Origin: Octopus sinensis
Lineage: Eukaryota
Assembly (NCBI RefSeq): GCF_006345805.1
Contig: NC_043001.1
Span: forward strand, 13,392,001 to 13,456,000
Reading direction: 5' to 3'
Length of the DNA stretch: 64,000 bases
Shown: piece by piece, positions 1 to 64,000 of the stretch
Layout of the letters: every line of letters begins with the position of its first letter
Numbering within the stretch: position 1 is the stretch's first letter
Made by a program: the position numbers and the translations under genes
Notes under the pieces: generated by a model
Database searches by the model: none
Told to the model about the DNA's origin: nothing
The model's input: only the letters and a program-made list of their open reading frames with translations

Positions 1-398
1 AGTCAAAAGAAATAGTAATATAAGGAATAATATCAAGAGAGAAATAAATTGGAAGTAAAAATTAAGATCAAAGGAAAGAAGACAGAGAAGAGCAATAGAT
101 GTTAGCATTACAAATGGTGGGACATTGAGGTATAGAAGACAAGCAAAATTTAGTAAATATCATCTAAAATAAATAATAATGAGATAAGTTAATATAGATA
201 CTGTTTAGGAATTAATGGTAAAAACAACAAAACATCCACAAAGTGTACTCATTTCAAAGGATAACATATCCCGCTATATAATTTGATACCAACATGTAAA
301 ATAATATATCATACGCTACAAGATGTTGGCTACGAAACGATCGCAATCTTATGGATATCAATTGGTCAAATATTACCACATATCTCTTGAGTTTCTCT

Positions 399-402
<4 letters not shown>

Positions 403-459
<57 letters not shown>

Positions 460-499
460 CTCTATCTCTGTATATATATATATATATATAATATATATG
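403..499. repeat. compound (TC)n/(TA)n microsatellite
   Basis: pure TC run 403-456, then TA run to ~499. Confidence 0.95.
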
Positions 500-675
500 A
501 GTCGCCATGATAGATCGTTAGCCACTACGCGCATTTTTTCCCGTATCCCTTTCTGCAGAAGAGCGTAGGCTCGAAACGTAAAAGACTTTTTCTATTCCTG
601 AGCGTTATACTAATACATCTATTTGTTTTGTTCACCACCTGTCTTCGTCTTTTGTTTTTTTTCGTAAACAACTCT

Positions 676-678
<3 letters not shown>
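500..678 (+). mobile_element. Penelope-like terminal-repeat fragment with degenerate minimal hammerhead motif
   Basis: cttt-CTGCAGA-a-GAGC-gtag-GCTC-GAAACGTA-aaag at 549-584; bounded by (TA)n on both sides (470-499, 679-732). Confidence 0.5.
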
Positions 679-736
<58 letters not shown>

Positions 737-1744
737 GCATTCTAAGATACCAAGATTTTCATATATTACTCATATTTCTTCCCATTTCTTTGTTTGAAAG
801 TTAATCTCATATTTATGAATTTCGAAAGTGGATTTCTCCTTATTTTAACCTTTGGCAGAAACATCTATCTCCCAGTGGGCCGTAATTACATTATGACCTA
901 TACGTATAAAGAAAATAATAGATTTATTCATTAGGGAAATAGAAACGACGGTTTAAATTTTATTTTCTAATAGCTTGGAAAATCTGACGAAGTAAAAGTC
1001 GGGAATAATTATCAGTGTGGCAAAAAAAAAATTACTCTTTCAATTTATATTCCCGCGATAGGGGAATATAAGTCTCTTTCCTCAGTAGAACTCCCAGCCT
1101 CTTAGTAACAATTAGATATTTTTGATGTAGTCCGAACAAGCTTCAATGTACATGCAAAGCTTTAAAAGAATAACAACACGCTAATATCTGCTCGTCTTTG
1201 CGGAACATCCAGTGTACATACTCAGAAAAGCTATCGTTTTGTTTTTTTTGTTAACGTGCATACTTACATATATACATTTTTATATCATTCTGCATAACTT
1301 CCAGCTTTCTTCTATTTTACTTCTTTAATACCACTGTACATTATCTTTATGTAAAGCTCAAAATATCACATATCTTTGCAGTAAGGTTATTCGGTATGAT
1401 CTAAATATCCCTATAACACATGCGATATATAGACATTTAAAAAGAATATCGAAATGGAAAAAAGTATTAGTTATCGTCTGAGAATTCTTATCTGTAGCTA
1501 ATTACCAATGATATTATGATGTCCTACTCACATTCATTTCGCTAATTTAACGGATTAAATTTTATCTTTACTTTTAACCAAAAACTTGTCTCACCCTGAT
1601 AATATCGTCTCTCATATCTACCACCAGTTCTATCTACATCTGTGAAGTAAAGCTTGCAACGAATCCATTGCCCTACTGTTACGGAGTGACCCATAATTAC
1701 AGTAACAACAAAGACATGATCAACAGATACTTGTCCCCGATATA

Positions 1745-2151
1745 CTCTTTACTCTTTACTCTTTTACTTGTTTCAGTCATTTGACTGCGGCCATGCTGGA
1801 GCACCGCCTTTAGTCGAGCAAATCGACCCCGGGGCTTATTCTTTATAAGCCCAGTACTTATTCCATCGGTCTCTTTTGCCGAACCGCTAAGTAACAGGGA
1901 CGTAAACACCCCATCATCGGTTGTCAAGCAATGCTAGGGGGACAAACACAGACACACAAACACACACATACATATACAAATATATACGTATATACGACAG
2001 GCTTCTTTCAGTTTCCGTCTACCAAATCCACTCACAAGGCTTTGGTCGGCCCGAGGCTATAATAGAAGACACTCGCCCAAGGTGCCACGCAGTGGGACTG
2101 AACCCGGAACCATGCGGTTGGTAAACAAGCTACTTACCACACACCCACTCC
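1745..2151 (-). mobile_element. SINE family A (tRNA-like head, CORE-like segment, internal TA/TG microsatellite, (GTAAAAGA)n-like tail)
   Basis: colinear with copies at 25954, 28120, 38873; box A/B-like head on - strand. Confidence 0.9.
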
Positions 2152-2161
2152 CATATGGGTA

Positions 2162-2278
2162 CAAAAGGATGAAAAGCAAAGTCGACCTTGGCGGAATTTG
2201 AACTCAGAACGTAACGGCAGACGATATACGGCTACGCATTTCGCCCGGCGTGCTAACGTTTCTGCCAGTTAGCCGTCT
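2162..2278 (-). mobile_element. SINE family B, 5' head fragment
   Basis: matches head of 21254-21485 and 40939-41164 (GAGTTCAAATTCC box B). Confidence 0.85.
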
Positions 2279-2690
2279 ACTCAGTAAAAGAATAGTGCTA
2301 AATCTCTCTGAAAGCGTGTCCTGCTTTTGTAACACAGTACATCTATTCTTTTTATAAATATTTTGGTTTCAGTTTTGCTATCACCAAAGAATTCAACAAT
2401 ATTTCTGACATATACGACTTCTTGTTTCTACTTTACCAAATTATACTTTGTTTTAATTATATAATTATTGTCACCATTGCATTTCTTTTTTACCTTCACA
2501 CACTAGTCTCATTTGAAACAACTGTCTGATTTATTATTCTATATAATGGTTTTTCATAGCACATGTCACTCTACCTGACGTATATTAGTGGTTTGTTGTC
2601 GATATCCACTGTGTATTGCAGGGAAAACTGTAAAGTACCTCATTTAGTGGAAGAAATTTTTATTAAACATTACGTGTGAAATCCTATATG

Positions 2691-3056
2691 TGGCACTCCG
2701 TCGGTTACGACGACGAGGGTTCGAGTTGATCCGATCAACGGAAAAGAGTGCTCGTGAAATGAATGTGCAAGTGGCTGAGCACTCCACAGACGCGTGTACT
2801 TGTAACGTAGTTCTCGGGGAGATTCAGCATTACACAGAGTGTGACAAGGCTGGCCCCTTTGAAATAGAGTTACAACAGAAACAGGAAGGAAGCGCGAGAG
2901 AAAGTTGTGATGAAAGAGTACAGCAGGGTTCACCACCACCCGCTGACGGGGATCGTGTAGCTTTAGGTGTTTCCGTTCAATAAACACTCACAACGCCGTC
3001 TGTAAATGGAAACCGCGAGTCCGCTGCCCTAACCACTGGGCCATTGCGCCTCCACT
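2691..3056 (-). mobile_element. SINE family C (head GGAGGCGCAATGGCCCAGTGGTTAGGG)
   Basis: colinear with 30022-30397; shares head with 24981. Confidence 0.85.
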
Positions 3057-4536
3057 GTCAATCTATGCATGACGTGTCAAGTAACCATGAAACGTATTTG
3101 AATATCTTGCTTTGTAAATATTCATCGGCTAGTTAAGATATGTGACGAAATATCAAGCTAGGTGAAGTTAGAAATCAAATCAGACTGAAGGATAAAATTT
3201 AGGAATGAAAGAGTTTTATGATCGAAAGGTTCCAATTTTCATTCGTTTCTGTTAGCGTTCGTCAGGGAACAAGGCGGTTTTAGTGCAGGTGATGTATTAC
3301 AGCATTTTACACAAGCATCATTGAGAAACATATTTAAAATTTAAAAATTAAAAGCTGAAATTAATAATATTAGCAGAATGCACGAACCTGCAATCACTGA
3401 TTTAACTCTTGTCAGATCATAAATAGAAAACAGTTGAAAACTTGATATCAATAAAACATAAAAACCAAAAATATCTAAAGCGTTACGTTGAAATAGTTGC
3501 GTGAAAAATTATCAATTTTAAACCTAAACAATTTAAGGTTAATGCAAATTAATTAGTAGAATATTAAATTACAAATCATGTGCTATTAATTACAAGATTA
3601 TTGATTTTCTTTTGTGACAATAGTACATATTTAATGCAAGAATTGTTCATACACTTTAATATTATCAATTTAGAGTTGAGTTCATTTAAACATTATATTG
3701 ATTTAGCTTCTGTGTTAAAATAAATTTGCTATGCTTCTATCTCAAAATTATTCATTCATCCTAAATTTGAACTGCATTTAATAACAAGAAGACAGAAACG
3801 AAGTGAAAACGACAGAGAGAGAAAATACTTGATCGATTTCGCAACTGGTTATAGAAGACCGATTTAAAATCTTGTTAATGTACACGGGGGAATAAACCGG
3901 GTGGGCCTCCACCCTTGCTACAACGGCTTGGCATCGCGTTAAAATCAATACTTCGAAGTAAAGACGAAAAGGCAACCAATCTTTGTAGAGTTTATATCTG
4001 TATCTTGTACTAGGCTTGTTTTCCGACATTATAAACATTTATTTTACGTTCCTGTTTTCCTTATACAAATATGACAGGAATAGTTTGTGCAAAGTTAGAC
4101 ATTAACATCTAATACAAAATTTGAGAAATGGAGAGAGAAATTTGTTTCAGAATGGATGATTCTTCTTGAATCAAGTTGCAAAAAAACCTGCCCACAATGA
4201 GACACTCTGAGACCGGTAGATAGAAAGAAATGATTATCAAAATGATGCCGGTAAGTCTGCTGCAAAGTATCCATAACACTTGTGGCATAAGTTTCCATGG
4301 GAAGCAAATCTCTGTTCCGTATCCTCTTGGATCGGAGTATACATAGGACACCTGAAGATATCGGGTGATCAAATTATTCATAGTACTATCTGGATTGAAA
4401 TATTTACAATAATGCTTACTGTCAAAATATGATGTTAAAATTGTAATAAATTATATTTTCGAATCCAGTTACTCAGAGGAAAGTATAAGTATGGAGACGA
4501 ATTCAAGATGTTTGTGAATCTCGAGATGAAATACCT

Positions 4537-4716
4537 ATTTCTTCACTACCCACAAGGGGCTAAACACAGAGAAGACAAACAAGGACAGACAAACGGATTG
4601 AGTCGATTACATCGCCCCAGTGCGTAACTGGTACGTAATTTATCGACCCCGAAAGGATGAAAGGCAAAGTCGACCTCGGCGGAATTTGAACTCAGAACGT
4701 AGCGGCAGAGGAAATG
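4537..4716 (-). mobile_element. SINE family B, 5'-truncated
   Basis: matches other B copies from ACCCACAAGGGGCTAAACAC to box B. Confidence 0.88.
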
Positions 4717-5147
4717 CCTATTTAAAATAAATGATGCAATGAGAAATCCCAGCGAGCAAATGGATGAGCTGTGTTTTATACGGGTGGGGGTACTTTTTTT
4801 CGGGTACTTGCAAACGCTTCAGATAACTCATGACATATAAGCATGTTTATCTGATATAAATATAATGACTGAATAGAAACAGTTTTTGTTGGAGACAAGC
4901 ACAGTTTGTGGTAGAAAAGTGAGTGAGAATAGATTTTTCCCTGTGATGGTCATGTTTATGATCCAAGGTGAAGTGCATATTCATTTACACTAATTTTGTC
5001 AAATAATGAAACCTCCAAACTACTTTTTACATTGAGGTTGAGTTTGTATGAATAGGGCTTAAAAACAAATGGCCCCCTCCCAAATAATTCTTCCAATTCA
5101 GAACTCCACAGATGTATTCCATAGTGTACTTAGAGAACTGTGGGGAT

Positions 5148-5295
5148 ATATGTGTGTGCTTGTGTGTGTGTGTCTGTACACGTGTGTCTGTGTGTCTGTG
5201 TGTGTCAGTGTGTGTGTATGTGAGTGTGTTTGCATGTATGTAACTGTATACGAATGCAAACATACATGCATGTGCACATATACAAACACATATAT
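5148..5295. repeat. imperfect (TG)n/(CA)n microsatellite
   Basis: direct reading. Confidence 0.85.
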
Positions 5296-5641
5296 GTACA
5301 TTTCACAACTGTCATTTGCAAATGAGTATGGCATGCCATGCTAAGTAATATGCATTCATTAATTGATTTTAATGCCTCTGTCGTTACCCAGCTGACACAG
5401 ACCCTGCCTCGACAAATAAAGTTGGTAATAAATTGAAGGTATACGTGAGCTACGCAAGCAACTAGCGTTTGCATATCCTAAGTTAAATGTTCTGGCTCGG
5501 CGCATTGCTCAAGGAATCCCACGCCAACATGACGGTAAGTTTAACACCTTAAAAACCAGCCTGCGTCAATTCATACACATTTACATACTCTTAAACTTAG
5601 TAGCACGGGCACAGACTAGCGTATAGCATAATACAGTATTA

Positions 5642-6041
5642 TCTATATTTATAAAAGTGAAGTTGTGTGAGTGTCTGTCTCCTACGATTTAGATTCCTAA
5701 CTACTCCCACATTTTGCGGTGCAGTTTCACCAAAACCAGGTATCTTATAGCCGTGATTCATATCGAGCCCTTCCGGGTATTAGCGTGCGTCTACGATGAG
5801 TCTACGATTTTTAAAAAAATTACCATCATTTTTTCCATTTTAATGCATTTTTTCGCTATTATATAAGGGAAGTAACTCTCTAAAAATGTCTACGATGAGT
5901 CAACGATTTAAAAAAAAATTACCATAATTTTTTATTCCATTTTTAATGCATTTTTTTGCTATTTTTTTGCTATAACTCTCTAAAAATGCTTATATAGTTA
6001 TTTCCCTTACAAACCCGAGCAACGCCGGGCGATACTGCTAG
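5642..6041 (+). mobile_element. non-autonomous Helitron (400 bp)
   Basis: A|TCTATATTTATAAAA 5' end; 3' GC hairpin CCCGAGCAACGCCGGG (6014-6029) then CTAG|T (6038-6041); no TSD. Confidence 0.8.
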
Positions 6042-6103
6042 TAGAATATAAGAATATCTCTCGTGTTGCTTTGCTCACATAATTAGTCGAACGTTTCCAG
6101 CAA

Positions 6104-6144
6104 ATGTGTGTGTGTGTATGTATGTGTGTGTGTGTGTGTGTATG

Positions 6145-6185
<41 letters not shown>

Positions 6186-6203
6186 ATGTGTGTGTGTGTG
6201 TCT
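6104..6203. repeat. (TG)n microsatellite
   Basis: direct reading. Confidence 0.95.
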
Positions 6204-9200
6204 GTCTTGCGTGCGTTCTTAAATCTATAAACCATTCAATTTTAAGATCCATTGTATTTCCGGACAAAATACTATTTTTCGTGTTAGAATACATTTCGTG
6301 TTTGTAAATTTAGAAAAAAAAAACATACCAATACGTCATTTGAATGCGGGTTTCATTCGAATTGTGATGGGAAATTTTAAACAGAACCAAAATTAATGGT
6401 TTCCATAGGTTCAATTCTAAAATTCGGGACATATCTATCATCATCAGATATTCTTAGCGAAATATCAGCCCTTCACAGAAATAACAGATTTCTTCTTTTC
6501 TGTCGAATTAACGATTGGACCTAAAACTGAATTTAATTCTAAAAGAAAATTCTTTTGGTAATCTTTATCAGCAGAAAACGTCACTGAGGTAACAATAGGT
6601 GATTTGGATACACTCCAATTATAAATCACGTGATAATTACTACTTTTGCAGTGACTTTTATAAAATGGCACTAAATCATGGTTAAACACAATGAAACTGA
6701 AACGTGAAACGTTAACGTACTATATTCATATCTGCGATGGAATACAAAGAAGAATATGATTCAGGGAATTTAAAAAAACAAACAATATAAATGAAGCCAT
6801 ATAAAATAGTTTATGAAATGGAGATCTTTAAATGAATGAGTCTCGAAAAAAAATAATTACGATTCCAACGTGTCTGTCATAGAATTCGCTCCTTATCCAT
6901 ATTAGCAGCTTTGATGAAGCTAGGATTGGAAATTGTAATTTCATAGTCAATCTGTCGGCTGCATGATTCAAACTTTTTGATTCTGACGCAGGAAAAAAAG
7001 ACAATGCGTACGTCGTTATTCAAATAAATGATGCAAAATAACCTAGTCTGCGAGGAAGTTTTTGCCACCCCTAACCTTTGAAAGCTCAACAGATACTTTC
7101 GATAATTATAGTGCTGGTAAAATCACAACTGGAGCCAATTAACTGAGGGCCATATTATAATTTTTATGCGTGGGCATATCTATGTATGAAATTAAATTCA
7201 TGTGGATTTTGTTCATGCTTTTAAGTAGAAATTTTCTGTTTTAGATTAATATGAAATTTCATTGATTTACTACTTGAAGGCAACATGCTTATTTCATTGA
7301 TTTTCATTTTCCTCAACAGACAGAAACGGAATGAAATTGATTGGAACCAGTGTGTTGTAGAATGGAGTCGTCGTTTTTCGATTCGTAACACATTTTTTCT
7401 TACAACTAGTAATGATAGGAGGAACAGATGACTTTTGAAGTAATGCTTGCTTCACGTTCGAGTAGCAATATAAAATGGTAAGGTTTTCTAAACCTAAATT
7501 CATAACACTTAATACCCTTTGAATCATGATCAAAACGTAATGCAAAATGTGTTTTAATTAAATTGCTTTAGTCGTCTCAAGTGAAAGATATATTAGCATT
7601 TCAGTATTAAAAAAAAACACTTTTCTACTTATAAAAGCATTTATATTATAACCAATGAATACGTTTTGGTGTAAATATTCTGTTCAATTACTGACTCTAA
7701 TATATTATCAATGTTTCAATGTGAAGTGTTTAATGCGATATTCTTTCAAACACAGAAATTCCTATTCGGTTGAAAGCATTAGTAATTAGGTTATGTTTTT
7801 GAATTATCTGATTAGTTTTTTAAAATGGGGCAATTCATGCAAAGTTCATAAAGTAACATGTTTGGAAAATAAAAAGCAATCTTAACAGTTTGTTATGTAA
7901 ATATCCAGATTTCCATGAGGTCGTCCGTAGTGTGCTTCCCATAAATACTGAATTAATAAATACTTTTTAAAATGCTGTGTTGCAGAGGTAATTGTGATAT
8001 TTTTCCGAATAAACAACACGCTTAGTATCATACACCGGTCGCAGGAAACCAACGTTTTATATCAATGTTACTTGTTATTATTTTGGATATAAGAAACAAG
8101 ATCTACCCATGCAATGGACTTGGTCTTATAGACCAGTCGAAGACATGTAGTCACTTTGATATTTCAACATTGCTACTTAACAGAAGGACACTTTGTAAAA
8201 GAGACTATATAGATGATGATGAGAAAACAAGCAAACGCTTTTGGAGTTTACAGTGTTGTTTGGAGGCGTTCTGAGATCGTAACTACGTCAGGCAGAGCAG
8301 GACATAGGTAAAATGAACCACAGACGGGTGTTTGTAAGTAACTGATTACATTCCATCCATTTGGGTGGAATTTTGTGATTCAAAGATTCATCTATATGTT
8401 GAAAATATGTGCGCAAATATATAATACAACCCGTATTATATATGGATATTTATAAATCAGAATATTCAAGTAAAGACCTTGAGCAAGAAAGGCAATACAT
8501 GAATCTATATTCGGTCCGACATGACTGCCGAATATATGAAATCGGAGCGCAGCAGTAAATGTTTTGTAGGGCAGTTACATTTCTTTTTCTCCGAGAATTC
8601 GAAGCAAATGCTAATAGCTAAGTGCATAGAAGGTGAAATCCAGATAGTGATGGACATGTCATCATCATCATTGTTCGACCGTGGTCGAGACTTTCATAGT
8701 CTTTTCAAATGGCTAATAATGTGTGTGCGCGCCACTACTACACACATTGGAAAGTATTGTACAACCAAGTACTAAAGAAGATCTTTCCTCCTCCATGAAA
8801 CAAAGCTGTTCTCGCTGGACGTCAACCCAGTATTTTTAAGCTACGGACCCAGTGATTTATTGTAAAGTTATCTCCCTAGATAGATTGCCTTCACTACGGC
8901 TAAGGAGCCCTTTCTACCCCATGTGGTAATCGGTTATTATCATCATACCCTCAACTTCAGGGGAGAAATATATGAGAAAGCAACAGTCATATTCAACCAC
9001 CAAAAGGTTTTGCAATGCGGTATGTGAACAGATCTTGTGTCATAAAGACCAAATTATTCACAAACTAGAAATTTCAAAATGCATTCCTTATTACGTATAG
9101 TACTCTTTTGCGATTCATGAGTTCGGATATCCATAATTGCCTTAGATGTAATCTTAAGTCAGAAAATAATACGTGTCAAATTATGTCGTTTTTTAAATGG

Positions 9201-9290
9201 ATTATTCTTGTGTTAACTACCTTGCTATAATGCTACAGAATATATACAGGCATAAATATACATATATACATATTGACATATATAGATGAA

Positions 9291-9293
<3 letters not shown>

Positions 9294-9357
<64 letters not shown>

Positions 9358-9372
9358 ATATACATATATATA
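9294..9372. repeat. (TA)n microsatellite
   Basis: direct reading. Confidence 0.95.
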
Positions 9373-12067
9373 AACTTACATACAAAAATACATACCTATT
9401 TCTAATGTAATATATGGATTCACAGAATCAAGTGACTGCTATGGAGAGCTCTTCCAACAGACCCGGCTAGCGCAACGCATAGTCATCGAGTACATAGGAG
9501 TATAATGCTGAGTTCTCTGTAGATGAACTCTAGGAGATCCCATCAATAAAATTGTTTCGTGCGACATATATAGACCGAAAATCATCTGGATGTTTCTAGC
9601 GAATTGTCATAGTTATGTTTACGGCCGTTTCGTTACCGTCATTGCATAATAATAATTTCAGTAAATAATAAATTATTTTACATCCATAAATGTGTGTGGT
9701 TCGCATTGAACAATACAAGTGCATATTTAGAAATCAGTGCAGATAAAGAAAACTAGTTCATCAAATCACTAGGCCCCACCATTGCTTCAAATCTGCTTTC
9801 TTTGCATTCTTTTGTAAATATACCGTTGCACTAATAATAAGTTGAATGTATACAAGTGCAGACACACACTGAAATTATCATAACGTGATGGCGACTGCGA
9901 TACGGCCGTAATCCTTAGGATGGCAAGTGGTTCAATGAATGCATTCAGTTCTCATACCACCTGGATTTTTATTGTTTCCATACCTGCATACATACCAGTA
10001 ATACCTGAAGTACTTGGTTTTGATGTAAATGCCTGTCAGTCTGGGAAGCTTAGAAAAAGAAATCAACCAGAAAAAGAACTCAACCCAATTAATTCGCACG
10101 TTACCGTGTGTCTGGTAAGCAAGTTACTTACCACATAGGCATTCCTACGCTAGCATGATAGCAATGTGTGTATCAAATGAAATTAAAATCCCGGTTCAGT
10201 GAGAGATCGATCAACTTAGTAGAGTTTCAACGTTTTTGGTAACAATTAATTCGCACGTTACACGTACAATCTCCACGAGGAAGAGTAAAACGATGTGAAA
10301 TTTTTCACAGGTTTAAAATGTGATATTGTTTTCCTTACCTACATTCCAACGACGAGTTTCGTATCTTTGTTAGAAACCATCTCGATCTTCAGAGATAGAA
10401 TTTAAATGATTAAAAGCAGATGAGACATACATATACACATACGTACGTGCACACACCACACATATGTAAATATGTATGTATGTATGTATATATGTACGTA
10501 TGTATTCATGTATGAATTATACATGTCATACAATGAATTTTTACCAATACAAAGGAAATCAACTTAGCCTTTTCTTTTGCAACAATTTCTTGGACAGAGA
10601 GTAAACATGAAAATCACATTACGGAACGACATATTAGTTATAAAGTTGGCATTATAAATGCTTTAGCAAACCAGACAATTGAATTTTCATATATGGAAGC
10701 TTCCTTGAGAACTGGGTTAATTGTTAGAAGTATGGTTGTGTTATGTGTTTTGTTACGATATTACAATTTACTATAGAATACATTTCTGCTTTTAACACAC
10801 ACAGAGCATAAAACATATATATATCACACCATTGTATTTAAAATTTCCAATGCGACCGGAATATTAAAATTGAAACTAATATGATTGATCCCGCGAGGAA
10901 TACTATATAAAAGACATTGTTTAAAGGCAAATTATTTTCGTCAATTTTTGTTAAAAATATAAACTAAAAATTCTAAACTAAATTTATCATCTACATAACA
11001 CAAAAAATGAATATATCTATAAAAGACTGAACATGGTGTTTTCCTTTAAGCATATTGCTTCAGCTACTTTAAGGAAGTCCTTATAAATAGTGATTCTATA
11101 AGGAGAAACCAGAATTGGTTCAACGAGGCAATCGCAGATATTCTTTCCTTGAAGAGAGCTTCTGAAAAACTGATTATTACGCTCACGGCTTGAAAGAAAA
11201 TATCTATATTATGTTTTCGATAACATATGCTTGGGTGATATTTGTTACAGTTTTAAATTTACTTTTTACGAGCTAATAAACAAGTTAATTTTTTAGGGCA
11301 CTTTACTATAAATCTTAAAATATCCATAATTAAAGTTAATGAACTAGCCAAATTAAGTCGACATAGAGTTTAGATTTAATCTGAAGTTTATATGCAAATT
11401 TTTTCGTATGTGCGAATGCACGCATAGATGCATCCTCTACATGTAAAGCTCCGTTTCATAGACAAGAATACAGAGCAAAACAGGTTAGATCACCATATCA
11501 AATCTCCGATTTCTTTTTCCTAAGAAATAGAACAAACGAAAACGGAAACTATTGACTTATTCTTATAACTGACATTCTTTTATCTTTTCAAAATTATTCA
11601 AAGATTTAGAAGAAAACTACAGAACAAAATACCAAGGGTAACAGCAGACAAGTTAAAATCAAAGCCACTGGAATCTTTCGACATTTCGCCTGCTCACAGC
11701 ACTTTTGTGAGTTTCACCTAACTTCCATGCTTGTTGTCAGACTTTTATCTGGCCATTGTTATATACATTCTGAATAATATAAAGTTTTGCTTTTATTAGT
11801 TCAAAGTTATTCTGAAGAGCTGAAAAAGTATGAGAGTATGTCATATATGATGTGTGAGAAATATTTCCTGTGAATCATATGTGATAAAACTTAACCAACA
11901 TTATCTCTTTCTACCGTAGTGATCATGAACATTAAAATGGATGCTTCAGTAGAAGGAAAGTATCATCTATTGCTGTTAATTATCCGACAGTCACTACATG
12001 TTTCATAGACAGATTGGCAACGCCTTCTGGACTTCCCCCTGATATTTAGAAACTAGATGTTCAAGAT

Positions 12068-12452
12068 GAGCGTCGAGCTGGCAGAAACTTTAGCACGCCG
12101 AGCTAAATGCTTAGCGGTATTTCGTCTGTCTTAACGTTCTGAGTACAAATTCCGCCGAGGTCGACTTTATCTTTCATCTTGTCGGGGTCGATAAATTAAG
12201 TACCAGTTACGCACTGGTGTCCTTGTTTGTCCTCTCTGTGTTTAGCCCCTTGGGGGTAGTATAGAGACAGGTATTTCTTCTGCCGTTACGTTCTGAGTTC
12301 AAATTGCGCCGAGGTCGATATGCTTTTCATCTTTCGGGGTCGATAATTTAAGTACCTGTTGCGGACTGGAGTCGATATAATCGACTTAATCTGTGTCTCT
12401 GTCTTTGTTTGTCCCCTCTATGTTCAGCCCCTTGTGAGCAATAAAGAAATAA
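12068..12452 (+). mobile_element. SINE family B, tandem full copy plus 5'-truncated copy
   Basis: head at 12068; second box B region restarts at ~12270 (GTATTTC..TGCCGTTACGTTCTGAGTTC). Confidence 0.88.
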
Positions 12453-12834
12453 GATGTTTAACATGAGCAGAATGAAAGCTAGGTGTAAAAGTTTTCTAAC
12501 CAAATTGAACTAGCTCTCGAAATTATAACATTCAATCTAATGTTATAATTATCATTCTGATATGATGTGAACTGTTATACTACACAGCAGCATGTGTTGA
12601 TAGATATAAATTTCACTATAAAACCAATGAATTCGCGACAAGCTATCAATCACACAGAAATCATTTCTTCTCTATGCAGAGGTGTTACTATCATTAAAAG
12701 GGAAGCGGAGTAATTTGTGCAATGTTTCAATATGCTGAAAGTTTAGCAGTTTAATATAACACCCAACTGTAGAAACATGAACGATAATCTATAACATATA
12801 AATCGAGAGCTGAAGCACTACTTTGTGTATACAT

Positions 12835-13160
12835 GATGTTTTGCAAACAACTTTCACATTCAAGTGCTACCAGTCAAAATCTCCGCATACCGGAAGCCAG
12901 GAAGTGTATGGGATCATCAGGAGAGAATGCGCGCCGTTTCGGGGCCTACCTCTCGACGGCATCAATGCGCACCGCTTCCCCTCACTGATATGAGGCTCCG
13001 CTTGCTAGATCAGCTGTTTATCAAATAAAGCTCAATATTCTTCTAGCCGTCGCTCGTCGTCTCTTTTTAACAAAATCCTGTGGCTAGCCTTCTCCACTGT
13101 AGTTTGAATATCGGTCATGATGATATTGAATTTACGGTGAGTTAGGACTAGCGATAACAA
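12835..13160 (-). mobile_element. 3' end (ORF C-terminus plus 3' UTR) of HERO-like RLE LINE
   Basis: colinear with 36479-36805 and ends at the same point (GATGT(T/C)TTGCAAACAAC on +). Confidence 0.8.
12882..12999 (-). ncRNA. putative non-circularly permuted hammerhead ribozyme in LINE 3' UTR
   Basis: - strand UGCCGUC GAGAGG uAGGCCCC GAAACGGCG cgcau UCUCUC CUGAUGA UCCCAUAC..GUAUGCGGA; stems I and III both pair (6 bp each). Confidence 0.55.
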
Positions 13161-13670
13161 AAATTATGCGAAACATTATTGGGGAGCATTATTGGGGTCA
13201 TTGGCCTAAGATAACTACAATTTTATCTTCTCTCTTTGAGTCTTCTGTTTCTTTCCACTGTTTGAAAAGAGATACCTTTTCCGAAGTAGCATAACGTCAT
13301 TAAACAACCTATATAACTAAATATTGAAACATATACATTAGCTACTACCACATAATATAGACTTCAATAAAACTTAATTCTAAAATATCACTAGTATATT
13401 TATAATAAAATTCTCATTTTTACAAACATATTTACTAGAGTAATGCTACATGATATCATAATCTTATAATCAGCATATAATATATTATATTACAGCAATC
13501 TCTTTGAAAGACAAACGCGTATGTATGTGGTGTGATGGCGTGACATAAATCTGAAAAAAGTTTTCTTCTTGAACAATTACATCAAAGCTTCATCATGTTT
13601 ATATTAATTTTACTAGCAATAATTATAATATGCTGTATAATACACAATATGAAAATACCACGAAAGGCAT

Positions 13671-13832
13671 TAATAATAATAATGATAATAATAATAATAA
13701 TGATCATAATAATAATAATAAATAATAAATAATAATAATAATAATAATACTAATAACAATAACAACAACAACAACAACAACAACAAGAAAAACAACAACA
13801 ACAACAACTACAACAACAACAACAACAACAAC

Positions 13833-13883
<51 letters not shown>
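13671..13883. repeat. compound (AAT)n-(AAC)n-(AAT)n microsatellite
   Basis: direct reading. Confidence 0.95.
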
Positions 13884-13885
<2 letters not shown>

Positions 13886-15670
13886 AGAATGAAATATACA
13901 AAGTAAGTATAATATACTGTATGATATGAACATTGCATTGACAAATGTAATAAACACATGATTAAAAACATATTTAGTATATCTTTATTATTCGAGTCAG
14001 TATCAGATCCAACTGCGTGAAAACTGCTATTTAGTTGCAGACTAAGAAAAAAAAATCAATTACTTTACATAAATATATATCAAGTAAACATATTCTATCA
14101 ATTTAATCTCACGTTTTCTTTTGAAGAATATATTTCTTAATGTCTGTGTGAAAAATTAAGGAAATATTTTCTATGAAGTGTCATTAGCAGCCATATATAT
14201 ATTGAAGAAAACATGATATTTACTTGCAATTTTTTTTCTTACTTTTATTGATATTTTTATTAATGTCTTAATCTACATCCTATCTACTTTGACATCGGAA
14301 TCTTCAATATTCTCTGTTCTTTATTTTGCGTGTAAGTCTCAGACTAATTTTACGTTCCTCGATTGCTTCATTTTTGATGTTATCTATCACACAAGATATT
14401 TAGAAATGTTTAACATTTTTTCAGGCTATAATGTTATATCACGTGCAGAAACACATTTTAAATACGTATTTATATAGGTGGTTAAATAACTATTTTATAT
14501 TCAAAGTTATTTGAGTAAAACTATCAAACAAGCATGTACGTATGAATGCTAGTTAATAATTTACGTATTTTTTTTAATATTTGCATGTATACTTGAAAAT
14601 ATACTTGCAGTATTTAATTAAGTATGAACATGTAGCAGCCATACAAAGTCGACAGAAACTTTGTGTTTTGCGTCGAAGCACGTAATGCTGATAATTTCGT
14701 GTCTTCCCTAAATGAAAACTCAAAAATCTGTAATTTTAAAGGATATTCAAGATTAAGGGTAATCCATTGAATGGAAATTTACATATTCTAAGAAATATTC
14801 GTCAGCAGAATAAGATTTGTATCGCCTCAAGAAAGATTTTGTAATACTTAATCCGACTGAAAATTACAATTGTGGAAATAATGAAATATTGCACAGTAAA
14901 TTTTCGAAAATGTGTAAAAATCGTTCTAGAGAAATAATTAAAATCAATTTTAATTAAATATAGTTAAGAAAATACGGAGATACGCCGAATTCGGCGCACA
15001 CAAGCATATATCGTTTGAGGTTTCAACATAAAACTAGAATAATCTGGGAGATCTGATTACATACTTGAAAGTAATATGACCTGGAGAAACTTAATGCCCA
15101 AGAAGATAAGTTATTAAAGTTCTGTGAAAGAAAGGATCTTGCAGCAAACAAATAATACGGAATCAAAAGACGATACGATATTGAGGGATATTGGAGAGCA
15201 GGAATGTGTCGAACATGTACACAATATTTGTATGTAGTTATTGAGGTAGTTTGAAATCATCTAATGAATTGTCCAAATTTTGCACTCACATCAAAAAGCG
15301 AAACACAATTAAAAAGGTAACCGAAAATGTATAACGTAGTTGGGATATACTTCTGTAGATTTATCAGAACAGTTTCTGATCAATATGTTTTAAGCATTTT
15401 CTTTAATCTTGAGATTATGCACCATATTGCTATGTATTTTAACAGCATCCATTTAATTTACAACTACAAATTTCTTGGATAACTCGGGTAAGTCCAGGTT
15501 TACCAACTTATTTTCTATGTGACACATTAACATACAGAAATGTATCTAGAAGGTGTTATTGGATCTTTGCCCCAAATCTAAATCAAGTTTAGAGATAAAC
15601 TGCCTATGTTGCAAAGGAAATCGTAAATATAACAAAAGACACCGTCGACTCGAAATATGCCATTGACCCA

Positions 15671-16132
15671 CGTGGATAGGAAAGCCTTCTTTTTTCTGTC
15701 ATGGGCTTAAATGCCCAGTTTTTAGACTATTTTCGTCAGTCATTGCCCGGTGATCACCATAAGTATTAGGCTTATATAAATAACATTATTATTCTTTACA
15801 GGATTGTAAAACACGGCACCGTATATTAGATCGATTCGCATCGAATGGATATAGAAAGTTTGTTTACTAAAAAAAATACAAACTAGTATTGTTCTTAAAA
15901 TAGACAGGAACAAGGAAGCTGATTCGCTGGCGTAAAGATAACACAGTCGAATGAACAAAGGGATGCGAGTTCGAGTCCGACGCGGATAGGAAAGCCTCTG
16001 TTTTCTGTCGTTGGCTTATATGCCCATTTATCAGACTATTTTCCTTGGCCATTGCACGGTGATCAACGTAAGCTTTAGGCTTATATAAATACCATTATTA
16101 TTATTTACATGATTTTAAGACACGGCACCGTG
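15671..16132 (+). mobile_element. diverged direct repeat pair (~165 bp); second copy has a tRNA-like head (possible further SINE family)
   Basis: GCGGATAGGAAAGCC...CACGGCACCGT at ~15671-15835 and ~15981-16132; box B GTTCGAGTC at 15969-15977. Confidence 0.55.
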
Positions 16133-17478
16133 TATGAAAACCGTTGGCACCGAAAGATATATGTGTGTGTATGTATGTATGTTTGTATGTGTGTGTGTAT
16201 GTATGTACGTGTATATGTATAAAGTTTATATACAATAACTTCAAGTTAACTTTGTGCCAATTCTAACATAACATATTTTGCCCTACCAGTAGATAGCTTG
16301 TGAATGTCACCCGTGATACTAATGTGAAATGTTCTTTTCGATTTCATGCATGTTGTGTCCTGCATCTCCATCATTAACATCATTAAGCCACAGATCCATC
16401 AGTTTACCTTTTACTTTACTTTCATCATGTAAAAGCCACTGACATCTTTACTGCTACACTATTAGATATTCAGAAAAGCCTGTATATTGAAAGTGTTGAA
16501 GATGCGTCCACATTTTAAACAATGCATTTCGTATCATCTGTGCTAATTATACATAATACGTAGCCACCAAAGAGCAATGGGATGCCAAAATCTGGTTAGA
16601 GAGTCGGTTTAAATGACTTTTTACATTTCCAAATTCAGTTTGTGCTTTCGGATTTCCTGCTTTGGTAAGTGGATAAAACTAAGTATCATATAACAACGTG
16701 GGTCAGCAGTTTCTGTTAACCCTTTCTCCACAAAGTTCCTGGCTTTTGCCTACGTTGGAAAACTTTATTTCAGAAACTGTATATGTGGATGTATGCATGT
16801 AAATCTGTGTGGAAAATGGTGTGTAATACATATTTCTTGTATCCAACACTCCATCGTTATTTGCTTGTATTAAAATCCTGAACGGATTCTAATATTACTT
16901 ATGATTCACAAAAGATATCCTATCATTCAAATAAGTACCTTTGAGGCTAAACATGAATTGCTATATAGCTGTGAGGTTGTATCACGTTAATTATTAAATT
17001 CAGTCGATATAATATATACTCTTTAGCATTTGTCGTCTACAGGAATGATGTCTTGGGACGCTTTCTGCAATTCCCGGCGTTCTAAACTGCATATTAAAAT
17101 AAAGTTAGATGTGCTAATTAACATTCGTTACAATGACTGCTTCTGTCGATAATACAAAATTCGTACAAAGATTCTTTTCATGCGCAATGTATGTAGATAT
17201 CAAAGTAAATCTTGAGAATTATTATGAGAAATGGAGACGTGTATCATAAATATTAGATTCTAAGTTTTCATTTTTCTTTGATGACACTGCTGTTATAAAA
17301 TACACTTGGAGATTCACAAATGCATGGATATTTCAGGAATCTATCTTATAAAAAATAATTTAGAAATAAATGTATGCAATATCTACCGAGGGTCATCAAC
17401 CACTCTCTAGCAATGTTTAAAAGAATATTCGTAAAGGCAAATAGGTACAGAGAACAATGCCACTTGTGCAGTAATATC

Positions 17479-17479
<1 letters not shown>

Positions 17480-17568
<89 letters not shown>

Positions 17569-17580
17569 TATACATATATA
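17480..17580. repeat. (TA)n microsatellite
   Basis: direct reading. Confidence 0.95.
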
Positions 17581-18825
17581 AAAGGTAATTATGTATGAAA
17601 TGAACATGATTTTTTTAAAACAAAAATAGATAATTTTGTTGACATTAAAGGCTCTGTCCCAAAGAAAATTTGTCAGCCTTTTTTGGGGAAGAGATGGACT
17701 GCTACCGTATCATGCTTCACACAGTCGGATATAATAATAACACTAATGTTAGTCATATCACTGTTTTGTTTATAATTTCAGACAAACAGATGGATAGTGG
17801 CTTGGGTATTGTTCGCATGACATCTTGCAAGATGAATGAATAATTATCTGAGAAATCTGCTATGACTACGATGTCTCCTTCACTTAAAGATTCTTTTCTT
17901 GAAGTACAGAATTTAAATTGTTCTTTGCAGTGAAATTATGTACTTTAAGTGCTTTTGACAGAAAATTTCAATAAAATCATATGCTCATTTTGGTATATTT
18001 TCTAGGTTTGTTCTGTCTGTTGTTAGCCATTGCTTATACCGTGCTTCATCAATCATATACAGATTAACTATTTCATATAAGAAGTTTTCAAGGTCTTTCA
18101 GCAAAGAATTACGATATGAACAGTTGTCCATATATCAGTCGTTTCTTGTTGGGTTGCACGTAATTGATTCCAAACCTTGTTCATAATCAATCAAGTGATG
18201 CTTCATATCCTTAGTTAAATCAGATAGTTTCATGCCAGAAATCATTAATTTGACATTCTGATGAATGGTGCGATACACACACATTATATGTACCAGCATT
18301 CCTTTGACCTTAGCTGTACAAATTTTGAGCTCGGGGTCTTTTGATTTAAACAGCTGGAAGGCTTCCTTTAACTTAAAAGCTATGGGGTACTTTTGCTCTG
18401 TAAATGTGTTAGTTGTTAGTGTTGTCGTTATTATTATTGTTTACAGCGCTGTTCATCTTCGGTCACACTGCCTTATTGCAATATTCCATTCGTGGTAGGC
18501 CAGAGTTAACACCTACGAATTTCAATATAGCTTCTCATAAACGTATTTGGTAAAATCATGTTTTTGTACGTATCAAGGAAGAATTTACTGTCACACGAAA
18601 GCTTGGCACATCTCATGATTTCTTCTCATTTCCCGTTCAGAGGTGTCAAATACGTGTGACTATTCTATCATAAATGCTATCACTTGGCCGTCGAGTTGAG
18701 GAATATTAAACAGCTACCTCATAATATAGATGGCACTAAATTTCCTTTTTGATCGATAACGTCTTGAGCAATTATAAACATAAAAATCTCAGTGTCATTG
18801 AAGAGATAATAATAGTGCTCAAAAT

Positions 18826-18835
18826 AATAATAATA

Positions 18836-18926
<91 letters not shown>

Positions 18927-18980
18927 TAATAATAACAATAACAATAATAATAATAATAATAATAATAATGATGATAATAA

Positions 18981-19033
<53 letters not shown>

Positions 19034-19049
19034 GTAATAATAATAATAC
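18826..19049. repeat. (AAT)n microsatellite
   Basis: direct reading. Confidence 0.95.
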
Positions 19050-19059
19050 AAAATCATGA

Positions 19060-19524
19060 CCCCTCAATGATATGATTTTCCCGATCGACATAAATATATT
19101 TATCAAGACCTACCAAAAGTTGAGCAAATATAATGATGTTTAAATAAGAATTGGCAAAATGTGGAACCTAAAGACTAAAACAATATTTGTTGTCATAGGT
19201 ACCCTAAGAAAGATAGCAAAAGGGGCTGATTCCTACATAGCTCAGATACCAGGGAACCCCAAAATAGCAGTAATCCAAAAAGATAGTGCTTAAGGTAACT
19301 GCCCATATCCTAAGTAAAATACTGTTTGATTATCTCAAATGTTAAAACAAACTCATAGTTTTCATGCTTTTTTTTAAATGTTCTCTACAACAATACTATG
19401 TTCACAACCAAATATATGACGCCCTAGGCATAACGCCAACATGGACTTCTAACTTGTCATTTCTTCGGGTGTCTGAGTGAGACTTCGAGCCAACTTGTAC
19501 AAATACAAAGCAAGTGTCTAACAT
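19060..19524 (+). mobile_element. R4/Dong-like LINE 3' end (degenerate RLE C-terminus plus 3' UTR)
   Basis: FPIDINIFIKTYQKLSKYNDV*IRIGKMWNLKTKTIFVVIGTL..GADSYIAQIPGNPK; 3' UTR similar to 54258-54360. Confidence 0.8.
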
Positions 19525-19526
19525 TT

Positions 19527-19905
19527 AAGAAGAAGAAGAAGAAGGAGAAAAGATGATGAAAGAAGAAGAAAAGAAGAAGAAGAAGAAGAAGAAGAAGAAG
19601 ATGGGGGAGAAGAAGAAGAAGGACAAAAAGAAGAAGAAGAAGAAGAGGAAGAAAAAGATGAAGAAGAAGGAGGAGAAAAAGAAGAAGAAGAAGAAGATGA
19701 TGATGATGATGAAGAAGAATAAGAAATGAAGGAGAAGAAGAAGATGATGATGATGATGAAGAAGAAGAAGAAGAAGAAGAAGGAGAAAAAGAAGAAGAAG
19801 ATGATGATGAAGAAAAGAAGAAGAAGAGAAGAAGAAGAAGAAGAAGAAGAAGAAGAAGAAGAAGAAGAAGAAGAAGAAGAAGGGGAAGAAGAAGAAGAAG
19901 AAGAA
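19527..19905. repeat. imperfect (GAA)n polypurine tract with GAT/GGA variants
   Basis: direct reading. Confidence 0.95.
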
Positions 19906-20093
19906 ACAACAAAAGCTATAAAACAAATGAAATCCAAACTAAAACTAGAACAGCAACGGACCATGATAAAACGATGGCAAGAAAGGCCCCTTCAAGGCAA
20001 ATACTGGACTAAACTAAATGCAAAAGAAATAGACAGACAAAATCCCAGCAATGGTTGAAAAGCTCAGGACTCAAAGCAGAGACTGAAGGATTT
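19905..20093 (+). pseudogene. R4/Dong-like LINE ORF fragment (post-RT region)
   Basis: RWQERPLQGKYW...frameshift..QWLKSSGLKAETEGF, homologous to KWQEKPLYGKY..QWLMASGLKSETEGF in ORF 54561-55739. Confidence 0.8.
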
Positions 20094-20252
20094 GGACCCA
20101 ATTTGAAATCCTCTACAAAACCACCACTGTTGGACTGGCAAAATATTTTGAAACGTCTTATGACTGGATGGTAGATCTCGTTGAAAACCATGAAAGACGT
20201 AAGAAGCTTCATTCTCTTATAAAGGAGAACAAAAACATTTCAAGCTAGTTAT

Positions 20253-21230
20253 ATGCATAATACCCAGGTTGAACAGAATTATGGAAGTGCAGCAACTGTA
20301 GTTGTAAAGGAAGTGAAATCAATAGCAAAGCAAAACTCATTTGAACAATTGGCTATTAGGCGGGAAGAAAAACCACTGCATGGCAAATATGTGGCCCATA
20401 GCAAACAAGTTGATGTAGACAACAAGCACACCCATCAGTGGATACGGAGCTCAGGGCTAAAGGCAGAGAGTGAAAGCTTTATCTTGGTTGCCCAAGATCA
20501 GAGTTTATTGACCCGGAATTATTCAGCCAATGTGATGAAATATGGTGTAGACCCAAAGTACCGATACTGCAATAATGGGATAGAAACAGTGAACCACCTA
20601 ACCTATGGATATAAGGTTTTAGTACCTGTAGAGTACAAATCAAGACATGCCAGAGTTGGCCAATATCTACACTGGATAATGTTTCGGATTTATAAAATCA
20701 AAACTGCTGACTAATGGTACGAACACCACCCTGAGGGAGAAAATGCAACTATTCTTTGGGACTTCTCACTATGTACAGAGCGGAGCATGAAAGCAATTAT
20801 ACCTGATATTCTTGTGAAATATCAAAACAATAAAGTTTGTATATTAATTGACATGAGGATGTCTTGTAACCATATTATCACGGCAAAATACTTTGATAAG
20901 TTCAGAAACTATTAAGATTTGCTAATCGAAATAAAAAAAAATGTGGTATCTCAAGACGGTTAGAATACCAGTAATTGTAGGAGCAGCTGGAATAATCAAA
21001 AGAGGAACTGAAAATTATTTAAGAACGATCTCCGACTAACCATCCATGCAGGAAGTCCACAACATTGTTTTAAATGGTATGTCACACGTATTGAGAAAAA
21101 CAATGTCGCAGTGAATTTTCGTTCCTTTCCCGCCCCCTCATTTTATTTGCTTACTTTTCTCTGTTTTCTTTTTCTCATTTTTCTCTCTGTCTTCCAATTT
21201 TTCTCCATCGCATGACTTTGTAAATTAAAA
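20253..21230 (+). mobile_element. R4/Dong-like LINE 3' fragment with degenerate CCHC knuckle and RLE
   Basis: ORF 20253-20714 EKPLHGKY..QWIRSSGLKAESE..YRYCNNGIETVNH, then *WYEHHPE..ILWDF..PDI..LIDM..MWYLK. Confidence 0.85.
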
Positions 21231-21253
21231 ATCTAGTGCGTGTATTTTAATAT

Positions 21254-21485
21254 ATTTCTTTATTACCCACAAGGGGCTAAACACAGAGGGGACAAACAAG
21301 GACAGACATAGGTATTAAGTCGATTACATCGACCCTAGTGCGTAACTGGTACTTAATTTATCGACCCCGAAAGGATGAAAGGCAAAGTCGACCTCGGCGG
21401 AATTTGAACTCACAACGTAACGGCAGACGAAATACCGCTAAGCATTTCGCCCGAAGTGCTAACGTTTCTGCCAGCTCGCCAACCT
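21254..21485 (-). mobile_element. SINE family B, full length
   Basis: complete head to tail, matches 40939-41164. Confidence 0.92.
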
Positions 21486-21509
21486 ACAACTGTATAAGGC
21501 GCGCTTCTC

Positions 21510-21704
21510 TGCCTTAAGTGTCAGGAAGACACTTGGCAACAAATCGGCTTTGTCTGAATAGTTGTCCCGTGTACCACGCGTCAGGTGTTGAAGTGATCGC
21601 AGAGCAACGCGAGGCGAATAGTTTTGATCAAGAACACAACGCACCACCCGGAATTGAAATAACGAACTCGCGATTGTCAGTGCAACACTCTAACCACTCA
21701 GCTA
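21510..21704 (-). mobile_element. tRNA-derived CORE-like SINE (distinct family)
   Basis: - strand TAGCTGAGTGGTTAG (box A)...TTTCAATTCC (box B-like), then GCGTTGTGTTCTTGATCAAAAC CORE-like segment. Confidence 0.65.
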
Positions 21705-22604
21705 AAAAAAATTTTTTAATGACTGGAAAAGATGGAGGGAGAAGGTTTTCTTTATTGTGCACCGACAGTCTCTGTAGGCAATACGATTTAACTCAACGAT
21801 GAGGTTTTCTATTTGATTATGAATAGTCATGAATATGCTAATCGAAGCGACAGTTCATATTGAACAGATCTATTTCCATTTTTATTTTCCACTTGAAGTG
21901 TAAATATTTTCATTTCGAACACATAATAAATATTAAATCACTGTAATTAATCTTTAACGAAGGCTAGGAACGAAGGTTGTGGTGTGCTTCTCGCAAAATA
22001 AGGGAATGGTAGGCGAAATATGATCTTTTATATGATTGTGAACATATATATACACAGACAACATAAGTTTATACAATAATACGCTCAAACACATGGGTAT
22101 ACACCTATCCACAAACATGGGAGCATATATACACACACAAAGATATATATATATGTGTGTGTGTGTGTGTGCGTGTATATATATATATAAATATATATAT
22201 AGTTATATGTAAGCATGCATATACATGTATATATGTATATGCATATATATATGTGTGTTTGAGTGTATAAATATGTTTATGTGTGTATGTGTGTGAGTTT
22301 ATACATATAAAATGTGTGTGTGTGTGTGTGGTGTGTGTGTGTGTGCGCATATACATAGGCTCATAAACGCCAGCATGAATATGAGCCATTGCATGTTAGT
22401 GTGCAAGAAAAAATATACGTATTTCGCGGTATCTATTTGCACTGATGTGTAGAAGATGTCAGAAAGTTCTCTGTCTCTGAAAAATAATTTCAGAAATTAA
22501 TGAGCTATGAATTAATTTCATTCAGTAGCGCCTTAGTATTTGATTATCAAGAACATCATAACACACACACACACCCATACATATATGCATGTATATATAT
22601 ATAT

Positions 22605-22840
<236 letters not shown>

Positions 22841-23369
22841 ATATATATATATCGTTTAACTGAAATAGGAGCTTGGCACTAGAATTACCAGGAAGCATAA
22901 TGCCACGTTGAAGTCACTGAAGGCAATGGATGTTTTCTTGGTTTGTTACGTTATAAATCAAAGGTTGCTCGAGCAATGAATTCGATGTTGCCAAGAAAAG
23001 GGGCTAGAAAACCGCGAATAAAATTACAGTTTAATGGAAATGATGTAACACTATACGGTTAATTTCGTACGTTATGAATTAATAGTAGCGATAGATTTCA
23101 TCATCTTTTGATTCCAAAAGCAATGGTTTTGAAACCAGTATCTGCATAGTTTGGCGCATGTTTATGAATGAGAATGTGCAACACCAATCACATTATGTAA
23201 ACAGTTAATATCTTATGGATTATATGATTATTGGAGAATTATTTATGTGATATCAGATTTCAAGGATTACCCGAGATTCGTCAATACCTTTTCAAATTAT
23301 ATTCATAATTGATTTACCTCCTTCATACATTATTCCATTACTCCCTCCTACATATATTAATGTAATGAT

Positions 23370-23378
23370 GTATGTATA

Positions 23379-23423
<45 letters not shown>

Positions 23424-23547
23424 ATGTGTGTGTGTGTGTGTGGTGTGTGTGTGTGTGTATGTGTATAAAGTTACCCATAGGATAATTTAATCTCGGAATG
23501 AGATGGTTACATCCAAGGAAATATATGTGTATGTATATCTATCTATC

Positions 23548-23622
<75 letters not shown>

Positions 23623-23879
23623 TATATATATACAGAGACAGAGAGAGATGCATATATGTACGTATATATGTGTGAATGTACACAGAGTGACAGAGAGAAT
23701 GTTAATTATTATATTCTTATCTAGCTTGCATTCGTTATGGTTGATATTAATTTGGTTTGTTAATACATGCGTAAGCGGAGAAGGGATAAGGATATCATGC
23801 CAACTCGACTAGAAATGTAAGTCTACGCGGTGAAGTGCATACACACATATATTTATATGTATATGCACATATATATATA

Positions 23880-23925
<46 letters not shown>

Positions 23926-24134
23926 TACATTTATATATATACTTTATATACATATATATACATATATATATAGAAATATATATATACGTATATATGTATC
24001 ATATGTATGCTACATATATGTATGTATGCATATATGTATGCATGTATGTGTATGCGTGTATTTATAACTATTTCTCTATATCTATGCATTTATATAAATA
24101 TATATATATACATACATATATATAATATATATAA

Positions 24135-24214
<80 letters not shown>

Positions 24215-24290
24215 CAGACATAAACAACCCACATCCATATGTGTGAGTGCGTGTGTTCTTGTGTGTGTTTGTGTGTGTGTGCTTGCGTGT
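23370..24290. repeat. field of (TA)n/(TG)n microsatellites
   Basis: several adjacent dinucleotide tracts. Confidence 0.9.
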
Positions 24291-24980
24291 GTTTGAAGTA
24301 GAACAATTTGATAGTGCTAATCATGACTATGAAATTAGTGAGGATGTTGCAACTTCATTCCATCATCAGAACTTTTAATCACATACTATTAGGAGACACG
24401 ATATTTTGTAAAAGTTTTATTAATTTTGATGAATTTGCGCGTGTATAATTACGTTGATCTGAGAGTCCACATGTAAATTCTTAATTATTTCAGATACCTT
24501 ATCTTTTCTTGGATTTCAGGTAGATGAAGAGGGGAGTTTTTGTTAAATCAGGTTTGTTATTTCGCTTATTTCCCTTAGTGGTTGTTACAGATGGTGGACA
24601 ATATTTTTTAACTACAAAAGTTTCAAGCTCCTGAAGAAGTAGAATTATTAGATACTATTTCCCATATCTGTTTCGGTAAATTGAAAGGGATATTTATTTT
24701 AATCCGTTGCGTGTGCAGATGTATATAGGAGATATTGCTTGGACTGGATTTATAATAGATGTCCATTTCAGTTCAGTTATTGATTTTTTTTTATTAAAAT
24801 AGCAAATGGTACTTTCTCCATGCTGCATTCCATTGTAAATTGAATGCTCATTTTTATACCCTTGAGCAATGCTTTAAATTTATTCCAAATGATAAAGCAA
24901 TCTTCCAGATATATATTCCAGTTCTCCCTTATACAGTAATAAAATGAGTATCCTGATTAATGTAGTGCTAGTTGATGTTT

Positions 24981-25278
24981 AGTGGAGGTGCAATGGCCCA
25001 GTGGTTAGGGCAGCAGACTTGCAGTCGGTGGATTGCGGTTTCGATTCCCAGACCGAACATTGCCTGTGTTTATTGAGCGAAAACACCTAAAAGCTCCATG
25101 AGGCTTCGGCAGGGGCTGGTGGCGACCCTTGTTGTACTCTTTCGCCACAACTTTCTCTCACTCTCTCTTCCTGTTTCTTTAATAACGCTGCGATGGACTG
25201 GCGTCCCGTCCAATGCTGGGGAACACATACGCCACAGAAACCATTAGCCTGGCTAGGCTTGAAAAGGGCGAAAAAAAA
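24981..25278 (+). mobile_element. SINE family C head with alternative V-domain-like body
   Basis: head as in 2691/30022 copies; then CTGCGATGGACTGGCGTCCCGTCCA...GCCACAGAAACC at 25188-25242; A-rich end. Confidence 0.7.
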
Positions 25279-25396
25279 TTTGATATTTTAGCAAAAATGC
25301 TAGCTCTAAGATCTCTCTAAGAAATTGACGCAATAGTTGTACGAACATAGTTAATTAAAAATACCCCATTACTAGATTTGCAAGAACGGGGGGGCT

Positions 25397-25747
25397 CTCT
25401 CTTTTACTCTTTTACTTGTTTCAGTCATTTGAATGAGGCCATGCTGGAGCACTGCCTTTAATCGAGCAACTCGACCCCTAACTAACGGGGACATAAGCAC
25501 ACCAGCATCGGTTGTCAAGCAATGCTAGGGGGACAAACACAGACACACAAACACACACTCGCATATATATATATACATATATACGACGGGCTTCTTTCAG
25601 TTTCCGTCTACCAAATCCACTCACAAGGCTTTGGTCGGCCCGAGGCTATAGTAGAAGACACTTGCCCAAGGTGCCACGCAGTAGGACTGAACCCGGAACC
25701 TTGTGGTTGGTAAACAAGCTACTTACCACACAGCCACTCCTGCGCCT
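25397..25747 (-). mobile_element. SINE family A (internal deletion)
   Basis: colinear with other A copies. Confidence 0.9.
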
Positions 25748-25953
25748 GCTAGTTTTTGTTTTTGTTTTTTTCCATTGCAATTCCACATTTTTGTCGGTAG
25801 CAAATGGTATGAAACAAGAAGTAATTGTTTTGGATGCTACATTTTAAACACATGTATGTAACTTTTAATAACCTAATTATAAATTCCTTGTATCACCGTG
25901 GTAATTCTGCTAAATAATTTTCGAACCAGATTTTGACTGTTTATATACATATA

Positions 25954-26124
25954 GGCGCAGGAGTGGCTGTGTGGTAAGTAGCTTGTTTACCAACAACATG
26001 GTTCCGGGTTCAGTCCCACTGCGTGGCATCTTGGGCAAGTGTCTTCTGCTATAGCGCCGGGCCGACCAATGCCTTGTGAGTGGATTTGGTAGACGGAAAC
26101 TGAAAGAAGCCTTTCGTATATATG

Positions 26125-26184
<60 letters not shown>

Positions 26185-26393
26185 GTGTGTCTGTGTTTGT
26201 CCCCCTAGCATTGCTTGACAACCGATGCTGGTGTGTTTACGTCCCAGTCACTTAGCGGTTCGGCAAAAAAGAGACCGATAGAATAAGTACTGGGCTTACA
26301 AGGAATAAGTCCCGGGGTCGATTTGCTCGACTAAAGGCGGTGCTCCTGCATGGCCGCAGTCAAATGACTGAAACAAGTAAAAGATTAAAGAGT
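25954..26393 (+). mobile_element. SINE family A, full length
   Basis: GGCGCAGGAGTGGCTGTGTGG head to GAAACAAGTAAAAGA tail. Confidence 0.92.
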
Positions 26394-27054
26394 AATATAT
26401 ACATATATATAGATAAATACATAGATACATGTGTACGTACATACACACACATACATATTTACATACACACATGCGCACTCACATTCATACGTAGTATGTA
26501 CGTATGTATACATGTGTGTGTATCTGTGTCTCTGTCGAGATATGTGTGTGTGTGTATATATATGCATATATTCTTTTACTCTTTCCCTATTTCCACCGCG
26601 AGATCTATGACCATATATGGGCATTGCTGTTAGTTTTGCAGCACTTTCGTTATTCGAAGATCTCCTCTGATGCGTGGAATTTGATGAGAGAGGGCGTTTG
26701 AAGTTGCTACCCTCAGTTGCATCTGCCGCGGGGACGGTAAATCCGGAACACTTGACAGAAGGAGATTCAGTTTTCATTTGAATACACAAGTATCCACCCT
26801 GTATAGTTCTCATGATTTTATGGCAGTCATTGACATTCTGTAGGCCCTTGAAACCCAACATATGGCGGTGAAATATATAATTTCCCATTCTTACTTTGGA
26901 ATAACATATAATTCAGTCATACGCTGGTGTCAGTTACTAAACATAATATAATATTGACATTACAGTTTCAATCTCATTCTGAGATTTAATAATGCTTACT
27001 GTCAGTTTTTCGAAATCAGTGGCAGACGTCACTAGAAAAACTCTTATATATTTG

Positions 27055-27290
27055 CAAGGCGGCCTTCTCTTCCATCGCGACCTAGTGGTTACCGCCCGTT
27101 GACAAGGGACAACAATCCCGAAACTAGTCCGAGCGTATCACTCAGGCTTGCGAGGAAGGGATGGCCTCCCTTTGCAACTACTTCAAGAGCACTGAAATGG
27201 TGTCTAAAGCCAGCTGGAGACGACGATCTCCTGGGGCTATAAAGCTACAGTAACACCCCCTCCCTTATGTGGTTAACCATGTTAAGATGG
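27055..27290 (+). mobile_element. GC-rich structured element with decayed minimal type I hammerhead
   Basis: gcccg-TTGACAA-GGGA-caacaa-TCCC-GAAA-CTAG-TC-cgagc at 27094-27134; boundaries approximate. Confidence 0.5.
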
Positions 27291-28119
27291 CTTCTATACT
27301 TTACAATATTGACATTAGAATAATGAAAAGTAAGTATACCACAATCGTGTTTGTACAATGCAGCTCAGTGTTGCAACATCCAATGCGTCTTCTATGATTA
27401 GACAACAATAATATTTTGTATATTCATTTGGAAATGAAATACCAGTTAAAATGTTAATGTGAGCTACAGCTAATCTCTATATATCTCGACTACAAGTGAA
27501 ATGAATATGTATTAACGAGTGTTGCAAAATATTAGTTTACATACTTAACGTTATTTCGAAATATGCATAACTATATTTTCTAAATGATATGAAAGTGAGA
27601 AATGAGAATTATCTCGAGGCTTTTACTTTTACTAATATTGCAAGATTTTTTAGATATATTCTTACACTTGGAAAGCAAAAAGGAGATATGAATAAATATT
27701 ACACTGTTTATGGAATGATTTCGATTTCCTTGAAAGTCAAATAAGTACATTTATTTTGAATGTTGGTATATCAGTAAATTTGTATACAAACTTAACTTGA
27801 AATTTGTTTGTATTTGATTATTGTGTTGTTTTGAACGTAAGTTGCAGATAAGGAGATCATTCTAGAAGGAAACAGTAAATAAAGTAAATAAATGCCTCGG
27901 AAAACTCTAACTAACAAAAAAACAGTGAACCATTTGTGCTACAGATGTAATTTAAAAGCTTAAAACGTAAATTCCTTTCCTTTTTAACTCTGCTACGACC
28001 TGCAACATCGGAGATGGTTTCAGAACAACTTGCCAATGTCAGTTAAGGATCCCAATCTTTAACAGCCATGTATGAAAACTGGACTTAACTTGATTTAGAC
28101 ACCGACATAAATAGTATAT

Positions 28120-28281
28120 GGCGCAGGAGTGGCTGTGTGGTAAGTAGCTTGCTTACCAACCACATGGTTCCGGGTTCAGTCCCACTGCGTGGCATCTTGA
28201 GAAGGTGTCTTCTACTATAGCCTTGGGCTGACCAAAGCCTTGTGAATGGACTTGGTAGACGAAACAGAAAGACGCCCGTCG

Positions 28282-28375
<94 letters not shown>

Positions 28376-28605
28376 GTGTGTGTATATGTTTGTGTGTCTG
28401 TGTTTGCCCCCTCCCCTAGCATTGCTTGACAACCGATGCTGGTGTGTTTAGGTCCCCGTAACTTAGCGGTTCGGCAGAAGAAATCGATAGAATAAGTACT
28501 AGGCTTAGAAAGCATAAGTCCTGGGATTCAGTTTGATCGACTAAAAGCGGTACTCCAGCATGGCCGCAGTCAGATGACTGAAACAAGTAATAAGAGTAAA
28601 AGAGT
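28120..28605 (+). mobile_element. SINE family A, full length, expanded internal (TA)n
   Basis: colinear with 25954 copy. Confidence 0.92.
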
Positions 28606-29057
28606 CACCCAATTTAAAAATAACTTTTAAGAAATACAGAATACAAATTTTCCAATCATTTCCAATTGAAATGCATATCTCTTCTAGAAGGTATTTTTTA
28701 AATTATGATCCAAACACTTCTAACCGATATTTGTGTGTGTATGTATGTGTGTATAGTGTATGTGCATATTTATATGCATAGGTATGCATCTATATATTCA
28801 TATATATGTATGTGTTTTTACTATTTTTCGTATTCCAGCCTCAAAGCCGTGGCTAAGTTGGGATATTTCATTTGGACTCATACATCGTTTCTTTATTAGC
28901 CACAAGGGCCCAAAGTAGAGGGCAACACACAAGGGCAGACAGGTCACCACAGAGGGGACAATACATAAAATGAATATAAATGAGATGATTATATAACAAT
29001 GAGGTTATGAGTGGCTGCATGTGCCCCTCATCACATGCATTACCTGTTTCTCTTTCT

Positions 29058-29284
29058 ATTTCTGTACTACCCACAAGGGGCTAAACATAAAGAGGACAAA
29101 CAATGAGAGACAAACGGATTGCGTCGATTACATCGACCCCAGTGCATAGCTGGTACTTAATTTATCGACCTCGAAAGGATGAAAGGCAAAGTCTTCCTCG
29201 GCGGAATTTGAACTCAGAACGTATCGGCGGATGAAATAAGCCTAAGCATTTCGCCCGGCGTGCTAAAGTTTCTGCTCGCCGCCT
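29058..29284 (-). mobile_element. SINE family B
   Basis: matches other B copies. Confidence 0.88.
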
Positions 29285-30021
29285 TAGTAACTGATCATTT
29301 TTTATTAACCTTCCGTTCTGATCCCAAGTTGCGGAATTCATGTCCCCGGCCTAGTATTCCAAATGTTGCAGGGGTACCGCTAAACTATTGTAAAATTGCG
29401 GTCTTATTTGAATCCAGATATCGGAGTGTATTGAAATAAATGTTATTTCTTTTTATTCTAATTGTATGCACAACTGCGGCTGTGGGTTTCATTAAATACT
29501 AACAGAGTGAAGTTGTTGAGACACTATACAGCTAAATGTTTTCGTGGTTTTCTTCATAACCATCTTCTTTTACTCTAACTGATCTCACCACTTTTATAAA
29601 TACAAATATATTTCATCGTAAGTTTGGCTCTGTTATAAACCCAAACTTGAATATCAAAGTTTGAAAGATTTTAATCGACTAAAAATACAGCAATATACAA
29701 TACACACAAAGGTTGCTAAATTGTAAGCAAAACCAAACTTCAACGCAATAACATTTTTTTTATGCAGCGAGTTGCTACATTCTCGACTAACTAAAATCAA
29801 CGCTGATCATGCCTGCAAACAGAACAGAATTCCGCGCAGTCGCAGTGGAGGTATGTAACAGCAATCGAGACAATCAAAATTACGTAATCAAAGCTAAAAT
29901 CACATCCTGCTCAAAGTCAGACAAAATACGTTGAAAAGAATTTCAGCATTTCTGGGCGCAATTATAATTCTATCAGCAGTATATCACCTGAAAAGTGCAA
30001 TGGTTGGTCGAGACCATGTGG

Positions 30022-30397
30022 TGGAAGCACTCTGTCGGTTACGACGATGAGGGTTCCGGTTGATCCGAATCAACGGAACAGACTGCTCGTGAAATTAACG
30101 TGTAAGTGGCTGAGCACTCCGCAGACACGTGTACCCTTAACGTAGTTCTCGGGGATATTCAGCGTGACACAGAGAGTGACAAGGCCGGCCCCTTGAAATA
30201 CAGGTACAACAGAAACAGGAAGTAAGAGTGAGAGAAAGTTGTGGTGAAAGAGTACAGCAGGTATCACCACCATCCCCTGCCGGAGCCTTGTGGAGCTCTT
30301 AGGTGTTTTCGCTCAATAAACACTCACAAAGCCCGGTCTGGGGAATCGAAACCGCGATCCTATGACCGCGAGTCCGCTGCCCTAACCACTGGGCCAT
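30022..30397 (-). mobile_element. SINE family C
   Basis: colinear with 2691-3056. Confidence 0.88.
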
Positions 30398-31075
30398 ATT
30401 CAAATATCGGTTGTATACATATTTATTTATGTGAACGAGAGCAAGTGACAAGCAAAAGCATATTTGAAACGACATCGTGAAGAAAATAAATATGTGGTTT
30501 TCATTGATCTAGAATGTTTCAGGTTAAAAAGATGTGAGCAATAAATAATTCTGTAATTTTAATTTTCTAATTTACTCAGGATATAGCATGACAAAGTGTG
30601 TGTGTGTGTGTGTGTAAGGCAACGGAAGTTAACCATATCAAAAGTACAAATATAAGCACATAGAAATTTGTAACAATTCCAAATTTACATAAATTTCAAT
30701 ATATTAATTAGAAAAGAGATAATAAATAACTAAATAATCGTAAGATATATTCGGAAACAAATATTTTGTTTTCGAATATATAGGTTGTGTTAAGTACAAA
30801 CTACAAATAAAATAACATACGAATATTGAACAGAAATTTAAATTTTTGTGGCATCGAATTAACATGAATTCATTCATTGGTACACAACGCATTAAATCTT
30901 ACGAAATGTAATATACGAGACGGTAAATGCATTCAAATCATTTTTAGCAATAAGATGTATTGTATCGTTTCACATGAGTTAACAAAATCGCGGTTTTGTA
31001 ACTAAATATTTTTGTATATTGCACCGAGAAATAAGGTTGGAAAATTTTCAATCACAAAAATATCTATTCTAGCTA

Positions 31076-31778
<703 letters not shown>

Positions 31779-32193
31779 TAGGTATGTCTGTGTGCATTTT
31801 TGTTTTGTAAAAGGAAAAAAACGAAACCACGAGAGATTCAGATAGCTTCATTCAAGACGAAGAAATAGAAAAAACAATACAACGTAAACGGAATAAATTA
31901 AAAACATAAAAACACTACCACCAGCAATAATAGCAATATCCGAGTCAGTTATATATATATAGTGACAACAACAATAAGCAATACTGACGGACATGTGAGG
32001 AAGTCTCCATTGGGATTGTTGCACTTTAATATTGGTTTATAGAGATATATTTATGTTCAAATAACTGAAAACGAACTCGTATGTATGCATAGAGAATATC
32101 TCATATATTTTATATACACACATTTGTAAACATATAGAGGTGAATAGGCACAAGTGCATGCATACACAGATGTGGTTCGACTAAATATATAGA

Positions 32194-32580
32194 TTTATAT
32201 GTAACATATACATATATATATGTATGTAAACACAGTATATACATATATATGTATATATATATATATACACAGATATATATTTATATACAGATATATAGGT
32301 CTATATATGTGTATATATATGCATATATATATATGTATATATATGTGTATATATATATATATATATATGTATATGTATATATATACACACACACACACCT
32401 ACATGCATGCGTTTCTCTCTCTGTTTCACTCCCACTCTCTATTTGTATGTGTGCATCATAGTGTGTATACACACATGTATAACATATATACTCATGTATA
32501 TACATGTGCATATATACATACATATGTATACGTACATACATATATATATATAAATATATATATACATATATATATATATA
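32194..32580. repeat. imperfect (TA)n-rich microsatellite (left flank of array)
   Basis: direct reading. Confidence 0.9.
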
Positions 32581-32806
32581 TAATTAATCAATATAGGGTG
32601 GCAAAAAATTTTGTAGAATTTTTTTGCCACCAGCGGCCTAGTGGGAAAAAATTAAATAGTCATAGACCATTTTTAAGTTCAACATCACAATCAAGGAACG
32701 GCCATAATAGGCCATTCACCCACTAGAAATAACAGCCAAAAGCTTCAACCGCAAAATAACATCAATTCCGTAAACCAGGAGAAAATCAAAAAACATTTAC
32801 CCTGTA

Positions 32807-32913
32807 ATTTCTTATACGATGCACCGTTTCATCTACTGTTTAATGGTAAACTAACCTGATTAAATTAAATCAAGCCAATCTACCATAGGCCCTTAGATTC
32901 ATCAGTAAGAAAT
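32807..32913 (-). ncRNA. type I hammerhead ribozyme (inverted-arm copy)
   Basis: reverse complement of + copies; predicted cleavage between 32815 and 32814. Confidence 0.85.
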
Positions 32914-33580
32914 AGCCAAGTCGGAACAGATATTTTTCACGAGGCATTCCCGTCCCTGCCTCGGCAATATCTGACCTAAAATTTTCAAATCATCGCACTC
33001 GCGCCAAATTTATCGGCAGCAAATAAATATAAGCCGCCGATTCCATTACGGAATTAACCAGAAAATTCATAATTAATCAATATAGGGTGGCAAAAAATTT
33101 TGTAGAATTTTTTTGTCACCAGCGGCCTAGTGGGAAAAAATTAAATAGTCATAGACCATTTTTAAGTTCAACATCACAATCAAGGAACGGCCATAATAGG
33201 CCATTCACCCACTAGAAATAACAGCCAAAAGCTTCAACCGCAAAATAACATCAATTCCGTAAACCAGGAGAAAATCAAAAAACATTTACCCTGTAATTTC
33301 TTATACGATGCACCGTTTCATCTACTGTTTAATGGTAAACTAACCTGATTAAATTAAATCAAGCCAATCTACCATAGGCAAAAAAATTCTACAAAATTTT
33401 TTGCCACCCTATATTGATTAATTATGAATTTTCTGGTTAATTCCGTAATGGAATCGGCGGCTTATATTTATTTGCTGCCGATAAATTTGGCGCGAGTGCG
33501 ATGATTTGAAAATTTTAGGTCAGATATTGCCGAGGCAGGGACGGGAATGCCTCGTGAAAAATATCTGTTCCGACTTGGCT

Positions 33581-33685
33581 ATTTCTTACTGATGAATCTA
33601 AGGGCCTATGGTAGATTGGCTTGATTTATTTAATCAGGTTAGTTTACCATAAATAGTAGATGAAACGGTGCATCGTATAAGAAAT
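33581..33685 (+). ncRNA. type I hammerhead ribozyme copy 1
   Basis: AUUUCUUA-CUGAUGA-AUCUA..UAGAU-GAAAC-GGUGCAUC-GUA-UAAGAAAU; two 1-nt deletions in stem II region; cleavage after 33677. Confidence 0.85.
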
Positions 33686-34067
33686 TACAGGGTAAATGTT
33701 TTTTGATTTTCTCCTGGTTTACGGAATTGATGTTATTTTGCGGTTGAAGCTTTTGGCTGTTATTTCTAGTGGGTGAATGGCCTATTATGGCCGTTCCTTG
33801 ATTGTGATGTTGAACTTAAAAATGGTCTATGACTATTTAATTTTTTCCCACTAGGCCGCTGGTGGCAAAAAAATTCTACAAAATTTTTTGCCACCCTATA
33901 TTGATTAATTATGAATTTTCTGGTTAATTCCGTAATGTAATCGGCGGCTTATATTTATTTGCTGCCGATGAATTTGGCGCGAGTGCGATGATTTGAAAAT
34001 TTTAGGTCAGATATTGCCGAGGCAGGGACGGGAATGCCTCGTGAAAAATATCTGTTCCGACTTGGCT

Positions 34068-34174
34068 ATTTCTTACTGATGAATCTAAGGGCCTATGGTA
34101 GATTGGCTTGATTTAATTTAATCAGGTTAGTTTACCATTAAACAGTAGATGAAACGGTGCATCGTATAAGAAAT
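34068..34174 (+). ncRNA. type I hammerhead ribozyme copy 2
   Basis: intact core and stems; cleavage after 34166. Confidence 0.88.
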
Positions 34175-34555
34175 TACAGGGTAAATGTTTTTTGATTTTC
34201 TCCTGGTTTACGGAATTGATGTTATTTTGCGGTTGAAGCTTTTGGCTGTTATTTCTAGTGGGTGAATGGCCTATTATGGCCGTTCCTTGATTGTGATGTT
34301 GAACTTAAAAATGGTCTATGACTATTTAATTTTTTCCCACTAGGCCGCTGGTGACAAAAAAATTCTACAAAATTTTTTGCCACCCTATATTGATTAATTA
34401 TGAATTTTCTGGTTAATTCCGTAATGGAATCGGCGGCTTATATTTATTTGCTGCCGATAATTTGGCGCGAGTGCGATGATTTGAAAATTTTAGGTCAGAT
34501 ATTGCCGAGGCAGGGACGGGAATGCCTCGTGAAAAATATCTGTTCCGACTTGGCT

Positions 34556-34662
34556 ATTTCTTACTGATGAATCTAAGGGCCTATGGTAGATTGGCTTGAT
34601 TTAATTTAATCAGGTTAGTTTACCATTAAACAGTAGATGAAACGGTGCATCGTATAAGAAAT
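34556..34662 (+). ncRNA. type I hammerhead ribozyme copy 3
   Basis: intact core and stems; cleavage after 34654. Confidence 0.88.
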
Positions 34663-35043
34663 TACAGGGTAAATGTTTTTTGATTTTCTCCTGGTTTACG
34701 GAATTGATGTTATTTTGCGGTTGAAGCTTTTGGCTGTTATTTCTAGTGGGTGAATGGCCTATTATGGCCGTTCCTTGATTGTGATGTTGAACTTAAAAAT
34801 GGTCTATGACTATTTAATTTTTTCCCACTAGGCCGCTGGTGGCAAAAAAATTCTACAAAATTTTTTGCCACCCTGTATTGATTAATTATGAATTTTCTGG
34901 TTAATTCCGTAATGGAATCGGCGGCTTATATTTATTTGCTGCCGATAAATTTGGCGCGAGTGCGATGATTGAAAATTTTAGGTCAGATATTGCCGAGGCA
35001 GGGACGGGAATGCCTCGTGAAAAATATCTGTTCCGACTTGGCT

Positions 35044-35150
35044 ATTTCTTACTGATGAATCTAAGGGCCTATGGTAGATTGGCTTGATTTAATTTAATCA
35101 GGTTAGTTTACCATTAAACAGTAGATGAAACGGTGCATCGTATAAGAAAT
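35044..35150 (+). ncRNA. type I hammerhead ribozyme copy 4
   Basis: intact core and stems; cleavage after 35142. Confidence 0.88.
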
Positions 35151-35532
35151 TACAGGGTAAATGTTTTTTGATTTTCTCCTGGTTTACGGAATTGATGTTA
35201 TTTTGCGGTTGAAGCTTTTGGCTGTTATTTCTAGTGGGTGAATGGCCTATTATGGCCGTTCCTTGATTGTGATGTTGAACTTAAAAATGGTCTATGACTA
35301 TTTAATTTTTTCCCACTAGGCCGCTGGTGGCAAAAAAATTCTACAAAATTTTTTGCCACCCTGTATTGATTAATTATGAATTTTCTGGTTAATTCCGTAA
35401 TGGAATCGGCGGCTTATATTTATTTGCTGCCGATAAATTTGGCGCGAGTGCGATGATTTGAAAATTTTAGGTCAGATATTGCCGAGGCAGGGACGGGAAT
35501 GCCTCGTGAAAAATATCTGTTCCGACTTGGCT

Positions 35533-35638
35533 ATTTCTTACTGATGAATCTAAGGGCCTATGGTAGATTGGCTTGATTTAATTTAATCAGGTTAGTTTAC
35601 CATTAAACAGTAGATGAAACGGTGCATCGTATAAGAAT
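35533..35638 (+). ncRNA. type I hammerhead ribozyme copy 5
   Basis: intact core; one A missing in 3' strand of stem I; cleavage after 35631. Confidence 0.82.
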
Positions 35639-35756
35639 TACAGGGTAAATGTTTTTTGATTTTCTCCTGGTTTACGGAATTGATGTTATTTTGCGGTTGA
35701 AGCTTTTGGCTGTTATTTCTAGTGGGTGAATGGCCTATTATGGCCGTTCCTTGATT

Positions 35757-35760
<4 letters not shown>

Positions 35761-35833
<73 letters not shown>

Positions 35834-35950
35834 GTGTGTGTGTGTGTGTGTATGTATACACCTACAAACACGCAAACGAAATACTGGAGCACAGAAGTGC
35901 AAGGCACAGACATATGCACACACACACACACACATACACACACACACACA
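35761..35950. repeat. (TA)n/(TG)n/(CA)n microsatellites (right flank of array)
   Basis: direct reading. Confidence 0.93.
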
Positions 35951-36361
35951 TCAAATCACACTTATATTTTTGATTAGTCAGTTTATCTTCTATCAATGAT
36001 CTGTGAGTTATGTGTTAATCGCCTCTTCACTTTTACTCACCACGGCGCTTTTTTTCTAAAATCTAATCTGCCTATTTTTAACTTAACACTATGGACCAGT
36101 TCCAAGTACAATGAGGACTTGCTGTCACGCATCATATAAGGATGCTGAATTAGGAGAACGCAGCCTTAAATATAGAATCTAAAATATACTTACAGAAAAG
36201 GAAAGTGTTGTGATATCAATTTTAGTGATAATTATCACATTATTTGATCGGAATCATTTCCATAATTTCTGGGGAATTCAAATGATGATTTTTAGCAGAT
36301 AGGTTGGGCTGGCAAAGGATTTTTTTGAAAGCATTTAATAACATATATCTAGTTTAGTGCA

Positions 36362-36478
36362 ACGAACTGGCAGAAACGTTAGCATGACGGGCAAAATGCT
36401 TAGCGACATTTCGTTCGTCTTCGGGATCTGAGTTCAAATTCTGCCGTGGTCGACTTTGCCTTTTATCCTTTCGGGATC
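36362..36478 (+). mobile_element. SINE family B head, apparently interrupted by the LINE fragment that follows
   Basis: B head to TTCGGGATC; B-like continuation AGCATTGAGGTTGACGCAATCGACT at ~37078-37108. Confidence 0.7.
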
Positions 36479-37075
36479 GATGTCTTGCAAACAACTTGCA
36501 CATGCAAGTGCTACCAGTCAAACACTCCGCATACCGGAAACCAACAAGTGTATGGGATCATCAGGAGAAAATGCGCGCCGCTTCGGGGCCTACCTCTCGA
36601 CGGCATCAATGCACAGCCCACCCCCCTCATTGATATGAGGCCCCGCTTGCTACATCAACTGGTAATCAAACAAAGTTCAATATTCTTTTAGCCATCCCTC
36701 ATCGTCTCTTTTTAACCAAATCCAGTGGCTAGCCTTCTGCACTGTAGTTTGGATATCGGTCATGGTGGTATTGACTTTACGATGAGTTAGACCTAACGAT
36801 AACAACAGTCGTCTCACACTGTGTCCAGTTAACCCTCTACATCCGACTTCGATTGGAAAATGCTCTGCTTTCCAGCCTGCGTCTTCACATTCCTCGAGGA
36901 GGTTTACATTACGGTCAATCTTTCGAGCCCGAGCGGCGTCCATATTATATTCATGAGGAACCGTTAACTCGATTAGATTTACAACTTTCCTTCTTTCACA
37001 CCACATCAAAACGTCTGGGTTTTTTGTAACTGGGATGGGAAAGAATCCCTGGCACCCAGGTAAATCTGCACCATT
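36479..37075 (-). mobile_element. HERO-like RLE non-LTR retrotransposon 3' fragment
   Basis: ORF 36677-37009 extended upstream reads DL..FFPIPVTKNPDVLMWC..IELTVPHE..A..K..GW..FPIEVGCRG (RLE domain), followed by 3' UTR. Confidence 0.8.
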
Positions 37076-37776
37076 TTAGCATTGAGGTTGACGCAATCGA
37101 CTTTCGTTCTGTCCAGAACGTGCTAACCTTCTGCAAAAGTTTTAAACCAACATATATCTAGTTTATATTTCTCTACTACTCTGCAATATTTGTGTCCGTG
37201 TCCTTATAAACATGGACCTGCTTTCTCCTCTTATTGGTTTTAGATCTGAGTATAATTTTATGGGAACCTCAGTATCATCAATACATTGTCTCTTGTGGCA
37301 GTATTTTCTACACATATTTTCTTCACTTTTCAATATTGTTTTAAATAATATTTTTACGAAAGAACTGCGGATGGGGTGAATTAAAATTTTATAGCAAGTG
37401 AATTGAGACAGAAACTTAATGGAATATGTCATAGACAAAACCAGATTGAAATATAAATATCTCTCAATAGCCTGAATTAGATTGTGTTGAGTCAAAAACT
37501 TTTACAATATTTCGGCAAATTATTTGCTTTATTCATCTAGTTACAACAAAAGCAGCCAAGCTTCCAGAATAGAGGTCGTCGTGCTGTACAGCTTGGGGTT
37601 ACATTTCTGTCAGGTCTTTGTTCCTACACTGTCACCAGTTCTTGTGCTTCTAGGTGAATACTTCCTTTACTGAATCTTCCATATCCTCTGGATTAATCAA
37701 GTTTCCCGACTGCAAGAAGCGAGCCATGGATCGGAACTAGGAGTAACCCCAGAGTGCTAAGTCCGACCTATATACA

Positions 37777-37974
37777 CTTTTACTCTTTTACTTGTTTCAG
37801 TCATTTGATGTGGCCATGCTGGATAACCGCCTTTTTTAATCCTGCAAATCTACCCTAGGAGGTATTCTTTGGAAGCCTAAAACTTATTCTATCTGTCTCG
37901 TTTGCCGAACCGCTAAGTTCGGTTGTCAAGCGATGTTTGGGGTACAAACACAGACACAAATACACACACACACG

Positions 37975-38036
<62 letters not shown>

Positions 38037-38190
38037 CACGACGGGCTTCTTTCGGTTTCAGTCTACCAAATCCACTCACAAGGCTTTGGTCGACCCGAGG
38101 CTATAGTAGAAGTCACTTGCGCGAGGTGCCACGCAGTGGGACTGAACCCAGAACCATGTGGTTGGTAGGCAAGCTACTTACTACATAACC
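37777..38190 (-). mobile_element. SINE family A
   Basis: colinear with other A copies. Confidence 0.88.
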
Positions 38191-38872
38191 AAACACTCTT
38201 ACGTTGATTTTGTCAACATATCATTTCCCTCAAGTTACTGGAGTGCATTCCAAATCGTTTGAGTCGAGTGAGGTCTTGCGTTCTCTTGTTGCAGAAAAGC
38301 TCGCTTTCTGTTAACGATTCCTGGCTATATTGTTGTCGCACAATGGTCTAAATCCACTCCAAATGTTAGCTATATAGATTGGCATGGACGCTTCGGTTGT
38401 CAGAAACGAAAGCGTTGAGAATTATTCCCTAAAATTTCTACCAAACGCAGAGAGTCAACTTGCGTTCGAAATGTCCACGTTCGGTGACATGCTTCGGAAT
38501 TGGCCTTTGCTTAACCACTGCTTATGCAGGTTAGGATTCCTGTGGAATCAACGTGGAATCAAAGAACTTGCAGAAATATGGTGGCTTCAAATGATGGAAC
38601 CGGACGCAATTAGAGGAGGCATTTGTTATAACTTGACGAATAATGAAGGTAAGTTACCAAAATATTGCAAAACATTTGAATCAATACAAGAGATTTGTGT
38701 CAATAAATTCCGACAAAATATTCCTATCGTTATCCGGAGTAGCATACATACTTAAGTGCTTATATGGGCAAACACACGTTGGATTGAAAGTAAAGCTTGT
38801 AAAGCACCCAGAAATTGGTGTTCTCGCTTTTTGGTAAACACTGTTCTGTTATAGTGATAATAAAAGTAAATA

Positions 38873-39045
38873 GGCGCAGGAGTGGCTGTGTGGTAAGTAG
38901 CTTGCTTAAGAACCATATAGGTCCGGGTGCAGTCCCACGGCGTGGCACCTTGGGCAAGTGTCTTCTACTATGTAGCCTTGGGCTGACCAAAGCCTTGTGA
39001 CTGGATTTGGTAGACGGAAACTAAAAGAAGCCCATCGTATATATG

Positions 39046-39078
<33 letters not shown>

Positions 39079-39328
39079 TTGTGTCTGTGTATGTGTGTGT
39101 TTGTGTTGGTGCGTCTGTGTTTGTCCCCCCAACATCACTTGACAACCGATGGTGGTGTATTTACGTCCCTGTAACTTATCGGTTCGGCAAAAGAAACCGA
39201 TATAATAAGTACTGGGCTTAAAAAACAAAAGTCCTGGCGTCGATTTTCTCGACTAAAGGCAGTGCTCCAGCATGGCCACAGTCAAATGACTGAAACAAGT
39301 AAAAGAGTAAAAGAGTAAACAAAAGAGT
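38873..39328 (+). mobile_element. SINE family A, full length
   Basis: head to (GTAAAAGA)n tail. Confidence 0.9.
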
Positions 39329-40025
39329 ACACAATTTCCAGTAGACCTCCAAGGAAAAATACATATTTTCATTACAACACGTTTAGCTCAAGAAAGCTAA
39401 AAGAATGAAACAATACCGCTGTACTAATATCTTGTGTCTTACCTTAAAACTGTTTCTATTAAAGGTAAATCTGTATTCTAGTATAAATTGAAATCACGAA
39501 ATGACGAGGTTAACTGTCGGATCAAAGTTTTTCGCATACAGAAACATTAAACATATGTTTATTTTGAAAGGAAATTCGATTCCAGCTGAGCGTTTTTTCG
39601 GGAGGGGGTGTTTTTTTTTTTTTTTTGTTTTTCAGAATTATGGAAATATTTCAATTTATGAAGCTAGAATATATTCCTGGTTTGAAAATGTCTAAATCAC
39701 GCGATTTAAGAGAGGAAAGCATTTATTGATATCGGAAATGTTCAGATTGCATTGAAATGTCAAAAGGTTTGTGAGACTAGAAGGAGACAAAACGTAACCA
39801 GCAACGGTTTCAACGCGTCGAGATATGTTTGCAGCTGTTACTGTAAGTTCGGTGTACTTTCAAGTAGAATGGAATCTCATTCCAGAAGTGAGTGACCTTT
39901 TGTATGTGCAACAGTATGGATATTTCCTTTGTTCTTTTATTTTTCGAGATTTTGTGATAAAATCTTGGGTTTGTTAACCCGTAGATATTGAGGTTAGATA
40001 AAAAGCAGCGGGGAATATCAACCCA

Positions 40026-40027
<2 letters not shown>

Positions 40028-40110
<83 letters not shown>
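40028..40110. repeat. (TA)n microsatellite
   Basis: direct reading. Confidence 0.95.
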
Positions 40111-40113
<3 letters not shown>

Positions 40114-40319
40114 CGATTTCTTTCGCTGAGAAATATATGACGATGTTTGGTAGAGAAAAATAAAAACAGGAAGGATTTCCAAATAATGGGGAACATCCAC
40201 TTAGGATCAGAAAGCAGATCTCTTAATACTAGATAACGGAATGTGTTTTCACCAAGGCTTTTAAAATATCCTTTTCTACTTTCGGCACAAGGTACGAAAT
40301 TTTTAGGGAGGTGACCACT

Positions 40320-40418
40320 CAATTACATCGACTCTGGTACTTAATTTATTGACCCCTAATGAATGAAAGACAAAGTCAACCTCGGTGGAATTTGAACTCG
40401 GAACTTAAAGACAGACGA
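40320..40418 (-). mobile_element. SINE family B fragment
   Basis: diverged match to box B region. Confidence 0.7.
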
Positions 40419-40938
40419 GGGCTTTTAAAATATCAATATTTAGGATTATACTAGCGATAAAATATTATTTTAAATATCATTATCTTAAGAGTTAAAATTC
40501 GTGAGATATTTATGAGTTGACGGTTTAAAATTATGGTATGCTTGGAATGTTTTAGTTTTTGATAAAATAAGTTTCCAGAAACGCATTTATTGTAACAAAG
40601 AATGGAATAATAATGACATAGTGTCTGTCTACATTCAAAACAACGCAATTATTTATCATTAAACTGTTATTATTCCGTAGAGAATTATAATTATCATCTT
40701 TCTCTCAATGTCAGAATTACAGTAAATCGACCTCACACTATACAAACAAACTTTTGTCACTAACTGTATATTTGTAACATCTTTAAAATGTTGGGTTATT
40801 ATAACGCCCACTTATACTGTATACTTAGTACAAAAAAGTAAATGCACGGCTGTCTCTGTAAATACACGACTGTACCTACCATCTACCACCGTTCTTCACG
40901 TACTTCTCTTTACTTATAGTGATAATTATTCCATTCGT

Positions 40939-41164
40939 TAAGGCGGCGAGCTGGCAGAAACGTTAGCGAAATGCTTATTCGTATTTCGTCTGCCGTTACG
41001 TTCTGAGTTCAAATTCCGCCGAGGTCGAGTTTGCTTTTCATCCTTTTGAGGTCGATAAATAAAGCACCAGTTACACACTGGGGTCGATGTAATCGACTTA
41101 ATCCCTTTGTCTATCCTTGTTTGATCCCTCTATGTTTAGCCCCTTGTGGGCAATAAAGAAATAT
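40939..41164 (+). mobile_element. SINE family B inserted in Gypsy 3' LTR with 14-bp TSD
   Basis: ATTATTCCATTCGT at 40925-40938 and 41165-41178. Confidence 0.92.
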
Positions 41165-41239
41165 ATTATTCCATTCGTCACGTGGAAGTGGTATAAATTA
41201 TTACTTATTCTCTAAATCATCTCCTCCTTTTATGTTTTT

Positions 41240-42300
41240 CTTAGGAAGTGTCATTTTGTTTAGGAATATTTTTTTTCTTCACCCCATCTCCCTTTTTTGC
41301 GCTTGGTATCTATTTTCAGAAACTCTGTATGTTTTCTTTGCCTCTCATTTATACGCCTGGATCCAATGACCTGCAGTGACGTTCGTAATTGGAACGTATC
41401 GTACAACCATTCGATCGTTTCATCCAACTTCTTTTGTTCAGTTTCCACGAATCTCTTTTCCAGTTGGTCCCGCTGTCTCTTTTCTAGGCCTTTTCTACTT
41501 TTTACCCAATAAATCGTTTTACCAATGCATTTGGTAATTATGTATTCTTCCCAAATCAGTTTTCCATTCTGGCATGCCTTCATATACACCTTTTCGCCAA
41601 CTTTAAAGAATCTTGTTATACAGTTGCGGCCAAAATGTTCAGAACGGCATTGTTTTCGTCAGAAAAGTAGATATGCAGTAAATCACTAAATCACCCATAA
41701 CTTTTGTATGTCCTCTCAAATTACACCAAAATTTCAGGCAATAACAAATAATATCGTATTTATTGTCGGTGAAAATTATAGAATATGAAACAACTTTGAT
41801 AAAAACTTATATCTACTTTTCTGACGAAAACAATGCCGTTCTGAACATTTTGACCGCAACTGTATCTTCCCTGACACTTTTACTTTTCTTGCCAGGTAGC
41901 AATTTATCAAAGACTGATTGTACTTTCGTTGTAAACATCAGCACCGCTGGTGAGCTACCTGTCGGTGTATTCGGATTGGGTGTCACACGGCACACTCTTA
42001 AACATTGTTGTACTGCTACCTCATCCGTGACATTGACAAAATTTCTGCTTGTCCATTAGATTTGGGATGGTAGGGTGCCATAGGTATATGTCCCACCGCA
42101 AATTGCGTTCCATTATTAGACACTGGAATATCACATCTTGCAAATAATTCTTATAAAAATTTATCACGGTTGAGGAGGTTGGTTTTTTACTCTTACTAAT
42201 TTCAGGCCATTTCGAGAAACTATAAACTATCACTAAGTGGCAAGAACCATTTTAAGGACCAGCGAAATCGATGTGTATATTCGACCACTGAACATCTACA
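41240..42300 (-). pseudogene. Gypsy integrase remnant
   Basis: WSNIHIDFAGP..VIVYSFSKWPE..NNGTQF..PYHPKSNGQAE; CRVTPNPNTPTGSSPAVLMF; W.E.IITKCIGK.IYWV..R.RDQL. Confidence 0.82.
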
Positions 42301-42589
42301 TTTGAACAATGTTTACTTATTATCGTGGGCAATTTGTTATTTCGTTTTCACTTACATAGAAGTATTCCACCGTTTTACTGCATTTTTTTGTTTCAGTCCC
42401 TCAGCCACATCCGAACTTTCGACTGGATCGACTATATATCCACACAAAACAATTATGGTCGTATCCCATACTTCGAATAATTCCATATATTCTGCGATGA
42501 ATAAATTGCGTGAACACATCATCTTTGTATCTTTTGTTTGACTTCGAAATGTTACGCTACATACAAATTCACCGAAAAATACAATCTTT

Positions 42590-43009
42590 GGATCTTTTCG
42601 GTTTGAACGGCAGTTTTTTGTAGTGGTGTCATATGAAATTGTCACCCATAATTATGACCGAAGTATCGATCTATTGCATTTCAATCTGTTTTAGGGTTAG
42701 GGTTAGGGGTGGAGATAAGGGCATCTTTTTTTTCTTCAGAAATGTAAATAAACCCAATCTGTTTCTTAAACGAGGGACATATTCATACGGCATAGAATGT
42801 TTTTTTTTACCTAAATAGACGTCAGTGATTGGTTAAAATTGCAGAAATTGAAGAGAAAAACAACAAATATCTTACAAACTATAGAATTTTCTGAATAAAG
42901 CCAAGAGAAAAAGATGTTTTATAAACACATTCTACCAGTATACGAAGTTTAAAAATTTTTAGTTACCTAGAAATTATGTTAAAAACTGCCGTTCAAACCG
43001 AAAATATCC
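42590..43009. mobile_element. Merlin-like MITE with 29-bp TIRs and 8-bp TSD
   Basis: GGATCTTTTCGGTTTGAACGGCAGTTTTT / AAAAACTGCCGTTCAAACCGAAAATATCC; flanks CAATCTTT / TAATCTTT. Confidence 0.8.
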
Positions 43010-43249
43010 TAATCTTTTTTCCCATAAAACCATGTGCTACTTTTTCCGATTTAATTGATTTTGGCTTATCAACTTATTTCCACGTTTTTCCCTTCGTAAT
43101 GGCGATATCTCTTTTTTCTGATTTTCACCTTATATTATCATCCTTATCTTATCAATTTCTTCCTATGACATACTAAGAATTATTTTTCCTTTGTTCTAAC
43201 GTTTTGTCATCCTCGTTCTACAGTACTTCGTTATATATCCTATATTTCC

Positions 43250-43935
43250 ACAACAAAAGCACCCTACTTTTTCAAATGGAGAACTTTTCCTCGAGTGTAA
43301 ACCCCCACATGCAAAACGTGGGTTTATTCCCTGATTTTTTTTCATGTTTTTTTAGCAAACACTATCTCTTTTCTGACCATTTCGCACTTGCGTTACTTGG
43401 AAACAAACTTTACGTTCAATTGTCTCTATGTTGCATCTTAATTTGACTATCCTTTCACACTCTTCTGACACTTGCTGTAGGGTTACGTCCTGGTTTTGTT
43501 CCAGCTTTGCTAGAATTCTAGTTCTAACTTTGCGTCCTTTTCAGCAGCAAGTTCCTGTGTAAAAATCAGGCATTTGACCATATCTGGCGTCAATCCATCC
43601 AGCTTAGATGTCTCTCATTCCGTTTACCAAGATATGTGATATAGCCCTCATCCAATTTTCTCTATGTTCCGACACTTCCAACGTGTGTGCAACCATAAAC
43701 GTTTTCCTATGAAATTTTTACACAACATATCTAGTGTGCCATTAAAGTTCATGTGAGGAGTTTCCCTTTGGAGTACATAATTACTCTATCACTCATGTTC
43801 TGTTGCCGCCAGTTTTCTCAAGATTAAGTGCGTTTTCTTCTCGTCGTCCCAATCTTTACATTCTTTCTCAAATGTTTGCTCATATCTTCTGTAATATACT
43901 TCGAAAGTAACTCCTTCGTCAGGTTAGTATTTGAA
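43250..43935 (-). pseudogene. Gypsy gag remnant
   Basis: TFEVYYRRYEQTFEKECKDWDDEKKTHLILRKLAATEHE...CLIFTQEL...CGGLH knuckle-like. Confidence 0.7.
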
Positions 43936-44714
43936 GTCTGTTATTGAGATCGCCACAAATTCTGTCCAGAACAATTTTTCTGACTTTCCTGACGACATCG
44001 GTAATTGTAGCATTTGTTCCCGCAATATTATTTGTTCCTGTTCCTTCTGTTGTATCTGCTTGTGTTGATATTCTTTCAGCTGTTTCAGGTGTTGTTGCTT
44101 TAGCCGTTGTCCTTGCAGTTCTAGCCGCTGCTTATTCTTCCAGTTGCTGTTGTTACTATTTTTGCTACTCGTGCTAACCGGCCAACAAATTTTCCATAAT
44201 CTTACGATTTTTTTGTTTCAGAAAATTCGCACAACAAACCATTTAATGAATTTATTACCTCCCTTTCGAGTTTCTATTAGCTCAACGAGAACGGGATTAT
44301 CCTCGTCGAGTTTATTAATTACTCGTGAGTTCTTTAAATCCCCGTCGACACTGTTACAACACGTAAGGTGTTAGATTGTTATAACGCACACTTCGGCATA
44401 GGGTATTCTTAGTAAAACCAATAAAGATACTACTATGCCTAACCACATCCTACGTATTTCATTACTTCACGTACTCCTCTTTACTTATAGGGGTTAGGGT
44501 ATTACATTCGTCACAATCGAGTGGTGTATCATTATTACAAATTTCCTACAACAATATTATATCAAATAACATTTAACTTTACGCCTATTAGCCACGTCCT
44601 TGTATTCCCGTGTATTTCTTAATTTGAGATGATCATACTACTTTCAGGTGAGCAACACGATCTGGCTAATTAGCTGTCAGAAACGGCACATCACAATACA
44701 TATATATATATATG

Positions 44715-44769
<55 letters not shown>

Positions 44770-44787
44770 GTGTATGTATGTATATAT

Positions 44788-44820
<33 letters not shown>

Positions 44821-45329
44821 TTCTTTTTATTGCTGATTTTGAAAGAGAAATTCACCTGGAAATAATAATTAACTCTTCTATGCGTTTGCACGACTATTTC
44901 TCTCGCCTCAAATAACGATGTCTGTTAAGTTAGGTTTGCACATGGAATATCATTTGATAAGCATGTTTCACTAACATATACGTATGGGAAAAATAACGGA
45001 GGTATCACTTCTTTTTATTTGACTATGTTTTCAGATGGTATTATGAGAAATTCAGAAATGCCCATATGTATTATGTATACTACAGATACAGGCCTCTGAT
45101 TTTCTTATCATGTTATAAGTTTTCCATTAGAGTAAAACTTATCAGTTTTACATTAGAGTGAATGATGTCTCAAGACATTTTTGAGATCAAATTTATTATA
45201 TTTTGGCTTTCGTTATCTTCCTCGAAAGAATACTCAAGGAAATAGTAACGCCTCACAATGCAATTCTCATTGATAACAAGGAAAAATACAATTTGTAAAT
45301 AACACCAGGTCTACAATGATTTCTTTAGA

Positions 45330-45910
45330 AAATTAAGAATAGAAGTAGGAAAATCACCTGCTTCAACACTTACTTTAAAAAATACTAATCAGCACAAAAA
45401 CTTCCACCCTAATCAGAAGTATGAAAAACTACTTGAAGAACACCACATAATACTCTCATATTGTACTAGCAGCAACTTTGAAAAAAAAAAGCTGTTGCTA
45501 ATTGTAACCACAAAATCTATTGAAAACCAAGATCGTATACAGAATAACAGCAGTTGCAATCTTTTCATCCTGCTGTCTCTCAGTCGTAATCAAAAATACC
45601 ACGCCAACCAATACATTTACATATATAGCAACCAATTCAAAACATGATACAACCAAGACGCATACACATTTCGCAACCCAAACAGAAAATATGGTACATT
45701 TCTATCCAAACATTAAAATTATGAAACCCTCCATTTACTATTAACTGGCAAATATTATTAGACACAAAACCATGCAAAGGTAACAACAAACCCTGCCAAC
45801 TCTGTACTACAGTATCCTACCACATTCTTATACTCAGGAACCAAAGAGCTAATTCAAACTCCGAACTAGTCCCATTATGTAAGCACAAAATCTTTAAAGC
45901 ACTAAAATAC
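45330..45910 (+). pseudogene. Penelope-like element remnant (RT C-terminus / GIY-YIG region)
   Basis: KNFHPNQKYEKLLEEHHIILSYCTSSN...INWQILLDTKPCKGNNKPCQLCT, resembling the PLE SY.C..N and I.W.IL...C.LC..E motifs; many frameshifts. Confidence 0.6.
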
Positions 45911-46631
45911 CTTCAGAAAGGAATGCTGGCATTTGTAGTACAAGATAGCAATACTTTATATGATTTTCTAACGGCTAAATATGAAAACAACTTCTCAGCC
46001 CACCTCCCAAATTCTCCCTTTATCGTTCACTATCTCCGTAATAATACACATCAAAATATTGGATATCGCATTAAACAATTCATGAAGGTATCATCCATGA
46101 GTTTCCACATTTCCAACCAGTTCACACAAAATCTACTTAAATCAGTCCACGCACACGCAAAAATCACGCGTATGCGTTTACGCAAAGATAGGTAGCTGAA
46201 TCACTTGGGACAGAATTTCTTGCGCATACTTAAGAATTCCCACTGCTTTCATATTCTAATGAATACTAATAACATACTATAAGAAATAATTATTTAAAAA
46301 AAGAATATACCTATAAACGTCAGCCCTTGAACACTTACATTAAAACTTATAAACAGCAACTAAATATTTTCCTGAACTTTAATCTCCTGGAGATACATAT
46401 GTTGTCAACAAATTTTAAGCCTACTTACATTCTTGTGGGTAGAGTAAAACATTGAATAAACAGATTTTCTATAATAAATTCCGCCAAGAATCGAAGTCAC
46501 GAACTTACGATCCACAGCTGCATACACTAAGACACTACACATGCACATTACATGTATTTGGGCGTGTATATACAAAGACATATCTATACACACACGCAGA
46601 CACGCACATATATACACGAATATATATATAT

Positions 46632-46697
<66 letters not shown>

Positions 46698-46737
46698 CAC
46701 GAATATATATATATATGTATATATATATATATGTATA

Positions 46738-46776
<39 letters not shown>

Positions 46777-47730
46777 AGCAAAGGGGAGCAAATATTCAAA
46801 AGTGAATATTTATATAGATATTATTATTGCTATTATTATCGATGGCAATATAAATAATTGATAATAACCCTAATAATAATGGAATTGGATGCAGACCTAA
46901 ATTAGCATTATATAGCTATATAACTGAAAGTCACATCATAAGAGCACACGAAAGAGCCAGCCTATAAGAAATTACGTATTTTTCACACTTTAGTTATGTC
47001 CTGCACATAATGTGTATTTTTTATGTATTTATAATTGACCGCCACTCAGCATTTTCCACAGTAAGTACTTGCATGTATATACAATTTTTGCGACGCAACA
47101 CTCTCTTTTATTTATTTCTCTCTATCCCTCTATAATCCTCTTTGTTTTTTTTTTCACTCCCTACTATCTTTCGTTCTTTGTCACATCTCCTAACCCCCTT
47201 TCCTTCTTTCCCTCATCCTTTCTCCTGTCACGTTTCCACTCTACCTGTTGCCCACACGTGACTATAGGTCTTTTTACCCGCCTCTCACTTTTCTGGATGC
47301 GACGTCCATCTAGCTGGACGTCATTTCCCTGTTCTTTAGTCCCTCGGCATTTTTCACTTTTACTATTTTCTTCTCTTCTCTTTATTATATAACCTGCCTT
47401 GGTCTAACGGACCTTAATGTTCGCCTTCATCGATTATCAAATATGTACGTCCAATCTGTTGATATTTGTTCGTTACAAGCCTTAACTCTCCAGACATTTT
47501 ATATTAAAAAATTTTTGGGATGCTGTTGTCTTCTAAAGTTTTTCTATTTAGTCATTAAACGCACGAAATAGGTAGTAGTAAACTGTCGAGAACTGATGAT
47601 CGAGTTGTCTTCTTTTGGTATTTTGTCCTGTATGTAACTCCCGTATGTGTGTGTGTACGTACTTTTCACTCGTTGGTAAATCCTGTGCTTAATGTGTATT
47701 TTTATTTACTTATAATTCTACGCTACACCG

Positions 47731-47827
<97 letters not shown>

Positions 47828-49626
47828 AACTTCCACACTAATATATAGTTCGGTTCGATATATGTCATTCGATTGGGACTTAAAAGCTTCAATTATAATA
47901 TAAACTGACATTTTCGGCATGAACAAATGAAATAAATTAATAGAAGCTATTTTTCCTTCCGCCATTTATGGCGACAAAGGCCTAGAATTATTTTCCTATA
48001 ATAAAACACTTTCAACTTTCAATAGAATATTATACACTTCATAGCTTTCTCTATGTTTACGATATATTAATATAGTGACCTGTCTTGATAGGTACTCGAC
48101 CGGAATATTTCTACAAACTATTTGTATTCTACAGTCGTATTCCCTCAAGATAAGTGCCCCATTTCATGTTTATCATGCTCCACTTTGAACATTCTCACTG
48201 TCATATGTAGCGGTCAAATTCGAAATGCAATTTTTATTCTAAATTTGTTGACCATTTCGTTATTTGCAGTATCCACTATTCTATTTCGTATATTTCCCAG
48301 AATATTTACAAACCTATAACACGATGGCTGTGTCCTCTTCAACCATCAGTGTGTCCATATATATCTGCGACACAAATATACCAAACAGACGTTGAAATAC
48401 ACAATTCGAATGTATTGATAGAAGGTGACGCCTTAATCTTGCCGGTCGGGACACATGTAAGCTCCAATGAATGTTTTTTTTTGTATGTATGTCAATTTGT
48501 ATCTAGAGGAGTATTCTCCCGAAGAGAAGATTAGAAACTGCAAGGGAGAATTAACCTTTGATTTTTAAGCTGTGAATTTTATGTCATGTCATCCGCCGAC
48601 AACTTTATTGTGAAGAGATAGAATATGAGTGTTGATAGTGGCTTTACAATAGTTCTGACTGCTATTTCTTGACATGTAAGAGTTTTTGCAACCCTCTCCG
48701 TTATAATTGTGATTTATCCATAATTACACAAATTTCTTTCATGAAATTTATTATTACATGTTTGGCCTTTCTTATATTCATACATAATTATGAACTGCTT
48801 ATGATATATCCTTCGTAATGTAGTCTTACATTCCTTTTTAATTATATATATATCCCTCTCTTTCTCGCTGTTTGCTTCATATACCAGATATTACTTTCGA
48901 TTTTAACACAATAAACGAGAAGTTACTGCAAGTTTATAAACACGGGACGTAACGCACTCACACATATATCTATCTATATCAATATACCTCTCTATCCATC
49001 TATCTCTATCTATCTGTATCTCTCTATATCTATCTATCTCTCTGTATCTATCTATCTATATCTTATCTATATCTGTCTATCTGTACCTATCTTATTTGTC
49101 TGTCTTACTAGATAGCTTTCTCTCTCACTCTGTCTTTTGTCGTTCTCTCTATCTATCTCTACTTATTTCTATATCTCACCCACTCTCTATTTCATTTTTG
49201 AGACGTTATTGTTTTCTAAGTCGCCATTGTTTCACCTTAAGTTCAATATCTATTGTTTTCACTGTAAGTTTTTAATCGTTATTTACAAGCAGCAACGACA
49301 ATTTACTGATAGAAAGTAATTTCATAATTTACTGACAGAAGTAACTTCATGAATTTCACCTCAATACTTACACTTAATAAATTTCTCTAAAAGATTTCTA
49401 TTTACTTTTGCAACGGTTTTTTTTCTGTTGTTGACGTTTTTTCTGGCTCCTTCGATACTGGCTCTTTCGTTCACTGAGTGACAAATTTCTCTTCGACCCG
49501 TACAATTCTTTATTTTCCCTCCTAAATACTTCTTATTCAGTTTCTACTCCTCGTATTAAGAAACATAATTCCCGTTACCATTTTGCATAACCGAGACGGC
49601 GTTTTAAAATTTCATTTTATTTAAAT

Positions 49627-49652
49627 CGGGCAACGCCGGACATTTCCGCTAC
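49627..49652 (+). mobile_element. Helitron-like 3' terminus
   Basis: CGGGCAACGCCGG hairpin then CTAC, similar to the end of 5642-6041. Confidence 0.5.
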
Positions 49653-50112
49653 AATATATGTGTGTGTGTGTGTATGTGTTTGCGTGTGTGTATCTGTGAT
49701 TGACAAACGAGGAAAATGAGCGCTCAACAACGCATTGGTGGATATTTCTTTGTTTGTGAATTAAAGTTACCATTCGTTTCATGATATGAAATATGTCCTA
49801 GTGTCTTAATGAGACGGTTTGCCACCTCTCTCAATGTGATGGGCTTGAAAATTTGTTAAGACACTGGGATATTTTCTTATTTTTCGTAACATGAAGCAAA
49901 TAAAGAAATTATATCCACCAATGCAGTGTTGAGCACTCATTTTCATCATTCCATATTTACGTACTAAATCTTCCAACATCAACAAACAACAGTTAATCAC
50001 AGAAAACGAACAGAGAATCCAAAAAAACCATAGAAAGCACGAAATAATGACATTACTGAAATATAAATACGTGTGTGTATGTGCGCGCTCTCATGTTCGT
50101 TCATATATATAT

Positions 50113-50339
50113 TTCTTTACTAGCCACAAGGGGCTAAACACAGAGAGGACAAACAAGGACAGACAAACGGATTAAGTCGATTACATAGACCCCAGTGCAC
50201 AACTGGTACTTAATTTATCAAGCCCGAAAGGATGAAAGGCAAAGTGGAGCTCGGCAGAATTTGAACTCAGAACGTAACGGCAGACGAAATACGGCCACGC
50301 ATTTCGCCCGGTGTGCTAACGTTTCTGCCAGCTCTGCCA
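50113..50339 (-). mobile_element. SINE family B with 18-bp TSD
   Basis: GTTCGTTCATATATATAT at 50095-50112 and 50340-50357. Confidence 0.92.
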
Positions 50340-50716
50340 GTTCGTTCATATATATATCTACAGATGCGCGCATTCTCGTCAACACGAACAGCTTCCCTGT
50401 CCATATACTGATACGCACCCTCGGATCAACACACACTGATTTTCTGTCCACCACATGGTTGATTTCTTTTCTAACACGCGGTCAATTTCCTGTTCACCAG
50501 TCGGTATTTCCTAACTAACTATTGTGACTGATATACCGATATATCGACATCAAACCACGATACCACCCACCTTATGATATATCAACATCAAGCCAATCGC
50601 TCCCACCTTATGATAATAACAATCAACTTATATCATTCAGATTCAAAATGGCTGAAGATTAGCATCAAGCTTCAAACTCAGGGTACCAACGAATGTCAAA
50701 AAAGAAAATGTTTTGA

Positions 50717-50930
50717 TCCATATATATATATATATATTATATAAAATCCGTTCTGTCTGTCTGTGTGTGTGTTTTCTAGGAATCTCAGGCATCCTTCATC
50801 CGATTGCGCTCAAATTTGATTTGTAGATACCGACGGTATCAGGGCGTGTATAAGTCTTGCAAAAATTACAAAAATCGATTCCAGGGGAGAATGCGATCGA
50901 TAAAGTGAATAAAATCGTTTTTCTTCGGAA
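50717..50930 (+). mobile_element. Helitron/HINE-like 5' fragment
   Basis: A|TCCATATA..ATAAAA, GTCT repeat, CCGATTGCGCTCAAATTTG; no matching 3' end seen downstream. Confidence 0.5.
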
Positions 50931-51109
50931 TAGAAAAAAAGGCTATCTTTATTTCTTCTTTTGCTGGTTAAATCAGTGTTTCCCAAATGGTGGGGCCTGT
51001 GGGACGGTCGTACAAGCTGTTTTGAGAAAACACCGTCCATTGGACGGGGGGCGTTTTGCTCGCATATATAAATATATATAACAGTTTCTATCCCAGTCAG
51101 TCATCCCGG

Positions 51110-51856
51110 TTTTCAAACAGGGAAACAGATCCCTCGCACTCAACTATCGCCCAATCTCACTCACCTCCCACATCAATAAAGTGTTTGAAAGAGTGTTAAG
51201 ATCAAGGATAGCTGACTTCTTGGAGACCCACAAACTCCTAAATGCAAATCAGCATGACTTTTGTTGTGGCAGGGACTGTCTAACACAGCTCTTACACCAC
51301 ATTGAAGATGTACTCAAAGCCTTGGGAACAGGTTCGAACTCTGATGTCATATATCTTGACTTCAGTAAAGCGTTCGACAGGGTAGACCATAATATCCTAC
51401 TCTCAAAATTGGCAAATGTTGGAATCCGTGGAAAAGTTCTACACTGGATTAAGTATTTCCTGGCAAATAGAACACAACATGTTGTAGTTGATGGAGTCCA
51501 CTGAAGCGCAGCAAATGTCACCAGCGGTGTCCCCCAGGGGACTGTCTTGGGTCCGCTACTCTTCATAATTTACATAAAAGACCTTTCCAGTGTCGTACGT
51601 TACTGCAAAGTGAAAATATTTGCTGATGACACTAAGCTCCAACAAATCGTCAATGAAGAAGCAGACCGAACTCAACTCCAGTCTGATCTATATGCTGTGA
51701 GTCAATGGGGGGACAGAAGCAAAATGCAACTGAACGACGGAAAAATTGAGCTGATACATTTTGGAAGAAATTCCTCACTAAAACAGCCATACTTTCTTCC
51801 TTCAGGGGAACCGCTCACAGCCTCTAACAATATCAGAGACCTGGGTGTAATTGTGT
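51110..51856 (+). pseudogene. CR1-like LINE reverse transcriptase fragment
   Basis: NYRPISLT..YLDFSKAFDRV..(TGA 51502)..SGVPQGTVLGPLLF..FADDTK..DLGV in one frame; truncated at microsatellite. Confidence 0.9.
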
Positions 51857-51879
51857 GTATATATATATATATATTATAT

Positions 51880-51930
<51 letters not shown>

Positions 51931-52236
51931 GCCTGTATCGCAGGTAAAGTAGACATTCTTTTTATTCCAAACAATTTATATACTGCAACAGTAGTTTTAA
52001 ATTTAAAATAATGAAGCACAAAATTAATGTAAGAGAAATATTTTATTAATCTTATGCTGCTGGCGAGTAATTTATTGTATATTTATGTCAAGTAATACCG
52101 CATGAGTTAAATATTTCTTCATTAAATATTTATGAAATCGTATATCATACTTCCCCGCACGGAGCGCACACCTACACACAGATACACAAATATATTTATA
52201 TGTGCATATATGTATATATACATATATGTGTATATG

Positions 52237-52267
<31 letters not shown>

Positions 52268-52344
52268 ACATATGTATATATATATGTATATATATAGATA
52301 GATACATACATACATACATGCATACATATGTGTATATATGTGTG

Positions 52345-52381
<37 letters not shown>

Positions 52382-53021
52382 TAATATGAACATTACTTGG
52401 CGATATTTTAAATCCTCCTACATATTAATATCATTCAAGTACGGTAGAATTTGAGTAATATTCTTGAGGCCGCAATTTACTCACATTCAGCATCTTTCAG
52501 AGCTTGTCGTTAATTCATTTCATGACCAAATTCAAAACTGCTAACATTTTTGAAGAAGACTGGTCCCTAACTCCATTTTGGCATAAAAAGATCCAGTAGA
52601 AAAAAGTTTACATCAAAATTTGAAGCAACGTCATAGGGGTTTAACCAATCAAGTTTAGGTCTAAATAACTTTTTTTTTATGTTAAAATCAAAATATATTT
52701 TTCTTAGCTTCAATGATAGAAGAAAGCATGAGGTATTTCATAGTTTTGTTTCCATGCAACCAAAATTTGTATCAAAATAGTTGTGAAGGAAAATATTGTA
52801 AGGCAAAAACTTGGATTTAAGTATAATTAAATTTTAAAAAGAGAGCAAACTGTATTTTAATGAAGCGTAAACTATTGGGCTTAATTCAAGTAATTTCACG
52901 GTATCAACATCATGCAATGAAGTGTTAAAAGAAAAACTCATGAGTGGTTGTTTCTCAAATTTGAGGGTGATAATATACATTATTTACAATATTTACATTT
53001 GTCCTCATCTTGTTTGTTGTT

Positions 53022-53067
53022 AACACAACCTTTCGGCTGATATAATCTCCAGCCTTCATCAAATGTT
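53022..53067 (-). ncRNA. decayed minimal Penelope-type hammerhead
   Basis: AACAU-UUGAUGA-A-GGCUG-loop-CAGCC-GAAAG-GUU-GUGUU; two core substitutions. Confidence 0.5.
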
Positions 53068-53110
53068 TTGGAGAACCTGGGTTCTCATTCCTAAGGTATT
53101 ATTATTATTA

Positions 53111-53159
<49 letters not shown>

Positions 53160-53713
53160 GAGTGAGCGAGCAGAGCATGCCATCAAAGTGACACTGGGGT
53201 AAAATATACGAGGCCCAGTATACCCATCATGACTACCCGTCTGATAAGGGTACACCAGGCACATGCATCACAACCATATGTGCGCGACATGGTGATCTCA
53301 TATCAAGATAAACAGCACATGACCTTGCAGGTGGGGCCCAGTTAGAATTTTCTTCAGTTCGAGTAACCCATCCCGCTCAAAAGGTCCCTGAATAATGGTT
53401 GTTTAAGGACGTTGAACGAAACACCCATGTTTCCAGAGGTGAATTATTCAAACCCCAAAGAATCCTTCTCAACACATGGCTATGATGCTCCCCCACTACT
53501 TCTGCTCGTGATCAGAGATGCACATATCGTCAGCCACTAAGGGACATGCTCAACTGGTTAAGGTCAAACAACTGACAAGCAAATCTGTGGTATTGAGCAG
53601 AATATTTGCTGTAGCCCATCTTTTATACCAAGACAAAACAATGTACATGATAAAACTTCCAATCAGTTAAGATCAGAAGCCATGAGAGCCACTGCCTGGT
53701 ACTGCATCAGGGC

Positions 53714-53717
<4 letters not shown>
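53160..53717. mobile_element. unclassified ~560-bp GC-richer segment between two (ATT)n tracts, probable interspersed repeat
   Basis: sharp (ATT)n boundaries at 53098-53159 and 53717-53757; no ORF; identity not established. Confidence 0.35.
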
Positions 53718-53757
<40 letters not shown>

Positions 53758-53758
<1 letters not shown>

Positions 53759-54236
53759 TTTTTTTTTCTTCTTTCAAATTTGCTTCCATTTCTTGCCGAG
53801 TGTCTTCCCGACTCCTAGGGCAAAGAAACTCATAGTATACAATGGTAGGCCATTAAACCAAACTCAGTAGTTCGTTAATTTTTTTTTTTTTTTTTAAGTT
53901 AAATTAAAATACATGAGCAGCAACAGTTCTCACATCAACAATGCTCTTCTCAATACGTGTGATGTACCATTTAAGACAATCTTTTGCACTTCTTGCAGGG
54001 ATGGTAAGCCAGGGATCATTCTCATATAATTTTCGGTTCCCTTCTTGATCATTCCTAGTGCTCCTACGATCACTGGTATTGTAACCGCCTTGAGATGCCA
54101 CATTTTCTCAATTTCAATGAGTAGGTCTTTATATTTTCTGAGCTTGTCAAACTCTTTCGCTGAGATATTATGATCTCAGGGGATGCTCATGTCGATCAAT
54201 AAGCAAACTTTATTGTTTTGGCCTTTCACAACAATT
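53758..54236 (-). mobile_element. R4/Dong-like LINE 3' end (RLE C-terminus plus UTR)
   Basis: VCLLIDMSIP*DHNISAKEFDKLRKYKDLLIEIEKMWHLK..IPGLPSLQEVQKIVLNGTSHVLRRAL; (ATT)n both sides. Confidence 0.88.
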
Positions 54237-54257
54237 TATTATTATTATTATTATTCT

Positions 54258-55835
54258 ATGTTTGACTTTTGCTTTATATTTGTACAAGTTGGCTCCAAGT
54301 CTCACCCAGAGACCTCAAGAGACAACAGGGTTGGAAGTTCATGTTGTTGTTATGCCTAGTGTGCCATATATTTTGGGGGTGGGGATGTTGTACTAATGAA
54401 TGTCTAAATAAAAAAGGTTTTTTTTTTTTTTTTTAAACCGAAAATTATGTTTGTTTTAAACCTTGAGATTACATAGAGAGTATTTTGCGTAGGATATGAG
54501 CAGTTCCCATGAGCACTATCTTTTGAACTTCTGCCATTTTGGGGTTTCCTGGTATCTGAGTTAGGTAGCTATCAGCAAATCCAGGTTTTTACAGATTACC
54601 CAGTGAATATATTGTGCAGCTCTATCGTGCCTGTTGAGATACTCTGTAGGCGCTAGAAGACTGCACTTGGAGACCACATGGTCAATGGTTTCATTTTGTT
54701 GCTTGCATACACGACACGTTGGACTGCTTCTGATCTTTAATATGTTGGCCTGGTAGTTTCTTGTTGGTAGGCATTGATCTTGAGCTGCTATGATAAACCC
54801 CTCTGTTTCAGATTTTAAGCCAGAGGCCATTAGCCATTGATGGGTCAGGGCTTTGTCGATATCTGCATTATTCGCTCTCTTTGGGTATTTGCCATAGAGA
54901 GGTTTTTCTTGCCATTTATTATTCAGAATATCTAAGGCCGCAGTTTTGGCACGGGTTTTCATGCGCCTAGCTTTTTCTGTGCTTGTTTCTTGTATATCTA
55001 TCTCTAATTCCGAAATTGGTTGTATTCGGAATTCACTTAGATATTCTTTTGTCTGTTTTGTGACTGAGTATGATGCTTTCTTGTTTTCATGTTTTGAGAC
55101 AAGTTTTAACATCCAGTCCTCAGAGTCTTTCAGGTAGGTGTCTAGGCCAATTGTAGCAATCTTCATTGTTATTGCCAGTTGCAAAAGACCACGTCCTCCC
55201 TCTTTTCTTGGCAGATAGAGTCGTTCTGTATCTGCCTTAGGGTGGTGCATTCTATGCATTGTGAACAGTTTCCTTATTTTTCTGTCGAGCTGACATATTT
55301 CAGTAATTGACCAGTTAACAATATTGAAACTGTAAGTCACGACTGGTATAGCTAATGCATTGATTGCTTCGATCCTGTTTCTTGCATTCAGCTCTGTCGT
55401 GAGTATTGCTCTCACTCTTCGATAGCATTCTCTCCTGATCCTTTCCTTCATCTCTGAATGCCTTATTCCGTTCCCTTCAATTACCCCTAGGTACTTGTAG
55501 CTCTCCGCTGGGTCTAGTTCTTTTATGACATTCTGTTGGTCAAGGTTAACGTTAGATGTTTCTGTCATTTTTCCTTTGATAAAGGTAGCCTTTGCACATT
55601 TATCGAGGCCGAATTGTATTCTGATGTCGTCACTGAATTGTTTGACTATCGCTAGTAAGCCCTTGAGTTGTTGATCATTTTTTGCAAAAATCTTTAAATC
55701 ATCCATGTAAACGAGATGATTTATATTTTTATCAAACATTTTATACCCGTACTGCGCGTCATTGAGCAGCTTTGAGAGAGGTATTAAGGATAAACAAAAG
55801 AGGAGTGGTGACAGTGAGTCACCCTGGAAAATGCC
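54258..55835 (-). mobile_element. 5'-truncated R4/Dong-like LINE with RLE core deleted
   Basis: CGIFQGDSLSPLLF..HLVYMDDLKIF..CRVCKQQNETIDHVVSKC; jumps from KNLDL to ADSYLTQIPGNPK..GTAHILRKILSM* at ~54578. Confidence 0.88.
54561..55739 (-). pseudogene. R4/Dong-like ORF remnant (RT C-terminal half, thumb, CCHC), 392 aa open
   Basis: ORF track; YMDD catalytic motif and CCHC knuckle. Confidence 0.88.
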
Positions 55836-55865
55836 ACACGAAATTTGGTCTTATTATTATTATTA

Positions 55866-55897
<32 letters not shown>

Positions 55898-55901
<4 letters not shown>

Positions 55902-55965
55902 TCACTGCCTGGAATCGAACTCGGAATCTTGGGGTTAGTAGCCTGCACTCTAGACCACTACGCCA
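55898..55965 (-). mobile_element. short tRNA-derived SINE ending in (AAT)n
   Basis: TGGCGTAGTGG (box A)...GAGTTCGATTCC (box B), then GTGACCTG(AAT)n. Confidence 0.75.
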
Positions 55966-56175
55966 TATATACGAGTTCGATTCCAGGCAAAAGTAGAAAG
56001 TTTTCTTGTACTGTACTTTACCAAATGTAATAACTCATGTAACTTTCCAGGTTTATAATCTTAAGAATATTATTTCTCTTGCTTTCTTTTTTCCATGTAA
56101 TAATGAATACGTAAGATATGAAATTATATTTTGACCCACATATACACCCTTACATCCACACACATTCACACACAC

Positions 56176-56280
<105 letters not shown>

Positions 56281-56907
56281 TACACTGGACAATATATCGG
56301 CATTATAAAATCAAAACCACTGACAAATGATATAAACACCATCCTGAAGCTGTGACTGAGGGAGAAATTTTATCGATTCTATGGGACTTCCCCGTGCATA
56401 CCAACAAAACTATAAAAGCTAACAAACCGGGTATTATCATAAAAGATCAGACAAAAAGGATGTGTTTATTAATTGACATGAGTATTCCTTGCGATCACAA
56501 TATAGCGGTGATTGAATTTGACAAGATTAGTAAATATAAAGACTTGCTAATAGAAATTGAAAAACTGTGGCATCTCAAGACGACTACAGTATCAGTGATT
56601 GTAGGATCTCTAGGAATGATAAAAAAGGTACTGAAACATATTTGAAAATGATACCAGGCTTACCATCCCTACAGGAATTGCAAAAAATCGTGTTAACTGG
56701 AACGGCTCATGTACTGAGAAGAGCATTATCGCTGTGAAAAATAACATCCATCCATGAATTTATTTATTTATTAATTTTTAAATACATATTTTATCTGCGA
56801 ATTTGCGTGTGTAATCTGGGAATGCATATAATGAGCTTCTCTGCCCCAGGAGTACGGAAAACACTCGGCAAGAAACGGAAGAAAATTTGAAGAAAGAAGG
56901 AAAAATA
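56281..56907 (+). mobile_element. R4/Dong-like LINE 3' end
   Basis: ILWDFPVHTNKTIKANKPGIII..LLIDMSIPCDHNI..KYKDLLIEIEKLWHLK; same subfamily as 53758-54236; (AAT)n both sides. Confidence 0.9.
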
Positions 56908-56944
56908 ATAATAACAATAATAATTATTATTATTATTATTATTA

Positions 56945-57022
<78 letters not shown>
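56907..57022. repeat. (AAT)n switching to (ATT)n microsatellite
   Basis: direct reading. Confidence 0.92.
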
Positions 57023-57024
<2 letters not shown>

Positions 57025-58772
57025 GTCATGTGCGTGGTAAATAGCGGGGATCTAAGTCTACGAATTCCTTCCTGTAATTTGTTTATGGTTATGCCAATTA
57101 TAGCTGCATCTCTTCAATGAAGAACAACCTTTCCTTTCAGAAAAAAGGTGTACTTATAACACACTCAGCATAAGGCTAATTTTGCACACCGGTGTTTCAA
57201 AAACGTTGAGTCTCCTCAGTTGTTCGTAGAGGCCCCTTACCCTGTTCAGTCAAGTGTGGTATTAATCAAATATTAGTTTGAAAAGAGATGTTGTTTTCCA
57301 ATGACAAGACACGGTATCGATTAGTGTATTTATGTTCGAACAGCAGGAACGAATTAAGAATGAAGATATAAGTTATCGTTTTGCTTCAAACTGTTCACCG
57401 TGCACATGACGATTTATTTTCGGTTCGTGGATATCAGCATGTAACAACATTTCCATTAGCTTAAACACTCTTCTACTTTATCATTGCCTTTAGCAACCAA
57501 TTTAGCCTATTAATCGATCGTTACCTTCACTTAAATCACTCCCGCTCATATCTTCATCAGCACCGCTTTACGTCTCTCAGATCACCCACATCCTTTCTAC
57601 TCTCATCCGTATCCACTAGCAACGGCACTACCTCAGCAGTGACATCACTACGATAATTATATTTAATATCATGTACATCATCAGCAATATTAGCATCACG
57701 ACTTTCGCCTCAACTTCGTCGTTATAGTCCTCCACCACATCCTCCTTCTCCTCCTCATCATCATCATTATCATCATCATCACCATGATCATCATCATTAC
57801 CTTTGGGGTTGTCGTCCTCGTCGTTGACGTCACAGTAGTTGTCATCTTCTTCCTCTCTTTCTCCTTCCCATCACCACCTTCATGATTACTGTTATCATAT
57901 ATCGTCATCATCATCATTAACATCATTTCTTTCATGAGCTTCCCAATAAAAGGGCCATATCAAGGGCCCTATCATCCCAGTACTTGCCTTTCCTAAGTTC
58001 AATATCCTCATCACAAATAAAACCTCTTCTGCAATATTACTTTCCAGTCCACCATCTACCGACTTGTACCAACCATTATGGCTATCTCTCTGCCCATTTC
58101 TATATCAGTTGGTTTCTGTAGAATTCTGTGTATAAAGTTTTAGCCACAGGGGAGATTAAATGCGATACATTTTTAGTTACTGGGTTGATTAAATGCGACA
58201 TAATGAGTAGTTTATCTTAATAATTCTTTTTAGTTTTGACACTAAATCAAATACTCAAACACACACACATACACATACACATACACACCCATACGTGAGT
58301 GTGCGAAAAAAACCGTGAGCTTATGTGGCATGTATGTGCCACATATCAGTAGCAAAGTTGAAAATAAAGTTTGATTAACTGGGAGTCTTAGCTTTTGAGA
58401 GTCCATGATTCTACAATTTTGTAATGATTGCACGCACGAACACAATTGCTTTTAGAGTTAAAATTAAGAAAGCTTTTATTTTACCTGCAACCATGCTAAG
58501 ATATTCCTAAATCGTTTAAGATGCTTCAGCGGCAGCCTAACAATGTGTCAGCAAAATTAGTGACAGGCGCTCCGAAACATTCAGTGAGCAAAACATTTGA
58601 CGAGTTTTAGCGATTAACATTGAGAAATGCATTCCCCGATTATAAATTCAATGGTCAGGTATTTTCATCGATTTGCGTGAAATGATCTTAAGTGTCTTCT
58701 TTATAATGTGCTTAATTCCAAGCTGATCATGAAAACGGGTCGTCTTAATTATATTTTAGTGCTGATGAATAT

Positions 58773-58835
58773 TCTCTTTTACTCTTTTACTTGTTTCAGT
58801 CATTTGACTGCGGCCATGCTGGAGCACCGCCTTTA
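58773..58835 (-). mobile_element. SINE family A 3' tail fragment
   Basis: near-exact match to A tail. Confidence 0.85.
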
Positions 58836-59402
58836 GATTTTTAATTTTATGATACTTGTTCAGGATAATGTATCCATTATGTAGAAATAAAACACTTGTA
58901 CCTATATATATATTTTATTATTATTATTAACACGATTAATGTTATTTCATTAATATGCTAGGTTTTCTATTTTTAAGCCTTCGTTTCAAGTGAATGAATG
59001 GAATTATTTAATGAATGGAATTTGAGATGTATTGAATTGCTATTGAAATTGAATTGCTATTACTATGTTGGTTATAGGCCGACTCAAACTTAGTTAGAAA
59101 TACTGAGCATTCGGTTCTAATTTCGGGAGCTTTCCATGGGTAATTCCTCTTTCAATACCCTGTGTTATAATAACATATTTAATCCAATGGATATTTTTCT
59201 AAATTCCCTAATGTATTACGATATTTTTTCAGCATTTGTTTCATATTTACAAAGTTTCTTGCATACGTTAAATGATTGCAAATGATTCTTTAAAACACAA
59301 AAAGCTATATCCGCTGCAGACGTGCGAGACGAAAAGAATTCAAAATTGCCCAACACTTTTGTTTTAATTATCAATGTTTTTTTTTCCTGTAAAACTCGAT
59401 AG

Positions 59403-59826
59403 GGATCTTTTCGGTTTGACCAGCAGTTTTTTTTAATAATTTCCACGTAACTAAACACTTTTAAACTTCGTATACTGGTAGAATATGTTTATAAAACATC
59501 TTTTTCTCTTGGCTTTATTGAGAAAATTCTATAGTTTGTAAGATATTTGTTGTTTTTTTCGTCTTCAATTTCTGCAATTTCAACCAATCAATGACGTCTA
59601 TTGAGGTGAAAGCATTCTGTGCCGTATGAATACGTCCCTCGTTTAAGAAACAGCTTTGGTTTATTTACATTTGTGAAGAAAAAAAGACACCCTTCGCCCC
59701 ACCCTAACTCTAACCCTAACCATGAAACAGATTGAAATGCAATAGATCGATACTTCGGTCATAATTATGGGTGACAATTTCATATAGTACCGCTAGAAAA
59801 AAATGCCGGTGAAACCGAAAAGATCC
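59403..59826. mobile_element. Merlin-like MITE, second copy, opposite orientation to 42590-43009
   Basis: GGATCTTTTCGGTTT...AAACCGAAAAGATCC; flanks CTCGATAG / CCCGATAG; body is reverse complement of first copy. Confidence 0.8.
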
Positions 59827-60674
59827 CCCGATAGTTTTTGAATATACATTTGTCGCAGTTTGTACGATTGTAATAAAGGAGATGTGTAATGCCTTTCTTT
59901 GGGTATAAAAGAACGAGTTTTGGCCAAAATCGTGGACACAATACTCTTTCCAGACGGTCGTAAAAATAAAATTTATTTCTCTACCGACCGGTTTTGTAGA
60001 ATATAGAAAAAATGTTTCAGAGATGCAGCACGGAATTTTGTCAGTGAACAGGTCGCGGTCTCAAAGCGACGAAAATATTTTGACAACTTAAATTTAAATA
60101 TTGAAGAGAATCTAACGGTTTTTGTATGTTTCTTAAATGGCTTATAAACACCTTCCACGCTGCAATTGTTTCAGTAATGGTTAATCCGATATTAGTAGTC
60201 ATTTCGGAAAAGACAGCGAAGCGATACAATTAGAAGAATATTAATCTACAACTTTAATCAAGTCAATTAACCGATTAGAGTTTTTTTGCTAGAGCAGATT
60301 TAGTGGTAGTCTAAGTTTTCGTTCACAGTAACTAAATGTAGAATTTGGTTTAGCAATTAATGATTTGGTAAATACGAATAAGTGAAGCAAAATATCGCTG
60401 AATTTTTTATTTATTTATTTATTTATTTTTGCCGGGCATCTGAAGAGGAAATACGCGAAAAATCTAATGACTTAGATATTATGAATACTCTCCTCAATAT
60501 AGGAATAAATGAGGCGTTTTGTAAGTACATTTTTTTTCAGCTGATTCATACTAAAATTTCTCGGTGCTTCTGGATATTTTTACGCATGAGCAGTTCAGCT
60601 GTTCAATTCCGCTTGAAAGTTTGGCACCTTGTAAAACATTTATATTTACAAAATTTTGGCTTTTACTCATACAA

Positions 60675-60752
<78 letters not shown>

Positions 60753-60757
60753 CTGTG

Positions 60758-60878
60758 TATTTAGGGATAACCACTAGGTGGATAACCAATATGCTAGAAG
60801 AAGATCCCATATGATTTTTCTATAAATGTGATCTTCTTCTAGCATATTGCCCATCCACCTAGTGGTTATACCTAAATA
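60758..60878. repeat. 121-bp foldback (49-bp arms, ~4 mismatches, 23-nt spacer)
   Basis: TATTTAGGGATAACCACTAGGTGG..GCTAGAAGAAGATC vs GATCTTCTTCTAGC..CCACCTAGTGGTTATACCTAAATA. Confidence 0.85.
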
Positions 60879-60979
60879 TACATGTGTATTGGAACTTTTT
60901 CTGATTTTTCAGATTTTTCTATTTGCTAGGCTACTAGTTTCAAATTAAATTAATATTCAATTCATCACCCTCGTTATTT

Positions 60980-61046
<67 letters not shown>

Positions 61047-61049
<3 letters not shown>

Positions 61050-61378
61050 TCCTCCCATAAATAATGTAGTTTATACATGTATTTTTCAAAATTAAGATAA
61101 CAAAGTTCTTTTTTTAATCTAAAATATACTCGCTTTCATTTTCTACAAGGCTCTTCCATCTATCCAGTAGAATTGCAAGCCCCTCCCCCCTCCACTTCCG
61201 CAATTCACTCGTCGGTGACGAAAAATATTCCTCCAGTACTGTTCTGACCTCGTCTACAGAATTCATGCTTTTTTCCTTCCAAATGACTTTGAAAACTGTA
61301 GAGAAATGATAATCCGGTGGGGCAATGCCCGGTGAATATGGTGGATGAGGCATCGTTTCCCATTCAGACGGCGTGTGT
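61047..61378 (-). mobile_element. mariner transposase 3' fragment with terminal repeat
   Basis: ORF 61114-61353 MPHPPYSPGIAPPDYH...RWKSLVENESEYILD; terminus abuts TA at 61045-61046. Confidence 0.85.
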
Positions 61379-61551
61379 TTTATCTTTCTCTTCTTTCATT
61401 TACCTGTGGCCAGTACATAATTCTAAGCTTGGTACTTACTATATCGGTCTCTATTGCTGAACCGCTATACTGGGCGTAAACGCACCAACACCATCTGTCA
61501 AGCAGTAATGTAAACAGAAGCCGACACAAAGATACACACACACACACAAAC

Positions 61552-61582
<31 letters not shown>

Positions 61583-61625
61583 AAGTCACCCCCACCAGGT
61601 AGACACCCAGGAAGAAAACTCCAGT

Positions 61626-62213
61626 GAGGAACCTGCCCGGGAAGTAAACCCAAGTGCAAGTGCTCCTACCAGCACCAAAAGCCATGGAGATGAAAGAAAC
61701 AAAAAAGGAGGAAAAACTAAAACTAAAACTCAGGCAAAACCAAAAAATGAAACAGCCAAGGATAGAAGCAAACCTGACTATCCATATACCAAAAAGGATG
61801 GAAACAAACAGCGCACACGGGTGTGTAGGTTCTACCTGAGAGGTGCCTGCCGGCATGGAGAGGAAGGTGCAGGCTGCCGTTTTGCACATCCGGGACCCTG
61901 CCGCAGAGACACGAAACAGGTCAGAAACTAACTACCGAAAGGAAAAGGGATGGACCACGCACCACCTGCCCCAAAACGGAGGTACGCAGATGTGGTGCGT
62001 GCCACAAACCGCCAACGTGTTGTTGAAAGGGCAGCTACTGAACAAGAATCTTTTTTGTGCCTGGCACAAAAGATTGTACAGCAGCTAACCTGGCTCCATC
62101 AAACTCAAGCTCGCAGATGGGACTATCCACAGTTCACAAGACCACCACAGCAAATAGACCCAAGGTGGACACCACCGGCAACAGCATACACCTCACCTCG
62201 ATGCTCCTACTGA
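61626..62213 (+). pseudogene. LINE ORF1 remnant with CCCH-like zinc finger
   Basis: VCRFYLRGACRHGEEGAGCRFAHP at ~61821-61892; one in-frame TAA at ~61929. Confidence 0.7.
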
Positions 62214-64000
62214 ACATCAGAGGACTACTAACACACAGTAACAGGACAAAAGTCCCGCTCTTGAGAGACTTTGTTGCATGCAATCAAGCCTTATGCATAG
62301 CGCTTACGGAAACACACCTGAAACCGGACATAGCAGATGCGGAATTACACATACCACAGTGTGTTGTACTACGGACCGACAGAAAAGAAAGGACACATGG
62401 AGGAGTTGCTATGTACATCCGTGAGGACCTCACACCCCAGGTCCTTTTGTCATACTCAAACTCGGTGTGTGACACACTAATTGTACATGTAAGGCAACTT
62501 GGTGTAGTTGTGTGTGCTACATATCGCCCTCCAGATGCCCCAATCCATATGGGCAAGTTTGAAGACTGCCTTATAAAAATAGAAGTTCTAGTCACACTAG
62601 AACAACACATAAGTGTACTTCTCATGGGAGACTTCAATCTACCCAATGTCAGATGGCCCGAGAGCCTTTCTCTCCCAGGAATGACACGATGTGAACGAGG
62701 ACAGGCGAGGTCCCTCCTGAACCTCATCAACACCCTGTACATGGAGCAAGTAATACTCCAACCAACAAGGGCAGGTAACACACTGGATCTCTGCTTCACA
62801 AATAATATGGATCTCATCCATAATGTGAAAGTGACACCGACACTACTCTCAGAACACAACATGGTAGAGCTGACCATGTACGGGCCAAAGGAAAGCATGG
62901 ACATGCAGCCTACAAGAAACTCTCAGAATCTTTCCAGCTTGAACTTCAATAAGGCAAACTGGAAACAAATTGAGAAAGAGATCCTCAAACAAAACTGGCC
63001 TGAATGTCTCTCCTCGCCAGACATCGACATGAAAGTTCAACAATTCATGTCTGTAATGCAAGCCGTATGCTACAAATGTGTCCCAGAGAGAAAGGCCACT
63101 GTACACAAGAACAAAATCCCCAGAGAGAGGAAAATTCTACTGAGACGGCGTACAAAAATCTCAAATCGCCTAAACAAACAAATTGAAAGCAGTGAAAAGT
63201 CCCGCCTGAAAATGAAACTGTTGGAAATTGAAAAATGTCTGCAACTCTCCCATGAAAAGGAAAGAGCAGACAAAAAAGCTGGGCTATAGACAACATAAAA
63301 TCTAACCCCAGAGCTTTCTACAGGTATGCCAAAGAAACAGCTACGGTGCACTATAGGATAGGGCCACTCCTTGAAAGGGATGGCACACTCACAGGAAATC
63401 CAATGACGGTAAGTGAAATACTAAATGAGCAATTCAAGAGTGTTTTCACCCCACCCCTTGGGCATTTCCAAATCAGCAATCCAACTGACTTCTTCACCAC
63501 TGCAGATATGGGGTCAGAGGCGGCGATGATTGATTACATCAATATAAAGGAAGACGATGTAATAAAGGCTATAGATAAGATGAAAACAAACTCAGCTACT
63601 GGCACCGATGGATTCCCGGCAATCATTCTAAAAGTATGTAAGAGAGTCCTAGCAAGACCACTGCAGTCTCTCTTTCAGAGCTTCCTTGCAACTGGCAAAC
63701 TTCCAAGAAAACTGAAGGAAGGTAAAATATGCCCTATTCATAAAGGAGGTAGCAGAGCGGAGGCCAAGAACTACAGACCTATCTCTCTGACCTCACACAT
63801 CAGCAAGGTCATGGAACGAATAGTCAGAAGGAAACTAATCACCTTCCTTGAAGAAAATGACTTGCTGCTTGACACCCAACATGGTTTCCGACCAGGAAGA
63901 AGCTGCTTAACTCAGCTCCTACAACACTATGACTGGGTGCTGAAACGACTGCTCAGCCACTCAAATGTGGAAGTGATATATCTCGACTTTGCAAAGGCCT
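62194..64000 (+). CDS. LINE ORF2 (APE endonuclease plus RT start), one frameshift near A6 run 63272-63277
   Basis: LLNIRGL..LTETHL..GGVAMY..YRPP..GDFN..NTLDL..SEH; after shift W..DNIKSNP..NYRPISLTS..QHGFRPGRSC..YLDFAKA open to window end. Confidence 0.88.

What the first reader, a model, noticed from the sequence alone, without database searches (positions are those of the whole stretch)
32580..35761. Retrozyme-like array: 489-bp non-coding unit with one intact type I hammerhead per unit
Seen: about 6.5 nearly identical units. Each reads AUUUCUUA-CUGAUGA-AUCUA-[insert]-UAGAU-GAAAC-GG-UGCA-UC-GUA-UAAGAAAU: perfect 8-bp stem I, full conserved core, 5-bp proximal stem II, 4-bp stem III with palindromic UGCA loop, and a GUA triplet. 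Predicted cuts after 33677, 34166, 34654, 35142 and 35631 would release 489/488/488/489-nt monomers. Known: animal non-LTR retrozymes are tandem hammerhead repeats whose transcripts self-cleave into monomers that circularise and are reinserted by borrowed RTs; described animal examples are generally shorter, with compact stem II. Inference: an undescribed or poorly described cephalopod retrozyme family, young given near-identity of the units.
Basis: partly seen in the sequence, partly recalled or inferred. Interest (0 to 1): 0.93.

Follow-up and report, generated by a model that had tools for sequence, protein, structure and literature searches.

The report
Hammerhead-ribozyme tandem repeat (animal retrozyme) insertion
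A 3.2-kb non-coding repeat of 489-bp units, each carrying a complete self-cleaving hammerhead RNA motif, sits inside a (TA)n microsatellite as two head-to-head arrays; it is a new example of the known animal "retrozyme" elements, and its layout looks like a copy-and-paste insertion by a borrowed reverse transcriptase.

Summary
Window 32580-35761 carries 6.5 units of a 489-bp non-coding repeat that are over 99% identical. It is not one array. About 1.6 units (32580-33379) lie on the minus strand and 4.9 units (33377-35761) on the plus strand. They are joined head-to-head at a 3-nt microhomology, and both outer ends abut (TA)n.

There are six complete type I hammerhead motifs, five on the plus strand and one on the minus strand. 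The chance expectation is about 0.003 per window.

Rfam hammerhead models do not detect the motif, even on 131 nt. The likely reasons are a 68-nt helix II arm and an A10.1-U11.1 pair. Folding predicts that activity is favoured as a double hammerhead through a 12-bp palindromic helix III.

The best reading is a non-LTR retrozyme insertion made by target-primed reverse transcription from both DNA strands at an AT-rich site, in the manner of Penelope-like elements.

Self-cleavage, circular RNA, other genomic copies and covariation could not be tested. A cephalopod origin is plausible (the nearest LINE relative is from Octopus sinensis) but not proven. The unit size is within the known range (pDo500 about 500 bp; retrozyme consensuses up to 972 bp). 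Verdict: a new member of a known kind, of moderate interest.

The parts
32510..32582 (.). Left flank: (TA)n-rich microsatellite, the presumed target. The last 3 nt (32580-32582, ATA) could belong either to the repeat or to the element.
   Evidence: TRF rows 32478-32582; sequence
32580..33379 (-). Inverted array of 1.6 units on the minus strand. Read 5'->3' on the minus strand it covers unit positions 413-489, then 1-489, then 1-235. Its 5' end is truncated at the central junction and its 3' end abuts (TA)n.
   Evidence: blastn of the unit against the window; inverted repeats I1-I11
32807..32913 (-). Complete type I hammerhead on the minus strand (helices 8/5/4 bp). The cut is predicted 3' of the base at + coordinate 32815.
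33296..33379 (-). Truncated hammerhead on the minus strand. Only the 3' part is present, from inside helix II to the 3' strand of stem I. CUGAUGA is missing, so it is not functional alone.
   Evidence: sequence; GAAACGGTGCATCGTA match at 33304; no CTGATGA
33377..33379 (.). Head-to-head junction of the two arrays, a 3-nt overlap (GGC) shared by both. It corresponds to complementary 3' ends (...GCC and ...GGC) of two minus-sense cDNAs.
   Evidence: blastn coordinates overlap at 33377-33379; sequence; the cDNA interpretation is inferred
33377..35761 (+). Forward array of 4.9 units: unit positions 189-489, four full units, then 1-131. Its 5' end is truncated at the junction and its 3' end abuts (AT)n with AT microhomology.
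   Evidence: TRF period 488, 99% matches, score 4693
33581..33685 (+). Hammerhead 1 on the plus strand, cut after 33677. Compared with the consensus, this copy has two 1-nt deletions and one C>U change in the helix II arm. One deletion lies in the terminal loop. The other two changes are at positions that are paired in the predicted fold: the 3' end of the 19-bp distal hairpin, and a lone G-C pair inside the internal loop.
34068..34174 (+). Hammerhead 2 on the plus strand, cut after 34166; consensus sequence.
34556..34662 (+). Hammerhead 3 on the plus strand, cut after 34654.
35044..35150 (+). Hammerhead 4 on the plus strand, cut after 35142.
35533..35638 (+). Hammerhead 5 on the plus strand, cut after 35631. 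A 1-nt deletion in an A run of the 3' strand of stem I leaves 6 bp.
34838..34872 (+). One copy of a 12-bp hairpin found in each unit (GGUGGCAAAAAA / UUUUUUGCCACC, unit positions 184-218). The 5' end of the plus array falls 5 nt inside its 5' arm.
   Evidence: self-complementary blastn hits at unit 184-218; MFE structures
35760..35833 (.). Right flank: (AT)37 microsatellite, the presumed other half of the target.
   Evidence: TRF 35760-35833, 97% matches

Best explanation
This locus is one fairly recent insertion of a non-autonomous, non-coding retroelement of the animal non-LTR retrozyme kind. Its 489-nt unit carries one type I hammerhead ribozyme.

Proposed working, with the status of each step:
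1. The array, or its source array, is transcribed as a multimer (inferred).
2. [quoted passage not shown]
3. The 4-bp helix III is weak on its own, and its 12-nt sequence ACGGUGCAUCGU pairs with itself. Cutting is therefore predicted to work best as a double hammerhead between two copies in a multimer, and to be disfavoured in the monomer, which would protect a circle (thermodynamic prediction).
4. A host RNA ligase closes the monomer into a highly base-paired circle (inferred from the family).
5. A reverse transcriptase from an autonomous element, most likely a Penelope-like element with a GIY-YIG nuclease, nicked both strands of a (TA)n tract. It primed cDNA on plus-polarity retrozyme RNA from both DNA ends and copied several unit lengths each way.
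6. The two cDNAs annealed through the complementary ends ...GCC and ...GGC. This gave two 5'-truncated arrays joined head-to-head, with both 3' ends in (TA)n (architecture shown; mechanism inferred).
For: - The motif is complete and far beyond chance: six copies against 0.003 expected. The core is CUGAUGA...GAAA with A15.1-U16.1 and A17.
- The active fold lies only 1.9 kcal/mol above the MFE of the isolated 107-nt motif.
- Two copies cofold into a textbook double hammerhead with an unpaired core and a 12-bp intermolecular helix III: -81.1 kcal/mol against 2 x -33.8.
- The monomer is 37% GC and 60% paired. Its MFE is -148.5 kcal/mol for one genomic copy (-155.7 for the consensus) and its z-score is -5.8.
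- No ORF longer than 55 aa.
- Architecture: both arrays are 5'-truncated at a shared GGC, and both 3' ends sit in (TA)n with 2-3 nt of AT microhomology.
- PLEs are described as inserting preferentially in (TA)n-type microsatellites, as tandem arrays with an inverted 5'-truncated copy upstream (PMC8557442).
- Retrozymes are proposed to be PLE-dependent or PLE-derived (PMC7229834; 2026 preprint).
- Only one polarity carries a ribozyme, and no other ribozyme class matches.
Against: - No Rfam hammerhead model matches, even at E<=10 on 131 nt.
- The 10.1-11.1 pair is A-U rather than the highly conserved G-C. Helix II carries a 58-nt insert, and no canonical loop 1-loop 2 contacts can be recognised. 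Catalytic competence is therefore unproven.
- The nearest-neighbour MFE of a single motif pairs core bases U4-G8 with CAUCG, and gives helix III a probability of about 0.03.
- No second locus, homologue or transcript could be found, so there is no covariation, no proof of mobility and no proof of expression.
- No PLE reading frame was seen among the window ORFs tested. The RTs present are LINE-type.
- No target-site duplication can be read inside a microsatellite.
- Variant 188A is shared by one minus unit and one plus unit. That does not fit simple rolling-circle copying of one homogeneous circle.
- A LINE RT with twin priming would give the same architecture.
Confidence: 0.7

Rival explanations
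1. This is a hammerhead-bearing satellite or minisatellite, like Dolichopoda pDo500 or newt satellite 2. It grew in place by unequal crossing-over or replication slippage. The inverted part comes from a DNA-level inversion, not from retrotransposition. The ribozyme only trims transcripts.
For: - The unit size matches pDo500 (about 500 bp), whose transcripts are processed to monomers (PMC2837043).
- Variant 221G is shared by two adjacent units, and other variation exists within the array, as local duplication would give.
- No other copy occurs in 64 kb.
- The boundary between satellites and retrozymes is acknowledged to be blurred (2026 preprint discussion).
Against: - There are only 6.5 units, embedded exactly in a (TA)n tract.
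- Both arrays have different 5' truncation points that meet at a 3-nt microhomology, and their 3' ends show AT microhomology to the flank. That is the signature of twin target-primed reverse transcription.
- An in-place inversion would not be expected to put both unit 3' ends at the outer borders.
Confidence: 0.12
2. The array is a fragment of an autonomous Penelope-like element, namely tandem pseudo-LTR sequence with its hammerhead. It is not an independent non-autonomous family.
For: - PLE pseudo-LTRs carry type I hammerheads.
- PLE insertions show the same tandem/inverted layout in (TA)n (PMC8557442; PMC4209133).
- Xenopus retrozymes are sister to PLE pLTRs.
Against: - The unit repeats as a whole every 489 bp with no RT/EN reading frame between copies.
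- PLE hammerheads are usually minimal, with helix III of 0-2 bp. Here helix III has 4 bp plus a tetraloop.
- No PLE coding sequence was found in the window ORFs tested.
Confidence: 0.1
3. The hammerhead-like motif is catalytically dead or coincidental, and the repeat is an ordinary tandem repeat with no RNA function.
For: - Rfam models are silent.
- The 10.1-11.1 pair is A-U and helix II is very long.
- The single-motif MFE prefers an inactive pairing.
- There is no covariation evidence.
Against: - The chance expectation is 0.003 per window for a much weaker motif.
- All 11 invariant core bases are intact in all six complete copies, together with the A15.1-U16.1 pair and H17.
- Mussel retrozyme hammerheads without canonical loop contacts still cleave (PMC7229834).
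- Natural compensatory changes occur at 10.1/11.1 in pDo500.
- The double-hammerhead fold is the cofold MFE.
Confidence: 0.08

Closest known systems
Metazoan non-LTR retrozymes (Cervera & de la Pena 2020, PMC7229834: coral Acropora, mussel Mytilus, axolotl)
   Same: - Tandem non-coding repeats of a few hundred bp.
- One type I hammerhead per unit.
- GC below 45%.
- Highly self-paired monomer.
- No LTRs.
- Palindromic helix III/loop 3 that allows a dimeric mode.
- The mussel hammerheads also lack the canonical loop 1-loop 2 nucleotides.
   Different: - The unit is 489 nt, against about 170-400 nt in that paper. It is within the 51-972 bp range of the 2026 preprint.
- Helix II is a 68-nt arm (5 bp, an internal loop, then a 19-bp hairpin) instead of about 4 bp plus a loop.
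- The 10.1-11.1 pair is A-U.
- Helix III has 4 bp rather than 1-2.
- Rfam does not detect it.
- Expression and circles are not shown here.
- The head-to-head layout in (TA)n is not described in either retrozyme paper.
Dolichopoda cave-cricket pDo500 satellite hammerhead (Rojas et al. 2000; PMC2837043)
   Same: - Repeat unit of about 500 bp with one hammerhead.
- Both single- and double-hammerhead modes have been proposed.
- G.U pair in stem III.
- Natural variation at 10.1/11.1.
   Different: - pDo500 is a major satellite (about 5% of the genome), and its hammerhead is compact (49 nt).
- Here there is a 6.5-unit island with an insertion signature and a 107-nt hammerhead.
- There is no sequence relationship.
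Penelope-like elements and their pLTR hammerheads (PMC4209133, PMC8557442, PMC11167929)
   Same: - Type I hammerhead.
- Tandem arrangement with an inverted 5'-truncated copy upstream.
- Preference for (TA)n or AT-rich targets.
- An enzyme that primes from both DNA strands.
   Different: - There is no RT/GIY-YIG reading frame here.
- PLE hammerheads are mostly minimal and lack helix III.
- The 30-40 bp PLE 'tail' cannot be recognised.
Double hammerheads of newt satellite 2 and avocado sunblotch viroid (own knowledge; summarised in PMC6155905)
   Same: Helix III is weak in the single motif. Two tandem copies form an extended helix III that gives the active form.
   Different: In those cases helix III has 1-3 bp. 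Here it has 4 bp, so single-motif activity is also possible. The viroid replicates RNA-to-RNA, whereas this element is encoded in DNA and has a ribozyme in one polarity only.
L1 twin priming (Ostertag & Kazazian 2001; own knowledge)
   Same: The insertion consists of an inverted 5'-truncated segment joined head-to-head, at microhomology, to a direct 3' segment. This is explained by priming from both nicked target strands.
   Different: There is no poly(A). Each arm is a multimer of a short unit. The target is (TA)n rather than TTTT/A.

Membership tests
Hammerhead ribozyme, type I | Conserved core C3 U4 G5 A6 N7 G8 A9 ... G12 A13 A14 | tested here: met
   CUGAUGA and GAAA are intact in all six complete copies.
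Hammerhead ribozyme, type I | A15.1-U16.1 pair and a non-G base (H17) 5' of the cleavage site | tested here: met
   GAAA-C...G-U-A|U. The triplet is GUA. GUA occurs in some natural hammerheads (PMC1636495 abstract).
Hammerhead ribozyme, type I | Three helices around the core, with helix I open-ended | tested here: met
   Helix I 8 bp, proximal helix II 5 bp, helix III 4 bp (one G.U) plus a UGCA loop. Base-pair probabilities are 0.5-0.94 for helix I and 0.85-0.99 for helix II, but only 0.03 for helix III in a single motif.
Hammerhead ribozyme, type I | G10.1-C11.1 pair (highly conserved but not absolute) | tested here: not met
   The pair is A10.1-U11.1. Conservation is stated in PMC4209133. 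Natural compensatory changes at these positions occur in pDo500.
Hammerhead ribozyme, type I | Match to a curated covariance model (the hammerhead families of Rfam release 15) | tested here: not met
   No hammerhead hit at gathering score, at E<=10 on 3.5 kb, or at E<=10 on 131 nt. The likely causes are the 58-nt insert in helix II and the non-consensus helices. I could not test this, because custom sequences cannot be scanned.
Hammerhead ribozyme, type I | Tertiary contacts between loop 1 and loop 2 | tested here: inconclusive
   An 8x8-nt internal loop lies 5 bp into helix II, and an internal loop follows the 8-bp helix I in the monomer fold. No canonical nucleotides could be recognised. Mussel hammerheads also lack them and still cleave.
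Hammerhead ribozyme, type I | Covariation that preserves the helices among homologues | not testable with these tools
   No homologue outside the array was found. Of the three changes within the array in the helix II arm, one is in the terminal loop. The other two are at predicted paired positions. There is no compensatory change.
Hammerhead ribozyme, type I | Site-specific self-cleavage | not testable with these tools
   This needs in vitro transcription.
Metazoan non-LTR retrozyme | Tandem repeat of a few hundred bp, detected by TRF | tested here: met
   Period 488, 4.9 copies, 99% matches, plus 1.6 inverted units.
Metazoan non-LTR retrozyme | [quoted passage not shown] | tested here: met
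   Five consecutive plus-strand units. Hammerhead MFE is -33.8 kcal/mol. Whether that pipeline's rnabob descriptors would accept the long helix II is unknown.
Metazoan non-LTR retrozyme | No protein-coding capacity | tested here: met
   Longest ORF 55 aa and longest stop-free stretch 60 aa. No protein-database match.
Metazoan non-LTR retrozyme | Low GC (below 45-50%) and no LTRs | tested here: met
   GC is 36.9%. The only repeat structure is the unit itself. PBS and PPT were not examined.
Metazoan non-LTR retrozyme | Monomer RNA predicted to be stable and highly self-paired | tested here: met
   MFE -148.5 kcal/mol and z -5.79 against 100 dinucleotide shuffles. 60% of bases are paired. The minus polarity has a similar z (-5.57), so the signal is not strand-specific once composition is controlled.
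Metazoan non-LTR retrozyme | Expression as linear and circular monomer RNA | not testable with these tools
   No transcriptome access.
Metazoan non-LTR retrozyme | Multiple dispersed genomic copies, and PLEs present in the same genome | not testable with these tools
   There is no other copy in the 64-kb window. No PLE frame was found among the tested ORFs. The source genome is not searchable here.
PLE-type insertion signature | AT-rich or (TA)n target; tandem copies with an inverted 5'-truncated copy upstream | tested here: met
   The flanks are (TA)n at 32510-32582 and 35760-35833. The inverted 5'-truncated 1.6-unit array lies upstream of the direct array. Described for PLEs in PMC8557442 and PMC11167929.
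PLE-type insertion signature | [quoted passage not shown] | tested here: inconclusive
   Both ends run straight from unit sequence into (TA)n. In a multimer of one short unit a tail cannot be told apart from a partial unit.

The most novel reading that the evidence does not exclude
The unit may represent a hammerhead/retrozyme lineage, possibly the first from cephalopods, whose 68-nt helix II arm and A10.1-U11.1 pair hide it from Rfam models and probably from descriptor pipelines. If so, retrozyme diversity is under-counted. This locus may also be the first described genomic footprint of a retrozyme integrated by priming from both target strands in a (TA)n tract. That would link retrozyme mobilisation directly to the double-strand cleave-and-extend activity recently shown for a Penelope-like enzyme.
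Probability: 0.35. Interest if true: 0.5.

Novelty: new member of a known kind. Interest (0 to 1): 0.38.

Why it matters
If the ribozyme is active, the locus adds a lineage to the animal retrozymes, probably from a mollusc or cephalopod. Its hammerhead departs from the canonical metazoan type I design in three ways: a very long helix II, an A-U pair at 10.1/11.1, and a 4-bp palindromic helix III. It also shows that current covariance models miss such variants.

The more useful point is the architecture. Two 5'-truncated arrays joined head-to-head by microhomology inside a (TA)n tract is the product expected if a Penelope-like enzyme nicks and extends both strands on retrozyme RNA. That gives a concrete signature that can be searched for genome-wide to test who mobilises retrozymes. 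None of this changes the known picture of retrozyme biology; it extends it.

Tried and rejected
- **Rfam.** I scanned the whole window at gathering score, 3.5 kb at E<=10 and 131 nt at E<=10. No ribozyme family matched. The only hits were microsatellite-driven miRNA look-alikes and weak hairpin hits.
- **Other copies in the window.** A sensitive blastn of the unit found none.
- **Public DNA collections.**
  - An exact 25-mer from the 3' half of the hammerhead gave 0 hits in metagenome and viral contigs.
  - The degenerate pattern CTGATGAATCTA-N45-70-TAGATGAAAC gave 1 metagenome, 5 prokaryotic-genome and 1 viral hit.
  - That is roughly the number I estimated by hand from the size of the genome collection (about 2), all lack helices I and III, and I rejected them as unrelated.
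- **Protein route to other copies.**
  - An exact look-up of the 42-aa ORF found nothing.
  - A homology search with a 60-aa conceptual peptide also found nothing.
- **Organism identification.**
  - The LINE RT fragment gave only about 60% identity to proteins from cnidarians, fish and shrimp.
  - The LINE endonuclease ORF gave Octopus sinensis at 56% as a clear best hit, and a 68% hit from the unnamed assembly GCA_024449705.1. This is suggestive only.
- **PLE coding sequence in the window.** Pfam on 14 candidate frames showed only LINE-type RT and APE domains.
- **Foldback assembly artefact.** I consider this unlikely, because the two arms do not mirror each other at the junction (unit position 413 meets unit position 189). 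Raw reads are still needed to settle it.
- **Viroid-like or HDV-like RNA replicon copy.** I judge this unlikely, because there is a ribozyme in one polarity only and the sequence is DNA-encoded.
- **Strand-specific structure signal.** The plus strand folds 40 kcal/mol better than the minus strand. After composition-matched shuffling the z-scores are equal (-5.8 and -5.6), so I do not use this as evidence.


Full report
**1. What is in the sequence**

Window 32580-35761 holds 3,183 nt built from one 489-bp unit. Tandem Repeats Finder reports 33377-35761 as 4.9 copies of period 488 with 99% matches.

The repeat finder and a blastn of one unit against the window show that 32580-33379 is the same unit in reverse complement. 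I number the unit from the first base after the predicted cut.
- The minus-strand part reads unit 413-489, then 1-489, then 1-235.
- The plus-strand part reads unit 189-489, then four full units, then 1-131.

So two arrays lie head-to-head. Their truncated 5' ends meet at 33377-33379 (GGC, shared by both). Their 3' ends abut the flanking (TA)n tracts at 32510-32582 and 35760-33833's counterpart, 35760-35833. At the outer borders, 2-3 nt (ATA on the left, AT on the right) could belong to either the unit or the microsatellite.

No other copy of the unit exists in the 64 kb.

**2. The hammerhead motif**

Each complete copy reads 5'-AUUUCUUA CUGAUGA AUCUA [58 nt] UAGAU GAAA CGG UGCA UCG U A | UAAGAAAU-3'. 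Its features are:
- an 8-bp open helix I;
- a full core;
- a 5-bp proximal helix II;
- a helix III of A-U, C-G, G-C and G.U closed by UGCA;
- A17 at the cleavage site.

Predicted cuts fall after 33677, 34166, 34654, 35142 and 35631, giving monomers of 489/488/488/489 nt.

I wrote a descriptor scan (core, helix I >=5, II >=4, III >=3 bp, helix II arm up to 110 nt). It finds five plus-strand copies, one minus-strand copy (32807-32913), and nothing else in the window. In 300 random windows with the same dinucleotide content, the mean was 0.003 hits. None was as strong as 8/5/4 bp.

The second minus-strand copy (33296-33379) is cut inside helix II by the junction. The fifth plus-strand copy has a 1-nt deletion in stem I.

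**3. Departures from the canonical motif**

No Rfam hammerhead family matches, at gathering score, at E<=10 on 3.5 kb, or at E<=10 on only 131 nt.

The motif differs from the canonical metazoan type I design (helix I 6 bp, helix II 4 bp with interacting loops, helix III 1-2 bp, G10.1-C11.1; PMC4209133) in three ways:
- Helix II is a 68-nt arm: 5 bp, an 8x8 internal loop, then a 19-bp hairpin with five G.U pairs.
- The 10.1-11.1 pair is A-U.
- Helix III has 4 bp.

These differences probably explain the Rfam result, but I could not test that. They leave catalytic competence open.

Two precedents soften the concern. Mussel retrozyme hammerheads lack the canonical loop nucleotides and still cleave (PMC7229834). 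Compensatory changes at 10.1/11.1 occur naturally in the cave-cricket pDo500 hammerhead (PMC2837043).

**4. Folding**

For an isolated 107-nt motif, the hammerhead-competent fold is -31.9 kcal/mol and the MFE is -33.8. The MFE pairs core bases UGAUG with CAUCG, and helix III has a pairing probability of only about 0.03.

The 12 nt ACGGUGCAUCGU pair with themselves (12 bp, -17.5 kcal/mol). Two motifs cofold, as the MFE, into a double hammerhead with unpaired cores and an intermolecular helix III: -81.1 against 2 x -33.8 kcal/mol.

This predicts the behaviour known from newt satellite 2, avocado sunblotch viroid, PLE hammerheads and pDo500: cleavage in multimers and stability of the monomer.

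The monomer has these properties:
- 37% GC;
- 60% of bases paired, in a branched fold;
- helix I brings the two ends together;
- MFE -148.5 kcal/mol for one genomic copy, with z = -5.8.

The minus polarity has an equal z-score (-5.6), so the structure signal is not strand-specific.

**5. Coding capacity and variation**

The longest ORF in the array is 55 aa and the longest stop-free stretch is 60 aa.

The 6.5 units differ by 10 events in 3,183 nt.
- All five indels are 1-nt deletions in short A or T runs. They may be sequencing errors, and they include the one in stem I of the fifth hammerhead.
- Substitution 188A is shared by one minus unit and one plus unit.
- Substitution 221G is shared by two adjacent plus units.

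This fits a heterogeneous multimeric template, or later gene conversion, better than rolling-circle copying of one circle. I leave the point open.

**6. How the insertion most likely arose**

Both arrays are copies of the plus (hammerhead) polarity. The 3' ends of the corresponding minus-sense cDNAs would be ...GCC (complement of unit 189-191) and ...GGC (complement of unit 413-415). These ends are complementary to each other.

That is what twin priming predicts: cDNA synthesis primed from both nicked target strands, each stopping at a different point, and the two cDNA ends annealing by microhomology.

The published description of Penelope-like elements fits closely:
- an insertion bias for microsatellites such as (TA)n;
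- tandem copies with an inverted 5'-truncated copy upstream (PMC8557442);

PLEs are the proposed helpers, and possibly the ancestors, of animal retrozymes. Neither retrozyme paper mentions inverted arrays or microsatellite targets, so this layout is a small new observation.

It is inference from one locus. A LINE RT using twin priming cannot be excluded, and three LINE fragments lie in the window.

**7. Comparison with what is known**

The element meets all the testable criteria of a metazoan non-LTR retrozyme. [quoted passage not shown]

Its size is not exceptional. The 2020 paper quotes about 170-400 nt, but pDo500 is about 500 bp and the 2026 preprint reports consensuses from 51 to 972 bp.

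The following could not be tested:
- self-cleavage;
- circular RNA;
- dispersed copies;
- covariation;
- presence of PLEs in the genome.

**8. Source organism**

One LINE RT fragment has only about 60% identity to proteins from assorted animals.

The LINE endonuclease ORF at 62057-63289 has an Octopus sinensis protein as its clear best hit: XP_036369725.1, 56% identity, E 1.7e-130. A 68% hit follows from the unnamed assembly GCA_024449705.1, and then there is a sharp drop to 40%.

A cephalopod source is plausible but not shown.

No searchable paper links hammerheads or retrozymes with cephalopods.

**9. Verdict**

This is a real and well-formed feature. I read it as a recent retrozyme insertion with an atypical, long-armed type I hammerhead and a PLE-like double-primed architecture. 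It is a new member of a known kind.

Interest is moderate. The catalytic and circular-RNA steps remain to be shown, and the family-level claims need a genome-wide search.

Noticed in passing
window 1748-2151, 25399-25747, 25950-26395, 28115-28605, 31069-31404, 37777-38191, 38872-39319 (partial copy at 58773-58836): A dispersed family of about 400 bp, SINE-like and on both strands, 73-92% identical between copies. Each copy carries an internal TG/TA microsatellite. Many of the window's microsatellites belong to this element.
   Followed up: partly
window 2164-2278, 4535-4720, 12074-12265, 12270-12451, 21248-21481, 29056-29275, 36363-36481, 40943-41168, 50107-50339: A second short dispersed repeat family of about 190-230 bp, 75-92% identical, on both strands. 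ARAGORN finds no tRNA-like gene in the window, so a tRNA-derived head is not evident.
   Followed up: partly
window 51082-51888 (+), 54564-55850 (-), 62042-63999 (+, runs off the window end): Three LINE-type retrotransposon fragments. Two carry RVT_1 domains, one of them with zf-RVT. The third is an apparently open APE-endonuclease frame with the start of an RT, whose closest named relative is an Octopus sinensis protein (56% identity).
   Followed up: partly
window 12835-13160 and 36479-36805: A pair of 327-bp direct repeats, 88% identical and 23.6 kb apart. Both contain a CTGATGA that is not part of a hammerhead. Their nature is unknown.
   Followed up: no
window 34838-34872 and the equivalent position in every unit (unit 184-218): A 12-bp hairpin (GGUGGCAAAAAA/UUUUUUGCCACC) is conserved in each unit. 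Both 5' truncation points of the two arrays fall at the 5' base of a strong hairpin: this one, and the helix II arm of the hammerhead. That may reflect where the RT stopped, or it may be coincidence.
   Followed up: no
window 13671-13884, 18823-19048, 19527-19905, 22593-22851, 23847-24214: Unusually long simple repeats, which make the window very rich in microsatellites: (TAA)71, (AAT)75, (AAG)128, (ATAG)65 and (AT)185.
   Followed up: no
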